Assembly (NCBI GenBank): GCA_021789095.1
Contig: JAJYJX010000001.1
Coordinates: 1-34,644 of the forward strand
Reading direction: 5' to 3'
Length of the DNA stretch: 34,644 nt
Source of the DNA: a bacterium
Lineage (GTDB): Bacteria > JAMCPX01
Shown: positions 1 to 34,644 of the stretch, one piece after another
Layout of the letters: each line of letters starts with the position of its first letter
Numbering within the stretch: position 1 is the first letter of the stretch
Translations under genes and position numbers: made by a program
The notes under the pieces: generated by a model
Databases searched by the model: none
What the model was told of the DNA's origin: nothing
What the model saw: the letters and a program-made list of their open reading frames with translations, nothing else

Positions 1-1
1 C

Positions 2-583
2 AGGGTTGAACTGAAAGCTATAAAGTATGTCAAGTATCCGCCGTTAGATGATGAACTGGCAAAGACAAGCGGAACTTACAATTCACTTGAAGAGTTGAAA
101 TCCGAACTCAGAAAGGATATAAAAGAGGAGATAGAGAGAATCAACAAGTTCATGTATCAGGATATGATCGTGTCTGCCTTGTTGAAAAGACACCCCGTCG
201 AACTCCCTGTGTCTCTTATAAGGAAAGAGCTGGAGCATATCGCAACCGAGGACCAGGAGTTGAAACGGGCATACGTTATGAATAATAAAGAACAGGTGGA
301 GGAGAGGATAAAACAGCTTGAAAATTATATCCGCACGGGGCTTGTTACAAGGATATTCTTTGATACAATCAAGAACCAGGGAAATATCTCGGTTGCCGAA
401 GATGATCTGAAGTCAGAAATTGCAAAGCTGGCGCGCCAGAGCAATGATACACCGGAACACGTAGCGGAAAGACTGCAGAAGGACAACAGCATGGAAACGA
501 TAAAACATCATTTACTGAACGATAAGATTCTTGATTTGATCATTGAAAGTGCCCAATTTATAGAAGAGAGGACAGAAAAATGA
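2..583 (+). CDS. tig: Trigger factor, C-terminal part (5' end outside the window)
   Basis: The frame is open from base 2 ([24 protein letters not shown]...), upstream of the TTG at 95 used by the ORF track. It sits directly upstream of clpP-clpX-lon, the classical tig neighbourhood. Confidence 0.8.
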
Positions 584-1209
584 CACTTATACCCATAGTT
601 GTGGAACAGACATCAAAAGGGGAAAGGGCTTATGATATATATTCCAGACTTCTGAAGGAAAGGATTATTTTTATAGGCTCCCCCATAGATGATGAGCTGG
701 CCAATATAGTAATAGCACAGCTTTTGTTCCTTGAAGCGGAGGACCCGGAGAAAGATATCTATCTTTATATAAATACTCCAGGCGGCATTGTTACTGCGGG
801 TCTGGCCATTTACGACACCATGCAGTATATCAAACCGCACATTACAACGACGTGCATAGGACAGGCGGCCAGCATGGGCGCTGTTCTGCTTGCAGCGGGT
901 GTCAAGGGCAAGAGATTTGCGCTGCCCCATGCAAGGATCATGATCCACCAGCCGTCAGGCGGGCTGCAGGGAAAGGCATCGGAGATCGACATACATGCAA
1001 AGGAAATACTGAAGCTCAGGGAAGAAATAAACAATATCCTGAGTGAGCATACGGGACAGCCGCTTGAAAGGATAGATGAAGATACGGAGAGGGACTTCTT
1101 TATGGGTGGCGAAGAGGCCATATCTTATGGTATAATAGACAGCGTGATAACAAAACGGGAAGAATTAAAAATAGGTGGAGGTAATAACATTGGTGCTCAA
1201 AAAGGATGA
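580..1209 (+). CDS. clpP: ATP-dependent Clp protease proteolytic subunit
   Basis: The 209-aa ORF carries ClpP motifs GQAASMGA (active-site Ser context) and MIHQPSGG (His context). Its start overlaps the tig stop as ATGA at 580-583. Confidence 0.95.
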
Positions 1210-2449
1210 CAGCGTCTTGAAGTGCTCATTCTGTGGCAAATCTCAAAGAGAGGTCAAAAAGCTTATAGCAGGTCCAAACGCGTTTATATGCGACGAGTGT
1301 GTCGAACTGTGCAACGAAATAATAGCAGAGGACTATGAAGCGCAGCAGGAGCCTTTGGGCATAAGGAGAGCAGTCCCGAAGCCGGGGGAGATAAAGGCGT
1401 TTTTGGACAGGTATGTCATAGGCCAGGAAAAGGCGAAGAAGATAATATCAGTCGCTGTCCATAACCACTACAAGAGGATAGAATCGCATCAGAAGAACGA
1501 CGATGTTGAGATCCAGAAGAGCAATATACTCCTGATAGGGCCCACAGGCACGGGGAAGACGCTGCTTGCGCAGACACTTGCCAGGTTCCTTGATGTGCCG
1601 TTTACAATCGCTGATGCAACGACCCTCACGGAAGCGGGATATGTCGGCGAAGATGTTGAGAATATCATACTCAGCCTTATACAGAATGCAAATTATGACA
1701 TAAACAAAGCGCAAAGAGGCATTGTTTACATAGACGAGATAGACAAACTGTCGCGCAAGACAGACAGCCCTTCGATAACCCGGGATGTTTCGGGAGAAGG
1801 TGTCCAGCAGGCTCTCTTGAAGATCATAGAGGGCACCATGGCGAACGTTCCTCCCAAAGGAGGCAGAAAACATCCTGAACAGGACTACTTCAGGATCGAC
1901 ACTACCAATATCCTGTTCATATGCGGAGGAACCTTCGACGGTATTGAAAAGATTATATCAAAACGCATCGGTGTGAAGTCAATGGGGTTCGGTGCCGATC
2001 TGAAGGGCGTAAGGGGCAGGAGCCTGAGTGATATACTGTCCGTGGTTGAAACAGAAGACCTCATAAGGTACGGGATGATCCCGGAGTTTGTAGGCAGGGT
2101 GCCGATTGTTGCAACAATGGAAGAACTGACCGTAGAGGCACTGATGGATATACTGGTAAAACCAAGGAACGCCATAATCAAACAATACCAGAAACTCTTT
2201 TCCATGGAGGGCGTGAAGCTCATGTTCACCCACGACGCCATAGAATCAATTGCCAGGGAGGCGATCAGGAGGAAATCCGGCGCACGCGGGCTGCGATCTA
2301 TAATGGAAAACGTCATGCTGGACGTTATGTATGAAATCCCCTCAAGGAGTGACGTCAGGGAATGCATGATCAATTCGGATGTGATCTTCAAACATATCGG
2401 ACCTTTGCTTACCTACGAAAAGAAAGCCGAGGCAGGCGGGAGCAAATAA
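1175..2449 (+). CDS. clpX: ATP-dependent Clp protease ATP-binding subunit ClpX
   Basis: It has an N-terminal zinc ribbon (CSFCGK...CDEC), Walker A GPTGTGKT and Walker B VYIDEIDK. The start is ambiguous: the track uses GTG 1175, but TTG 1190 or GTG 1193 behind GGTGGAGG (1174-1181) are equally plausible. Confidence 0.93.
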
Positions 2450-4884
2450 TGAAAACGGACAACAACAATACATACAAAGTTCCATTATTGCCCCTGAGAG
2501 ATATTGTTATATTCCCCCATCAGACGACGCCCCTGATAGTGGGCAGGCAGAAATCCGTCAATGCGGTAAAAGAGGCCATAAACAATAATTCGTTCATATT
2601 TACAACAATACAAAAAGACCCCAAGATAGAGGACCCGAGAGAAAATGACATATATGCTACAGGCACTCTTTCATCAATAGAGCATCACATCGTTGAGAGC
2701 GACAACATAAAACTGCTTGTAAAAGGGGTCAAGCGCGGCAGGGTTAGATCATACAATGATACGGGAGTTTATGTTTATGTTGAGGTTGAGGCCGTAGAGG
2801 ACATCGTAAAGGACACACTGGAAATAGAAGCTTTAAAGAGACAGCTTATATCTGCGTTTTCCGAGTATGCAAAGAATACCAATCTCATAGCCCCTGAAGT
2901 TGTGGCATACACCACGGCCATTGATAATCCATCCGTACTCGCGAATTCCATTGCAGGCAGCATAAAGATGAAGTCGGAAGAGAAACAGAACCTCATAGAG
3001 ATAGCAGAGCTTGACAAGTACATGAACAAGCTGCTCGAGAGACTCTTTGGAGAGATAGAGATACTCGACATCGAGAAAAGGATTAAGGCGCAGGTGAAGA
3101 AACAGACAGAGAAGGCCCAGAAGGAATATTATCTGAATGAACAGATGAGGGCTATACAGAAAGAGCTTGGTGAAAAGGATGAATTCAAGACAGAGATTAA
3201 AGAGTTAGAGGATCGCATAAAAAAGAAAAAGATGTCTGAAGAGGCCCACAAACGGTGCAAGGGCGAGCTGAAGAAGCTCAGGATGATGTCTCCGATGAGT
3301 GCCGAAGCAGCAGTGGTGAGGAGCTACCTGGAGTGGATACTATCATTGCCGTGGTATGAACATACAGAAGAGAAAAAAGACATCAATGAAGCGAAAAAAG
3401 TGCTGGACAGGGATCATTACGGACTCGAGCAGGTAAAAGAAAGGATCCTCGAATTCCTGGCTGTCAAGGCGCTGAGTCCCGATGCCAAGGGCCCCATCCT
3501 GTGTTTTGTAGGGCCTCCCGGTGTCGGCAAGACGTCTCTTGCAAAATCTATAGCGGAGGCAACAGGAAGGAATTTTGTAAGACAGTCACTTGGAGGTGTA
3601 AGGGATGAGGCAGAGATCCGCGGTCACAGGAGGACATATGTAAGCGCCCTTCCTGGGAAGGTCATACAGTCGATGCGAAAGGCCGGTTCATCTAATCCTG
3701 TTTTCCTGTTCGATGAAATAGACAAGATGAGCACCGATTTCAGGGGTGATCCGTCAGCAGCACTTTTAGAAGTACTCGATCCCGAGCAAAACCATACGTT
3801 TAACGATCACTACCTTGACCTTGATTACGACCTTTCGAAAATCATGTTCATCACGACTGCAAATACAGTTGCGGGCATACCTCCGGCTCTGCTTGACCGT
3901 CTGGAGATAATAAGGCTGCCGGGGTATATAGAGATTGAAAAGCTGAATATCGCAAGGAATTTCCTGATCGCCAAGCAGTTAAAGGCAAACGGGGTCAGCC
4001 AGGATCAGCTTGCTTTCACCAGTAATTCCATTATCAGGATCATAAGGGATTACACGCGTGAGGCAGGGGTGAGGAACGTGGAGCGCGAGATTGCGACTAT
4101 TGTCAGAAAGGTTGCAAAGCATATACTCGAGACGGGTGAATCGAAGAAGAGGAATACAATAAGAAGTTCAAACCTCGAGAAGTATCTTGGTGTGCCGAAG
4201 TATAAGAGGAGTGAACTTGAGGAAAAGGATCTTGTCGGCGTTGCAACCGGTCTTGCATGGACTGAAGCAGGCGGCGATATCCTTGCAATAGAGTCCGCAG
4301 TGCTGAACGGCAGGGGCAAGCTTACCGTTACAGGCAAGCTTGGAGAAACAATGAGAGAATCTGCAAGTGCAGCACTGAGCTATGTAAGGACCATATCTGC
4401 GGACCTTGGTTTAAAAAAAGAGTTTTACAGGCATATAGATGTACACATACATATACCGGAAGGTGCAATACCCAAGGATGGACCATCAGCAGGCATTACA
4501 ATGGCTACTTCGCTCGTATCCGCTTTGACAAAGATCCCCGTAAAACGGGATCTCGCCATGACCGGCGAGATCACCCTGAGAGGCAGGATACTTCCTATAG
4601 GGGGGCTCAAGGAAAAACTTATGGCCGCAATGCGGGCCCAGATAAAAGAGGTGCTTATACCGAAAGACAACGAAAAGGATGTTGAAGAGATACCGGACAT
4701 GATAAGGAAATCGCTCAACATCATGTTTGTCGAACATATGAATCAGGTTATAGAAAGGGCTCTGAGGGTTGATTCACCCGAACAGATATGGAAGGGCAGG
4801 ATAAAAGCGGATGTGCAGCTTCCTGCTATGAGCCAGACAAGCGAAATACCTATACCGCCTGCACAGCCGCAGCCGAACAATTAG
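2449..4884 (+). CDS. lon: Lon protease (LonA type)
   Basis: ATG 2449 overlaps the clpX stop as TAATG. It has a Lon N-domain (LPLLPLRDIVIFPH), Walker A GPPGVGKT, Walker B FLFDEIDK and the protease Ser context PKDGPSAG. The track's start at 2362 adds an implausible 29-aa extension inside clpX. Confidence 0.95.
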   Translation: MKTDNNNTYKVPLLPLRDIVIFPHQTTPLIVGRQKSVNAVKEAINNNSFIFTTIQKDPKIEDPRENDIYATGTLSSIEHHIVESDNIKLLVKGVKRGRVRSYNDTGVYVYVEVEAVEDIVKDTLEIEALKRQLISAFSEYAKNTNLIAPEVVAYTTAIDNPSVLANSIAGSIKMKSEEKQNLIEIAELDKYMNKLLERLFGEIEILDIEKRIKAQVKKQTEKAQKEYYLNEQMRAIQKELGEKDEFKTEIKELEDRIKKKKMSEEAHKRCKGELKKLRMMSPMSAEAAVVRSYLEWILSLPWYEHTEEKKDINEAKKVLDRDHYGLEQVKERILEFLAVKALSPDAKGPILCFVGPPGVGKTSLAKSIAEATGRNFVRQSLGGVRDEAEIRGHRRTYVSALPGKVIQSMRKAGSSNPVFLFDEIDKMSTDFRGDPSAALLEVLDPEQNHTFNDHYLDLDYDLSKIMFITTANTVAGIPPALLDRLEIIRLPGYIEIEKLNIARNFLIAKQLKANGVSQDQLAFTSNSIIRIIRDYTREAGVRNVEREIATIVRKVAKHILETGESKKRNTIRSSNLEKYLGVPKYKRSELEEKDLVGVATGLAWTEAGGDILAIESAVLNGRGKLTVTGKLGETMRESASAALSYVRTISADLGLKKEFYRHIDVHIHIPEGAIPKDGPSAGITMATSLVSALTKIPVKRDLAMTGEITLRGRILPIGGLKEKLMAAMRAQIKEVLIPKDNEKDVEEIPDMIRKSLNIMFVEHMNQVIERALRVDSPEQIWKGRIKADVQLPAMSQTSEIPIPPAQPQPNN

Positions 4885-5008
4885 AATACTGCGATAGACA
4901 GTTTACCCCGTTAGAAAACATTACATTTTCTTTACTCGCACAAAAGAGATTTCTGCGAAAGATAGAGGGAACTGGAACTTAACACCGTGTTTGGTTTTCT
5001 ACCGGGGT

Positions 5009-6865
5009 TTATCGTGGTAGTTTGCTTATGATCTGCTTCAGTATGGCAGCGTCTTCTTGATAGGGGTCAAGGTAAAGGCTCATTTCAATGGCTTTTCTTG
5101 CTGCATAAGTGTTGTTTGTATATTTCAAATAAAATTCTCCGAGTAGCCTGTAAAACACGGCATTGTCCTGGTGTGATGCTATTATCTCCTTTAACAAGGA
5201 TATTGCCTTCTCTGTTTTGCCATTATTAGCGTAAAAGTCGGTAAGCTCATCTATAAAATCAAGATTATATGGATCTGTCAGAACACAGGTTCTGAGCTCC
5301 TTCTCATAATCAGTGTAGTCCTTTGTTTTCTGGTAATAAACAGCAAGTAAGTGCCTGTAATTTACGTTGTCAGGCGCATACTTTATAGCCTTTTTAATAT
5401 AGAGAAGTGCCTTGCCATACTCCTTGTTCTGCAAATAGTAAAGACTGAAGCCTGCCAGGATATCCGTATCATATGGATTTAATTTCAACCCTGTCTCAGC
5501 CTGTTTCAGTGCCTCGGGTATTTTGTTGTCAGCGACAAGTGCCCATGCATACATTTTATGACCAAAATAATAATCAGGAAGTTTCTCGGTTACATTTCTC
5601 CAGAGATGCTCGTCGTCTTTCCATACACCTACCCTCTGATAAGCAAGTATACCGAAAACAAGTAAAATAATACCTGCTACTGCGATACCGGGTTTTCTGG
5701 TACTCTGTGTAGTATAAAGGTATTCAAGCCCCATGCCGATCAATACATAAATGCCTATGGATGGCAGGATCAGATTAATATTTGTGAAATTATATACCGG
5801 CAGTATACCAAACCCGGGGATCATGTTTGCAAAATACCATGACATCCAGAAAAAGCCTGAATGATGCTTTCTGTAGAGATGGATCATAAGATATAGGAAT
5901 GCCGCCAGTAGTATAATGCTTATGACAAGCCTTGGCGAGAACAGGTTGTATATTACGGATTGAGGATAGAGGGAAACGAGCTTGAATGGCAGGACGATCC
6001 TGTTCGGGTATCCCAGTATGCCTGAGATGTTTGGTATCAACGAAAGGATATGACTGGAAATGTTTCCACCGGTAAGTCCGTTTTTATTCATGAGTATCTG
6101 TCCGATTAAAAATATAGATACAGATATGGCGGATATTATGTAGAATGGAAGCTGAATAAAAAAGATACTCAAAAAATGTTTTCTGTAAATGTACCATTCC
6201 ATTATCAGGATTATAAGTACAACTGTTGCGGCGGATTGTTTTGTCAGGATTGCACAGAGGAATGCAAGTAAACTTACCGCATAAGACAACCTGCTGCCTT
6301 TCTTTATAAAGGAGTTATATTCAATCAGCGCTACAAGGGCAAAGAAAACGGACTGTGTACTGCCGAGTGCTGAAACCCATGCTGCCGAGTCAACATTTAC
6401 GGGCGCGAGCAGAAATAAGATTGCAGCTATCGCTGCTGTGAACCCCGTTAAAGAACCCTGCTCTTGAACAGTTGGTACCGCCGGTGAATCTGGTTCAGAG
6501 GCTTTCTCCAACGGGGTGAACACTGTTTCGATCCTTTTTACAAAAAGGTAAACGAGCATTGCGTCGGCGATGAATATCAAGGCATTCAATGCGTGAAGCC
6601 ACAAAGGCTTAATGCCCGTTATACTGTAGATCAACATGTAAGTGAACAGGTGGAATGGTCCATAAAATCCGTTGTTATAGTAATGTGTAAAAATGTATCG
6701 TATGTTGTGAAATGTTAACCCCTTTATGGAAGGATCGTTTGTTATAAAAAGACTGTCGCCCCAGCTTAAAAGCGGGAATGATAATACGCGGTGATATATT
6801 ATTATACCCAGTACTGCCAGTATAAAGAGTACCAGTTTGTCATTTATTGTTTGTTTGTTTTCCAT
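5009..6865 (-). CDS. Polytopic GT-C-type (PMT/TMTC/ArnT-like) glycosyltransferase fused to C-terminal TPR repeats, paralog B
   Basis: The N-terminal roughly 400 aa has many hydrophobic helices and a first-loop motif LLSWGDSLFITNDP. The conserved WYFANMIPGFGI segment is shared with the upstream paralog. The C-terminal roughly 200 aa are TPR-like (ALKQAETGLKLNPYD, YIKKAIKYAPDN). Confidence 0.6.
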   Translation of the reverse strand: MENKQTINDKLVLFILAVLGIIIYHRVLSFPLLSWGDSLFITNDPSIKGLTFHNIRYIFTHYYNNGFYGPFHLFTYMLIYSITGIKPLWLHALNALIFIADAMLVYLFVKRIETVFTPLEKASEPDSPAVPTVQEQGSLTGFTAAIAAILFLLAPVNVDSAAWVSALGSTQSVFFALVALIEYNSFIKKGSRLSYAVSLLAFLCAILTKQSAATVVLIILIMEWYIYRKHFLSIFFIQLPFYIISAISVSIFLIGQILMNKNGLTGGNISSHILSLIPNISGILGYPNRIVLPFKLVSLYPQSVIYNLFSPRLVISIILLAAFLYLMIHLYRKHHSGFFWMSWYFANMIPGFGILPVYNFTNINLILPSIGIYVLIGMGLEYLYTTQSTRKPGIAVAGIILLVFGILAYQRVGVWKDDEHLWRNVTEKLPDYYFGHKMYAWALVADNKIPEALKQAETGLKLNPYDTDILAGFSLYYLQNKEYGKALLYIKKAIKYAPDNVNYRHLLAVYYQKTKDYTDYEKELRTCVLTDPYNLDFIDELTDFYANNGKTEKAISLLKEIIASHQDNAVFYRLLGEFYLKYTNNTYAARKAIEMSLYLDPYQEDAAILKQIISKLPR

Positions 6866-8673
6866 GATTCCAGCAACAGTTTGATCTCACCTGCATATTG
6901 TTGTTCAGGTGCAAGTTCAAGGCTTTTTTTAAAGTATTTTATGGCAAGCTGTTGATCATGATAGTACCGTGCTGTTATGTAACCAAGCATGCGCCATGCA
7001 TCAGCGTCAAGCGGTTTCAACGCAACAAGTTTTGCAAGCAGGTTTCTTGCCTCGCTTACCTTGCCTGTCTGTACATAGATATATGCAAGCTTTTCATATG
7101 CCGGAACATAAGGTGCCGCATCAACTGCCTTGATGAGCAGTGCAACGGCCTGATCGATATGATTCTGATTTCCGGCCAGGGTTATCTCTGCCATTTCAAA
7201 GTATATCATCGCCTTTAATGTTGAGGGGGTGTCTCCGAACCCTGGCAAAACAGCTATGTCAGCATGACCTTCTTTTTCGAGCTTGTTGAGCTGGCTTAAA
7301 GCCTCATCAAGCATGGCCTGTGCCCTGGTGTAATCACCTGTGTCTGCATAAGCCTTTGCTATAAAGTATTTCATTGCGACAAAGTCGGGTGTTCTGCTGA
7401 GAAGTTTCCTGCCGTATTCGATACCTTCGTACGGTTCGTTGTTCCTGAGATAAGCGGCTGACAGTGACATAAGAATAGAAGTATCGTCACCAACAGCATG
7501 GAGAGAGCTTGTCCACATGCTTATCTCGTTTTTCCATACAAATTGCCTTTTGAATCCCAGGAACCCGTAAACAAGCAGTATGAGAGCAAGGAACACATAT
7601 GCAATCTTTTTATTATCAATCCTGTTGATAGAAATTACCAGTGTGGTGTACACGCCGATAGAGGCTATGTAGAGATACCAGTTTGCAAAGAACGGCATCG
7701 CGATAATGCCGTAATAAGGCAGCATATTTGCAAAGTACCAGATGATCCAGAATACAAGTAGGAACTCCTTTCTTTTCACCAGTTCTTTAATGCCGATGAT
7801 TATAAAGACCATTATAAGAAGGCTGAGAACGAATCTTGTATTTGAAACTATTGCATCAAGGGGATACGCTATAGAAAGTCTTACAGGAAAAAGCAGCTTT
7901 GAGGGGTATTCGGGCAACCCGGCCATAACTGCAATAACGGTTTTTGTATTTGACCAGAGGCTGTTGCCTATAAGGCCGTGATAAGAACCGATAGTCGCCT
8001 GACCTATCATGAAAATGATCATAAACACCAGAGAGGCTGATGCATAAGGGAGAAGATTAAAGATACTGTTTTTCATTGTCTTGCTGTTGATCAGATCATA
8101 CAGGAACATCATGATTATAAGGGTGGCCCCCGGTGCCTTGACAAGTAACCCGAGAATAAACCCGATGAACGAGCATGCGTAAAGGCTTTTTCTATTCCTG
8201 CTTCTGTACAGCGTATAAAAGTAAAACCCCGACAAAAAGAAAAATAATGACTGCGTGTTTTTCAGTTCCGCTATCCATACCGCCGAATCTATGTTGACGG
8301 GTGATACAAGAAAGAGGAGTGAAGAAAATAATGCCGTGATCCTGTCATGCTGGATCTCATCAACGACCATGTATACCATTACGCCCGACAGTATATGGAA
8401 GATAATCCCGGTCAGGTGGTAAGCCATTGCGTGATAACCCGATATACGGTAAAGGAGCATGTAGGTAAGATACTGAATGGGTGCATATACGCCGTGATGA
8501 AACGAGGTAAAGAAATAGATGATATTGCTCATGGAGAAGTGCCTTATGTACACATTGTCCGTTACATAGAAGTTGTCGTCCAGGTTTACGAACCCGAACC
8601 GCAGTGACGGCAAAAGCATCAGAAATGTTACAACGCTTATAAGTAATATGTCAGGCCATTTTCTTTTTGTCAT
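6844..8673 (-). CDS. Polytopic GT-C-type (PMT/TMTC/ArnT-like) glycosyltransferase fused to C-terminal TPR repeats, paralog A
   Basis: It has the same architecture as 5009-6865. The first-loop motif FVNLDDNFYVTDN matches the F-x-x-DD-x-x-x-I-x-x-N signature I recall for TMTC/DUF1736-type enzymes. It also carries WYFANMLPYYGI and C-terminal TPRs. It overlaps the downstream paralog by 22 nt. Confidence 0.6.
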   Translation of the reverse strand: MTKRKWPDILLISVVTFLMLLPSLRFGFVNLDDNFYVTDNVYIRHFSMSNIIYFFTSFHHGVYAPIQYLTYMLLYRISGYHAMAYHLTGIIFHILSGVMVYMVVDEIQHDRITALFSSLLFLVSPVNIDSAVWIAELKNTQSLFFFLSGFYFYTLYRSRNRKSLYACSFIGFILGLLVKAPGATLIIMMFLYDLINSKTMKNSIFNLLPYASASLVFMIIFMIGQATIGSYHGLIGNSLWSNTKTVIAVMAGLPEYPSKLLFPVRLSIAYPLDAIVSNTRFVLSLLIMVFIIIGIKELVKRKEFLLVFWIIWYFANMLPYYGIIAMPFFANWYLYIASIGVYTTLVISINRIDNKKIAYVFLALILLVYGFLGFKRQFVWKNEISMWTSSLHAVGDDTSILMSLSAAYLRNNEPYEGIEYGRKLLSRTPDFVAMKYFIAKAYADTGDYTRAQAMLDEALSQLNKLEKEGHADIAVLPGFGDTPSTLKAMIYFEMAEITLAGNQNHIDQAVALLIKAVDAAPYVPAYEKLAYIYVQTGKVSEARNLLAKLVALKPLDADAWRMLGYITARYYHDQQLAIKYFKKSLELAPEQQYAGEIKLLLESWKTNKQ

Positions 8674-8806
8674 ACGCGTTGTATAGCATATCGTGCTTGC
8701 CGGATAAAGATAACAAATATTAAAAATACAAAAATGGTTAAAGCTATTGACGAATATAATCCATCAGTATTAAAAATAAAGCCAACAAGAGAGGGAGTTC
8801 CCCTGT

Positions 8807-9169
8807 ATGACGAAAGTCAGGATAATGAAGATTGTAGGGTTTGTTCTCGTCTTTGTGTTTGCAACCAATGCAGCTTTTGCATTCGCAGCAAGTCACCACC
8901 TGACAAATTTCGCCAAAATCCATCATACAAGTAAGAAAAGAGCTTCAAACTTGACCTCTGATGACCCTGATCCAGACAGTGATTTCAAAGCCGCATTTTA
9001 TCCGGTCAGGCATCACATAAAAAGGCAGTATAATTCAATCAGTGCTATGATTACTGTCCCTCCAATACTTGATCCCTTAATCAACGACGGTATCGTTCCA
9101 ATAAAAACATCTCATCCGTCTTTAAACAACCTTTCCGACATCTTCATTCCACCAAAAAACAGAACATAA
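8807..9169 (+). CDS. Hypothetical small secreted protein
   Basis: It has a signal-peptide-like N-terminus (MKIVGFVLVFVFATNAAFAFA), and GGGAG lies about 11 nt upstream of ATG 8807. I recognise no family, and overlapping alternative ORFs exist on both strands. Confidence 0.4.
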   Translation: MTKVRIMKIVGFVLVFVFATNAAFAFAASHHLTNFAKIHHTSKKRASNLTSDDPDPDSDFKAAFYPVRHHIKRQYNSISAMITVPPILDPLINDGIVPIKTSHPSLNNLSDIFIPPKNRT

Positions 9170-9180
9170 TTGTCCGTTTT

Positions 9181-9260
9181 GTCATTCCGTGCTGTGACAC
9201 GGAATCCAGTCTTCTGGTTTTTCGGATTCCTACTTTCACAGAAATGACGCAATTCTGTGA
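9181..9260. repeat. Imperfect palindromic intergenic (REP/MITE-like) element with two hairpins
   Basis: The outer arms are GTCATTCC...GGAATCC (9181-9207) and GGATTCC...GAAATGAC (9224-9248). Hairpin 1 pairs ATTCCGTG (9184-9191) with CACGGAAT (9198-9205). Hairpin 2 pairs TCACAGAA (9236-9243) with TTCTGTGA (9253-9260). Confidence 0.45.
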
Positions 9261-9322
9261 CAAAGCAGCGGAGATCGAAAAAAGGCATTGTAAGAGCGAT
9301 TAACAAAAAGAAGGAATTATAT

Positions 9323-11194
9323 ATGAAGATCAAAAAATTAAATAAGTACGTATGGTTCATCGGGTTGCTGTTGTTATCAGTAACAATGAGTATATCCGGC
9401 ATTGGTTGTAACAGTGGTGGTGGATCGGGCAGTAATTTAGCTAAGAAAAATATAAGCAGAATAGGTGGAGCAGCCAGTAACAACACCGGTAGAAGCAGGA
9501 TTCCTGCAGGCACCCCGGGCAGTGGTTTTTCTGCGACCTGCTACGACAATGGTGAGATCTATGTTGCCAATCAAAGTAGTAATTCCATTACCGTGTATAG
9601 CAGGACAGCCTCAGGAAACGTGGCGCCCCTGCGTACTATATCAGGTACTACCACTGGTCTATATAGACCAGGTGGCATTACAGTAGATACTGTGAACAAT
9701 GAGATCGATATTGTTAATGGTAGTGATAATTATTATAATAATTCCATTACCGTGTATAGCAGAACAGCCTCAGGAAACGTGGCACCCCTGCGTACTATAT
9801 CAGGTACTACCACTGGTCTAAATAGTCCAAATGGTATTGCAGTGGACACTGTTAACAACGAGATCGATGTGGCAAATCACTATGGACCCGTTACTGTTTA
9901 TGCACGAACTGCCTCGGGAAATGTGATGCCGCTGCGTATCTTTTATCCGGGCATATTTTCTTATATGAAATCCTTTTGGGGTATTGCTGTGGATCCTGTT
10001 AACAACGAGATCTATATAACAGATAATGTTAATGGTATGGGAATCCCTTATCAGACTGCCATTATTGTATATCCACGGACAGCCTCAGGAAACGTGGCAC
10101 CCCTGCGTACTATTTCAGGTACTACCACTGGTTTGGATTGGCCATGGGGCATTGCAGTGGATACGGTGAACAATCAGATAGATTGTTCCTCAGCTCAATC
10201 TTCTGCTTCTACAGGCTGTATGCTCGCAGGTGCCGTAGACTGTAATAATGGATATTACTGTCTATCAGGAACAATGTGTGCCCAGTCAGGTGGGCAGACT
10301 ATGTGCTATACTGGCTTTTGTGCAGCAACCTGTTCTGATGGTAGCTGCTGTCCTTCTGGTTATACTTGTGCTCCTAAAGGTGGCTGTATGCCATCAAGTG
10401 CTGTAGACTGTGGTAATGGATATTGCTGTCCATCAGGAGCAACGTGTGCCCAGTCAGGTGGGAAGACGGTGTGTGATAGCGGCACCTGTGGAACAACCTG
10501 TTCTGATGGGAGCTGCTGTCCATCAGGTGATACATGCGCTTCCATAGGTTGCATACCGACAGGCGCTATAGATTGTAGTAATGGATACTACTGTCCATCA
10601 GGAACAACATGTGGACAAGCGATATTTACAAGTGGGCAGACTAAGACTGTATGTAATGGAGGTGCTGGTTCAGTGGCATGTTCGGATGGAACTTACACTT
10701 ACTGTCCATCGGGCGATACGTGTGCTTATGCTGGTGGTTGTATACCATCGGGTACTGTAGACTGTAATAATGGATATTATTGCTCAGCTGGAACAACATG
10801 CAGCCCGACGACAAATGGACAGACGGTATGCAATCCGGTTGCGCCGAGATATTCATGCAGTGGAAGTTCCTGTGTATCCGATCCAAATGGTAGCTATACC
10901 GCCTCTAATTGTAACAACGCTTGCGGCGGAGGAGGTGGCGGTAGTACCTGCTCAAGCGACTCGGATTGTTCAGCTTTTGGGACGAACTGCTGTAGCGGCA
11001 GGAGCAATGCCTTCTGCGAATCCGATCACCTATGCCATTGTTGTGAAGTTCTCTGTGGTGGAGTTAGTGGTAATTGTTACTGTAATCCTTCCTGTTCGAG
11101 TTCATCGGGTTGTCCTACTGTCGGGGATGTCTGCTGGGAAAGTGCATGCACATTCCCTCTGGGCGGTGCTCCAAACAACCTGACTTGCCAATGA
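9323..11194 (+). CDS. Secreted (probably lipoprotein) beta-propeller-repeat protein with a long cysteine-rich repeat tail
   Basis: ATG 9323 follows AAGGAA (9311-9316). The signal sequence MKIKKLNKYVWFIGLLLLSVTMSISGIGC has a lipobox-like SGIGC. There are four NHL/YncE-like blades (ITVYSRTASGNVAPLRTISGTTTGL..GIAVDTVNNEID). These are followed by repeated modules VDCNNGYYCPSGTTC...CSDGSCCPSGDTC. I count about 55 Cys in the last roughly 340 residues. Confidence 0.75.
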   Translation: MKIKKLNKYVWFIGLLLLSVTMSISGIGCNSGGGSGSNLAKKNISRIGGAASNNTGRSRIPAGTPGSGFSATCYDNGEIYVANQSSNSITVYSRTASGNVAPLRTISGTTTGLYRPGGITVDTVNNEIDIVNGSDNYYNNSITVYSRTASGNVAPLRTISGTTTGLNSPNGIAVDTVNNEIDVANHYGPVTVYARTASGNVMPLRIFYPGIFSYMKSFWGIAVDPVNNEIYITDNVNGMGIPYQTAIIVYPRTASGNVAPLRTISGTTTGLDWPWGIAVDTVNNQIDCSSAQSSASTGCMLAGAVDCNNGYYCLSGTMCAQSGGQTMCYTGFCAATCSDGSCCPSGYTCAPKGGCMPSSAVDCGNGYCCPSGATCAQSGGKTVCDSGTCGTTCSDGSCCPSGDTCASIGCIPTGAIDCSNGYYCPSGTTCGQAIFTSGQTKTVCNGGAGSVACSDGTYTYCPSGDTCAYAGGCIPSGTVDCNNGYYCSAGTTCSPTTNGQTVCNPVAPRYSCSGSSCVSDPNGSYTASNCNNACGGGGGGSTCSSDSDCSAFGTNCCSGRSNAFCESDHLCHCCEVLCGGVSGNCYCNPSCSSSSGCPTVGDVCWESACTFPLGGAPNNLTCQ

Positions 11195-11209
11195 ATATTT
11201 TATTCTACC

Positions 11210-11234
11210 GCAGGGCGGGCTTTGCCCGCCCTGC
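11210..11234 (+). terminator. GC-rich hairpin downstream of the lipoprotein gene (no U-tract)
   Basis: CAGGGCGGG (11211-11219) pairs with CCCGCCCTG (11225-11233) around loop CTTTG. It starts 16 nt after the stop codon and has no following T-run, so it is not a textbook intrinsic terminator. Confidence 0.4.
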
Positions 11235-11315
11235 ATGCTGAGCACAAAAGATTGGAGGCAAAGCAAACGCCTGTGGAGGAGAGCAGCCTTCGGTTGACTT
11301 TATAACGGGGTTTAC

Positions 11316-11343
11316 TTGACAAGTCGGTTTTTATCATTATTAT
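11316..11343 (+). promoter_or_regulatory. Sigma70-type promoter for rplU-rpmA
   Basis: TTGACA (11316-11321), a 16-nt spacer and TATTAT (11338-11343) lie about 35 nt upstream of the rplU ATG. The RBS is GAGGAAG. Confidence 0.5.
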
Positions 11344-11378
11344 GTAACAGGATTTAATCAAACCAAAGTGAGGAAGAG

Positions 11379-11702
11379 ATGTACGCAGTTATTAAACATT
11401 CCGGGAAACAATACACGGTAAAGCAGGGAGACATAGTTGCTCTCGACAGAATAGAGAATGCACAGAAAGATGCAGAACTGCAGCTCCAGGATGTTTTACT
11501 CATAAATAACGGTTCAAACACGCTTATCGGCAACCCTGTGGTTGCAGATGCATTTGTTAAAGTTAAAGTGCTTGGTGAAGCAAAGGGAAGCAAGGTTGTA
11601 ATCTTCAAACACAAGAGAAGGAAGAATTACAGGAAGAAGCAGGGCTTCCGCCAGATTTTTACGAAAGTAAAAGTCGAAGATATTGTATATAAGGGTAATT
11701 GA
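11379..11702 (+). CDS. rplU: 50S ribosomal protein L21
   Basis: The N-terminus MYAVIKHSGKQYTVKQGD is typical of L21, and it lies upstream of rpmA. Confidence 0.95.
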   Translation: MYAVIKHSGKQYTVKQGDIVALDRIENAQKDAELQLQDVLLINNGSNTLIGNPVVADAFVKVKVLGEAKGSKVVIFKHKRRKNYRKKQGFRQIFTKVKVEDIVYKGN

Positions 11703-11711
11703 GGTGTTCTG

Positions 11712-11963
11712 ATGGCTCATAAAAAAGGACAGGGCAGTTCGGTAAACGGGAGGGACAGTCACGGCCAGCGGCGCGGTGTGAAGCTTTTTGCGGGACAGCC
11801 GGCAAAGGCAGGCAATATACTCGTAAGGCAGGTCGGTGAGAAATACAAGCCCGGCAAAAATACCGGCATCGGCAAAGACTTTACGATCTTTGCTCTGAAA
11901 GACGGTGTGGTGAAATTCACGCGTGCAAGGGATAAAGTGACGGTCAATGTAATTTCTGTCTGA
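11712..11963 (+). CDS. rpmA: 50S ribosomal protein L27
   Basis: [24 protein letters not shown] is the L27 N-terminal signature. Confidence 0.95.
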
Positions 11964-12025
11964 TGTAGGAATTGAATGTAGTGGCGAGGTTCCCTCGCTC
12001 TATGAGAGGCAAAATCATACAAAAA

Positions 12026-12044
12026 GGGCGGGATGACCCCGCCC
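12026..12044 (+). terminator. Short GC hairpin after rpmA (weak or attenuating terminator)
   Basis: GGGCGGG (12026-12032) pairs with CCCGCCC (12038-12044) around a 5-nt loop, with no downstream T-tract. A second small hairpin pairs GCGAGG with CCTCGC at 11984-11998. Confidence 0.3.
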
Positions 12045-12083
12045 CTACAAGTAATGTGTAATATATTTTTTTCTTGTTAATCC

Positions 12084-13079
12084 ATGAAATTTATTGATAC
12101 TGCCCAAATCCATGTTAAAGCAGGTAACGGCGGCAAAGGCTGCGTAAGTTTCAGAAGGGAGAAGTATGTGCCGAAGGGCGGACCGGACGGAGGCGACGGA
12201 GGCAACGGCGGCAATATCATTGTGCGCAGTTCACTGAGGTTATTCACGCTGATCGATTTCAGGTATGTAAGGCAGTACCATGCAAAAAACGGGCAGCACG
12301 GCAAGGGGAAGAACATGCATGGCAGGAACGGGGATGACAGAATCATTGAAGTCCCGGCAGGTACGCAGATCTATGATGTTGAAACAGGCGAGATGCTGGG
12401 TGATCTTATCAGGCATGGCGAAGGTCTGGTCATCGCAAGGGGAGGAAAGGGCGGTAAAGGCAATGCAAGGTTTGTAAGCTCAACCCACCAGGTGCCGCTC
12501 GAGTCAGAACCTGGTCAGCCCGGTGAGCAAAGGCATATAAGGCTTGAATTGAAATTACTTGCGGATGTAGGCCTGATCGGTTTCCCGAATGTAGGCAAAT
12601 CAAGCCTCATTAAAAGGGTGTCAAACGCACATCCGAAGATTGCAGACTATCCCTTTACGACGATTAACCCGGTTCTTGGTATCGTGCGTTACAAGGAAGA
12701 TAAAAGCTTCGTTATAGCAGACATCCCAGGGTTGATCCAGGGCGCACATAAGGGCAAAGGGCTTGGCGATCAGTTTCTGAAGCATATAGAAAGGACACGT
12801 CTCCTTGTTCATATGCTTGATGCAACAAGGAGCAACGATCCGTACAACGATTTTGAGGTTATAAACAACGAATTGAAGAGCTATAACCCGTCCCTTATCA
12901 AAAAGGAACAACTCGTAGTGATGAACAAGATAGATATTCCTGTTGTAAGAAACAGGCTAATGGGTTATATAAATTCATTCATGGCGCATCACACGGTAAT
13001 ACATCCGATATCATGTGTTACAGGCGAAGGTGTAGATAAACTCATGGATGAGATTGCAAACAGGCTTTACCAGAGCTGA
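12084..13079 (+). CDS. obg: GTPase Obg/CgtA
   Basis: It has the Obg fold signature MKFIDTAQIHVKAGNGGKGCVSFRREKYVPKGGPDGGDGGNGG, the G1 motif GFPNVGKS and G3 DIPGL. Confidence 0.95.
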   Translation: MKFIDTAQIHVKAGNGGKGCVSFRREKYVPKGGPDGGDGGNGGNIIVRSSLRLFTLIDFRYVRQYHAKNGQHGKGKNMHGRNGDDRIIEVPAGTQIYDVETGEMLGDLIRHGEGLVIARGGKGGKGNARFVSSTHQVPLESEPGQPGEQRHIRLELKLLADVGLIGFPNVGKSSLIKRVSNAHPKIADYPFTTINPVLGIVRYKEDKSFVIADIPGLIQGAHKGKGLGDQFLKHIERTRLLVHMLDATRSNDPYNDFEVINNELKSYNPSLIKKEQLVVMNKIDIPVVRNRLMGYINSFMAHHTVIHPISCVTGEGVDKLMDEIANRLYQS

Positions 13080-13084
13080 AGTTT

Positions 13085-14182
13085 ATGAAAAAGATTGTTG
13101 TTAAAATAGGGAGTTCTGTCCTGACCCTTGACAACGGGGAACCAGATCGTACCCGGTTTAATATACTCGCGGCAGATATTGCTGGCATTATGGGAGAGGG
13201 GTATGCTGTTGCAGTTGTGTCATCAGGTGCAATTGCATTCGGAAGATCAATCGCAGGGAAAGAGCTTGCTCCGGTAAGCATACCGAATAAGCAGGTACTG
13301 TCGAGCATCGGACAGCCTCTGCTGATAAATGCATATATGACGGATCTTAAACCGTACAATAAGACTGTCGCACAGGTGCTGCTTACGCATGAGGATTTCA
13401 TGGACAGGCAGAGGTACCTCAATGCAAGAAGGTCGATAGAACTCATGCTGAACAGGGGATTCGTCCCTGTTGTTAACGAGAACGATGCAATATCGGTCGA
13501 TGAGATAAAGGTCGGGGATAATGATACGCTTTCTGCAATGGTCGCCGTTATGATAAGTGCAGACAGACTTATCATATTGAGCGATATAGACGCGATCTAT
13601 GACAGGGACCCCAACAGGTACAGGGATGCAAGGCCCATCAATGAAATAAAACCAGCAGACCAGTACCGTTCATTCGGAGAAAGCAAAAGCAGGTACGGCG
13701 TCGGCGGTGTAAGGACAAAGATCACGGCTGCAAAACAGCTTGCGAAACTTGGCATAACCACAACGATAGCAAACGGCAGGATAAACAATATAATAACAAG
13801 AGTTGTAAACGGGGAAAAGCTTGGTACCACCATTCTGCCGGGCAATAAAAGGATTAATGCGAAAAGAAAATGGGTCAGCCTGCTTTTGAAATCTTCGGGT
13901 TCCATATCCATAGACGACGGCGCCCGTGCTGCAGTGCTGAAGAACAAGAGCCTTCTTGCGGCCGGGATCATAAAGGTGTCGGGTACGTTTAAAGATGAAG
14001 ACGTCATAAGCATCATGGACACAAACGGACGCGAGATAGCAAGAGGTATAACAAATTACTCTGTTACGGAAATAGAAAGGATAAAAGGGAAAAAGTCTTC
14101 TCAGATAAAGACTTCACTCGGATATTTTAAAGGCGACGAGGTCATACACAGGGACAATCTTATACTGAATGCAGATGGTTGA
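13085..14182 (+). CDS. proB: Glutamate 5-kinase (with C-terminal PUA domain)
   Basis: It has KIVVKIGSSVLT, VSSGAIA and NENDAISVDEIKVGDNDTLSA motifs, and it is followed by proA. Confidence 0.93.
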   Translation: MKKIVVKIGSSVLTLDNGEPDRTRFNILAADIAGIMGEGYAVAVVSSGAIAFGRSIAGKELAPVSIPNKQVLSSIGQPLLINAYMTDLKPYNKTVAQVLLTHEDFMDRQRYLNARRSIELMLNRGFVPVVNENDAISVDEIKVGDNDTLSAMVAVMISADRLIILSDIDAIYDRDPNRYRDARPINEIKPADQYRSFGESKSRYGVGGVRTKITAAKQLAKLGITTTIANGRINNIITRVVNGEKLGTTILPGNKRINAKRKWVSLLLKSSGSISIDDGARAAVLKNKSLLAAGIIKVSGTFKDEDVISIMDTNGREIARGITNYSVTEIERIKGKKSSQIKTSLGYFKGDEVIHRDNLILNADG

Positions 14183-14195
14183 TGGAAGGTATTCA

Positions 14196-15449
14196 ATGGA
14201 TAAAAAAGACGTGGCAGACGTAACACAAAGTGCAAAACAGGCGGGCCTTAAGCTGGGCACTTCAGGGACAGCAGCCAAGGACAATGCCCTGAAGTTGATG
14301 GCAGAAGGTTTGATGGAGAGAAAGTCTTTTATCTTTGATGCGAATGCGACGGATGTAAGCAATGCTAAAAAGAACGGCCTGCATCCCTCATTCATAGACA
14401 GGCTTACCATAACGGAGAAGGTGCTCAAATCCATGGTGGACGGGATAACCGAGGTAAGGGCATTGAAGGATCCTGTAGGCGAGATAACAAGGGCATGGAC
14501 AAGGCCGAACGGGCTTCTTGTCGGAAGGATGCGCATACCGATCGGAGTTATCCTGATGATATACGAGTCAAGGCCGAATGTTACCGCAGATGCGTCTGCA
14601 CTTTGTGTAAAAGCAGGCAATGCCGTGATCCTTAAGGGAGGCTCAGAGGCGATACATTCAAACAAGGCAATTGTTGATGTGCTTGTCTCTGCACTGAAAA
14701 GAGCAGATCTGCCGGCTGGCAGCATACAGTTCATCGACACTCCGGACAAAGACGTCCTGTACGAGTTCCTCAAGCAGGACGGACGGATCGACCTTGTTAT
14801 ACCGAGGGGCGGGGAGGAGCTTATAAGGGCCGTTGCCCAGCATTCGCGCATACCCGTTTTAAAACATGACAAGGGCATATGCCATGTATTTGTTGATGCG
14901 GGCGCGGACCTGGATATTGCATGGAAGGTATGTTTTAATGCAAAGGTTCAGAGGCCGGGGGTGTGCAACGCAATGGAAACACTGCTTGTCCATAAGGATA
15001 CTGCAAAGGCGTTTCTGCCGAACATGATCGATATGTACGGGAAGGCGGGCGTGGAGATCAGGGGATGCGAACGTACGAGGGAGATAGTAGAAGGTATACA
15101 TGCTGCGCAGGAGCAGGACTGGTACACGGAATATCTCGATCTTATTCTGTCAGTAAGGGTTGTGGATTCCCTTGATCAGGCGATAGAGCATATAAACCAT
15201 TATAGTTCCCATCACACGGATTCAATAATCACGAAGGATGTTAATCACTCGATGAAATTTTTAAGGGAGGTCGACTCGTCGACAGTGCTTGTGAATGCGT
15301 CTACGAGGTTCAGCGACGGTTTCCAGCTGGGCCTTGGCGCCGAGATAGGCATATCAACCTCGAAACTGCACGCCTTCGGCCCTATGGGGCTTGAGGAATT
15401 AACAGCCCAGAAATTCGTTATAATGGGTAATGGGCAGGTGAGGGAATAG
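14196..15449 (+). CDS. proA: Gamma-glutamyl phosphate reductase
   Basis: It is an aldehyde-dehydrogenase-type sequence with the catalytic Cys context QRPGVCNAMETLLVH. The start is either ATG 14196 or ATG 14169 (track), which would overlap proB by 14 nt. Confidence 0.9.
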   Translation: MDKKDVADVTQSAKQAGLKLGTSGTAAKDNALKLMAEGLMERKSFIFDANATDVSNAKKNGLHPSFIDRLTITEKVLKSMVDGITEVRALKDPVGEITRAWTRPNGLLVGRMRIPIGVILMIYESRPNVTADASALCVKAGNAVILKGGSEAIHSNKAIVDVLVSALKRADLPAGSIQFIDTPDKDVLYEFLKQDGRIDLVIPRGGEELIRAVAQHSRIPVLKHDKGICHVFVDAGADLDIAWKVCFNAKVQRPGVCNAMETLLVHKDTAKAFLPNMIDMYGKAGVEIRGCERTREIVEGIHAAQEQDWYTEYLDLILSVRVVDSLDQAIEHINHYSSHHTDSIITKDVNHSMKFLREVDSSTVLVNASTRFSDGFQLGLGAEIGISTSKLHAFGPMGLEELTAQKFVIMGNGQVRE

Positions 15450-15461
15450 AATGGAGCTTTC

Positions 15462-16109
15462 GTGAAAAATAGTTTCGGTGTCCTCGGAGGGAGCTTTAAC
15501 CCGATACATTACGGTCACCTGCGTGGTGCCGAGGAGATCAGACAGAGGTTTTCGCTTGAAAAGGTCCTGTTTATTCCAACCTATGTTCCACCGCACAAAC
15601 CAGAACATGATGTTCTTGGATACAAACACAGAAAAGCCATGGTAGACATGGCAATACACTCAAACCCGTCCTTCGTGCTTGAAGGTATAGAAGAGCTCCT
15701 GCCCGTACCGTCCTATACATACAGGACCATGCAGGCACTTATAAAAAAGTATGGCAGGGACGAGGAGTTCTGTTTTATTATCGGTGAGGATGATTTTGCC
15801 AATATTCACACATGGCGTTCTCCTTCCATACTCTTTTCATTGTGCACCATGGTTGTTATAACACGGCATGACACGTCCAAGACCCTTCCGCAGATACTGT
15901 CGGTTGACCTGAAAGACGATTTCTGGTATCTGGAAAAAGAAGGTGTTTTAGTGCATAAAGACGGGAAAAAGGTTTATTTATCTTCCATACCAGTGCTTGA
16001 TATTTCATCGAGCAGGATAAGGTCTCTTGTGAAGCAGCATAAATCAATCCATTATCTTACGCCTGATCCGGTAATAGAGTACATAGAAAAGGAGAGGCTC
16101 TACTATTAA
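15462..16109 (+). CDS. nadD: Nicotinate-nucleotide adenylyltransferase
   Basis: It has the GVLGGSFNPIHYGHL nucleotidyltransferase motif and the ISSSRIR motif near the C-terminus. It starts with GTG. Confidence 0.9.
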   Translation: MKNSFGVLGGSFNPIHYGHLRGAEEIRQRFSLEKVLFIPTYVPPHKPEHDVLGYKHRKAMVDMAIHSNPSFVLEGIEELLPVPSYTYRTMQALIKKYGRDEEFCFIIGEDDFANIHTWRSPSILFSLCTMVVITRHDTSKTLPQILSVDLKDDFWYLEKEGVLVHKDGKKVYLSSIPVLDISSSRIRSLVKQHKSIHYLTPDPVIEYIEKERLYY

Positions 16110-16452
16110 CATTTCTGCTCTTGATCTTATAAAACGCATAACGAGACTGCTTTCCGATAAACTCGCAGAAAATGTTGTTGCAATAGATGTAAGGGCGCAT
16201 CTCGGCATAGTTGATTACTTTATTGTATGTTCGGTGAAGTCCGAGAGACAGTGCCGTGCGGCTGCCATGTACGTACGGGATGAACTGGAGGGGATTGGTA
16301 TACATATGCAGGGTATCGAAGGCGAACAGTCGGGTACGTGGATAGTGATGGATTACGGCGATATTGTACTGCACGTCTTTCTTGAAGCTGCAAGATTGTA
16401 TTACGATATAGACGGCCTGTGGTCCGACGCTAAAAGGGCAGTAATAGAGTAG
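16105..16452 (+). CDS. rsfS: Ribosomal silencing factor RsfS (iojap family); start codon non-canonical or uncertain
   Basis: The track calls only 16234-16452, from an internal GTG. The same frame is open back to 16087 and encodes RsfS-like sequence (ALDLIKRITRLLSDKLAENVVAIDVRAHLGIVDYFIVCSVKSERQ). No ATG, GTG or TTG lies in that stretch. ATT 16105 sits 8 nt after AAAGGAGAGG. Confidence 0.75.
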   Translation: MNISALDLIKRITRLLSDKLAENVVAIDVRAHLGIVDYFIVCSVKSERQCRAAAMYVRDELEGIGIHMQGIEGEQSGTWIVMDYGDIVLHVFLEAARLYYDIDGLWSDAKRAVIE

Positions 16453-16454
16453 CC

Positions 16455-16919
16455 ATGTTTATAAACATAGTGTCTGTGGGCCTGCCCAGAAGCAAACAGG
16501 TGCAACAGTTGACGCATGATTACATGGAAAGAATCAATAAATATTCAAGGGTGTCACTAAAGGCTGTAAAACAGGAACCGCTGTTGCAGGGCAATGGGGA
16601 TGTTGCTGTCAGGAAAGAGGCAAAGAAACTGATAGGACTTATGAAAGATTGCTATAATATTGTACTCGATAAAGACGGGGAAATGATGAGCTCAGAGTCA
16701 TTTGCAAAGTTTTTAAATAATAGTATAATGGGCGGAACGAGGATTGTGAATGTGATAATAGGAGGTCCAACAGGTATTGATATGTCGGTAAAACAGAGGG
16801 CTGATAAGGTGTTATCCTTATCAAGGATGACATTTTCGCATGAAATAACGATGGTGATAATTGCAGAACAGCTGTACAGGGCTTTTACCATAATGCACGG
16901 TATTCCGTATCATAGGTAA
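16455..16919 (+). CDS. rlmH: 23S rRNA (pseudouridine1915-N3)-methyltransferase RlmH (SPOUT)
   Basis: It is 154 aa, with IIGGPTGI and the C-terminal LSLSRMTFSHEITMVIIAEQLYRAFTIMHGIPYHR typical of RlmH. It follows rsfS, as in many bacteria. Confidence 0.9.
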   Translation: MFINIVSVGLPRSKQVQQLTHDYMERINKYSRVSLKAVKQEPLLQGNGDVAVRKEAKKLIGLMKDCYNIVLDKDGEMMSSESFAKFLNNSIMGGTRIVNVIIGGPTGIDMSVKQRADKVLSLSRMTFSHEITMVIIAEQLYRAFTIMHGIPYHR

Positions 16920-16928
16920 GGCGGCACT

Positions 16929-18284
16929 ATGTATCAGGCAATGGTATTTTTACTTATTGTTATACTGTTTTTATTCGGTTACCTTTCACTGTTCAACGGA
17001 AAAGAGATGGAACTCTTTCTGTCGAGGACAACATCCATACACACAACGGCATCTGCAGTAGTGATAGCCTCCTTCATTCTCGGCATGCTTCTTATGGCCA
17101 TCGTGAGCCTTGTCAGGGAGGCAAGCAGGATTTACAGGGAATGGCAGAAAAAAGGCCGGATAAGCAGGGAAACCCTCAGTGCCTCTCTGGTTGAAAAGGG
17201 TAATTTCGAGATACTCAAGGGTAATGCAGAAAAGGCCAGGGCATATTACATCGACGCCATTAACAAAAATCCTTCGGATATGAACGCGCATATAAAGCTG
17301 TCGGAGTGCTATACCTTGCTTAAGGATAATCAGAATGCCCTGAAGACGCTGCTGAAGATAAAATATCTTGATCCCGAGAATATACCGCTCCTGCTTGCAA
17401 TGGAGAGGATATATTCCCTGACGAACGATGTAAACAGCATGATAGATATCTCGAAAAAGCTCGTAAGCATTGATGAGAACAACTACAGGTTCCTGACCTT
17501 GTTACGGGATGCGTACATTGCAGCGGAAAAACCCGAAGAGGCTTACAGGACACACAAGATTATCATGAAGCTTATGAAGGGTGAAGAAGGGTATCAGCCA
17601 GAAAGGAACAGGCTGGGCGAACTCAAGTATGATTATGCCATATCGATCCTCAAGAGCGGCGATGTTGATCTGGCATTAAAAAAGCTCGGCGATGTAAAAA
17701 AACTCAACCCCGGGTTTGTTCCTGCATATGTTACTTCAGGGGATATCTATGTTAACAATAAGAGTGATACTGATAAGGCCATAGGGGAATGGGAAGACGG
17801 ATATGCGATGACGCACAACGCGGTATTCCTGATAAAAATGGAAGACGAGTATCTCAAACATGATAATCCTTTTGAGCTTATAAGATTTTACAGAAGGCTT
17901 TTATCGGATAAACCGGACGATACCCTTGCACGTATTTTGTTTGCAAAACTTATGCTCAGACTGGAAATGATAGATGACGCCTATGAACAGATCGCTTACC
18001 TTGACAACAGGTGGATACATATCCCGTCAACGGATATCATATCTGCCGAACTCATGGCCAAGAGGGGCGATTATGTATCAGCATACAAAAAGCTCAAGTC
18101 TATGCAGTTAAGCGGCATACAGGCAAAGTTCCCGTATATATGTTCTTACTGCGGGCAGGAAACCTTTACGTGGACTCCGAAATGTCCGGTATGCAGGACA
18201 GCAAACAGTCTTTCCATCAAAACCTCCAGGGAGCTGGAGGCCCTTAAGGCATCCCAGCCGAAGAACAGCACTCTGAGCATATAA
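16929..18284 (+). CDS. lapB: LapB/YciM-like TPR protein with C-terminal rubredoxin-type zinc finger and an N-terminal LapA/YciS-like two-helix membrane module
   Basis: Residues 1-75 form two TM helices that resemble LapA/DUF1049. TPR repeats follow. The C-terminus CSYCGQETFTWTPKCPVCR matches the LapB C-x2-C...C-P-x-C pattern. Confidence 0.65.
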   Translation: MYQAMVFLLIVILFLFGYLSLFNGKEMELFLSRTTSIHTTASAVVIASFILGMLLMAIVSLVREASRIYREWQKKGRISRETLSASLVEKGNFEILKGNAEKARAYYIDAINKNPSDMNAHIKLSECYTLLKDNQNALKTLLKIKYLDPENIPLLLAMERIYSLTNDVNSMIDISKKLVSIDENNYRFLTLLRDAYIAAEKPEEAYRTHKIIMKLMKGEEGYQPERNRLGELKYDYAISILKSGDVDLALKKLGDVKKLNPGFVPAYVTSGDIYVNNKSDTDKAIGEWEDGYAMTHNAVFLIKMEDEYLKHDNPFELIRFYRRLLSDKPDDTLARILFAKLMLRLEMIDDAYEQIAYLDNRWIHIPSTDIISAELMAKRGDYVSAYKKLKSMQLSGIQAKFPYICSYCGQETFTWTPKCPVCRTANSLSIKTSRELEALKASQPKNSTLSI

Positions 18285-18300
18285 TACCATAAACTGTGAT

Positions 18301-18522
18301 ATGTCTAGTCTCTACTGCTCAATCTGCGGCAGGCCGGTTTATCCTACGGTTCATTTTAAAGACCACTATACTGTTGATTATTATGTTGAGGTCACGGGCG
18401 ATACGGAGCAGGCAACCATTACGAGCAATGAGCAGGACAAGCCCGATACGATTTATTTAAAATTACTGGCACCGAAAGAAATAGTTACCTGTGCCGACTG
18501 CAGGAAAAAATCCTTAAAATAA
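18301..18522 (+). CDS. Hypothetical small zinc-ribbon protein
   Basis: It is 73 aa with CSICG near the N-terminus and CADC near the C-terminus. There is no clear RBS and I recognise no family. Confidence 0.35.
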   Translation: MSSLYCSICGRPVYPTVHFKDHYTVDYYVEVTGDTEQATITSNEQDKPDTIYLKLLAPKEIVTCADCRKKSLK

Positions 18523-18524
18523 TT

Positions 18525-18552
18525 TTGACAAACACATTGAAATAGTTATATG
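18525..18552 (+). promoter_or_regulatory. Sigma70-type promoter for the outer-membrane protein gene
   Basis: TTGACA (18525-18530), a 16-nt spacer and TATATG (18547-18552) are followed by the strong RBS AAAGGAGG (18568-18575) and ATG 18583. Confidence 0.4.
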
Positions 18553-18582
18553 AGTAAACAAAACCTTTAAAGGAGGAAAATT

Positions 18583-19233
18583 ATGAAAAGAGTAAGCATA
18601 AGTTTGATTGCATCATTGCTCGTTCTTGGTTTAACGATTTCGGCAAACGCAGGGTATGCCGGTGGACAAAGTGATCCACCGCAGAGAGGGCAAACATACC
18701 AGATGAGGCAGACAAGTAATGAGGGTACCTCTATGTGGAACCTCAAGATAGGTGTAGGATTTAACGAACAGATATACGCTGTCCCGGCTGTTCCGGTGGC
18801 ACTTCCCTTTACAGCACAGGCAACTGCTCCAGCCGATGTCTCTTTAAGAGTACTTGTAGGGCCTATTGGTGGAGAGTTTGATATTGGAGGAAACCAGTAT
18901 GCTATCAGAGGTATTGGTGATGTTAATGTGTTTGATGTTGGTATGAAGGCATTTTATGCCATTATCTCCAAGCCTTATGTACATTTCAATGGGGGAATGT
19001 CATTGAACTACAGCGATGTGGACGTGAAAGGCTATGGAGTACTGATAGGAACAGGCGTTAATTTCTTTGCAGGGCCGGAGTTTTTTATTCCGCAGATACC
19101 TGAACTTGGATTCAATATAGAGGTAGGACTTGGGTATCAATCATACTCATACAGCGGAGATCACTTTGCAGGCGATAACCTTGGTTTCAACGCCGCCGAC
19201 TTTCTGCAGGCAGGCATACACTATTACTTTTAA
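18583..19233 (+). CDS. Small outer-membrane beta-barrel protein (OmpW/OprF-N-like porin family, unassigned)
   Basis: It has the signal peptide MKRVSISLIASLLVLGLTISANA, alternating hydrophobic beta-strand patterns rich in G, Y and F, and a C-terminal aromatic signature ...GIHYYF. Confidence 0.65.
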   Translation: MKRVSISLIASLLVLGLTISANAGYAGGQSDPPQRGQTYQMRQTSNEGTSMWNLKIGVGFNEQIYAVPAVPVALPFTAQATAPADVSLRVLVGPIGGEFDIGGNQYAIRGIGDVNVFDVGMKAFYAIISKPYVHFNGGMSLNYSDVDVKGYGVLIGTGVNFFAGPEFFIPQIPELGFNIEVGLGYQSYSYSGDHFAGDNLGFNAADFLQAGIHYYF

Positions 19234-19291
19234 GGGATAGCGCATTGTAGAAGCATGGCATGCCATGCTTCTACCGGAGATTTCACGTCAA

Positions 19292-19318
19292 AGGGCGGGG
19301 TATACCCCCGCCCTTTTT
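19292..19318 (+). terminator. Rho-independent terminator of the OMP gene
   Basis: AGGGCGGGG (19292-19300) pairs with CCCCGCCCT (19306-19314) around loop TATAC, and the stem runs into TTTTT (19314-19318). Confidence 0.75.
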
Positions 19319-19373
19319 GTATCACAATGTTTAATGCAGTTTATTGCAAATAAGGATTTTTTAAGCTATCCAG

Positions 19374-21632
19374 ATGTTCATGAAGCAGATTCTTTTGTAT
19401 ATAATGCCTTATTCAGATTATGTTCAGAAAGTACTTGCAAACTACAACGGCAGAATAACGGACATTGGTACCCAGATCATGTGGGGAGCTGTTTTGTTTT
19501 TAGCACTGATATTATCTATTTTTCACTTAATACGCAAGAAAAGAGAACCGGCTTCAGAACCAAATGCTCTGTCTCTGGCAATGAAAGCAGGCAGGCTTTC
19601 GAAGATCGGCGACTACCTAAATGCAGCAAAACTCTATGAAAGGTCGGGCAATCTCCAGCTTGCCGCAGATGCATACTATAAGGCAGGAATAGTTTACTAC
19701 GCTGCACAGCTTTACAAGAGGCTCGGTATTAAAGAAAAGCAGGCCTCTGCATTTGAACAGATAGGTTTTCATAAAGAGGCAGGTGAACTGTACAGGGAAT
19801 TGTCTATGTACAAACAGGCAGGGGAGAATCTGTTAAAAGCCGGAGAACTGTTGAAGGCCGCAAATATGCTTGAAACAACAGGGGAGGCAGAAAAGGCTGC
19901 CGATACTTATATGGCTGCAGGGTTCAACCTTCGTGCAGGAGAACTCTATACAAAGCTGGGAGACAAATCCAAGATTGCAGCCGCGTATGAGGCATCGGTT
20001 GTTATTCCGAAAGGGGATACAGTGCCGAGGGCAATAACGAATTATGCTATGAGGGCAATCCCCGCTTATATTGCCGCAGGCAATATGCAAAAAGCAGCAG
20101 AAGTTGCAGAAAGGGCCAGTTTAAAAAAGTATGCAGCAGAACTTTATTGCAAGTTGGAAAACTGGACAAAGGCAAGCGAACTTTACCTTTCGGAAGGTGA
20201 CAAAAAATCAGCAGCGGATGTTATGGAAAAGGCCGGATGGCACGAACAGGCTGCACTTGTGAGGGCATCTTACTATGAAGAAAGCGGCATGAAACGTGAA
20301 GCAATACAGCTATACGAGAAGACGGGCAGGCTGGATGATGCTGCGAGACTTTACGATTCAATAGGCGAGAAGGCAAAAGCAGCAGAGTTATACGCGACGG
20401 CTGGCAAAACCATTGTTTCCGCATCTATATTCAAGGAAATAGGTTACATAGACAAGGCCCTGTCAATCCTGGAATCGGCCGGTGAGGCTGATAAGCAGAC
20501 AGATGAAGCAAGGGTATTAAAGCTTGATCTGCTGATGGAAAAGGGCATGTACAAAGAGGCAAGGTCTATTATTGAACAGATGCTTTCAGGCACTTCTCCG
20601 GCAGCATCGAACATGCATCTCTATTACAGGCTCGGCGGTATATACGAGGAAGAAGGCAAGGCAAAGGACGCAGTGGGTATCTATAATAAGATTGTGAAGC
20701 TTGATCCTGATTACATGGGTGTGAAAGAGCGCATCGAGAGACTGAAGCGTATTACAGAAACAGCGTCTCCGTCTGTTATTGACCAGTATGCCCAGACCGT
20801 ACTTCTTTCCGATAAAGGCGAAGGCATACTTTCAAAGCGCTACAAACTTATTGAGGAACTGGGCAGGGGGGGTATGGGTATAGTTATAAAAGCGCAGGAC
20901 ATAGTTCTTGGAAGGACCGTAGCCATCAAGATCATGTCAACAGGCGGTGCATCGGATCCCAAGCGTATAGATGCCTTTATAAGGGAAGCAAGGACATCGG
21001 CGTCCCTTAATCATCCGAACATTGTAACTGTTTACGATGTAGGCGAAGACAGGGGCGCATTTTACATAGTAATGGAGTTTGTAGAGGGCAAGGTCGTGAA
21101 GAAGTTCCTTGAGGAGTATCATGACGGGATACCGATACAGCTTGCAATATTTATAGCTGTACAGATGCTGAAGGGCTTGGCGTATGCGCATGAGAAGGGT
21201 ATAATCCACAGGGATATAAAGCCGTCGAATATCATGTGGACGCCAAAAAGGGTTGCAAAGCTTATGGATTTCGGCCTGGCAAAGGCGATGGAAGAGATAA
21301 AGCACGGTGAGACCATTGTTGGCGGTACGCCGCTTTACATGTCGCCCGAACAGATACTCGGGGAAAAAACGGATGCAAGGACGGACATATATTCGTTCGG
21401 GTGTACCCTTTATGAATTGCTCACGGGCAAGCCGCCTTTTGCACAGGGAGATATAGGTTATCATCATATTCATACCAATCCACCCCCCCTGGGCGATGTA
21501 AATGCCCAGGTGCCAGGCTGGCTGTCTGATATTACAATAAAATGCCTTAACAAATTGCCACAGCATAGATACCAGTCCGTAGAGCAGTTGTTTAATGACA
21601 TACAGAAGGGCTATAAGGGCATGAAAGGGTAA
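19374..21632 (+). CDS. Membrane-anchored Hanks-type Ser/Thr protein kinase with N-terminal helical-repeat/TPR array (kinase domain C-terminal)
   Basis: It has one TM helix (WGAVLFLALILSIFHLI followed by RKKRE), about 430 aa of A/K/Y/G-rich helical repeats and one clear TPR. The kinase motifs are LGRGGMGIV, VAIKIM, HRDIKPSNIM, DFGLAK and GTPLYMSPEQ. Confidence 0.85.
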   Translation: MFMKQILLYIMPYSDYVQKVLANYNGRITDIGTQIMWGAVLFLALILSIFHLIRKKREPASEPNALSLAMKAGRLSKIGDYLNAAKLYERSGNLQLAADAYYKAGIVYYAAQLYKRLGIKEKQASAFEQIGFHKEAGELYRELSMYKQAGENLLKAGELLKAANMLETTGEAEKAADTYMAAGFNLRAGELYTKLGDKSKIAAAYEASVVIPKGDTVPRAITNYAMRAIPAYIAAGNMQKAAEVAERASLKKYAAELYCKLENWTKASELYLSEGDKKSAADVMEKAGWHEQAALVRASYYEESGMKREAIQLYEKTGRLDDAARLYDSIGEKAKAAELYATAGKTIVSASIFKEIGYIDKALSILESAGEADKQTDEARVLKLDLLMEKGMYKEARSIIEQMLSGTSPAASNMHLYYRLGGIYEEEGKAKDAVGIYNKIVKLDPDYMGVKERIERLKRITETASPSVIDQYAQTVLLSDKGEGILSKRYKLIEELGRGGMGIVIKAQDIVLGRTVAIKIMSTGGASDPKRIDAFIREARTSASLNHPNIVTVYDVGEDRGAFYIVMEFVEGKVVKKFLEEYHDGIPIQLAIFIAVQMLKGLAYAHEKGIIHRDIKPSNIMWTPKRVAKLMDFGLAKAMEEIKHGETIVGGTPLYMSPEQILGEKTDARTDIYSFGCTLYELLTGKPPFAQGDIGYHHIHTNPPPLGDVNAQVPGWLSDITIKCLNKLPQHRYQSVEQLFNDIQKGYKGMKG

Positions 21633-21732
21633 AAGAGGGGTATAGGAGCAGGGAATAAAGGGATTAAAATTCAATATTCAAAGAATTAATCCGGAACCAA
21701 TTCAACTATTGCATTTTCAAAATTAATACTTT

Positions 21733-22344
21733 ATGACGCAAATGATATTTGTTGCAACAAACAATCTTGCCAAGTTTGAAGAGATCAAAGATATAATGAG
21801 CAGGTACGGGGTCACTGCACAAATGCCCGGTATGGAAATAGATGTCAACGAGGGCACTGTATCTTACGAGGACAATGCAAGGAAGAAGGCATTGTATCTG
21901 ACTTCAACACTCGGCAGTGACGCCATGGGAGAGGATTCAGGCATAGAAGTGCCTGCACTCGGCGGGTTCCCGGGCGTAATATCGGCCAGGTTTGTACAGG
22001 GTGCTGATAGGAACAGGAATGCGGCATTGCTTGACAGGATGAAACAGCTTGCACCTGCTGAAAGAAAGGCTGTTTTCAAGGCTTATGCAGTAATAGCCCT
22101 TGCAGATGGCACATGCCTTGCAGGATACGGGGAGTTAACCGGAAAGATAATCGAAAAACCCGCTGGTGAGAACGGGTTCGGCTATGACCCCATCTTTGTT
22201 CCTGACGGTTATGATAAGACCCTTGCACAGATGTCTCCCGAGGAAAAGAATAACATAAGTCACAGGAGGAAGGCGATAGAGGCTGTTATCGAGAAGTATA
22301 CGGCTTATCTTAAAATCTCCCCTCCCTCGATGGGAGGGGAATAA
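21733..22344 (+). CDS. rdgB: Non-canonical purine NTP pyrophosphatase (RdgB/HAM1 family)
   Basis: It has IFVATNNLAKFEEI, GEDSGIEVPALGGFPGV and GFGYDPIF...ISHRRKA motifs. Confidence 0.9.
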   Translation: MTQMIFVATNNLAKFEEIKDIMSRYGVTAQMPGMEIDVNEGTVSYEDNARKKALYLTSTLGSDAMGEDSGIEVPALGGFPGVISARFVQGADRNRNAALLDRMKQLAPAERKAVFKAYAVIALADGTCLAGYGELTGKIIEKPAGENGFGYDPIFVPDGYDKTLAQMSPEEKNNISHRRKAIEAVIEKYTAYLKISPPSMGGE

Positions 22345-22410
22345 AGGGGAGAGTGAAAACAGCATTTTTCCTCACCCCCACCCCCACTCTCCCCCCAGTC
22401 AAGGGGGGAG
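22318..22410. repeat. G/C-tract-rich palindromic intergenic element (three hairpins)
   Basis: TCCCCTCCC (22318-22326) pairs with GGGAGGGGA (22332-22340). GGGGAGAGTG (22346-22355) pairs with CACTCTCCCC (22385-22394). CTCCCCCC (22389-22396) pairs with GGGGGGAG (22403-22410). A C-run lies at 22371-22396. Confidence 0.45.
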
Positions 22411-22464
22411 GGACACGGGATGCCTTTCTGCAGCTTGTTGCGGGAAATTACACATTACAATAAG

Positions 22465-23685
22465 ATGAAATCTACCAATGATAAAATAAAAGTTTTAAGG
22501 ATCATTGCAAGGCTGAACATAGGCGGTCCTGCAATCCATACAATCCTTTTAACCCATTATCTCAATACCGATATACAAACGAGGCTTGTAGTCGGAGAGG
22601 TATCAGAGGGCGAGGAGAGCATGGATTATCTCCTGGATCAGTACGATGTCAGACCAGTGTATATCAATACGCTCAAAAGGGAGCTTTCTTTTATCGGGGA
22701 TATCAGGTCTGTATTTTCCGTTTACAGGATTATACGGGAGTTCAAACCCGATATTGTCCACACGCATACCGCAAAAGCGGGTGCAATAGGAAGGTCAGCC
22801 GGTATTTTGTATAACCTGTCTCATTTCGGGTCAAGGCAAAACAGGGTGAGGTTTGTCCATTCGTTCCACGGGCATGTATTCAGCGGTTATTTTAACAGAT
22901 TCACGACCTTTGTATTCATTATGATAGAAAAAGTGCTTGCAATGTTTACTGACAGGATTATAGCCGTCAGCGATGCATTAAAGAAAGAGCTTGTTTATAA
23001 ATATAAAATAGCACCTGATAAAAAGATAAAGGTGATATACAACGGCTACGATCTCGAACCCTTTTTAAAGGTCAATAATGCCGGCAGCAAGGCCACAGGC
23101 CGAGCAGGTGCAGGATCAGTGGAGACTGTCATAACAACTGTCGGAAGGCTGGTACCCATAAAAGGTCACAAGTACCTTATACATGCGTTTAGCAGGCTTA
23201 AAATATCTGCCAGGCTTGTTATTGCAGGGGACGGCATATTAAAAGATGAACTGCAGGCATTATCCGAGAAACTGGGCTTGTCCGGCAGGATAAGTTTCCA
23301 GGGCTACAGGAAGGACATTATTTCTGTATACGAACAAACAGGAATATTTGTTTTAAGCTCGATCAATGAAGGTGCACCTGTTGCAGTAATAGAAGCCCTT
23401 GCATGTGCAAAGCCGGTTATTGCAACGGACGTAGGAGGTGTGCAGGATCTGCTGGGACAGAAGGTGAGCATTATTTCAGATACTATATACCTGTGCGAGA
23501 GGGGCATACTGGTGCCTCCTGCAGATGACGAATCAATAGCAGCTGCAATCAACTATCTTGTAAATAATCCTGAAATTGGATACTATACAGGTATGAGGGG
23601 AAGGGAATTTGTTAAAAAAAAATTTACTGTTAACAGATTGATAAAAGACATGACCCGGCTTTACACGGAGGTACTGGAACGATGA
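22465..23685 (+). CDS. Glycosyltransferase, GT4 family (GT-B fold)
   Basis: It has the N-terminal KVLRIIARLNIGGPAIHT, and the C-terminal half has an E-x7-E-like region (EGAPVAVIEALACAKPVIATDVGG). ATG 22465 is preferred over the track's ATG 22420, which lies immediately after the G/C-rich repeat element (22318-22410). Confidence 0.8.
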   Translation: MKSTNDKIKVLRIIARLNIGGPAIHTILLTHYLNTDIQTRLVVGEVSEGEESMDYLLDQYDVRPVYINTLKRELSFIGDIRSVFSVYRIIREFKPDIVHTHTAKAGAIGRSAGILYNLSHFGSRQNRVRFVHSFHGHVFSGYFNRFTTFVFIMIEKVLAMFTDRIIAVSDALKKELVYKYKIAPDKKIKVIYNGYDLEPFLKVNNAGSKATGRAGAGSVETVITTVGRLVPIKGHKYLIHAFSRLKISARLVIAGDGILKDELQALSEKLGLSGRISFQGYRKDIISVYEQTGIFVLSSINEGAPVAVIEALACAKPVIATDVGGVQDLLGQKVSIISDTIYLCERGILVPPADDESIAAAINYLVNNPEIGYYTGMRGREFVKKKFTVNRLIKDMTRLYTEVLER

Positions 23686-25442
23686 TTGTATTACTGTCGG
23701 CCGTTATAGCCTTTGTAGTTGCTGTTGTATGCGTGCCATTTATAAAGCGAATGGCAGTTCACTATGGGGTTATATCGCTGCCGAGGAACGACAGATGGCA
23801 TAAAAAGCCGGTACCGTTGCTGGGCGGCGTTGCTATTTATGCCGCTACAGTTACTGCATTTGTACTTGCAACAAACTGGGATTTTGACTCGATTGTTATA
23901 ATCCTTGCCGGAACAATGGTGTTCCTGCTTGGCATGGTGGATGATTTCAAACACCTGTCCCCGCCCGTGAAACTTGTTGTGGAGATCGTTGTTGCATCGG
24001 CAATTGTAATTGCGGGCATAAGATGGGACATCACAAGCAACACCGCTATTGATACTGTTATAACCCTGGTGTGGATTGTAGGTCTTACGAATGCATTCAA
24101 CCTCCTTGACAATATGGACGGTCTGTCTGCAGGTATCGCCATTATTACGGGCTTTTTTGTCTTTTTATGCATGTTCGGAGGTGCGCAGTCGCCTGCAACT
24201 GTTCTTTTGGCTTCGCTGGTGGGTTCGGCTGCAGGGTTCCTTGTATATAATTTTAATCCTGCGTCAATATTCATGGGTGATTCGGGCAGCCTTTTTATAG
24301 GTTTTATGCTCGGCAGTATCGTGCTTGTCCCGGAGATCAGACTTCCCTCGCAGCTTTTGCAGATAGTTATCCTGCCGGTATTTATCTTCCTTATACCGAT
24401 CTTTGATACCAGCTATGTGGTGTTTATGAGAAAGCTGTCAGGCGTAGATGCAATGAGAGGAGGCAAGGACCATACATCACACAGGCTCGTTAAAATAGGA
24501 CTGTCCGAGAGATGGGCTGTTGTAGTAATATATAGCATCGGTATATTATCCGGTATACTGGTATATCTCGGACGGTTCATGCCTGTATATGCGTATGTTG
24601 AACTGCTCTTCTTGTTTGCTATTTTGCTTATATTCCTGGGTATCTATCTGTCGAAGATCAAGGTGCATGAGGTAAACGTGCATGACAGGGGCACAGTATC
24701 CATAATAGTTAATGTAACGTACAAGCGGCGGATCTTTGAGATCATGCTGGATCTCGTTATAATATTTGTGTCCCTGTACGGTGCTTACCTGCTTAGATTC
24801 GAGGGCAGCAGTTTTCATACGAATATTATAACCCTGGTTAAGTCCCTCCCCTATATCCTGGGTATACAGATCGCATCTTTTTACATAGCGGGGGTTTATA
24901 AAGGCGTGTGGAAGTATACCGGTGCGCATGAGGTATGGGCCATTATCAAAGGTGTTGTACTTGGCGTCGTCATCAGCATGCTGACTATCCTGTTTCTATG
25001 GAGGTTCTACGAGTTTTCCAGGACGGTCTTCATCATATATGCGATATTGCTGTTCATACTCATGGGGTTGTCCAGGTACACATACAAGTCGTTTGACTAT
25101 CTCCTGAAGAAGAACAACACGAAAGAGCTCAAAAGGGTGTTGATCTACGGAGCCGGTGACAGCGGAGAATTCGCCGTAAATGAAATGCTGAACAATGAAA
25201 AGCTGGGGCTGGTCCCTGTATGCTTTATAGACGACGACGGCATGAAGCACGGGCGTTCCATTCACGGCTATCCGGTAATAGGGAGTATTGATATGCTTGA
25301 AAAAGTAATAAAGAGAAGGAATATAAATGAGGTTATTGTCTCAACGCCTAAAATAAAAGAAGAGCAATTAAACGAGGTAAAAAAGATCTGCGAACAGACA
25401 AATGTTATATTGAAAAAATTCTCGCTTAAGATAGAAGATTGA
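23682..25442 (+). CDS. WecA/MraY-family polyprenyl-phosphate sugar-1-phosphate transferase fused to a 4-TM plus Rossmann-like (CoA_binding_3-type) module
   Basis: PNPT motifs are NAFNLLDNMDGLSAG and FMGDSGSLFIGF in the first roughly 330 aa. Extra TM helices follow, then RVLIYGAGDSGEFAVNEMLNNEKLGLVPVCFIDDDGMKHGRSIHGYPVIG. Its start overlaps the GT4 stop as ATGA. Confidence 0.8.
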   Translation: MIVLLSAVIAFVVAVVCVPFIKRMAVHYGVISLPRNDRWHKKPVPLLGGVAIYAATVTAFVLATNWDFDSIVIILAGTMVFLLGMVDDFKHLSPPVKLVVEIVVASAIVIAGIRWDITSNTAIDTVITLVWIVGLTNAFNLLDNMDGLSAGIAIITGFFVFLCMFGGAQSPATVLLASLVGSAAGFLVYNFNPASIFMGDSGSLFIGFMLGSIVLVPEIRLPSQLLQIVILPVFIFLIPIFDTSYVVFMRKLSGVDAMRGGKDHTSHRLVKIGLSERWAVVVIYSIGILSGILVYLGRFMPVYAYVELLFLFAILLIFLGIYLSKIKVHEVNVHDRGTVSIIVNVTYKRRIFEIMLDLVIIFVSLYGAYLLRFEGSSFHTNIITLVKSLPYILGIQIASFYIAGVYKGVWKYTGAHEVWAIIKGVVLGVVISMLTILFLWRFYEFSRTVFIIYAILLFILMGLSRYTYKSFDYLLKKNNTKELKRVLIYGAGDSGEFAVNEMLNNEKLGLVPVCFIDDDGMKHGRSIHGYPVIGSIDMLEKVIKRRNINEVIVSTPKIKEEQLNEVKKICEQTNVILKKFSLKIED

Positions 25443-25445
25443 AGC

Positions 25446-26150
25446 ATGAAGCTGTCCATAGTAGTACCCGTTTATAATGAAAAAGATACCATAGGGCAGA
25501 TCATATCCATGATCAAGAGTGTGAATTCGCGTAACCTTCAGAAAGAAGTCATTATTGTAGATGACTGTTCAACGGACGGGACAAGGGACGTGCTGAAACA
25601 GTACAGTGATGATTCCGTACATATATTCTACCATGAAAAGAACATGGGCAAGGGTGCTGCTCTCAGGACCGGGTTCAGCAAGGCAACAGGAGACTTTGTG
25701 ATAGTACAGGATGCTGATCTTGAGTATGACCCTGCAGATTATGAAAGGCTGTTGAGACCAATAATCGAAGGCAAGGCTGACGTTGTTTACGGCTCAAGGT
25801 TTATGGGCGGGGAACCGCACAGGGTTATATACTTCTGGCATTATCTGGGCAATAAGTTGCTTACGACATTCTCAAACATGTTTACAAACCTCAACCTTAC
25901 CGACATGGAAACATGCTATAAGCTGTTCAGGAAGGATGTGCTTGACAGGATCAAGATAGAAGAGAACAGGTTTGGTTTCGAGCCTGAGATAACGGCAAAG
26001 GTATCAATGCTCAATGTTAAGATTTACGAGGTCGGCATATCATACAGCGGCAGGAGCTATGCAGAGGGCAAGAAGATAGGGTTCAGAGACGGTTTCAGGA
26101 CACTGTATGTTATCCTGAAATACGGGCTGTTCAAGAGAAGGGCGGATTAG
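25446..26150 (+). CDS. GT2-family glycosyltransferase, DPM1/polyprenyl-phosphate-sugar-synthase-like
   Basis: It has [25 protein letters not shown] and [10 protein letters not shown] (D-x-D) motifs. It is 234 aa with no TM segments and starts 3 nt after the upstream gene. Confidence 0.85.
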
Positions 26151-26227
26151 GTTCATCATTGTTTACCTGACCCGGTTTCCCCTTGAAGCGGCTGAAAACT
26201 AGGCCCTCTCACTGACAGCAATTATAG

Positions 26228-27247
<1,020 letters not shown>

Positions 27248-27566
27248 CCGGTGCAAAGGATTTCATGAACCATGGGAACCATGGGGACAGCGACCGTTTT
27301 CGTTTATATTTTGACAAAGAAATCTGGGGACAACCCCCATATTATTAAGAGCAATAAGTCAGCTAACAAGTAAATCTGCAATCTCCAAAAACCCCGGGCC
27401 ATGATAGGGCGGGTAGGGAATAAGTTAGGGTGGAACCATGCTTCGACTTAAAAATTGAGTTTTTTGACCCCGTTAGAAAGTCACGCCTGAGTGCACAGTA
27501 ACGCATATCTACTGATGAGGCATATAAAGTAACTTTGGCGTGCAGGTACGTCCTTTCTGACGGGAT

Positions 27567-28076
27567 CTATAATATCTCCACAGCGCAGATGATGATCATG
27601 ATGATCGCTATGATGCCTTTGAAGATCGTGCCTTTTAACCTTCCTATTGCGGACACCCATCCCTTGTGCAACGCGTCGGCTGCCTTCTTGTTTTCTATTA
27701 TTGACACTGCAAACGCGCCTGCAAAGGCCCCGAGCACGGCACCTATGATCGCGCCTATGCCGAGCAGGAACGGAGCAAGCACAATGGATCCGGCGATCGC
27801 CCCTAGTATGGATGCTGTCATTGCCTTGCGGGAAACGCCCGCTTTTCTTGCGTCCTTTATGCCGAACAGCGTTTCCCCAAGTTCCGCAATAATCGTGAGG
27901 ACCGCGAGCACGATGACGGTATACCAGCCGATGTAGTGCGCCTTTGTCAGCAGGACAAATATTAAGACAGATACAAATTCTATAATGGTCCCGGGCAGAC
28001 CGAACACAATGGAAATGGTTGCAATGCCCATAACAACAAACAGGAGTATAATAAAGAATATATGCAGTGCTGTCAT
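27567..28076 (-). CDS. DUF456-family small membrane protein
   Basis: It has four hydrophobic segments and the pattern GLPGT...ELGE...RKAGVSRKA...G-rich helices that I associate with DUF456. It starts 1 nt after the accD stop. Confidence 0.55.
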   Translation of the reverse strand: MTALHIFFIILLFVVMGIATISIVFGLPGTIIEFVSVLIFVLLTKAHYIGWYTVIVLAVLTIIAELGETLFGIKDARKAGVSRKAMTASILGAIAGSIVLAPFLLGIGAIIGAVLGAFAGAFAVSIIENKKAADALHKGWVSAIGRLKGTIFKGIIAIIMIIICAVEIL

Positions 28077-28077
28077 A

Positions 28078-28923
28078 TTACGAAGCAGTGAGCTTCTTCT
28101 CTGTATTCCCGAGGAGTCTTATGATTTGGGTGATCGTTTTCTTTATCACTTTTCTCTCGATAACCATGTCGATCATGCCGTGCTCGAGCAGGAACTCCGC
28201 GCGCTGGAACCCCTCGGGCAATTTCTGGCCTATGGTATCCGATATGACCCTTGGTCCTGCGAAGCCTATCAAAGCCTTTGGTTCAGCTATTATTATATCA
28301 GCAACACTTGCAAAGCTCGCAGCAACCCCGCCTGTCGTCGGGTCAGTGAGGAGTGCAAGGTACAGGGTCTTGTTCTTCTTAAGCCTGCTTAATGCCGCAT
28401 TTGTTTTTGCCATCTGTACAAGCGAGAAGATGCCTTCCTGCATCCTGGCCCCTCCCGAAGATGTAACGATCAGAAGGTTTGATTCTTCCTGCGCGGCCTT
28501 CTCTATCAGTCTTGTAATCTTTTCACCCACAACGCTGCCCATGCTCCCGCCCATGAAATTGAAGTCGAATATCCCGATATTGATGAACATGTCGTTCAGG
28601 GTTCCGTATCCTGTAACAACAGCGTCGTTTACACCTGCTTGTTTCTGTGCCTCTTTCAGCTTGTCCCTGTATCTTGACCTGTCTTTGAAATCGAGCGGGT
28701 CGATTGACTCGATGTTGTCCCATAATTCATGAAAGGTGTTCTGGTCAATGAGTATATCGATCCATTCCTTTGCAGACATCCTGAAGTGATAGTTGCACTT
28801 CGGACAGACCTTCAGGTTCTTATCGACCTCTTTCTTATAGACGATCTCGCCGCAGTTGTTGCACTTTAACCACAGGCCATCAAGGCTGCTTTTTGTTTTA
28901 CTGTCAGAACCAAACAAGGGCAT
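28078..28923 (-). CDS. accD: Acetyl-CoA carboxylase carboxyltransferase beta subunit
   Basis: It has an N-terminal zinc ribbon (CNNCGEIVYKKE...CPKCNYHFRMSAKEWID) and a carboxyltransferase core (GGSMGSVVGEKI, SGGARMQEG). Confidence 0.92.
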   Translation of the reverse strand: MPLFGSDSKTKSSLDGLWLKCNNCGEIVYKKEVDKNLKVCPKCNYHFRMSAKEWIDILIDQNTFHELWDNIESIDPLDFKDRSRYRDKLKEAQKQAGVNDAVVTGYGTLNDMFINIGIFDFNFMGGSMGSVVGEKITRLIEKAAQEESNLLIVTSSGGARMQEGIFSLVQMAKTNAALSRLKKNKTLYLALLTDPTTGGVAASFASVADIIIAEPKALIGFAGPRVISDTIGQKLPEGFQRAEFLLEHGMIDMVIERKVIKKTITQIIRLLGNTEKKLTAS

Positions 28924-28924
28924 T

Positions 28925-29686
28925 TTATATTTTTATAACCTGGTTAAGCTTTACAGCTTCCATATGCAGGCCTTTCTTCTGCTTCAATTCTTTTACAACC
29001 TGTTTATAGAACTGGGGCTTTATATGGTAGACATAAACAGGGACATTCCTGCTGATCTTGCGTACCTCCTGCGCAACCATCTTAGGCGTCAGATGCTTTG
29101 ACAGGATTGAAAGTTCTTCTTTCTCATCAGGGTATGAACACTCTATGAATACTGCCTTCAGGTTATCTTTCTTTGATGCCATCTCCCAGATCCTGTCTGT
29201 CGGCCCTGTATCAGAACTGAACACCACGCTGCTTTTACCGTCATCCAGTATAACCCCGGATGCCGGTACCGTATGACTGACAAGACACAGCGTAACTTTC
29301 AGGCCGTCGATCTCGATCGTAGATTCACTCTCTGCTTCTTTCATCCTTATGACAGGTTTTTCCTTGCTGGGTATCTCCGTAAAGTCAGGCCAGATGTGCC
29401 AGTTCAACAGGTGTTGTTTTATATGGCTGAGCACAACAGGCATGCCGTATATGGTAAACCCCTTGCCGTTTACGCTGACGCTGTTATCGGCAAGGAACAG
29501 GGTATCCCTGCAGTGGTCAGCATGGGCATGGGTAAGAATGACATGCTCTACCCGGAGCTGTTCTTTTAAGGTGAGCACACCGGTGATCGCACCGCCGTCA
29601 AGTATAACGCTTTTGTTTATAAGGAATGAAGTTGTCCTGAAGTTGGGCAATTCACCGCCGTGACAGCCCAGCACTCTTATATTCAT
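28925..29686 (-). CDS. MBL-fold hydrolase resembling class II 3',5'-cyclic-nucleotide phosphodiesterases
   Basis: MNIRVLGCHGGELPNFRTTSFLINKSVILDGGA and the metal motif THAHADH resemble the class II PDE (CpdP/Pde1-type) layout. It lies 6 nt downstream of a cNMP-binding regulator gene. Confidence 0.55.
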   Translation of the reverse strand: MNIRVLGCHGGELPNFRTTSFLINKSVILDGGAITGVLTLKEQLRVEHVILTHAHADHCRDTLFLADNSVSVNGKGFTIYGMPVVLSHIKQHLLNWHIWPDFTEIPSKEKPVIRMKEAESESTIEIDGLKVTLCLVSHTVPASGVILDDGKSSVVFSSDTGPTDRIWEMASKKDNLKAVFIECSYPDEKEELSILSKHLTPKMVAQEVRKISRNVPVYVYHIKPQFYKQVVKELKQKKGLHMEAVKLNQVIKI

Positions 29687-29692
29687 GGCTCC

Positions 29693-30340
29693 TCACATCC
29701 CCTCGAACTGCTCTTTCATCACAAGGTAATCAAGATATTTTTTCAGGTTGTCATAGTTTCTGATCAATATGCCGTTGTTCGTCAGCTCTATAAGCCTGTT
29801 TTTGGCAAGCCTGTCCACTATCTCGCCCACCTTGTTTTTCTCCAGCCCCGTTGTAATGGCCAATTTCTCAACATCAAGCTTCAGGAAGGTGTCTGTGTCT
29901 ATCTTTGTACCGCTTTCAGCCAGTTTAAGCAGCGTAACGATGACCCTCTGGTTCGAGTCCTTTATCATAAGGTTCGCTATCTGGACATCCGCATCTTCGA
30001 GTCTTTTTGCAAGGATCCTTATTATTCGCAAGGCTATCTCCGAGTTGCTGCGGATCATTGTATCGAATGTACTGTTGTTAATGACGAGCATTTTCGCGTC
30101 TTCCACAACTTCTGCACTTGCGGAACGCGGCTTTTTATTCAGGAGCGACATCTCTCCGAAGAAATCGGACTGGCTGAGCACTGCGAGGACCTTTTCATTG
30201 CCGCCCACTTCTTTGAAAATCTTCACCTTGCCTGTGTTGATGATGTACATGTCTTCCCCTGTATCCCCCTCACGAAAGAGTATCGTGCCTTTTGGGAATA
30301 CCTTGCCAAACCTTTTAAACAGTTCATCTTCCATAAACAC
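29693..30340 (-). CDS. Crp/Fnr-family transcriptional regulator (cNMP-binding domain plus C-terminal HTH)
   Basis: cNMP-binding motifs are FREGDTGEDMYIINTGKVKI and FFGEMSLLNKKPRSASA. The HTH region is LAITTGLEKNKVGEIVDRL. The RBS AAGGGG lies just upstream of the ATG. Confidence 0.85.
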   Translation of the reverse strand: MFMEDELFKRFGKVFPKGTILFREGDTGEDMYIINTGKVKIFKEVGGNEKVLAVLSQSDFFGEMSLLNKKPRSASAEVVEDAKMLVINNSTFDTMIRSNSEIALRIIRILAKRLEDADVQIANLMIKDSNQRVIVTLLKLAESGTKIDTDTFLKLDVEKLAITTGLEKNKVGEIVDRLAKNRLIELTNNGILIRNYDNLKKYLDYLVMKEQFEGM

Positions 30341-30440
30341 CCCTTGTCAGGATAATTTATATTTCATAGCATATTTAAGGGCTTTTGTGCAAAATATAGT
30401 AACGGGAATTAAGGAGCGAAGGGTGATGTGTCCGGGAATG

Positions 30441-30536
30441 CTAAAATACTATTACTCCGAGCTTTATAAGCTTGTACAGTCTTTTCATTACTTCAAATTG
30501 CTCAACAGGGTTGATTATCTGCAGGATCTCTTCCAT
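30441..30536 (-). CDS. Possible 31-aa small ORF, or the 3' remnant of a winged-helix-like domain
   Basis: It encodes MEEILQIINPVEQFEVMKRLYKLIKLGVIVF. The same frame stays open upstream to 30647 with domain-like sequence (IPKLNINDRDIVKYNLDKVDGYSS) but no ATG, GTG or TTG. The RBS is poor. Confidence 0.2.
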   Translation of the reverse strand: MEEILQIINPVEQFEVMKRLYKLIKLGVIVF

Positions 30537-30644
30537 GGAAGAATAACCGTCTACCTTATCAAGGTTATATTTTACAATGTCCCGATCGTTTATATTTAAT
30601 TTCGGGATCTTTTTGAAATTGTGGAGTTTCTGTTTTCGATGCTG

Positions 30645-30693
30645 ATTCTAACACGGGTAAACTTACAGATTACTTACATATTACTTACAGATT
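30645..30693 (-). promoter_or_regulatory. Candidate activator-dependent promoter: three 11-bp direct repeats plus an extended -10
   Basis: The plus strand carries ACTTACAGATT (30661-30671), ACTTACATATT (30672-30682) and ACTTACAGATT (30683-30693). On the minus strand the repeats are followed by 10 nt and then TGtTAGAAT, with TG at 30653-30652 and TAGAAT at 30650-30645. There is no -35 hexamer. Confidence 0.45.
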
Positions 30694-30723
30694 GCAGAAT
30701 AGAAAAGACAAGGGGGAATGCCG

Positions 30724-33700
30724 TTAATATTTCCTTTGTAAGGAGGTATAGATTTCCCGGGTTTTGGAAGATGGCTCTATACCAAGGTTTTCTTTAAGGT
30801 TCTTATAACATGAATGATATATTGATATTGCCTCTGCATTTTGCCCAATCAGGATATAGCACGCCATCAACCGCTGATAGAATATTTCTTGAAGATGATC
30901 AACCATCAGTCCCTTATTGTAATATTCTATTGCTGCTTTCCACTCTCCATTTGCCTCACAGTACTGTCCCGCTTCTTCCAGTATATTTAAAAGCCTTCTT
31001 TGCAGCCTTTCACGATAATTCTCCGCCCAGGGGTGTGATAATTCTTTACCGAGAAATGTCCCGCGGTAAATGGATAAAATATGACTTATTATACTTGAAA
31101 TCCCATCCTGTACACCATGGGAAGTCCTGATGCCGGATGCAGAATATTTATGTCTTTTTCGTGATCCAGTCCCAGTGTTTACAGGATGATTCTTTAAAAA
31201 TGTTTCAGCTTTATCTAACCAATGCTCAATCGCCCATGTATCCACCCAACAATATCTTTTATCCAGCGTAAGCTTGCCTGCGTTGAATACTATTGCCCTG
31301 TCATTACCGAGTAATTTTCTCAGGCGGTGCAGGTTTGTGTCAAAGGCATGCTTGGCTCTATCACCGTCAGCATCTTCCCATAATGCATCAATTATATGTT
31401 CCTCACTTACGTCTTCTCCGCCGGATGCGAGGAGTACTTGAAGCAGTTCTACGGGTTTTTGGGGGACCTTCCCATTGAATCCTAATTGTTTATCTTCAAT
31501 AAACAGCTTCGGGCTCCCAAGGGTGAAGACTTTCACCGGCCATGGCCAGTCTTTGCATTCCAATGGAGGTGTATCCGGCATAAGATTTCGTTTCTTGATA
31601 AGGCTTTTCACATACTCTTTATTGATGCCAGCCTCAAGTGCTTTGACACACAGCTTGGCCATAGCAGACGGCCGCCAGCCCGGAAAGTTTACATATCCCA
31701 TATCCTGTCCAAGCTGCATTGCCCTGCGGAGAAATCTTAAACCCGATCTTTCGTTATGTTGATCAAATGCAAACAAGGCCTTTGCTATAAGATACATATA
31801 TTTAAAATGCCTCTGCTTCCTGCAGATTCGATATGTTTTGTTGAGGTAGTACAATGCCCTGGTATCTTCTGAAAGTTCGTGGAGGATTTGAGACATTTGC
31901 AGGGAGGTGAGCACTATCAGGTTTACGTCGCCTGTTTCGATAGCCGGTTTCATGCCCGTTTTCTGACTGTCGTATGTAGAAACAAAATCCTCTCTCATCA
32001 TAGCCTCGCCGGTTGAAACAATATAATATAAGGCGCGATCATACGCCCCTGCCTGTCCTATTGTTTTAGAGATCTTTTGTAAAAGCTGCCTTCCATGCTG
32101 GACATTTCCGGAACTCAGCATCCATGCGGCACCAAACGTTAAAAGTGGATGATCCATTACCTGGATTCCCGTGGTTTCAGCTACTTTTATCCCGTCGTAT
32201 AATGCCTTAAATTCAGGATCAGACACTGCCGTATACCAGCTGTATAAAACTTCTATGACCTTGAGTGTAAGAAACGTCAGGGGAGAAATCTGGTCTGAAT
32301 AAGTCAGTTTTCTCAATGGTGCAATGATCGTGTCCTCCATTGAGATATCCCCTACCGTTGAGTAGTAAAGAGCTATAATGGTACTTAATTGTATTCGCAG
32401 CTCAATAGTATCGCTGCTTTCTAAAAGAAGCGTAGCACGATTCAGCCATTTTTTAATCTTTGGATTAAAGTGCTGTCTGAAATTTAAGGCAAAGAGCATC
32501 TTAGCTACTGCTATTTTTTCTATTTCCGTAGAGGGGAAATCCTTCCTTTTTTTTACAAGCTTTTCCATGATATTTATCCATGGATCGTAGAGCCTATAGT
32601 TTCCAAGCCCATAGAATACAGAATCAACAGCCCCTGTCCACGCCATAAATATCCCGTTTTTATCTTTATTTTTTGTGAGCAGCTTGAACGCTTTTGCAAA
32701 GTAAGCGTGGCTTTCTCCGGGATTAAATGGCAATCTGCATGCACCAAACCAGTAGATAAGCCACGGGTTATTTTCACGCAGAGCATCCGGTATTCCCCTG
32801 AGCCATGCCTCCAGCGTCTGGTTCCTGCCCTGGGAAATAAGCTCTTTTGCATGGAGCAGGATCAACCGTATAACCTCCGTCCAGTCCTGCGATTGATAAA
32901 ACAAGGCAACGGCATCTTCTATGTGTCCTTCTTTTTCCAATACCATCCCTGCACGGCGCTGAACCTCCGACAGTGTTTTCCGGCTCCACACATTCATTGC
33001 CCTTGAAATCAGGAACCCCCTGAACAGGTCATGGTATTGATATACAGCTTCTGAACCTGCATGCCGCGATGTAAAGTAGTGCGAATCGGCAAGGTTTTCC
33101 AAGATTCTCTCGGGAGGCGGATATCCCATAAGCTTCTCTATCATGCCTATCGTCATTTTCGGTAAGAATGCGGTTTTCAGAAAAAAGTCCTGCATCTTCG
33201 CATCTACTTGCCTGAATATCTCGGTTGCGAAATAATCAAACACCCCGGGTGTGGAGCGCGGTATAATCGATGGTCCCTCAATATTTTCCAGCCTCGCTCT
33301 CTCCAGCATAAGGATCAATCCCGCTGCCCATCCTTCCGTTTTTGCATGCAGCTGCTTTATGGTGTCTTCCGGTATTTTTTTGAACCCTCTGGCCCGGATC
33401 AGCTTTTTTGATTCCTGCATGGTGAATTTTATATCATCCCACCCGATAAAATGGATCATGTCCTTTGCCAGGAGCCTGCTGAATACGGCGGGCGGATTGA
33501 TTCTGCTTATAATAATGACATTGATCCCGTCTGGAGCTATCGCAAGACCTTCTGCGAGCAACTCATGGAGTTTTGAATCAGGGTGCAGTTCATGGTAGTT
33601 GTCGAATACGATTGTGGATGGATACCTTAACCTGCCGTATAGATTTTCAAAATACCGTCTTGTAAATATAGCAATACCGGACAAGTATTCGGGTGTGAGC

Positions 33701-33996
33701 ATGGGCAGACGATCTTTTTCCCATGGAGCGGCGTTCTTTCCGGCAAGTCCCATGTAATAAAAGAATGTCGCTATATCATCGTCCCCTTTATCCATCTGAT
33801 ACCATAAACACCCGAGTTTCTTTTTCTCTATAAAGCTGCTTACCAGTACGGTCTTGCCTGATCCGGGCGGTGCAGAGACCCATATAATCCGGCGATCCAT
33901 TTTACGGACAAGCAGACGGAACAGTCTGTCCCTGTTTATAATGCCTTTGGGACTCTGCCGTATGATTTTGGATAGATGGCCATCTTTTGATTTCAT
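30724..33996 (-). CDS. STAND-class (MalT-like) P-loop NTPase with helical/TPR-like sensor region and C-terminal SARP module (OmpR-type wHTH plus BTAD)
   Basis: Walker A is SAPPGSGKT and the MalT-like context is LGCLWYQMDKGDDDIATFFYY. The Walker B-like motif is IVFDNYHEL. The C-terminal wHTH is VKVFTLGSPKLFIEDKQLGFNGKVPQKPVELLQVLL...ALWEDADGDRAKHAFDTNLHRLRKLLG. The BTAD is YRGTFLG...EIFYQRLMACYILIGQNAEAISIYHSCYKNLKENLGIEPSSKTREIY. The RBS GGAGG (34002-34006) lies 5 nt upstream of the ATG. Confidence 0.8.
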   Translation of the reverse strand: MKSKDGHLSKIIRQSPKGIINRDRLFRLLVRKMDRRIIWVSAPPGSGKTVLVSSFIEKKKLGCLWYQMDKGDDDIATFFYYMGLAGKNAAPWEKDRLPMLTPEYLSGIAIFTRRYFENLYGRLRYPSTIVFDNYHELHPDSKLHELLAEGLAIAPDGINVIIISRINPPAVFSRLLAKDMIHFIGWDDIKFTMQESKKLIRARGFKKIPEDTIKQLHAKTEGWAAGLILMLERARLENIEGPSIIPRSTPGVFDYFATEIFRQVDAKMQDFFLKTAFLPKMTIGMIEKLMGYPPPERILENLADSHYFTSRHAGSEAVYQYHDLFRGFLISRAMNVWSRKTLSEVQRRAGMVLEKEGHIEDAVALFYQSQDWTEVIRLILLHAKELISQGRNQTLEAWLRGIPDALRENNPWLIYWFGACRLPFNPGESHAYFAKAFKLLTKNKDKNGIFMAWTGAVDSVFYGLGNYRLYDPWINIMEKLVKKRKDFPSTEIEKIAVAKMLFALNFRQHFNPKIKKWLNRATLLLESSDTIELRIQLSTIIALYYSTVGDISMEDTIIAPLRKLTYSDQISPLTFLTLKVIEVLYSWYTAVSDPEFKALYDGIKVAETTGIQVMDHPLLTFGAAWMLSSGNVQHGRQLLQKISKTIGQAGAYDRALYYIVSTGEAMMREDFVSTYDSQKTGMKPAIETGDVNLIVLTSLQMSQILHELSEDTRALYYLNKTYRICRKQRHFKYMYLIAKALFAFDQHNERSGLRFLRRAMQLGQDMGYVNFPGWRPSAMAKLCVKALEAGINKEYVKSLIKKRNLMPDTPPLECKDWPWPVKVFTLGSPKLFIEDKQLGFNGKVPQKPVELLQVLLASGGEDVSEEHIIDALWEDADGDRAKHAFDTNLHRLRKLLGNDRAIVFNAGKLTLDKRYCWVDTWAIEHWLDKAETFLKNHPVNTGTGSRKRHKYSASGIRTSHGVQDGISSIISHILSIYRGTFLGKELSHPWAENYRERLQRRLLNILEEAGQYCEANGEWKAAIEYYNKGLMVDHLQEIFYQRLMACYILIGQNAEAISIYHSCYKNLKENLGIEPSSKTREIYTSLQRKY

Positions 33997-34015
33997 GAAG
34001 GCCTCCGCGTAATGG

Positions 34016-34045
34016 AATATAGATTAAAAAAGCCAAATAAGTCAA
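34016..34045 (-). promoter_or_regulatory. Possible sigma70 promoter of the STAND-SARP gene
   Basis: On the minus strand, TTGACT (34045-34040), an 18-nt spacer and TATATT (34021-34016) lie downstream of a CCCGG-AAAG-CCGGG hairpin (34083-34096) that follows apgM. Confidence 0.3.
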
Positions 34046-34119
34046 CCACATTAGGAATGATGCGGCTTTCTAACGCGTTAACCCGGAAAGCCGGGAAATA
34101 GCAGGGAGCAGGGGGCGGG

Positions 34120-34644
34120 CTACTTCCATTCCCCGAGCAGTTTTGACAGAATCTCGAATCCGTTTTCTATGAATACGCCGCTTTTCTCCGCATCGGACTC
34201 GTTGAAAGCAAACCTGTTATTGAATTCTTTGGTTGAATCGTTTAACAGGAAAGGCACAGGTTCTTCCGTGTGTGTCTTCCGTGCTATCGGGGTCCTGTGG
34301 TCCGATAATACGAGCATCCTGAATGCATCGAACCGCTTCATGCCGTCCAGCACCCCGCCCACGATCTTTTCATCAAAGTCCTCTATTGCCTTTATCTTCA
34401 GCTCTATGTCGCCATTATGACCGGCCTCGTCAGGTGCTTCGACATGTATGTAGATAAGGTCATGGTCTTTCAAGGCATTGAAACCGTATTCTGCCTTGCC
34501 TTTGTAGTTTGTATCTATCCAGCCGGTTATACCCGGGACAGCAATGATATCAAAGCCCGCGAGCTTGGCAATGCCCCGCACAAGGTCAACCGCGGATATG
34601 CATGCGCCCGAGAGATTGTGCAATTTTTTGAACGGAGGGATATG
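34120..34644 (-). CDS. apgM: Cofactor-independent phosphoglycerate mutase, archaeal-type (ApgM family), C-terminal part (5' end outside the window)
   Basis: It has the metalloenzyme motifs HVEAPDEAGHNGD and LVLSDHRTP. The frame is open to the window edge (HIPPFKKLHNLSGA...). Confidence 0.85.
   Translation of the reverse strand, partial: HIPPFKKLHNLSGACISAVDLVRGIAKLAGFDIIAVPGITGWIDTNYKGKAEYGFNALKDHDLIYIHVEAPDEAGHNGDIELKIKAIEDFDEKIVGGVLDGMKRFDAFRMLVLSDHRTPIARKTHTEEPVPFLLNDSTKEFNNRFAFNESDAEKSGVFIENGFEILSKLLGEWK

Follow-up and report, generated by a model that had tools for sequence, protein, structure and literature searches.

A predicted bacterial lipoprotein that combines an NHL-type propeller with granulin-like cysteine-rich modules

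Granulin modules are of medical interest, with the loss of progranulin leading to frontotemporal dementia, and in plants they occur joined to immune proteases. An evolutionary review describes granulin for eukaryotes only (PMC4527844), and a literature search on granulin domains in bacteria found nothing relevant. A second reference point is the animal matrix protein CREMP, whose modules form Cx4Cx5Cx8C hairpins in which C1 pairs with C3 and C2 with C4 (bioRxiv 10.1101/2025.09.16.676614). This study considers a bacterial gene in a 34,644-nt stretch of DNA from a mine drainage metagenome (hereafter the window), which a first-pass annotation had described as encoding a lipoprotein with a propeller and a granulin-like tail.

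Gene integrity, lipid anchor and propeller

The gene is a single uninterrupted ORF (9323-11194, + strand, 623 aa) with an AGGA ribosome-binding site upstream. A total of 57 Cys was counted, in line with the previous estimate of about 55, and 54 of these are located after residue 290; the mature protein has 56, an even number, with even counts in most module groups. A frame-shifted or chimeric ORF had been raised as a concern, but a single independent Logan contig contains both the tail and the stop codon and differs from the window there by one mismatch, which makes a chimeric ORF improbable. This contig diverges from the window only at 11243, its path ending just past a GC-rich, perfect 11-bp hairpin (GCAGGGCGGGC TTT GCCCGCCCTGC; 11210..11234, + strand) that was read from the sequence 16 nt past the stop codon. 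The departure fits an assembly break at the palindrome rather than a chimeric gene, with contig support stopping before the link to rplU. The hairpin was absent from the terminator scan because it carries no T-tract; it would likely act as a transcript end or stabiliser.

Residues 1-29 (9323..9409, + strand) read in translation as a signal peptide, with a positive n-region, a 20-residue hydrophobic core and a lipobox-like end (MKIKKLNK...SISGIG followed by C29) in which Cys29 is the putative lipid-modified residue. Compared by eye, the SGIG-C29 stretch appears to fit the looser PROSITE PS51257 pattern, and its Gly at -3 is atypical versus the consensus [LVI][ASTVI][GAS]C. Canonical lipoboxes in homologs (LASC in P0094, LVAC in P0118, AASC in P0038 and AAAC in P0219) lend further support to the original lipoprotein assignment. 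The following residues 30-66 (9410..9520, + strand) were assigned from the AF2 model and the alignment as a Gly/Ser/Asn-rich tether leading into a degenerate N-terminal blade piece, with AF2 pLDDT below 50 and weak strands at residues 44-46 and 58-60. R59 lines up with the invariant arginine of PLR in the repeats and is an invariant column in a 56-sequence alignment; therefore, this piece represents a degenerate N-terminal (fifth) repeat.

The NHL/YVTN-type beta-propeller spans residues 67-290 (9521..10192, + strand) and was recognised by Pfam NHL, AF2 and Foldseek. Pfam NHL matched the ORF in 4 stretches (E 3.4e-9, 36.7 bits vs. a cut-off of 20), the AF2 pLDDT was 90-98, and the top Foldseek matches (1l0q, 3fvz, 8j72 and 3vgz; E 1e-9 to 1e-7, probability 1.00) were YVTN surface-layer, NHL and YncE propellers; an NCBIfam scan gave a weak YVTN repeat match only. 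More than 5,500 relatives of the propeller were found at E up to 0.001. As annotated initially, four near-identical repeats with an almost invariant core (ITVYSRTASGNVAPLRTISGTTTGL...GIAVDTVNNEID) are present, the copies being 76-88% identical as DNA. Their spacing is 53/49/56 aa, which does not agree with uniform 53-residue blades. As assembled, the propeller has four full blades and two extra strands, with C73 in the first strand; AF2 models 18 strands with confidence, equal to 4.5 blades.

The assembled blade number is itself likely an undercount. In run X1, Logan contigs contain an in-frame joint (9877 to ATTTTG to 9737, depth 6.2), and the blade unit at 9737..9877 (+ strand) has a depth of 17-20 vs. 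5.7-8.1 for its flanks (about 2x), indicating a probable collapsed 147-bp tandem copy and therefore one more 49-aa blade. The genome thus probably holds two copies of the unit, collapsed into one in the window, and five or six blades are probable for the propeller. The NHL/YncE type of the first description holds, and its four blades are probably too few. Homologs bearing the tail carry about 6 propeller repeats.

Directly after the propeller, a degenerate half-module (C288...C299, residues 288-303, 10184..10231, + strand) occupies the position at which homologs have C-x5-C-x4-C. A Cys in the first propeller strand was seen in all five tail-bearing members with an N-terminus and in 29 of 157 other propeller homologs; a clasp disulfide between C73 and the half-module is possible. 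According to Pfam, the same propeller is elsewhere joined to SLH, FN3, PKD-like or Ig-like modules, and in two proteins (P0091 and P0131) to a different Cys repeat, CxDGNxCT. Combined, these fusions point to an extracytoplasmic, modular surface protein.

Architecture and affinities of the cysteine-rich tail

The tail is comprised of three parts: 3.5 modules, a 4-Cys mini-module and a 16-Cys terminal knot. The modules (residues 304-508, 10232..10846, + strand) were delimited from the module alignment A1 and the DNA repeat families D2/D3. They repeat VDCxNGYYCPSGTTC...CSDGSCCPSGxTC, each module consisting of two C-x5-C-x5-C-x(4-8)-C beta-hairpin halves, and contain 10, 11, 8 and 4 Cys in order, the last being a half module; at the DNA level the first two modules share 81% identity. 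The repeats previously proposed to extend over about 340 residues are real, but these 3.5 copies account for only about 205 residues in a tail of 333. The odd number of Cys in module 2 (11) and in the group C73/C288/C299 indicates that pairing does not occur entirely within modules. The AF2 model gave only serial beta-hairpins in the modules, at moderate confidence (10-residue block means mostly 59-83).

The resemblance to granulin was apparent in profile comparison. A profile of 13 bacterial modules from 5 proteins (A1), with invariant Cys, Gly and Pro columns, matched granulin modules (A2) in hhalign with a probability of 96.5% and a score of 45.8, compared with 10.6 +/- 2.7 (maximum 21.4) for 400 column shuffles and 18.1 for the reversed profile. 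The match is about 13 SD above the shuffles and in register over 49 of 55 columns, including the segments xVDC...YCPxGxxC and CSDGxCCPxGYxC...C. Additionally, granulin chains were the only Cys-rich matches, although weak, in a phmmer search of the whole protein against the PDB. Membership of Pfam Granulin (PF00396), on the other hand, was not obtained: among the 13 single modules the best E-value was that of the first module (E 0.086, 13.5 bits vs. a threshold of 20.9), and the whole tail gave no match to the model. Therefore, the granulin-like character first assigned to the modules stands as profile similarity and not as family membership. The granulin 12-Cys motif (C-x5-6-C-x5-CC-x8-CC-x6-CC-x5-CC-x4-C-x5-6-C) is not present in the window modules, which are spaced C-x5-C-x5-C-x8-C-x4-C-x3-C-x4-CC-x5-C-x5-C with at most 2 CC doublets.

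Pfam and NCBIfam scans, run on the protein in full, on its tail, on individual modules and on homologs, gave only NHL above threshold. For the Myxococcus-type (TraA type) cysteine-rich repeat, no NCBIfam or Pfam model matched, and the CxDGNxCT repeat of P0091 and P0131 is absent from the window protein. A set of bacterial lipoproteins (L019, L013, L015 and L011) was found to carry uncatalogued 6-Cys repeats, CPxGYPVDCGNGYCCPSGTTCxGGGxC. Profile A1 matched these repeats with an hhalign probability of 96.9, the repeats matched granulin with 95.8, and L019 just reaches the Pfam Granulin cut-off (21.1 vs. 20.9 bits). At the level of sequence profiles, the 6-Cys repeats would thus link the window modules to granulin transitively. 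Their existence in L019 and L013 also shows that describing disulfide-dense tails as unusual in the bacterial envelope was an overstatement.

Convergence offers a different account of the same resemblance, with the modules being two-disulfide beta-hairpin mini-domains of the disulfide-directed hairpin, EGF-like or CREMP-like kind. In the PDB profile search, avian CREMP (9pgb) was the best match (E 0.0037), with granulin following at 0.28-0.59, and the CREMP Cx4Cx5Cx8C spacing nearly equals the Cx5Cx5Cx8C of the window half-module. Weak Pfam matches were scattered across Dickkopf_N, Granulin, DUF7107 and EGF-like families. Foldseek gave no match to the tail model at E up to 0.001; its insignificant top matches were EGF-like and mucin repeats, and granulin C (2jyt) ranked 22 (E 1.9, not significant). 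The in-register hhalign match, standing far above its shuffles, and the intermediate repeats that attain the Granulin gathering score argue against this account, which is considered possible but doubtful. Homology is put forward just as tentatively: the modules may be genuinely homologous to the granulin hairpin stack, as its prokaryotic counterparts, with a bacterial CCPxGxxC continuum as either the source or an ancient sister of the granulin module. As proposed, this continuum would comprise the 6-Cys lipoprotein repeats, the 8-11-Cys window modules and Hint-linked arrays in microbial-mat contigs, and the family of the window protein would be the first described case of its fusion with an NHL propeller and a knottin-like cap, possibly under selection for an acid-stable rod on the surface of mine-drainage bacteria.

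After the modules, a 4-Cys mini-module (RYSCSGSSCVSDPNGSYTASNCNNACGG plus a Gly run; residues 509-537, 10847..10933, + strand) recurs in otherwise unrelated secreted proteins, with three tandem copies in P0121 (E 2e-8) and one in P0123, and is conserved in the relative P0230. The protein ends in a 16-Cys knot (residues 538-623 plus the stop codon, 10934..11194, + strand), also conserved in P0230; the dense Cys knot noticed earlier at this end was confirmed, with CHCCEVLCGGVSGNCYCNPSC at residues 571-591. The terminal region is non-repetitive and opens with a knottin-like C-x5-C-x6-CC-x7-C-x5-C (residues 543-571), followed by ten more Cys.

Two functional alternatives concern the tail. According to the first, its Cys would bind metal as thiolates, in the manner of a metallothionein-like sponge or sensor, which would suit the metal-rich mine drainage of the source sample and the CHCC, CxC and CC motifs of the knot. 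A few modules do give weak Metallothio_6 or zinc-finger Pfam matches, but all matches to metal families are far below threshold, and the Cys spacing is of the disulfide-hairpin type, with Gly, Pro and aromatic residues conserved alongside. The predicted export of the protein into an oxidising compartment, the even Cys number of the mature form and the occurrence of homologs in several different metagenome datasets further make metal binding unlikely. The second alternative regards the tail as protease-inhibitor or toxin-like mini-domains, a granulin-like chain capped by a knottin-type element, acting as a surface inhibitor or antagonistic effector and not as an adhesin. The knottin-like spacing at 543-571 is accompanied by a similar motif at the C-terminus of P0219 (C-x6-C-x6-CC-x4-C-x4-C) and by a knottin-like C-terminus in P0038, and the terminal region has a weak PDB match to an ICK neurotoxin (E 0.043). 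That E-value is not significant, the AF2 model is poor in this part (pLDDT below 50 in the terminal third), no secretion, immunity or toxin context was seen in the window, and a PADLOC scan gave no match; an inhibitor or toxin role is thus very unlikely.

Host, gene neighbourhood and relatives

By its Lon, the host falls into a small clade of metagenome-assembled genomes that includes one labelled Deltaproteobacteria. TonB-dependent receptors are encoded by the relatives whose Lon is 79-83% identical, and a DsbA-like gene by one of them; by analogy, the host would be an uncultured Gram-negative (diderm) bacterium with Dsb. As a separate observation, ClpP, L21, L27 and Obg were each singletons in clustering at 90% identity, and a genome scan with Obg gave a best identity of 59% with matches in scattered phyla. 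The DsbA-like gene lies near the syntenic region of that relative, suggesting that an ordinary periplasmic pathway serves the protein; no evidence was found for the dedicated folding route postulated at the outset.

Two TMTC/PMT-like GT-C/TPR glycosyltransferase genes (5009-8673) are adjacent to the ORF and divergently oriented. Given this arrangement and the Ser/Thr-rich composition of the tether and tail, the lipoprotein could be a dedicated substrate of these enzymes. Three relatives (79-83% Lon) conserve the tig-clpP-clpX-lon-GT-C/TPR block, and the genes that come next encode hydrolase, Band_7, NfeD and TonB-receptor proteins; no ortholog of the Cys-rich lipoprotein was found at their lon loci. 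Therefore, the pairing is specific to the window genome, and a dedicated enzyme-substrate relationship is highly improbable. No conserved gene neighbourhood was seen for the ORF.

In total, eight proteins or fragments with the propeller and Cys-tail architecture were recognised. In the relative P0230 (68% identical), 28 of 28 aligned Cys are kept with a dN/dS of 0.26, which indicates purifying selection. A scan of contigs of species-representative genomes with the module-alignment profile found no relative, and tblastn against plasmids and phages found nothing.

Proposed model and comparison with known systems

The reading favoured here, held somewhat more firmly than not, is that of a membrane-tethered envelope lipoprotein with a propeller head, a granulin-like chain, a mini-module and a terminal knot, forming an oxidised rod with a binding or adhesion role. 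The NHL/YVTN propeller would serve as a ligand-binding head, and a C73-half-module disulfide may clasp its ring shut. The 56 mature Cys would be oxidised to about 28 disulfides via the ordinary periplasmic Dsb pathway, giving a stiff rod and terminal cap resistant to acid and proteases; with the lipid anchor at the N-terminus, this rod would point away from the membrane. The protein may thus be a binding or adhesion protein of the periplasm or cell surface, with the tail as a second docking element or spacer. The gene would expand and contract as its blades and modules are duplicated in tandem, and signs of intragenic duplication were seen in the DNA repeat families within the ORF, the Logan blade joint and the doubled depth.

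Overall, the protein is a rare variant in an under-described class of bacterial disulfide-rich lipoproteins, and the case adds to the evidence that many uncatalogued disulfide-rich mini-domains are displayed on bacterial lipoproteins. A bacterial family with order-specific profile similarity and intermediates at the Pfam cut-off would give the granulin fold a prokaryotic context, and its modules would offer small systems for studies of folding and binding in hairpin-stack mini-domains. The collapsed blade illustrates that assemblies can lose internal repeats and alter the apparent domain architecture.

Among known systems, the propeller shares the repeat ITVY..ASGN.AP.RTI.G..TGL..P.GIAVD..NNEI with thousands of bacterial NHL/YVTN/YncE (COG3391) relatives. 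Solved NHL and YVTN/YncE propellers have 6 and 7 blades, respectively, whereas the window has 4.5 to 5 repeats as assembled, and a Cys-rich tail was present in only 8 of the inspected relatives. For the tail, CREMP is likewise a tandem, extended chain of modules (bioRxiv 10.1101/2025.09.16.676614) and its hairpin resembles the YCPxGTxC-containing half-module of the window; unlike the window protein, it is an animal matrix protein with a single 4-Cys hairpin per unit, whereas two different halves alternate in the window and are bridged by extra Cys. The terminal stretch at 543-571 has the C-C-CC-C-C spacing of knottin peptides, whose six Cys are paired 1-4, 2-5 and 3-6 into a knot; in sequence, only the weak toxin match was obtained. 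The bacterial 6-Cys repeats share the VDCGNGYCCPSGTTC hairpin, lipoprotein context, tandem arrays and acidic or Gly-rich tethers with the window protein, but have a unit of about 30 residues with 6 Cys in another spacing and no propeller. Finally, granulin (PF00396; human 2JYE and 2JYT), a stack of beta-hairpins laddered by inter-hairpin disulfides, is, like the window modules, an all-beta module of about 55 residues arranged in tandem, with the same segment order (xDC-x5-C-PxG-xxC ... C-SDG-x-CC-PxG-YxC-x5-C). The window modules differ in having 8-11 Cys in place of 12, with most CC doublets reduced to a single Cys, and in belonging to a bacterial, propeller-fused and putatively lipid-anchored protein.

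Lipoprotein gene and its genomic setting

The coding sequence at 9323-11194 (+) is one uninterrupted frame of 623 codons with an AGGA positioned nine bases 5' of its ATG; an alternative GTG start at 9257 would add a basic leader and nothing more. Its base composition is that of the neighbouring DNA. Cys-rich modules occur in the translation, as does a terminal CHCCEVLCGGVSGNCYCNPSC motif, in agreement with the first-pass annotation; the very high Cys content reported there (approximately 55) agrees with a count of 57, of which 54 lie beyond residue 290. The lipoprotein signal proposed at the same time was supported in part: the N-terminus (MKIKKLNKYVWFIGLLLLSVTMSISGIG|C29) follows the pattern of such a signal in charge and hydrophobicity, and all full-length homologs of the same architecture carry a canonical lipobox (LASC, LVAC, AASC or AAAC), but the Gly at the -3 position before C29 is atypical. 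The product is exported and probably lipid-anchored.

The surrounding DNA is a housekeeping region, with the gene order tig, clpP, clpX, lon, two divergent TMTC/PMT-like GT-C/TPR glycosyltransferase genes (-; 5009-8673), a small secreted ORF, the lipoprotein gene, rplU, rpmA, obg, proB, proA and nadD. The ClpP and L27 proteins are singletons in 90% identity clusters; Lon is closest to that of a small clade of MAGs (76-83% identity; one MAG labelled Deltaproteobacteria), with the next best match falling to 61%. Three Lon relatives (79-83% identical; contigs L100, L102 and L103) retain tig-clpP-clpX-lon-GT-C/TPR, the last in one or two copies, followed by hydrolase, Band_7, NfeD and TonB-dependent-receptor genes; at that locus, a lipoprotein ortholog is absent in all three. 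One of them has a DsbA-like gene nearby. The gene content of these relatives shows that the lineage is diderm, and the conservation of the GT-C/TPR genes without the lipoprotein implies that synteny across the window breaks down between lon/GT-C and rplU. As an alternative to the binding role discussed below, the lipoprotein may be a glycosylation substrate; a dedicated unit of GT-C enzymes and lipoprotein is argued against by the three relatives that keep these genes without it. Additionally, 154 nt separate the lipoprotein gene from a putative upstream 120-aa ORF (8807-9169, +), which carries a signal-like N-terminal segment, MKIVGFVLVFVFATNAAFAFA, and has neither a Pfam nor a PADLOC match.

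Beyond the stop codon lies a perfect 11-bp GC hairpin (11210-11234), and rplU has a sigma-70-like promoter (11/12) at 11316-11343. The Logan contigs of the mine drainage metagenome run X1 constitute an independent assembly in which 94% of sampled words are present. An X1 contig departs from the window at 11243, right past the hairpin, and 11244-11398 is uncovered in X1; the link between the lipoprotein gene and rplU therefore lacks independent confirmation, while the lipoprotein ORF itself is not in doubt.

Propeller fold and number of blades

The identification of an NHL/YncE-like propeller was upheld by several comparisons. The Pfam NHL match scores 36.7 bits against a threshold of 20 (E 3.4e-9), and the top Foldseek matches comprise an archaeal surface-layer YVTN propeller, leptospiral Lp49, the NHL enzyme PAL, TRIM71-NHL and YncE. 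Matches at E <=0.001 extend to more than 5,500 representative proteins, nearly all via the propeller repeat. Four near-identical repeats, with the pattern ITVYSRTASGNVAPLRTISGTTTGL-x5-GIAVDTVNNEID, were found, and their DNA copies are 76-88% identical to one another.

The accompanying count of four blades is probably too low. The AF2 model, built on a 56-sequence alignment (pLDDT 90-98 for residues 68-290), contains 18 confident strands, equivalent to four 4-stranded blades plus two strands and not to a closed four-blade ring. R59 forms an invariant column in the alignment, in register with the PLR arginines of the propeller repeats, and two weak strands are modelled at residues 44-46 and 58-60. 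A degenerate N-terminal repeat is therefore present, and it could close the ring. The propeller-repeat region is also fragmented into unitigs in the X1 contigs, one of which rejoins 9877 to 9737 in frame via six new bases, ATTTTG; this joint would insert ...VAN-IL-NNSITVY..., a 49-residue blade encoded by a 147-bp tandem repeat. Word depth in X1 is 17-20 for the 9737-9877 unit, about twice that of its flanks, compared to 8.1, 6.2 and 5.7 for the entering piece, the joint and the exit piece; matching depths at entry, joint and exit around a doubled unit are the pattern expected from one genome with two tandem copies. Combined, the joint and the depths make it reasonably probable that this one blade was collapsed in the window assembly. 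If so, the true protein would have six blades, as in the tail-bearing homologs, which have about six propeller repeats.

Elsewhere, ITVY/NHL-type propellers are joined to SLH, FN3 or Ig-like modules, and in two proteins of other bacteria (P0091 and P0131) to another Cys repeat, CxDGNxCTxxDxCxxGxC, which resembles the myxobacterial Cys-rich repeat. The tail is thus one among several interchangeable extracytoplasmic add-ons.

Composition and spread of the Cys-rich tail

The repeated Cys modules noted previously are present in 3.5 copies, within a composite tail that also holds a separate mini-module and a terminal knot. Residues 288-303 form a degenerate linking half-module, at the site of which homologs have C-x5-C-x4-C. 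A first-strand propeller Cys (C73 here) occurs in each of the five tail-bearing homologs whose N-terminus is present vs. 29 of 157 other propeller homologs; this distribution suggests a putative disulfide clasp from C73 to the half-module, tying one end of the ring to the other. Within residues 304-508, the granulin-like modules have 10, 11, 8 and 4 Cys, and each consists of two alternating C-x5-C-x5-C-x(4-8)-C halves; across 13 modules from five proteins, the consensus is xVDCGNGxYCPAGTxC-x4-GxTxC-x(6-8)-CxDGxxCPxGxxCAxxGCxPxG. Modules 1 and 2, with 81% DNA identity, arose by recent tandem duplication. The distinct 4-Cys mini-module (residues 509-537, RYSCSGSSCVSDPNGSYTASNCNNACGG) matched none of the database families searched; its pattern, (K/R)YxCSGSSCVxDxNGxYTSSNCNxxCGG, recurs in unrelated secreted proteins, namely P0121 (three tandem copies, with a very weak peptidase M64-like Pfam match, E 0.59) and P0123 (one copy, with Big_2 and InlB-B-repeat domains). 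The 16-Cys terminal knot (residues 538-623) opens with a knottin-like C-x5-C-x6-CC-x7-C-x5-C and has a pLDDT <50 in each of two AF2 models. Its sole database match, to an ICK toxin, is insignificant (E 0.043); display of inhibitor or toxin domains by the tail would be one alternative function.

The mature lipoprotein has 56 Cys, an even number, and the odd numbers in module 2 (11) and in the C73/C288/C299 group imply that some bonds cross module borders. The general Dsb system would oxidise all Cys to approximately 28 disulfides, giving a stiff, acid- and protease-resistant tail directed away from the membrane, and the lipoprotein may then bind or adhere, in the periplasm or at the cell surface. 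Alternatively, the Cys of the tail may bind metal.

The combination of propeller and VDC modules was recognised in eight proteins or fragments (P0001, P0038, P0094, P0107, P0118, P0219, P0230 and L012), which differ in module number and C-terminal cap. A word search of a 5.8-billion-cluster collection with the tail alone returned four other proteins, of which just P0038 has the same architecture, and no match was seen in the species-representative genomes scanned. The closest relative of the tail, P0230, comes from a different sample; it is 68% identical across residues 415-623, with 28 of 28 Cys kept and a dN/dS of 0.26. That copy (contig L003, 1-1618) lacks its 5' portion, shows a single break in frame near nt 600-650, and lies between an unrelated NHL-type ORF and a transposase remnant; it therefore looks decayed, or like the product of low-coverage assembly. 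The Cys-rich modules are conserved, under selection and all-beta, and the propeller-plus-Cys-tail lipoprotein is real and rare.

Relationship of the tail modules to granulin

The granulin likeness put forward in the first-pass annotation holds at the level of profile comparison but not by the curated definition. The first module scores 13.5 bits with Pfam Granulin, under the 20.9 cut-off, the whole tail has no match to that family, and the 12-Cys granulin motif is absent; the modules are outside the curated Granulin family. In hhalign, the 13-module profile aligned over 49 of 55 columns (probability 96.5%, score 45.8) with a granulin profile made from five modules of P0122, a metagenomic protein with a PF00396 match and the look of a eukaryotic progranulin. 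Composition-preserving column shuffles of either alignment scored 10.6-11.8 +/- 2.7 (maximum 21.4), and the reversed control scored 18.1.

Intermediates were also found in a metagenome scan: lipoproteins on L013 and L019 with CPxGYPVDCGNGYCCPSGTTCxGGGxC repeats, and related repeat fragments on L011 and L015. The L019 and L013 lipoproteins consist of an Asp-rich tether followed by 6-Cys granulin-like repeats alone, and that of L019 (3834-4580) is encoded amid ordinary bacterial metabolic genes on a 29-kb contig. Pfam Granulin scores are 21.1 bits for L019, just at or over the cut-off, and 20.6 for L015. The 6-Cys repeats gave hhalign probabilities of 96.9 against the window modules and 95.8 against granulin, both far over the shuffles.

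Long 6-Cys arrays (CPxGYPVNCNNGYCCPSGxTC), with poly-Gly runs between, were observed on microbial-mat contigs (L008, L009, L010 and L016; also L007, L014 and L018). Those reaching the C-terminus end with a Hint (hedgehog/intein-type, PF01079) autoprocessing domain; these proteins may be eukaryotic and Hog-like.

Shared ancestry of the tail modules and granulin is likely but unproven, the rival explanation being mere convergence. Counting against a granulin-specific link, the top PDB profile match of the modules is avian CREMP (E 0.0037), and Foldseek with the tail model gave no significant match, granulin C being at rank 22 (E 1.9). We place the modules in a granulin-like class of CCPxGxxC hairpins, and the lipoprotein is a new form within the granulin-like/disulfide-hairpin class. 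Among known systems, CREMP is built of modules that are Cx4Cx5Cx8C hairpins bonded C1-C3 and C2-C4, a design close to the half-module of the lipoprotein tail.

What the first reader, a model, noticed from the sequence alone, without database searches (positions are those of the whole stretch)
27567..30340. accD is embedded in a tightly coupled operon with a Crp-like cNMP sensor and a cNMP phosphodiesterase-like enzyme
Four minus-strand genes are separated by only 6, 1 and 1 nt. In order they are a Crp/Fnr regulator (30340-29693), a class-II-PDE-like MBL hydrolase (29686-28925), accD (28923-28078) and a DUF456 membrane protein (28076-27567). A sensor and degrader pair for a cyclic nucleotide, co-transcribed with the committed-step enzyme subunit of fatty-acid synthesis, is not a standard arrangement. 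It suggests second-messenger control of, or feedback from, membrane lipid synthesis. That control may sit under the upstream STAND-SARP regulator.
Basis: partly seen in the sequence, partly recalled or inferred. Interest (0 to 1): 0.6.

Follow-up and report, generated by a model that had tools for sequence, protein, structure and literature searches.

The report
Cyclic-nucleotide signalling genes fused to accD
A cyclic-nucleotide sensor gene and a gene for an enzyme that probably destroys the signal are packed into one operon with accD, a key fatty-acid-synthesis gene. The same kind of signalling genes sits directly in front of accD in at least five distant bacterial groups, which suggests an unstudied link between cAMP/cGMP signalling and membrane-lipid synthesis.

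Summary
**Observation: confirmed.** Four minus-strand genes lie 6, 1 and 1 nt apart: a Crp-like cNMP receptor, a class-II-type MBL phosphodiesterase, a bona fide accD, and DUF456. All eight members of this uncultured lineage keep Crp-PDE-accD, with 0-2 nt between the PDE stop and the accD start. They also share a promoter just upstream of crp.

**The arrangement is widespread.**
- cNMP-signalling genes occupy the slot directly upstream of accD(-folC), often between trpA and accD.
- The slot holds the Crp-like receptor, a CHASE2 cyclase, GAF-HD-GYP, the PDE, or a cNMP-gated MscS-like protein.
- Carriers include Myxococcus (crp-like, class-II PDE, accD, folC), Bdellovibrionota, Zetaproteobacteria and Nitrospirota.
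- One Nitrospirota genome holds a decayed cassette in the slot.
- I found no paper describing this.

**Limits.**
- Myxococcus xanthus RNA-seq shows accD transcribed mainly from its own start in the 63-nt spacer.
- The Crp-like protein lacks the canonical DNA-reading residues, and no CRP box is present.
- It carries a strongly conserved extra C-terminal helix.
- The upstream STAND-SARP gene is specific to this genome.

**Verdict:** a real, conserved and tightly coupled operon. A functional link between cNMP signalling and accD is plausible but unproven.

The parts
30387..30392 (-). -35-like hexamer TTGCAC of the conserved crp-proximal promoter
   Evidence: The block CTTTGCAC is conserved in 7 of 8 clade members whatever the upstream gene (alignment A2; sequences).
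30363..30371 (-). Extended -10 element TGcTATGAA, 18 nt after the -35; predicted transcription start near 30356
   Evidence: TATGCTATGAAAT is conserved in 7 of 8 clade members. The consensus scan did not list it, because that scan requires T at position 6 of the hexamer.
29693..30334 (-). Crp-like cNMP receptor, 213 aa from ATG 30334. It has a cNMP-binding barrel, a long C-helix, a winged-helix domain with a non-canonical recognition helix, and an extra conserved C-terminal helix (residues 194-211).
   Evidence: Pfam. Best solved relatives are T. thermophilus CRP, GlxR and Mtb CRP. The AF2 model has pLDDT 84.
28925..29686 (-). Class-II-type (MBL-fold) cyclic-nucleotide phosphodiesterase-like enzyme, 253 aa, cytoplasmic, with all metal ligands present
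   Evidence: PF02112 scores 48.4 bits against a cut-off of 23.7. H53, H55, D57, H58, H138, D159, H198 and H221 are invariant in the family alignment. The best solved sequence relative is yeast PDE1, E 1.8e-17. The AF2 model has pLDDT 96.6. Foldseek hits are YhfI, PDE1 (TMq 0.83), RNase Z and Apyc1.
28078..28923 (-). accD, the acetyl-CoA carboxylase carboxyltransferase beta subunit, with its Cys4 zinc ribbon. Its ATG lies 1 nt after the PDE stop and it has no Shine-Dalgarno site of its own.
   Evidence: TIGR00515 scores 395.8 bits against a cut-off of 317.45. PF17848 is present. The junction is conserved at 0-2 nt in 8 genomes.
27567..28076 (-). DUF456 membrane protein; its ATG lies 1 nt after the accD stop
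   Evidence: PF04306 scores 87.3 bits. It is present after accD in L002, L003, L005, L006 and L134, and absent in L001, L004 and L007.
27325..27339 (-). Terminator-like hairpin followed by a T-rich tail, about 230 nt after the DUF456 stop; a candidate operon end
   Evidence: Consensus scan only.
30661..30693 (-). Three phased 11-nt repeats (SARP-box-type distal promoter) that point toward the operon
Evidence: Direct repeats found. No terminator-like site or stable structure lies between them and crp.

Best explanation
**What it is.** This is a single operon reading crp-like receptor, class-II-type cNMP phosphodiesterase, accD, DUF456.
- It is transcribed from its own conserved sigma-70-type promoter: TTGCAC, 18 nt, TGcTATGAA.
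- accD and DUF456 lack their own ribosome-binding sites. They most likely depend on termination-reinitiation coupling to the ORF in front.

**Where it fits.** It is the most compact form of a widespread arrangement.
- Cyclic-nucleotide signalling genes occupy the slot immediately upstream of accD(-folC).
- These genes are the receptor, a CHASE2 cyclase, GAF-HD-GYP and the PDE.

**Most likely logic.**
- The receptor-PDE pair is a self-limiting cAMP/cGMP signalling unit. The PDE supplies negative feedback on the signal.
- Co-expression ties production of the carboxyltransferase beta subunit to the same cNMP-responsive control. Malonyl-CoA and fatty-acid synthesis capacity would follow.

**Shown:** gene identities, spacing, promoter conservation, and recurrence of the linkage across phyla.

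**Inferred:** that the Crp-like protein controls this promoter or ACC, the sign of that control, and the ligand (cAMP or cGMP).
For: **Anatomy.**

**Clade conservation.**
- Gene order is kept in the clade.
- The junction is 0-2 nt in all eight genomes.
- The promoter is conserved.

**PDE-seeded scan of species genomes.**
- 21 of 80 loci have accD directly downstream.
- 7 more have a single opposite-strand gene in between.

**accD-seeded scan.**
- 13 of 78 loci outside the clade have a cNMP-related gene directly upstream of accD.
- The baseline order there is trpB-trpA-accD-folC.

**Contents of the slot (Pfam).**
- GAF-HD_5 alone: L083.
- GAF-HD_5 plus PDE: L082, L091.
- PDE alone: L089, L090, L008, L043.
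- Crp-like alone: L122.
- Crp-like, CHASE2 cyclase, PDE: L106, L115, L120.
- MscS-like channel with a cNMP-binding domain: L118.
- Pseudogene remnants of Crp, cyclase and PDE: L103.

**Phylogeny.**
- The accD tree follows taxonomy.
- The 'cNMP gene upstream' state needs at least 5 changes, so the state is kept or regained repeatedly.

**PDE identity.**
- The best solved relative by sequence profile is yeast PDE1.
- CHASE2 cyclases lie next to PDE homologues in other phyla.
- The M. xanthus homologue is the DK1622 protein annotated 'cAMP phosphodiesterases class-II'. A class-II PDE of that species, PdeE, was characterised enzymatically (Kimura et al. 2011, cited in PMC13087886).
Against: - In M. 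xanthus RNA-seq, accD is transcribed about 5-fold above the PDE gene. A 5' end piles up at L030:6832 and depth rises from about L030:6820. Read-through from the PDE gene is only about 7% of the accD signal after background subtraction.
- The Crp-like recognition helix lacks R-E-x-x-x-R and is not conserved between lineages.
- No CRP box or palindrome lies at the promoter.
- In several genomes the PDE gene sits before folC with no accD (L041, L063, L024, L026, L034, L038). The PDE-Crp module also occurs in unrelated contexts (Betaproteobacteria, Acidobacteriota, FCPU426).
- No transcript data exist for the window's organism.
- I could not check whether the genome holds a second accD, because the genome search was shut.
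Confidence: 0.5

Rival explanations
1. **Positional hitch-hiking.**
- The boundary between trpBA and accD-folC is a permissive, moderately expressed insertion site.
- cNMP genes landed there or were kept there without any functional tie to acetyl-CoA carboxylase.
- In the window clade, deletion of spacers then fused them into one operon.
For: - M. xanthus accD has its own transcript start.
- The slot content varies between genomes.
- The PDE gene precedes folC without accD in some genomes.
- The Crp-PDE module lives in other contexts (earlier scan notes).
Against: - Every insert in this slot that I could identify, in the sampled lineages, is cNMP-related.
- That includes non-homologous proteins: PDE, CNB-wHTH, CNB-MscS, GAF-HD and cyclase.
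- Such uniformity is hard to get without selection.
- The 0-2 nt coupling is maintained across eight diverged genomes with 60-81% PDE identity.
Confidence: 0.3
2. **Post-translational control.**
- The Crp-like protein does not act as a sequence-specific transcription factor.
- When bound to cNMP, it uses its conserved C-terminal helix to bind and gate a protein partner.
- The partner would be the PDE and/or the carboxyltransferase.
- The closest analogy is PII proteins binding BCCP to control ACC.
For: - The tail [FY]L-x-[YF]-LEMKEQFGE is conserved across the window clade, Nitrospirota, Myxococcota and FCPU426. The putative recognition helix is not.
- The AF2 model shows an extra helix at residues 194-211 after the wing.
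- No operator is detectable.
- HTH_Crp_2 scores below its Pfam cut-off.
- An earlier scan note (e1-1245678) raised the same idea. That note is not independent evidence.
Against: - The overall fold and sequence are closest to genuine DNA-binding CRPs.
- The winged-helix domain is intact.
- No interaction data or multimer model could be produced here.
Confidence: 0.15
3. **Not a cNMP phosphodiesterase.** The MBL protein might instead be an RNase Z/ELAC-type or other phosphodiesterase, such as a nuclease or a 2',3'-cNMP or other phosphodiester hydrolase. The 'sensor-degrader pair' reading would then be wrong.
For: - The fold search ranks YhfI, BA1088 and RNase Z next to PDE1.
- NCBIfam's best weak hit is RNase Z (48 bits).
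- Some JGI records call homologues 'ribonuclease BN'.
- The strict PROSITE-type HxHLDH signature is imperfect. The window has HAHADH.
Against: - The RNase Z models score far below their cut-off (48 against 252).
- At 253 aa the protein is short, like YhfI and Apyc1, and is probably too short to carry the tRNA-binding arm of RNase Z (the arm is from my own knowledge).
- Pfam PDEase_II scores above its gathering threshold.
- The profile search puts yeast PDE1 first by seven orders of magnitude.
- Homologues sit next to class III cyclases and cNMP-binding proteins in many phyla.
- The M. xanthus homologue is the annotated class-II PDE.
Confidence: 0.1
4. **Local SARP input.** In this genome the operon is additionally or mainly driven by the STAND-SARP activator, through the phased-repeat promoter at 30645-30693. 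That promoter would give a roughly 300-nt leader that reads into crp.
For: - The repeats point toward the operon.
- No terminator-like site or stable structure lies between them and crp.
- Earlier scan notes interpret the repeats as the activator's target.
Against: - The SARP gene lies upstream of crp only in this genome.
- Relatives with apgM or a permease gene upstream keep the same crp-proximal promoter.
- No transcript data exist.
Confidence: 0.3

Closest known systems
Myxococcus xanthus crp-like / class-II PDE (very probably PdeE, Kimura et al. 2011 J Bacteriol 193:2053) / accD / folC locus
   Same: - The gene order is the same: Crp-like, PDE, accD.
- The Crp-like proteins are 44% identical and the PDEs 39% identical.
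- The C-terminal tail of the Crp-like protein is conserved.
- The M. xanthus PDE is identical to the DK1622 protein annotated as a class-II cAMP PDE.
   Different: - M. xanthus has a 63-nt PDE-accD spacer, and accD has its own transcript start there.
- folC follows accD in M. xanthus, where the window has DUF456.
- The window has a 1-nt junction.
- The linkage to accD is not discussed in any paper I could search.
- The PdeE paper itself is not held, so equating this gene with PdeE rests on annotation.
Class II 3',5'-cyclic-nucleotide phosphodiesterases (yeast PDE1, PDB 4OJV; Vibrio fischeri CpdP; Dictyostelium PdsA)
   Same: - Both have the MBL fold and the H-x-H-x-D-H metal motif plus downstream His/Asp ligands.
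- Yeast PDE1 is the best solved sequence relative.
- It also gives the highest query TM-score, 0.83.
   Different: - The window protein is much shorter: 253 aa against 363-369 for PDE1.
- The motif reads HAHADH rather than HxHLDH.
- Identity to PDE1 is only 17%.
- The protein is cytoplasmic.
- It belongs to a bacterial subgroup that NCBI names '3',5'-cyclic-nucleotide phosphodiesterase'. Its chemistry is untested here.
CRP-family cAMP receptors (T. thermophilus CRP 4EV0, C. glutamicum GlxR, M. tuberculosis CRP, S. meliloti Clr with CHASE2 cyclases CyaD1/D2/K)
   Same: - The protein has a cNMP-binding domain with the canonical FGE...RSA phosphate-binding cassette, a C-helix and a winged-helix domain.
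- It is associated with CHASE2 cyclases in Nitrospirota, like the S. meliloti cyaD1-clr locus.
- GlxR's regulon includes fatty-acid biosynthesis genes (PMC10187061).
   Different: - The recognition helix lacks R-E-x-x-x-R.
- No CRP box is present.
- It has an extra, conserved C-terminal helix.
- It is encoded in one operon with its presumed target gene accD and with a PDE.
trpB-trpA-accD-folC conserved gene block of many bacteria
   Same: The slot occupied by the cNMP genes in relatives is exactly the trpA|accD boundary of this block.
   Different: In the window clade trpBA and folC are no longer adjacent. accD is flanked by the cNMP pair and DUF456 instead.
PII (GlnB/GlnK)-BCCP control of acetyl-CoA carboxylase
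   Same: It is a precedent for a small signal-transduction protein controlling ACC (from my own knowledge).
   Different: It involves a different protein family and a different ligand. No evidence of interaction exists here; this is an analogy only.

Membership tests
CRP/FNR superfamily (cNMP-dependent transcription factors) | N-terminal cyclic-nucleotide-binding domain with the phosphate-binding cassette (G-E ... R-[ST]-A) | tested here: met
   PF00027 scores 87.6 bits against a cut-off of 27.5. FFGEMSLLNKKPRSASA is readable in the sequence. G60, E61 and R70 are invariant in A3.
CRP/FNR superfamily (cNMP-dependent transcription factors) | C-terminal winged helix-turn-helix DNA-binding domain | tested here: inconclusive
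   PF13545 scores 25 bits, just under its cut-off of 27, but covers the full domain. The protein aligns through the HTH of T. thermophilus CRP. The AF2 secondary structure fits a wHTH. Foldseek's top hits are all CRPs.
CRP/FNR superfamily (cNMP-dependent transcription factors) | Recognition-helix residues that read DNA (R180/E181/R185 in E. coli CRP) and a palindromic operator | tested here: not met
   The window has K-N-K-V-G-E where CRPs have R-E-T-V-x-R, and the positions are not conserved between lineages. No TGTGA-N6-TCACA-like site lies upstream. No inverted repeat is at the promoter.
Class II cyclic-nucleotide phosphodiesterase (PF02112) | Match to the family model above the curated threshold | tested here: met
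   48.4 bits against a cut-off of 23.7. The match comes in two stretches and covers only part of the 340-position model.
Class II cyclic-nucleotide phosphodiesterase (PF02112) | HxHLDH metal-binding signature | tested here: inconclusive
   H53-A-H55-A-D57-H58. All four ligands are invariant in the family, but Leu is replaced by Ala in the window. Many relatives have HAHLDH.
Class II cyclic-nucleotide phosphodiesterase (PF02112) | Hydrolysis of 3',5'-cAMP/cGMP | not testable with these tools
   Indirect evidence only. Homologues sit next to class III cyclases and cNMP-binding proteins. The M. xanthus homologue is annotated as a class-II cAMP PDE, and a class-II PDE of that species was characterised (citation seen; the paper is not held).
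RNase Z / ELAC | Match to the RNase Z equivalog models; tRNA-binding flexible arm | tested here: not met
   NF000801 scores 48.1 bits against a cut-off of 252. TIGR02651 scores 43.9 against 292.95. The protein is 253 aa, like YhfI and Apyc1, and not about 300-320 aa.
AccD (acetyl-CoA carboxylase carboxyltransferase beta, TIGR00515) | Equivalog model above the trusted cut-off; N-terminal Cys4 zinc ribbon | tested here: met
   395.8 bits against 317.45. PF17848 scores 43.2 bits. CNNC...CPKC is readable in the sequence.
DUF456 (PF04306) | Match to the family model | tested here: met
   87.3 bits against a cut-off of 29.4, over the full model length.

The most novel reading that the evidence does not exclude
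**Proposal.** Cyclic-nucleotide signalling is an old, direct regulator of acetyl-CoA carboxylase in several bacterial phyla.
- The Crp-like protein of this subfamily is defined by its conserved C-terminal helix, not by a DNA-reading helix.
- It would bind the carboxyltransferase, and/or gate the partner PDE, in a cNMP-dependent way.
- cAMP or cGMP made by CHASE2 or other class III cyclases would then set malonyl-CoA supply post-translationally.
- The genes stay glued to accD for that reason.
Probability: 0.12. Interest if true: 0.8.

Novelty: new variant of a known kind. Interest (0 to 1): 0.55.

Why it matters
- Acetyl-CoA carboxylase catalyses the committed step of fatty-acid synthesis. Its known bacterial controls are FadR/FapR-type regulators, autoregulation by its own mRNA, PII-BCCP binding and acyl-ACP feedback (from my own knowledge).
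- I found no report of a dedicated cyclic-nucleotide input to it.
- The recurrent placement of cAMP/cGMP signalling genes directly upstream of accD points to such an input. Carriers include predatory, developmental, iron-oxidising and nitrite-oxidising bacteria.
- Because M. xanthus carries the arrangement, the idea can be tested directly in a tractable laboratory organism.
- It would also give a physiological role to a large family of bacterial class-II-type PDEs and to a CRP subfamily with an unexplained conserved C-terminal helix.

Tried and rejected
- **The genome search and the fetch from genomes were shut.** I could not check for a second accD, the location of accA/accB/accC, or the taxonomy of the window's genome.
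- **The search for related loci with the 19-sequence alignment failed.** Single-protein queries were used instead. The samples are therefore the 80 best species-level matches, not an unbiased census.
- **The PdeE paper (PMC3133037) is not held.** Searches for pdeE with MXAN tags, or for any paper linking accD with cNMP genes, found nothing relevant. PMC4320098 turned out to concern class III enzymes.
- **No RNA runs hold the window.** The only holder is a mine-drainage metagenome DNA run.
- **CRP-box search.** 13 loose matches in the window against 16 expected by chance, and none upstream of crp. The only repeats upstream are the known 11-nt direct repeats.
- **RNA checks.** Rfam finds nothing credible in 27200-30760. 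The 306-nt possible leader is no more structured than shuffles, z = 0.55.
- **No internal accD promoter found.** There is no conserved non-coding-like block in the last 120 nt of the PDE ORF. Absence in a scan is not proof.
- **The GCA...TGC symmetry between the -35 and the extended -10 was considered as an operator and rejected.** It follows from the promoter elements themselves and is a full palindrome only in L002 and L003.
- **My greedy ORF caller failed on high-GC Myxococcus loci.** tblastn-based architectures were used instead.


Full report
**1. The observation**

| Gene | Coordinates |
|---|---|
| Crp-like | 30340/30334-29693 |
| MBL-fold PDE-like | 29686-28925 |
| accD | 28923-28078 |
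| DUF456 | 28076-27567 |

- The spacers are 6, 1 and 1 nt.
- Pfam and NCBIfam confirm the identities. cNMP_binding scores 87.6 bits. HTH_Crp_2 scores 25 bits, just below its cut-off of 27.
- PDEase_II scores 48.4 bits against a cut-off of 23.7, alongside general MBL models.
- The accD equivalog TIGR00515 scores 395.8 bits against 317.45, and the ACC zinc ribbon is present. DUF456 scores 87.3 bits.
- The RNase Z models reach only 44-48 bits against cut-offs of 252-293.
- The crp start is better placed at ATG 30334. That ATG, the following codons and the AAGGRG Shine-Dalgarno site are conserved in all relatives.

**2. The operon in its own lineage**

- The window comes from a mine-drainage metagenome, and no RNA run holds it.
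- Seven species-level relatives in the genome collection keep Crp-PDE-accD. Their PDE identity to the window is 60-77%. Their records are labelled only 'bacterium' or 'Deltaproteobacteria bacterium'.
- The PDE stop and the accD ATG are 0-2 nt apart in all eight genomes. The last 120 nt of the PDE ORF show only codon-periodic conservation, with no promoter-like block.
- accD and DUF456 have no Shine-Dalgarno site of their own, which is readable directly in the sequence. Termination-reinitiation coupling is therefore the likely way they are translated. This is an inference.
- A promoter is conserved 20-90 nt upstream of crp in 7 of the 8 genomes: CTTTGCAC, spacer, TATGCTATGAAAT. In the window that is -35 at 30392-30387 and the extended -10 at 30371-30363.
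- This promoter is present whether the upstream gene is apgM (L001, L004, L007), a permease (L002, L003, L005) or the STAND-SARP gene. Only the window has the STAND-SARP gene there. The operon therefore has its own promoter.
- The SARP gene is a local insertion between apgM and crp.
- The phased-repeat promoter behind the SARP gene (repeats at 30661-30693) points toward the operon. Nothing terminator-like or structured lies in between. It may add a second, genome-specific input.
- DUF456 follows accD in only part of the clade.

**3. What the PDE-like protein is**

- The family is large: 424 hits. NCBI often names its members '3',5'-cyclic-nucleotide phosphodiesterase'.
- All MBL metal ligands are invariant: H53, H55, D57, H58, H138, D159, H198 and H221.
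- A family profile finds yeast PDE1 (4OJV, class II) as the best solved relative at E 1.8e-17. The next hits are at 1e-10: YhfI (6KNS; identified by its title) and RNase Z.
- The AF2 model is confident, with pLDDT 96.6.
- Foldseek places it among the short ELAC-like phosphodiesterases YhfI, BA1088 and Apyc1, together with PDE1 and RNase Z. PDE1 gives the highest query TM-score, 0.83. Fold alone therefore does not separate the cNMP-PDE and RNase Z readings.
- Gene context does separate them. Homologues lie next to CHASE2 class III cyclases (L076, L078, L080, L059, L060, L062, L106, L115, L120) and next to cNMP-binding proteins.
- The M. xanthus homologue is identical to the DK1622 protein annotated 'putative cAMP phosphodiesterases class-II'.
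- A class-II PDE of M. xanthus, PdeE, has been characterised enzymatically (Kimura et al. 2011, cited in PMC13087886). The paper is not held, so equating the two rests on annotation.

**4. What the Crp-like protein is**

- Its closest solved relatives are cAMP-binding CRPs: T. thermophilus CRP, GlxR, M. tuberculosis CRP and E. coli CAP.
- The phosphate-binding cassette FGEM...PRSASA is canonical.
- The putative recognition helix reads K-N-K-V-G-E where CRPs have R-E-T-V-x-R. It differs again in the Myxococcus and Nitrospirota orthologues.
- No CRP box or inverted repeat lies upstream.
- By contrast, the C-terminal tail [FY]L-x-[YF]-LEMKEQFGE is conserved from this clade to Nitrospirota, Myxococcota and candidate division FCPU426.
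- In the AF2 model (pLDDT 84) the tail forms an extra helix, residues 194-211, after the wing.
- This marks a distinct CRP subfamily whose output mechanism is open.

**5. The linkage to accD is widespread**

*PDE-seeded scan (80 species genomes).*
- accD lies directly downstream of the PDE gene in 21 loci.
- In 7 more Bdellovibrionota loci, one opposite-strand gene is inserted between them.
- The carriers are:
  - the window clade;
  - Myxococcaceae (Crp-like, PDE, accD, folC);
  - Zetaproteobacteria (trpB, trpA, PDE, accD, folC);
  - Bdellovibrionota (rsmI, with or without GAF-HD-GYP, then PDE, accD, folC).

*accD-seeded scan.*
- The baseline order is trpB-trpA-accD-folC.
- 13 of 78 loci outside the clade carry a cNMP-related gene directly in front of accD.

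| Slot content | Loci |
|---|---|
| GAF-HD_5 | L083 |
| GAF-HD_5 + PDE | L082, L091 |
| PDE | L085, L089, L090, L116, L117 |
| Crp-like alone | L122 |
| Crp-like, CHASE2 cyclase, PDE | L106, L115, L120 |
| PDE, ECF sigma, MscS-like channel with a cNMP-binding domain | L118 |

- L103 contains frame-broken remnants of the Crp-like gene, the cyclase and the PDE in that same slot. Its accD is sister to that of L106, which has the intact cassette.
- The accD tree follows taxonomy, so accD is inherited vertically. The 'cNMP gene upstream' state needs at least five changes. The PDE tree tells the same story.
- Non-homologous cNMP proteins recur at one slot across at least five phylum-level lineages. 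Either repeated acquisition or very long retention explains this, and both argue for selection.

**6. Evidence that limits the functional reading**

- I laid M. xanthus RNA-seq (run X27, stranded raw reads) on L030.

| Region | Sense depth |
|---|---|
| crp-like gene | about 80-120 |
| PDE gene | about 35-60 |
| 63-nt PDE-accD spacer | about 40 |
| accD | about 180-300 |

- Background on the opposite strand is about 25.
- 5' ends pile up at L030:6832, and depth rises from the accD ATG at 6820.
- In that organism and condition, accD is therefore made mainly from its own start. Read-through contributes only a few per cent.
- The PDE gene also sits in front of folC without accD in some genomes (L041, L063, and four Bacteriovoracaceae).
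- The PDE or the Crp-like gene also occurs in unrelated contexts. In Betaproteobacteria the PDE gene is followed by a large ORF that looks by eye like a GAF plus PilB/GspE-type ATPase, which I did not verify. In FCPU426 the Crp-like gene precedes a polyprenyl synthase gene and nuoAB.
- The adjacency is therefore frequent but not obligatory. Co-transcription is strict only where the spacer has been lost, as in the window clade.

**7. Interpretation**

- Best supported (about 0.5): a self-limiting cNMP receptor/PDE unit is co-expressed with accD, and in this clade translationally coupled to it. It is one version of a conserved association that ties carboxyltransferase supply to cNMP signalling.
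- Rivals:
  - neutral positional hitch-hiking at the trpA|accD boundary (about 0.3);
  - post-translational action of the Crp-like protein through its conserved C-terminal helix on the PDE or ACC (about 0.15, the most novel reading);
  - a non-cNMP substrate for the MBL enzyme (about 0.1).
- SARP-driven read-through may be a local extra input (about 0.3) and is compatible with any of the above.

**8. Novelty**

- All the parts belong to known families.
- Full-text searches found no description of the conserved placement of cNMP genes in front of accD. They also found no description of the CRP subfamily with the conserved C-terminal helix.
- Notes from other windows of this scan record the same Crp-PDE pair. 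One of them is between trpA and accD (e1-1248577). Those notes are leads, not evidence.
- I rate it a new variant of a known kind, of moderate interest. It is directly testable in M. xanthus.

Noticed in passing
L103:2996-3928: A Nitrospirota genome carries frame-broken remnants of the Crp-like gene, the CHASE2 cyclase and the PDE between trpA and accD. It is a decaying copy of the cassette that is intact in its sister genome L106.
   Followed up: yes
L009, L011, L018, L019, L026, L031, L035, L042 (Bdellovibrionota); L082, L083, L091 (Nitrospirota): A GAF + HD_5 (HD-GYP-type) phosphodiesterase gene shares the slot upstream of the class-II-type PDE gene and accD. Two different nucleotide phosphodiesterases are therefore kept side by side. 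The substrate of the GAF-HD enzyme is unknown.
   Followed up: partly
L166-L186 (candidate division FCPU426), e.g. L166:4992-6732: The same Crp-like subfamily, with the conserved LEMKEQFGE tail, sits between a PorV-like gene and a polyprenyl synthetase gene followed by nuoA and nuoB. No PDE or accD is nearby. This is another lipid-pathway gene directly downstream.
   Followed up: partly
L030:6757-6900 (M. xanthus): The RNA-seq 5'-end pile-up at 6832 lies 12 nt inside the accD reading frame that starts at ATG 6820, the homology-supported start (MAWFSKK...). Either the mRNA is leaderless or near-leaderless with under-represented extreme 5' ends, or translation starts at a later ATG (6892). A GGCCG-N4-CGGCC hairpin/palindrome lies between the putative -35 and -10.
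   Followed up: no
L024, L026, L034, L038, L041, L063: The PDE gene is followed by folC with no accD at the locus. Where accD lies in these genomes could not be checked because the genome search was shut.
   Followed up: no
window 30724-33996 against L001, L004, L007: The STAND-SARP regulator gene is an insertion between apgM and crp relative to three relatives, where apgM is about 100 nt from crp. L007 has a fragment 44% identical to its N-terminus about 5 kb downstream of accD instead.
   Followed up: partly
window 30441-30536 (minus strand): A 31-codon ORF (MEEILQIINPVEQFEVMKRLYKLIKLGVIVF) lies between the SARP-box promoter and the crp-proximal promoter. It is absent from the relatives' shorter upstream regions.
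   Followed up: no
L066-L074, L079 (Nitrosomonas and other Betaproteobacteria): A separate PDE clade is always followed by a roughly 790-aa ORF. By eye that ORF combines a GAF-like N-terminus with a PilB/GspE-type secretion ATPase (GPTGSGKTT). This is a different conserved partner for the same enzyme family, not verified with Pfam.
   Followed up: no
L017, L022, L025, L027, L037, L046, L064 (Bacteriovoracaceae): A single large opposite-strand gene (about 620-780 aa, low-complexity, secreted-looking) has been inserted between the PDE gene and accD. It splits the pair while both stay in place.
   Followed up: no

Follow-up and report, generated by a model that had tools for sequence, protein, structure and literature searches.

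Introduction

In a 34,644-nt stretch of bacterial DNA (hereafter the window), the gene for a 1090-aa regulator is followed by three short direct repeats and an extended -10 element, and the question raised by this arrangement is whether the repeats are the operator through which the regulator, or a protein like it, activates transcription. A sequence-only reading of the window had proposed as much: a SARP-style promoter next to a gene encoding a SARP-type DNA-binding module, in a lineage far from the actinomycetes.

The best-studied counterpart is the AfsR-AfsS pair of Streptomyces coelicolor, in which afsS lies directly 3' of afsR. AfsS is a protein of 63 aa, and its transcription is AfsR-dependent (PMC6988585). 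AfsR binds as a dimer to two 11-bp repeats that overlap the -35 element, contacts region 4 of sigma, and is inhibited by its NOD and TPR domains until ATP binds (PMC10936776). In SARP promoters generally, direct repeats recur at 11 or 22 bp and the one on the 3' side is separated from the -10 by 8 bp (PMC10936776, PMC7040171), and the sites of the small SARPs consist of heptamer repeats with 4-bp spacers near the -10 (PMC7040171). SARPs have been described as occurring exclusively in actinomycetes, with proteobacterial matches mostly devoid of an HTH or BTAD (PMC7040171), and AfsR is currently being investigated as a bacterial NLR-type transcription factor (PMC10936776; bioRxiv 10.64898/2026.09.02.748808). 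In the literature on BTAD/SARP regulators of Geobacter, Desulfovibrio, Myxococcus and Nitrospira, and on HilA with its BTAD, we found no description of the family or of the box that we report here.

Results

Host and setting of the window

The closest named homologues of the window's Obg protein (69-74% identity), like the homologues of the regulator, come from MAGs labelled 'Deltaproteobacteria bacterium', and judged by these two proteins the window is from an uncultured deltaproteobacterial-grade lineage, so that the distance from actinomycetes assumed at the outset holds. The remaining genes are those of an ordinary chromosome (tig-clpP-clpX-lon, rplU, obg, proBA, nadD, rlmH and glycosyltransferases); the window contains housekeeping and signalling genes instead of a biosynthetic (secondary-metabolite) cluster, of which there is none. 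Every Pfam-supported ORF between 34623 and 27567 lies on the minus strand.

Repeat array and -10 element

Read on the minus strand, the site runs AATCTGTAAGT, AATATGTAAGT, AATCTGTAAGT, TTACCCG, TGT, TAGAAT (Table 1), and on the plus strand 30661-30693 reads ACTTACAGATT (30661-30671), ACTTACATATT (30672-30682) and ACTTACAGATT (30683-30693). On re-reading the window we recovered exactly the coordinates and repeat sequences that had been reported, together with the 11-bp phasing, the overlap with the -35 position, the abutting extended -10 and, for the Pfam-supported ORFs, the minus-strand coding around the site. The array lies 30 nt past the stop codon of the regulator gene (30724-30726). It is detected by TRF (period 11, 3.0 copies, score 59), whereas arrays of such quality are expected about 5e-5 times per window at periods of 7-15 and appeared in 0 of 30 first-order Markov simulations; no other copies of the 11-mer occur in the window above chance level. 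In a second, independent assembly of this organism (L125), 30330-30760 of the window is reproduced with 100% identity, which means that the array is not an assembly artefact; L125 was dropped as evidence of conservation, since complete identity in the same organism is uninformative.

The earlier statement that no -35 hexamer is present also stands: 17 nt upstream of the -10 lies GTAATC, and since this matches TTGACA at only 2/6 positions, we treat the predicted window promoter as one without a -35. A scan for sigma70 promoters returned no entry at the array site, as expected of a promoter without a -35. The gap between the array and the -10 hexamer is 10 bp when counted from the end of the 11-mer (RATCTGTAAGT) and 8 bp if the unit is taken as TCTGTAAGT plus 2 spacer bases; the published 8-bp rule counts from heptamers, and its counting register relative to the window box is uncertain. 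The A at position 4 of the middle repeat is a variant that the family tolerates (in the distal repeat of the site matrix described below, C occurs 23 times and A 9 times).

Table 1. Positions of the repeat array, the regulator gene and the downstream features within the window.
Feature	Position	Strand	Basis or remark
Distal repeat AATCTGTAAGT	30683-30693	minus	~-55 to -45
Middle repeat AATATGTAAGT	30672-30682	minus	~-44 to -34
Promoter-proximal repeat AATCTGTAAGT	30661-30671	minus	~-33 to -23, at the -35 position; equal placement relative to the -10 in related sites
Extended -10, TGt TAGAAT	30645-30653	minus	TGT 30653-30651, TAGAAT 30650-30645
Predicted transcription start, ~30638	30636-30640	minus	Inferred from distance to the -10 and from leaderless ATGs in six related sites
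Regulator, 1090 aa: MalT-like NOD (P-loop), WHD_MalT, TPR, C-terminal SARP module	30724-33996	minus	Pfam, NCBIfam
Walker A APPGSGKT, residues 42-49 of the NOD	33850-33873	minus	Read from the translation
OmpR-type wHTH, residues 846-899	31300-31461	minus	Pfam Trans_reg_C; phmmer to AfsR; model pLDDT >90
Predicted recognition helix DTNLHRLRK, residues 886-894	31315-31341	minus	DNA-binding domain alignment
BTA domain, residues 961-1086	30739-31116	minus	Pfam BTAD E 1.9e-19; Foldseek AfsR 8hvr_I E 7e-11
Start-less open frame, 68 codons	30444-30647	minus	Putative 3' remnant; homology to the 71 C-terminal residues of a 191-aa protein
Sigma70-like promoter of the crp-like gene, TTGCAC, 18 nt, TGc TATGAA	30363-30392	minus	Predicted from consensus match
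Downstream operon: crp-like 29693-30334, MBL/class-II phosphodiesterase 28925-29686, accD-like 28078-28923, DUF456 27567-28076	27567-30334	minus	Pfam

The regulator as a MalT-like sensor with a SARP module

Pfam matches in the regulator comprise NPHP3_N, TPR_MalT (weak), Trans_reg_C (28.5 bits against a cut-off of 26.2) and BTAD, to which precomputed annotation adds PF25873 WHD_MalT, and NCBIfam models for MalT (residues 15-413, E 6e-52) and AfsR (residues 844-1082, E 3e-11) both match under their equivalog cut-offs. Pfam returned no GerE match and thus no LuxR/GerE-type HTH, the C-terminus being Trans_reg_C plus BTAD. By phmmer the wHTH aligns with AfsR residues 67-119, and the last 270 residues align to both halves of the AfsR SARP module, at ~20% identity to AfsR. 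The AF2 model of the C-terminal 280 residues has a mean pLDDT of 90.9, with strands and helices that fit a winged helix; its top PDB match in Foldseek is AfsR in a transcription initiation complex (8hvr_I, TM 0.64/0.70 over 279 columns), and EmbR (2fez) is matched as well. That the neighbouring gene carries a SARP-type module is therefore confirmed for both its wHTH and its BTA domain by Pfam, by alignment to AfsR and by an AfsR/EmbR-like model fold.

The domain order is NOD, WHD_MalT, TPR, wHTH and BTA, and the SARP module is thus not N-terminal. On homology and predicted structure, the regulator is a MalT-like STAND sensor with a genuine SARP module, its parts arranged in the opposite order from those of AfsR. 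DTNLHRLRK is predicted to be the recognition helix, by homology to PhoB and AfsR. The family to which the regulator belongs is large, with more than 1500 proteins at E <1e-20 in one search, and its alignment shows GxxGSGKT to be nearly invariant.

The box at loci of the closest homologues

The closest homologues of the regulator are only 44-49% identical to it, and with L125 set aside they give seven distinct loci. The box is present at 5/7 of these, usually as two copies of RAT(C/A)TGTAAG(T/C) followed by 7 nt, TGn and the -10: AATCTGTAAGT GATCTGTAAGT, 10 nt, TAGGAT in L001; GATCTGTAAGT GATCTGTAAGT GCCTGCA TGA TACCAT in L005; TCTGTAAGC GATCTGTAAGT CCCGGTG TGG TAAAAA in L004; GATCTGTAAGT CTTCTGTAAGT TACCTCA TGC TACACA in L126; and a degenerate pair in L002, one copy of which reads CTGTCAGT. 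At three of the loci (L001, L005 and L126) the box is found between divergent genes rather than behind the regulator. The contig of L003 ends 175 nt past the regulator gene, and at L006 the former target gene has a transposase directly next to it.

Blind pattern scans and promoter geometry

Scanning with the pattern TMTGTAAGYRATMTGTAAGT gave 31 genome and 87 metagenome loci, which reduce to 100 non-redundant and 96 independent sites; about two thirds of the raw matches were noise, mostly TATGTAAGTAATATGTAAGT or TATGTAAGTAA runs in AT-rich contigs, and were set aside. A -10-like hexamer stands at the exact 10-nt distance from the box in 27/100 sites, and 21/27 of these have TG at the extended -10. 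When offsets were counted over the 42 independent sites with two TCTGTAAG units, TANNNT occurred at offset +11 in 12 sites, as against 0-1 at most other offsets, and TG at +8 in 17, as against ~2 elsewhere; a secondary TANNNT peak, at +6, arises from the TATGnTA consensus itself. Beyond the searched pattern, the site matrix holds an A at -20 (31/32), a T at +8 and a G at +9. It carries no information at the position of a third repeat, which makes two repeats the norm and the three of the window an expansion; the description of this locus as a three-repeat site is thus right for the window, but not for the sites in general.

The hosts of the box are Nitrospirota, deltaproteobacterial and gammaproteobacterial MAGs. 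Six sites show a leaderless arrangement, in which the ATG of a long ORF follows the -10 hexamer by 5-8 nt, at offsets after the box of +21 (L010), +22 (L016), +23 (L004, L022 and L126) and +24 (L107). This spacing fits transcription starting 7 nt after the -10, which would place the start in the window at about 30638.

Linkage and covariation of regulator and box

A homologue of the regulator (tblastn with the window protein) is present at 7/23 canonical independent sites vs. 5/73 others (Fisher p = 0.007), and as many contigs are only 1-3 kb long, the regulator count per site is a lower bound. The 5 non-canonical sites with a regulator have a weaker -10 and are probably real sites too. For around half of the good sites the DNA examined contains no regulator gene, as would be expected of a regulon and of short contigs, and another binder would also be compatible with this. 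A layout on one strand recurs, with the regulator stop, 50-200 nt, the box, the extended -10 and the target in this order (the window, L034 with L065 and L112, L036, L066 with L095, L086, L087, L044 and L016). The sequence-only reading had named the co-occurrence of repeats and orthologous regulators as a check on the proposed pairing, and the result is positive both from the regulator side and from the box side.

Nearly all regulators adjoining a TCTGTAAGT box have the helix xT(T/N)(L/I)HRLR(K/R). As xT(T/N)LHRLR is also the commonest helix type, found in most of the top-120 family members, more than one paralogue may recognise the box, and cross-talk would be expected. Two loci depart from this helix, and there the box behind the regulator is a variant (TCCGTGGGT) followed by a small gene of the usual kind: L129 has the helix EMTVQRLRR and the box AATCTGTGGGT CATCCGTGGGC, 10 nt, TAGGAT, and L130 has EMTVHRLRK and AATCCGTGAGT AATCCGTGGGT, 10 nt, TACTTG. 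This apparent covariation of helix and box is the strongest indirect support for a regulator-operator pair, drawn from two related loci and possibly from a single evolutionary event. At the locus of a third helix variant (TTTLSRLRK; P0104, L131) we found no recognisable box.

Targets of the box

The commonest target is a protein of 60-80 aa that starts M(E/D)xYI(V/I)R(I/V)YRR (14 instances, ~10 non-redundant) and has no Pfam or NCBIfam match. At seven loci (L034, L036, L044, L066, L087, L129 and L130) its gene comes immediately after the regulator gene on the 3' side and has the box in its promoter. Other targets are a DnaJ-TPR / Hsp70-like / 191-aa operon (L019, L032 and L127), PAS-GerE regulators (L028, L033, L010 and L126), HTH_11 proteins (L001 and L005), alpha/beta hydrolases (L020 and L023), a receiver protein (L004), an HD-GYP/GAF/PAS protein (L022) and several large secreted or NHL-repeat proteins. 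Separately, the box at L106 lies in the promoter of what may be a SARP-only relative.

Proposed mechanism

We reason that the repeats and the TGn-TAGAAT of the window form an activator-dependent sigma70 promoter without a -35 element, recognised by the SARP module of the upstream regulator or of a paralogue with the same helix, and we put the probability of this reading at roughly three in four. Support for the promoter interpretation comes from comparative data, namely the fixed-offset architecture, the co-localisation with the regulator, the SARP fold and the covariation of helix and box in two relatives; binding and activation, as well as the start site and the signal, are inferred. In such a mechanism, SARP modules of the NOD-TPR-SARP protein (or of the same-helix paralogue) would bind head-to-tail, one protomer per 11-bp repeat, along a single face of the helix. 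The proximal protomer, at about -33 to -23, would stand in for the -35 contact through interactions with region 4 of sigma and with the RNA polymerase core, as AfsR does, and the extended -10 would provide the remaining promoter strength; the third repeat may add affinity or fit a higher oligomer. The MalT-like NOD and the TPR presumably hold the module inactive until a nucleotide or ligand binds. Transcription from about 30638 would then cross a gene remnant, considered next, and read into the crp-like/phosphodiesterase/accD-like/DUF456 operon. Our main residual doubts concern the present use of the window copy and the identity of the paralogue that binds.

Present use of the window copy

There is no YIVRIYRR-type ORF within the window, and the slot in which such a gene would be found holds a start-less frame that is probably a remnant of another gene. 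The frame at 30444-30647 opens at the TAG of the -10 itself and has no ATG, GTG or TTG before M38; its sole ATG, at 30536, leaves 31 codons and has no Shine-Dalgarno sequence. With the 71 C-terminal residues of the 191-aa protein P0243 the frame shares 52-59% identity (library-wide E 1.8e-14; pairwise E 6e-24), the homology beginning ~15 nt past the -10, and elsewhere the DnaJ/Hsp70-like operon under control of the box has the full-length P0243 gene in third place. Most simply, this 'small ORF' would be a 3' remnant, left after a deletion brought the box promoter up against the end of a gene that had once been a target. Two other assignments of the frame were rejected: a relationship to the N-terminal domain of the DnaJ-TPR protein (BLASTP E = 15) and membership of the YIVRIYRR family (hhalign probability 5%).

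Beyond the remnant, the crp-like gene probably starts at the ATG at 30334, which is preceded by AAGGGG as a candidate Shine-Dalgarno sequence and agrees with the gene call in L125; the gene calls of the whole downstream operon are identical there. A promoter-like site of the gene's own lies 30 nt before this start codon. We had been led to expect transcription from the box into the small ORF and the crp-like operon: the orientation towards the operon stands, but the small ORF is to all appearance a gene remnant, and the crp-like gene has a promoter-like site to itself. With a remnant as the first downstream 'gene' and this second site beyond it, the window copy could be a relic. On such an account the promoter class is real, the deletion left only the final third of a former target gene behind the box promoter, the crp-like operon is mainly self-driven, and the repeats now do little at this locus. 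We consider this unlikely. None of the three repeats is damaged, nor is the TGn-TAGAAT, and all of them match the consensus, the sole 'mismatch' being an allowed variant, and the remnant would not prevent read-through. Between the box and the crp-like gene, moreover, we found no terminator-like site, no Rfam match at E up to 1 and no unusual structure in the leader (folding z-score 0.10).

Other readings of the repeats

PhoB sites have the geometry proposed here, that of class II activation, with the box ~10 bp upstream of the -10 in place of the -35. They are likewise bound head-to-tail by an OmpR-type wHTH on repeats phased at 11 bp, and the repeats could accordingly be a Pho-box-like site for a PhoB/OmpR-family response regulator, with the NOD-SARP gene as a bystander. 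The core CTGTAAG is similar to the CTGTCAT of the E. coli pho box (PMC4415409), and the copy in L002 reads CTGTCAGT. The gene content nevertheless led us to reject this reading, which we regard as quite improbable. At no site examined do pst or pho genes lie downstream of the box, and a PhoB probe found an OmpR/PhoB-type response regulator in 0/32 canonical loci, as against a NOD-SARP gene in 16/32. Box and SARP recognition helix, moreover, appear to change together in L129 and L130. The window regulator itself has a BTA domain and a STAND sensor instead of a receiver domain, with neither pho regulon genes nor a response regulator nearby.

Still more improbable, in our view, is that the regulator binds the repeats yet represses or insulates, for example by blocking read-through from its own gene. 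In eight non-redundant loci the box comes right after the 3' end of the regulator gene, a position that would suit such a roadblock, but in L001, L005 and L126 it has a divergent-intergenic position, which would not; the fixed 10-nt distance to an extended -10, the missing -35 and the ORFs that begin 5-8 nt past the -10 without a leader are traits of promoters, and in every SARP that has been characterised the BTA domain serves activation (PMC10936776). Finally, an 11-mer can expand by slippage into a functionless tandem repeat (L073 has 24 tandem copies in an unrelated context, and AT-rich TATGTAAGTAA arrays are common metagenome noise), a reading effectively refuted by the comparative data, in which the box keeps a constant offset from the -10 in Nitrospirota, deltaproteobacterial and gammaproteobacterial MAGs and is tied to one regulator family and to recurrent target families.

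Discussion

Relation to known systems

The activator-dependent promoter that we favour resembles the AfsR/afs box system most closely. Both regulators combine the same SARP module fold with a NOD ATPase and TPR, and in both the 11-bp direct repeats lie over the -35 of a promoter that is weak or lacks this element (PMC10936776). The small-protein target is a further likeness, seen in the 60-80-aa YIVRIYRR genes that come after regulator and box in about 10 related loci, rather than in the window, which has none. AfsR differs in its SARP-NOD-TPR order, as opposed to NOD-WHD-TPR-SARP with a MalT-like NOD here. The box described here is RAT(C/A)TGTAAG(T/C), and counted from the end of the 11-mer it leaves 10 bp to the -10, where the streptomycete rule has 8 bp in a register that may differ. 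The -10 is typically an extended one and the targets are often leaderless; the box occurs in uncultured deltaproteobacterial, Nitrospirota and gammaproteobacterial organisms, and the link to antibiotic clusters is absent.

MalT and other STAND activators share the N-terminal P-loop NOD, the WHD_MalT and the TPR sensor, and presumably also control by nucleotide- or ligand-dependent oligomerisation, whereas MalT acts through a LuxR-type HTH on MalT boxes and not through a SARP module on phased direct repeats at the -35. The small SARPs (ActII-ORF4, DnrI and RedD) and EmbR have the wHTH and BTA in common with the window regulator; all of these are actinobacterial and consist of the SARP module alone, to which EmbR adds an FHA domain.

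Implications

On a broader proposition, the window exemplifies a cross-phylum counterpart of AfsR-AfsS that is so far undescribed; we see the balance for and against it as even. If it is true, thousands of NLR-like NOD-TPR sensors with a C-terminal SARP would act via the TCTGTAAGT box, placed 10 bp from an extended -10 and often on leaderless genes. The ancestral cargo would be the 60-80-aa YIVRIYRR protein, and much of the other cargo would be signalling functions: LuxR-type and HTH_11-type regulators, HD-GYP proteins, the DnaJ/Hsp70-like operon and, here, the crp-like/phosphodiesterase operon. With many paralogous sensors sharing one recognition helix, several signals could converge on one box regulon. 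The SARP type of 'sigma adaptation' would then be an old and general bacterial mechanism that extends beyond the actinomycetes.

The analysis provides a predicted operator for a family that is very large, uncharacterised and found in environmental MAGs (Desulfobacterota-like, Nitrospirota and Gammaproteobacteria), and with it a promoter geometry, a likely primary target in the form of a new small-protein family, and a first clue to helix-to-box specificity, such that regulon prediction in these uncultured organisms is now possible. For the window, the prediction is that a STAND sensor feeds a cyclic-nucleotide module made up of the crp-like protein and the phosphodiesterase.

Genes behind the predicted box promoters

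The commonest gene 3' of the box (11-bp direct repeats 10 nt before a -10 element) belongs to a family of 60-80-aa proteins with the N-terminus M(E/D)xYI(V/I)R(I/V)YRR, for which searches of Pfam and NCBIfam returned zero matches. The gene frequently stands immediately 3' of the NOD-TPR-SARP regulator, a position like that of afsS; there is none within the window. At several box promoters (L004, 2108; L022, 6124; L126, 1067; L016, L107 and L010) the ATG of a long ORF lies only 5-8 nt past the -10 hexamer, which suggests that these genes would be transcribed as leaderless mRNAs.

Behind the window's own box promoter, the small ORF offers no canonical start before M38, and its translation matches the 191-aa protein P0243 over that protein's C-terminal 71 residues, with 52-59% identity. 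The gene for P0243 stands third in a DnaJ-TPR/Hsp70-like operon at another locus; to judge from the sequence, the frame in the window looks like a gene remnant joined to the box promoter. The crp-like gene that follows has a predicted sigma70-like promoter of its own, and its start is likely the ATG at 30334, with AAGGGG as Shine-Dalgarno sequence, in preference to the listed GTG at 30340.

Features of the window and of related loci
Feature	Locus	Position	Strand	Remark
sigma70-like promoter TTGCAC, 18 nt, TGcTATGAA	window	30363-30392	-	~30 nt before crp-like start codon
Start-less frame	window	30444-30647	-	
168-bp tandem repeat	window	10214-10613	+	within ORF 9257-11194
Protein kinase gene	window	19374-21632	+	
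Variant box ATC[C/T]GTG[G/A]G[T/C], two copies	L129	8253-8273		behind regulator
Same	L130	3866-3890		behind regulator
Small-protein gene	L034	3901-		
Same	L129	8328-8519		
Same	L130	3946-4167		
Same	L036, L044, L066, L069, L087, L090, L107, L123			
24-copy array	L073	44-306		
Box-like pair	L009	2440-2459		response-regulator gene 2530-3168
Box and downstream ORF	L106	1121-1623		

Box variants, look-alikes and regulator relatives

The regulators of L129 and L130, which are followed by a variant box, carry the predicted recognition helix EMTV(Q/H)RLR, replacing xTTLHRLR. In L073, an AT-rich contig, the 11-mer of the box recurs in 24 tandem copies (TTACAGATTAC register) adjoining a GIY-YIG-like ORF; this context appears unrelated to box promoters, and the array shows that slippage can expand the unit. 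The box-like pair of L009, from a Clostridiales MAG (TATGTAAGCAATATGTAAGT), is oppositely oriented and stands 70 nt ahead of a gene for an OmpR-type response regulator. The pair is probably part of a separate system and may serve as a site for this regulator itself.

In L106, the box precedes by 94 nt an ORF, cut off by the contig end, that starts only ~60 residues ahead of its wHTH and, on this arrangement, may encode a relative that consists of the SARP module alone and whose own promoter contains the box. NOD-TPR-SARP genes are often paired as tandem paralogues (two adjacent in each of L001, L004, L006 and L131), and HicAB toxin-antitoxin genes or transposases close to the regulator loci of L001, L002 and L006 hint at local rearrangement.

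Elsewhere in the window, a tandem repeat (2.4 copies, 79% matches) codes for the Cys-rich repeat of an NHL-repeat protein. The window also encodes a 752-aa TPR and Ser/Thr protein kinase; in Streptomyces, AfsR is under the control of Ser/Thr kinases.

Follow-up and report, generated by a model that had tools for sequence, protein, structure and literature searches.

The closest described relatives of the locus analysed here are the SARP activators and the STAND regulators of the MalT kind. SARPs are described as exclusive to actinobacteria (PMC10972967). Their classification into small, medium, large and SARP-LAL proteins holds N-terminal SARP modules only, all of them actinobacterial, and the inverted fusion reported below is absent from it. 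The repeats bound by SARPs overlap the -35, with about 8 nt between their end and the -10 (PMC11301090), and the 11-bp unit sets the SARP monomers on one face of the DNA, at least two of which bind cooperatively (PMC5930380). PimR has a main operator of three heptamers separated by 4-nt spacers, and its sole target is another regulator gene (PMC5930380, PMC3367932). MalT is established as an ATP- and inducer-dependent multimer binding direct-repeat arrays, and among STAND proteins the effector may be located at either protein end, with the ADP-closed/ATP-open switch being general to the class (PMC6468293). A full-text literature search found no paper that treats the architecture described here or BTAD regulators of Gram-negative bacteria, although the architecture may have been mentioned before in purely bioinformatic work.

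In the 34,644-nt stretch of DNA analysed (the window), a single gene was found to unite parts of both kinds:

30724..33996, minus strand: STAND-SARP regulator gene, 1090 aa (ORF listing, full-length colinear homologs, AlphaFold model with mean pLDDT 86)
32758..33954, minus strand: MalT-type NOD (NBD-HD-WHD), residues 15-413 (PRK04841, phmmer, Foldseek, column conservation)
31561..32757, minus strand: all-helical arm and repeat sensor, residues about 414-812, with weak TPR_MalT (Pfam, AlphaFold, Foldseek)
31243..31548, minus strand: OmpR/SARP-type winged helix-turn-helix, residues about 817-918 (Pfam, invariant residues, model, superposition)
30727..31242, minus strand: BTAD helical bundle, residues 919-1090 (Pfam, AfsR model, Foldseek, pLDDT)

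The ORF runs from ATG to the stop codon (30724-30726) without interruption, and all 35 aligned homologs are colinear with it over the full length. As judged from sequence and predicted structure, the product is an intact signal-sensing transcription activator, in which a MalT-like ATPase switch and a helical sensor are joined to a C-terminal SARP module. The order of MalT-type STAND NTPase, all-helical sensor, OmpR-type winged helix and BTAD, which the first-pass annotation had read from the letters alone, was upheld by Pfam, NCBIfam, phmmer, AlphaFold and Foldseek, and neither of the refuting outcomes named in that annotation (a missing Trans_reg_C/BTAD, a missing N-terminal P-loop) occurred. 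In the AlphaFold2 model, pLDDT values below 50 were confined to residues 941-960, a variable linker in the BTAD, and Foldseek recovered MalT, AfsR and EmbR parts, ranking the MalT NOD (8bob_C) first and the STAND-TPR protein 6mfv next, followed by the AfsR SARP (8hvr/8k60) and EmbR.

The motifs quoted earlier as MalT-like were located at residues 41-49 (SAPPGSGKT), 61-74 (LGCLWYQMDKGDDD) and 129-137 (IVFDNYHEL), and Pfam P-loop matches fall at residues 32-80. The NCBIfam MalT model PRK04841 aligned residues 15-413 with model positions 12-411 (E 6e-52), with a score of 176.7 that lies below the MalT equivalog cutoff of 537, and phmmer against PDB sequences retrieved MalT (8BOB) over residues 20-410 (E 9e-26). 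Walker A was assigned to G45-x-G47-K48-T (nt 33850-33876) and Walker B to IVFD132-N133 (nt 33586-33612); both follow the STAND pattern (GxxGxGK[ST], hhhhD[DE]), with a deviation at the second acidic Walker B residue, which is replaced by N133 in 32/36 sequences. Further NOD motifs were the sensor-1 residue R165, GWAAGL at 222-227 and the WHD motif YQYH322D (nt 33010-33042). Residues G45, G47, K48, D132, R165 and H322 were conserved in 36/36 sequences (column conservation), and the assignment of H322 as the WHD histidine agrees with a precomputed PF25873 (WHD_MalT) match on homolog P0001. To judge by the alignment, these six residues and N133 are under selection. The change from Asp-Asp to Asp-Asn in Walker B suggests slow ATP hydrolysis, which would therefore give a long-lived ON state.

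The NOD is thus homologous to that of MalT over its whole length, with SPAGYGKT, GWATAL and YHPLF in MalT corresponding to APPGSGKT, GWAAGL and YHDLF in the regulator, and in both proteins a helical repeat sensor follows the NOD and the DNA-binding effector is C-terminal. The two differ in the effector, which is a LuxR-type HTH in MalT and an OmpR-type winged helix with BTAD here, in the Walker B pair, which is D-D in MalT and D-N in most members of this family, and in gene context, since mal genes do not accompany the regulator. Neither a GerE/LuxR C-terminal HTH, which would mark a MalT ortholog or LAL, nor NB-ARC (PF00931) was detected in the regulator with Pfam. The AlphaFold secondary structure was wholly helical across residues 323-803, and Foldseek matched the sensor region to TPR/SUPR proteins and 6mfv. 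TPR_MalT at 626-765 was weak here (E 0.005, below the Pfam cutoff) and is precomputed on most homologs. The helical-repeat sensor claimed in the first-pass annotation is present, its length being ~470 aa (about residues 340-810) and not 600 aa. The second-best Foldseek match, PH0952 of Pyrococcus horikoshii (6MFV), covers the NOD, arm and TPR sensor, but this STAND protein carries an ArsR-type DNA-binding domain at its N-terminus.

The output end was identified by Pfam matches to Trans_reg_C at 846-899 (28.5 bits, just above the cutoff of 26.2) and BTAD at 961-1086 (E 1.9e-19), and the NCBIfam AfsR model aligned residues 844-1082 only, that is the SARP part, with 42 bits vs a cutoff of 1430. 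The N-terminal beta-sheet of the winged helix begins at an invariant WPW (817-819), followed by the recognition helix at 878-896 (..LHRLRKLLG) and the wing at 902-918 (CWVD); W873, R891, L892, R893, W917 and D919 were also invariant in the alignment. Foldseek matched the AfsR SARP structures 8hvr/8k60 with TM 0.67-0.68 on target, and EmbR of M. tuberculosis (2FEZ), a protein with an FHA domain and no NTPase, matched the winged helix and BTAD part. An OmpR-type winged HTH thus stands directly before a BTAD, as in SARPs (Pfam; AfsR/EmbR structural match). Nevertheless, its location at residues 817-1090 of 1090 and the hosts of its relatives set it apart from the SARP class of the literature, which is defined by an N-terminal module and an actinobacterial host, and the reversed order without an NB-ARC match sets it apart from the AfsR-type large SARPs. 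AfsR and the regulator share their three kinds of part (SARP module, STAND NTPase, helical repeat sensor), but the order is inverted, the NTPase belongs to the MalT clade and not to NB-ARC, and the hosts are Gram-negative phyla and not Actinobacteria. The SARP-LALs (PimR, SanG, FilR) similarly join a SARP module to a LAL/MalT-like ATP-binding half, but their module is N-terminal, and they are actinobacterial and encoded in biosynthetic gene clusters. The earlier proposal of MalT-like signal logic with SARP-type DNA-binding output held in every domain and structure test, and the output is further supported by an operator geometry canonical for SARPs, which occurs both immediately 3' of the gene and next to its homologs:

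30661..30693, minus strand: predicted operator, three direct TGTAAGT heptamers (sequence, TRF, shuffles, homolog loci)
30645..30650, minus strand: predicted -10 hexamer TAGAAT, 10 nt past the last heptamer (sequence, TA offset count, spacing in six loci)
34016..34045, minus strand: the regulator's own sigma-70-like promoter, TTGACT-18-TATATT (promoter scan, 10/12 match)

The predicted operator begins 31 nt 3' of the regulator stop codon, with heptamers at 30683-30689, 30672-30678 and 30661-30667 whose 4-nt spacers give an exact 11-nt phase. It was the best short-period array of the window in TRF (period 11, 3.0 copies, score 59), exact 7-mer triples at period 11 occurred 0 times in 300 dinucleotide shuffles, and it was the only period-11 triple in 201 kb (window and homolog loci). 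A -35 element is absent from the box promoter, its position being taken by the boxes. Sequence and comparative genomics thus agree on the SARP layout, with 11-bp heptamer repeats over the -35 a few nt before the -10, as for AfsR (PMC11301090), and the TGTAAGT boxes are the likely DNA target of the regulator. Like the PimR operator, the array points at a regulator gene, of the Crp family in the window and of the HTH_11 kind in L001 and L050, but the operator of PimR lies upstream of the -35 (class I) and the boxes of the window replace it. No convincing further box copies were found in the window, the best being a 12/14 match inside tig at position 91 and an 11/14 match at 8638. The regulator's own promoter was without TGTAAGT boxes in the motif scan, and hence there is no sign of autoregulation here.

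The closest homologs, P0002 (L001) and P0007 (L050), each have an identical TGTAAGT-N4-TGTAAGT (14/14) next to them, again at a 10-nt gap to the -10 (TAGGAT and TACCAT, respectively), and the box-to-hexamer spacing was the same in L001, L050, L003, L012, L117 and L121. Among 51 unique box contexts, 21 had TA at +11/+12 past the last heptamer, vs about 4 at other offsets. A motif-only metagenome scan yielded 66 loci (328 kb), 11 of which encode a relative of the regulator adjoining the motif, with the boxes 30-200 nt past the relative's stop on the same strand, as in the window. Distant loci from Nitrospira, Burkholderiales and Deltaproteobacteria presented related phased boxes (CCGTGAG, CTGTGAC, TTGTAGY) in unchanged geometry. 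Obvious adjacent boxes were not seen in L006, L009, L020, L038 and L049. TRF, which detects only near-perfect repeats and was therefore replaced by custom scans, found no other period-11 arrays in the homolog loci, and strict triple-repeat scans of 17 homolog loci recovered no array besides that of the window, so that perfect three-box arrays are not universal and two boxes are the norm. On the independent contig L046, the intergenic region matches that of the window letter for letter (100% identity) and is thus uninformative on conservation.

Downstream of the boxes, the following genes were annotated:

27567..30334, minus strand: candidate target operon (Pfam; gene calls on identical contig L046)
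29693-30334, minus strand: Crp-family cNMP-binding regulator (Pfam)
28925-29686, minus strand: MBL-fold class-II-like cyclic-nucleotide phosphodiesterase (Pfam)
28078-28923, minus strand: AccD (Pfam)
27567-28076, minus strand: DUF456 (Pfam)

The candidate operon has intergenic gaps of 1-6 nt and a leader of about 300 nt, and a same-strand scan found no consensus sigma-70 promoter or terminator between the regulator stop and crp. A riboswitch or structured leader was rejected, given the lack of an Rfam match and a fold z-score (+0.41) that is not unusual. The first long ORF begins about 310 nt past the boxes in the window vs 40-130 nt at other loci; some short transcript or peptide that lacks annotation may therefore be the target here, in place of the crp operon. 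Elsewhere, the box promoter usually precedes an unannotated small protein of about 60 aa (MENYIVRIYRR...), modelled as three strands and a helix (pLDDT 78) and without a relative in Pfam, NCBIfam or PDB. Approached from the small protein, a SARP-type gene was found directly upstream on 3/4 long contigs, with TGTAAGT boxes between. This tiny-protein target directly 3' of the regulator in most members resembles afsR/afsS in gene layout, but the window itself lacks the small gene, which was also absent from L001, L049 and L050 when searched with the family HMM at maximum sensitivity (E <= 10). A remnant of it in the 320-nt gap (frame ..DIVKYNLDKVDGYSSMEEILQII.., 31-aa ORF at 30441-30536) was unsupported, with no HMM match. 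The neighbours in L047 and L049 (176-184 aa) were considered as counterparts of the HTH_11 targets of L001/L050 and were found not to be homologous.

The domain anatomy, the conserved switch residues, the boxes with their geometry and the recurrent linkage of boxes and regulator are computational observations, and a probable reading of them is that the regulator is a cytoplasmic one-component STAND activator whose ligand- and ATP-driven oligomers would put SARP modules on phased boxes replacing the -35. In the resting state, the NOD would hold ADP, clamped by the invariant winged-helix His322, with the helical sensor acting as autoinhibitor. Ligand binding to the sensor would open the NOD, ADP would be exchanged for ATP and the protein would multimerise, lining up the C-terminal SARP modules in a head-to-tail array that would bind the TGTAAGT heptamers cooperatively, with the modules on one DNA face because the heptamers are one helical turn (11 bp) apart. 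With the boxes at the -35 position and only a -10 hexamer present, the bound modules would recruit and position RNA polymerase in an AfsR-like manner. The box promoter of the window, directly behind the regulator gene, would then drive the crp-like/cNMP-phosphodiesterase/accD/DUF456 operon, and in most relatives it would drive the conserved small protein. DNA binding by the window protein and its role as an activator, not a repressor, are inferred; that it oligomerises, what Asn133 does and which operon is the target are likewise predictions.

It is unlikely that the boxes are the operator of another SARP, such as a stand-alone small paralog encoded elsewhere, with the STAND-SARP acting on other targets and its adjacency to the boxes being only a legacy of synteny. 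Same-clade stand-alone SARPs of 282-285 aa do adjoin TGTAAGT boxes in L060/L115, L105 and L121, and, because the recognition helix hardly varies within the family, paralogs may share boxes; however, there is no second SARP gene in the 34.6-kb window, and at least 8 independent sequence groups have the long STAND-SARP form as the gene adjoining the boxes. That the regulator binds the boxes to repress or block transcription, for instance by curbing read-through out of its own gene, is considered quite unlikely: the boxes lie immediately 3' of its ORF with no terminator between, and repressor function has been reported for a few SARPs (Table 3 of PMC10972967), but the fixed 10-nt distance from box to -10-like hexamer without a -35 is the layout of an activator-dependent SARP promoter (PMC11301090), and BTAD is an activation module. 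There is very little likelihood of an anti-phage or conflict STAND/NLR-like (Avs-like) protein, with the wHTH-BTAD as effector or sensor of foreign DNA. STAND NTPases with repeat sensors are common among defence proteins, Avs4 is among the Foldseek matches at a low rank, and domains of Pycsar and anti-Pycsar proteins recur in the adjacent cNMP-binding and phosphodiesterase genes; nevertheless, PADLOC returned no Avs/NLR match and only a weak TPR match over the SARP part, the regulator's neighbours are housekeeping genes, its NOD is of the MalT clade, and conservation extends to the operator-promoter architecture and to the target genes. Frameshifts split some relatives into two gene calls (L117, L118), but a chimeric assembly or fusion of adjacent malT-like and SARP genes is hardly credible, because of the full-length colinearity of all 35 aligned homologs, the 2,876 representatives with the junction region, the identical ORF on the independent ENA contig (L046) and the AlphaFold model, continuous and confident across the junction.

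The rarity implied for this architecture in the first-pass annotation was not borne out, as the fusion-specific C-terminal 341 aa retrieved those 2,876 representatives (50% identity clusters) at E <= 1e-30; among the best 150 of them, every match was at the protein C-terminus. Hosts among the matches listed were Desulfobacterota/Deltaproteobacteria, Nitrospirota (Nitrospira), Burkholderiales and Gammaproteobacteria, and pipelines label the proteins 'BTAD domain-containing putative transcriptional regulator' or 'MalT / DNA-binding SARP family transcriptional activator'. The regulator is not categorically new, since all its parts are of known kinds and STAND effectors are known at either end; new here are the phased boxes and -10 geometry recurring beside homologous regulators in many independent loci. 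The fusion is abundant in environmentally important anaerobes and nitrifiers, and the comparative analysis provides a testable circuit, with a predicted operator, promoter geometry, target and autoactivating or dead mutants (H322/D323, K48). We lean, with only a little more belief than doubt, towards the view that SARP-type activators exist outside actinobacteria as a family of about 2,900 clusters (50% identity) in Gram-negative bacteria and Nitrospirota, combining a MalT-clade switch and a C-terminal SARP with the phylum-spanning operator atC-YGTRRGY (11-bp phase, 10 nt before the -10), whose ancestral job would be the small protein and which in the window would have been rewired onto the Crp/phosphodiesterase operon with loss of that protein. 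If confirmed, this would offer a common approach to thousands of orphan regulators, a new small-protein family and a natural experiment on whether SARP-RNA polymerase activation works from the opposite end of the STAND scaffold, and the family would be an inverted and independent parallel to the AfsR-AfsS module.

The reading frame at 30724..33996 (-) of the window was recovered as one ATG-to-stop ORF of 1090 codons in the ORF listing, and the motifs quoted in the first-pass annotation were found at residues 41-49, 61-74 and 129-137 of its product (the regulator). That annotation had read a MalT-type NTPase at the N-terminus, a helical-repeat sensor in the middle and a wHTH-BTAD output at the C-terminus; the Pfam search and structure prediction that it proposed returned the order NTPase, sensor, wHTH, BTAD. 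The Pfam matches were as follows:

residues 32-80, P-loop signatures
residues 626-765, MalT-type TPR, weak match
residues 846-899, Trans_reg_C (28.5 bits against a cutoff of 26.2)
residues 961-1086, BTAD (E 1.9e-19)

Residues 15-413 matched positions 12-411 of the NCBIfam MalT model (E 6e-52) with a score far under the equivalog cutoff, so the regulator carries a MalT-like NOD (the NBD-HD-WHD core) and is not a MalT ortholog; the match to the NCBIfam AfsR model was limited to residues 844-1082. A phmmer search of PDB sequences matched MalT (8BOB) and AfsR (8HVR) only. The AlphaFold2 model, built from 36 sequences, had a mean pLDDT of 86, with low confidence only at residues 1-7, 242-249 and 941-960, and presented an alpha/beta NTPase followed by unbroken helices to about residue 803, a winged helix at 821-918 (beta-sheet, three helices and beta-hairpin) and a helical bundle at the end. 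Foldseek against the PDB ranked the MalT NOD (8bob_C) first and the STAND-TPR protein 6MFV second, with the AfsR SARP modules 8hvr and 8k60 (target-normalised TM 0.67-0.68) and EmbR at lower ranks. Because of these Pfam, NCBIfam, phmmer, AlphaFold2 and Foldseek results, the domain order is established, and both the earlier observation and its structural interpretation were correct. An assembly or fusion artefact was ruled out, since an independent ENA contig carries an identical ORF and 35 homologs are colinear. The linker from the wing to the first long BTAD helix (residues 937-960, nt about 31117-31188) is basic and Ser/Gly-rich (..NHPVNTGTGSRKRHKYSASGIRTSHGVQDG..), has a pLDDT <50, exceeds the length found in most homologs and is variable across the family.

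In the 36-sequence alignment, the Walker A residues G45, G47 and K48, the Walker B residue D132, the sensor-1 R165, GW222-223 and the winged-helix His322 were invariant, and the SARP part kept the signatures WPW817-819, LW873, HRLR890-893, CWVD916-919, LYxGxFL and a C-terminal LGIEPSxxT. This conservation indicates that the nucleotide-switch residues are under purifying selection. His322, part of the motif YH(P/D)LF, corresponds to the "MHD" motif of plants and, in AfsR, to the "F/Y-HD" motif, where an HD-to-GV change renders AfsR autoactive (bioRxiv 10.64898/2026.09.02.748808). The conserved switch residues align one-to-one with MalT, with the sole exception of the second acidic Walker B residue: MalT has LVIDDYH, whereas the STAND-SARP family (a MalT-clade STAND switch with a C-terminal SARP module) has FDNYQ/H, with Asn in 32 of the 36 sequences, Ser in two, Gly in one and Asp in one. 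By analogy with other P-loop NTPases, the Asn should slow hydrolysis and preserve nucleotide binding.

On the minus strand, 3' of the regulator's stop codon, the sequence reads cTGTAAGTaat aTGTAAGTaat cTGTAAGT, ttacccgtgt, TAGAAT, and contains the following elements:

30683-30689, 30672-30678 and 30661-30667 (-), three exact TGTAAGT heptamers (boxes) with 4-nt spacers
30645-30650 (-), -10-like hexamer TAGAAT, 10 nt 3' of the last heptamer

The boxes formed the best short-period array of the window according to TRF; an exact 7-mer triple at period 11 was found in none of 300 dinucleotide shuffles of the window, and no other period-11 triple occurred in 201 kb (window and homolog loci). Its layout is that of a classical SARP operator, as predicted from the sequence: in such operators a heptamer and a 4-nt spacer make one helical turn, and the repeats overlap the -35 and stop a few nt short of the -10 (PMC11301090, PMC5930380). 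The promoter scan gave the regulator gene a promoter of its own (TTGACT-18-TATATT), a good match that is free of boxes.

The two closest homologs with flanks available, P0002 in locus L001 and P0007 in L050, were both accompanied by TGTAAGT-N4-TGTAAGT, exact at 14/14 positions (estimated chance expectation in 200 kb, about 1e-3), with TAGGAT or TACCAT exactly 10 nt further on. These dimers precede orthologous HTH_11 proteins (177-181 aa, 54% mutual identity) and probably drive their genes as a promoter element. In L001, two paralogous STAND-SARP genes (1831-5100 and 6001-9204) lie on either side of the HTH_11 gene, and genomes tend to carry several members of the family. A motif-only metagenome scan with TGTAAGTRATCTGTAAGT yielded 66 loci (328 kb in total), of which 11, in at least five independent sequence groups, encoded a relative of the regulator beside the motif; in L086, L108, L069, L070, L060 and L115 the boxes lay 100-200 nt past the regulator stop on the same strand, as in the window. 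Promoters in the metagenome loci carried two to four boxes, and TA occurred at +11/+12 past the last heptamer in 21 of 51 unique contexts (other offsets averaged about 4), a clear sign of a putative -10 at fixed distance. The sequences thus document the predicted operator, its geometry and its repeated physical linkage to the STAND-SARP family. Two metagenome contigs also contained 11-mers identical or close to the operator unit in long tandem runs of at least 10-20 copies: CTGTAAGTAAT at L079:53-301 and CTGTAAGTCAC over the whole of L074.

The usual target of the boxes is predicted to be a small, so far undescribed protein. In L069, L070/L097, L073, L086, L091 and L108, an ORF of 57-80 aa starting M(E/D)xY(I/V)(I/V)R(I/V)YRR lies 41-77 nt past the boxes. 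An HMM of this family placed it directly 3' of STAND-SARP genes in L003 (Nitrospira), L004, L005, L014 and L040, upstream of one in L007 and L011 and divergent in L012, in loci whose STAND-SARPs share only 28-38% identity with the window protein. Related phased boxes of the same geometry precede the small genes in four of these loci:

L003, atCCGTGAGccatCCGTGAGT-N10-TATATT
L012, atCTGTGACcgatCTGTGACt-N10-TAAACA
L007, atTTGTAGTcaatCTGTACC, with TAAGCT about 10 nt further on
L011, atTTGTAGCcaatCCGTAGGc-N10-TAACCT

In the reverse test, which started from four unrelated small-protein matches on long contigs, a long MalT-type STAND-SARP was found upstream of the small gene on the same strand in L117 and L118, a stand-alone 282-aa SARP 176 nt upstream in L121 and a BTAD gene 5 kb away in L119; TGTAAGT/TGTAAGC boxes with the 10-nt gap were present in L117, L119 and L121. 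The small gene sits right behind a STAND-SARP or small-SARP gene, with phased TGTAAGT-type boxes in front, at positions that include:

L086:1363-1557, small-protein gene
L108, from 1633, small-protein gene
L003, from 7270, small-protein gene
L004, from 7432, small-protein gene
L014, from 5249, small-protein gene
L117:6001-6186, small-protein gene
L121:6001-6219, small-protein gene

The family (56-93 aa, consensus MENYIVRIYRRD..DP...AG.VE.VE......F....EL..IL.) has at least 339 relatives, all labelled hypothetical, and matched no Pfam or NCBIfam family; its model is confident, with three strands and a helix, and no relative was found in the PDB. The order of regulator gene, SARP boxes and tiny protein gene resembles that of afsR-afsS in Streptomyces. 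There, afsS is a target of AfsR (PMC11301090).

Stand-alone SARPs of about 282-285 aa (Trans_reg_C and BTAD) were observed on Gram-negative-type metagenome contigs:

L060:2045-2903 (-), stand-alone SARP
L121:4977-5825 (+), stand-alone SARP
L105:1233-1623 (+), stand-alone SARP

In tblastn comparisons they shared 33-46% identity with the regulator's C-terminal module, and the same boxes lie nearby; this clade's SARP module therefore occurs both free and fused to a MalT-type switch.

The small gene is absent from the window (family HMM with filters off, no match at E <= 10), and the roughly 300 nt past the predicted start site have neither an Rfam match nor an unusual fold, their only ORFs being of 29 and 31 aa. 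Further on lies a tightly packed four-gene operon (27567-30334 (-), gaps of 1-6 nt):

29693-30334 (-), Crp-family cNMP-binding regulator
28925-29686 (-), MBL-fold phosphodiesterase, class-II-like
28078-28923 (-), accD
27567-28076 (-), DUF456

For crp, the promoter scan gave no consensus sigma-70 match, nor was a terminator found after the regulator gene on the same strand. Inducible expression of the crp operon from the box promoter is the most economical reading of this arrangement; a short unannotated product of that promoter is possible. With the crp operon as target, the most economical reading for this sub-clade is that the circuit would control other regulators, Crp in the window and HTH_11 in L001/L050, a likeness to PimR, which controls pimM (PMC5930380), in that a regulator gene is the target of a SARP circuit.

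The operon is unusual in setting a cyclic-nucleotide receptor and degrader beside acetyl-CoA carboxylase. The phosphodiesterase had a weak precomputed match to Anti-Pycsar Apyc1 and the cNMP domain of the Crp-family protein resembles those of Pycsar effectors, probably as generic domain similarity. The rest of the window (tig-clpP-clpX-lon, obg-proB-proA-nadD-rlmH, TPR proteins, a TPR-Ser/Thr kinase and glycosyltransferases) is ordinary chromosome; no biosynthetic cluster or defence island was present in it, PADLOC returned no Avs/NLR match, and the regulator's neighbourhood gave no clear hint to the ligand. AfsR is under the control of Ser/Thr kinases; the kinase gene at 19374-21632 (+) (752 aa, N-terminal TPR repeats, C-terminal Ser/Thr kinase domain) lies 9 kb from the regulator gene, and no link between the two was found at the window locus. 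A 168-nt tandem repeat at 10214-10613 (2.4 copies, 79% matches), within ORF 9257-11194 (+) for a 645-aa NHL-repeat protein, appears to code for a recurring module rich in Cys and Gly. A conserved 111-aa ORF (79% identity between loci; no significant Pfam match), absent from the window, lies convergent and immediately downstream of the close homologs P0004 and P0007, at L049:5603-5938 (-) and L050:9410-9745 (-).

The architecture is not rare. In the first homology search, the regulator gave at least 2,136 significant matches, and the top 120 homologs were all 1,030-1,150 aa long and 38-49% identical, with BTAD and WHD_MalT and usually TPR_MalT. A search of 1.84 billion cluster representatives with the fusion-specific last 341 residues as query returned 2,876 proteins at E <= 1e-30, with a C-terminal match in all of the 150 best. 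Among the matches listed, full-length relatives in species-representative genomes came from Nitrospira, Candidatus Sulfobium, Deltaproteobacteria, Deferrisomatales, Burkholderiales, Betaproteobacteria, Gammaproteobacteria and Muproteobacteria, as well as from Anaerolinea at 22% identity. Plasmids of cultured bacteria held a single near-full-length relative (Neorhizobium petrolearium), all remaining plasmid matches being ordinary MalT/LuxR proteins aligned over the N-terminal half only. Names in the source database include "BTAD domain-containing putative transcriptional regulator". An architecture this common, which automated annotation already names, is less surprising than was suggested. Full-text searches of the literature found no study of the NTPase-sensor-SARP architecture, and the family appears experimentally untouched. 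SARPs were described in a 2024 review as exclusive to actinobacteria, with N-terminal SARP modules only (PMC10972967), and large SARPs likewise with an N-terminal module in a 2026 preprint (10.64898/2026.09.02.748808); STAND effector domains may lie at either protein end (PMC6468293). The host range and domain order of the STAND-SARP family both fall outside the published classification of SARPs.

From MalT, the general STAND mechanism and the AfsR structures, we infer a resting state in which the NOD would be ADP-bound and closed, with His322 as the clamp and the sensor autoinhibitory. Ligand binding followed by ATP exchange would open the NOD and lead to multimerisation, and Asn133 would give a longer-lived ATP state. 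[quoted passage not shown] The outcome is a concrete and conserved, if predicted, operator-promoter-target model for the STAND-SARP family.
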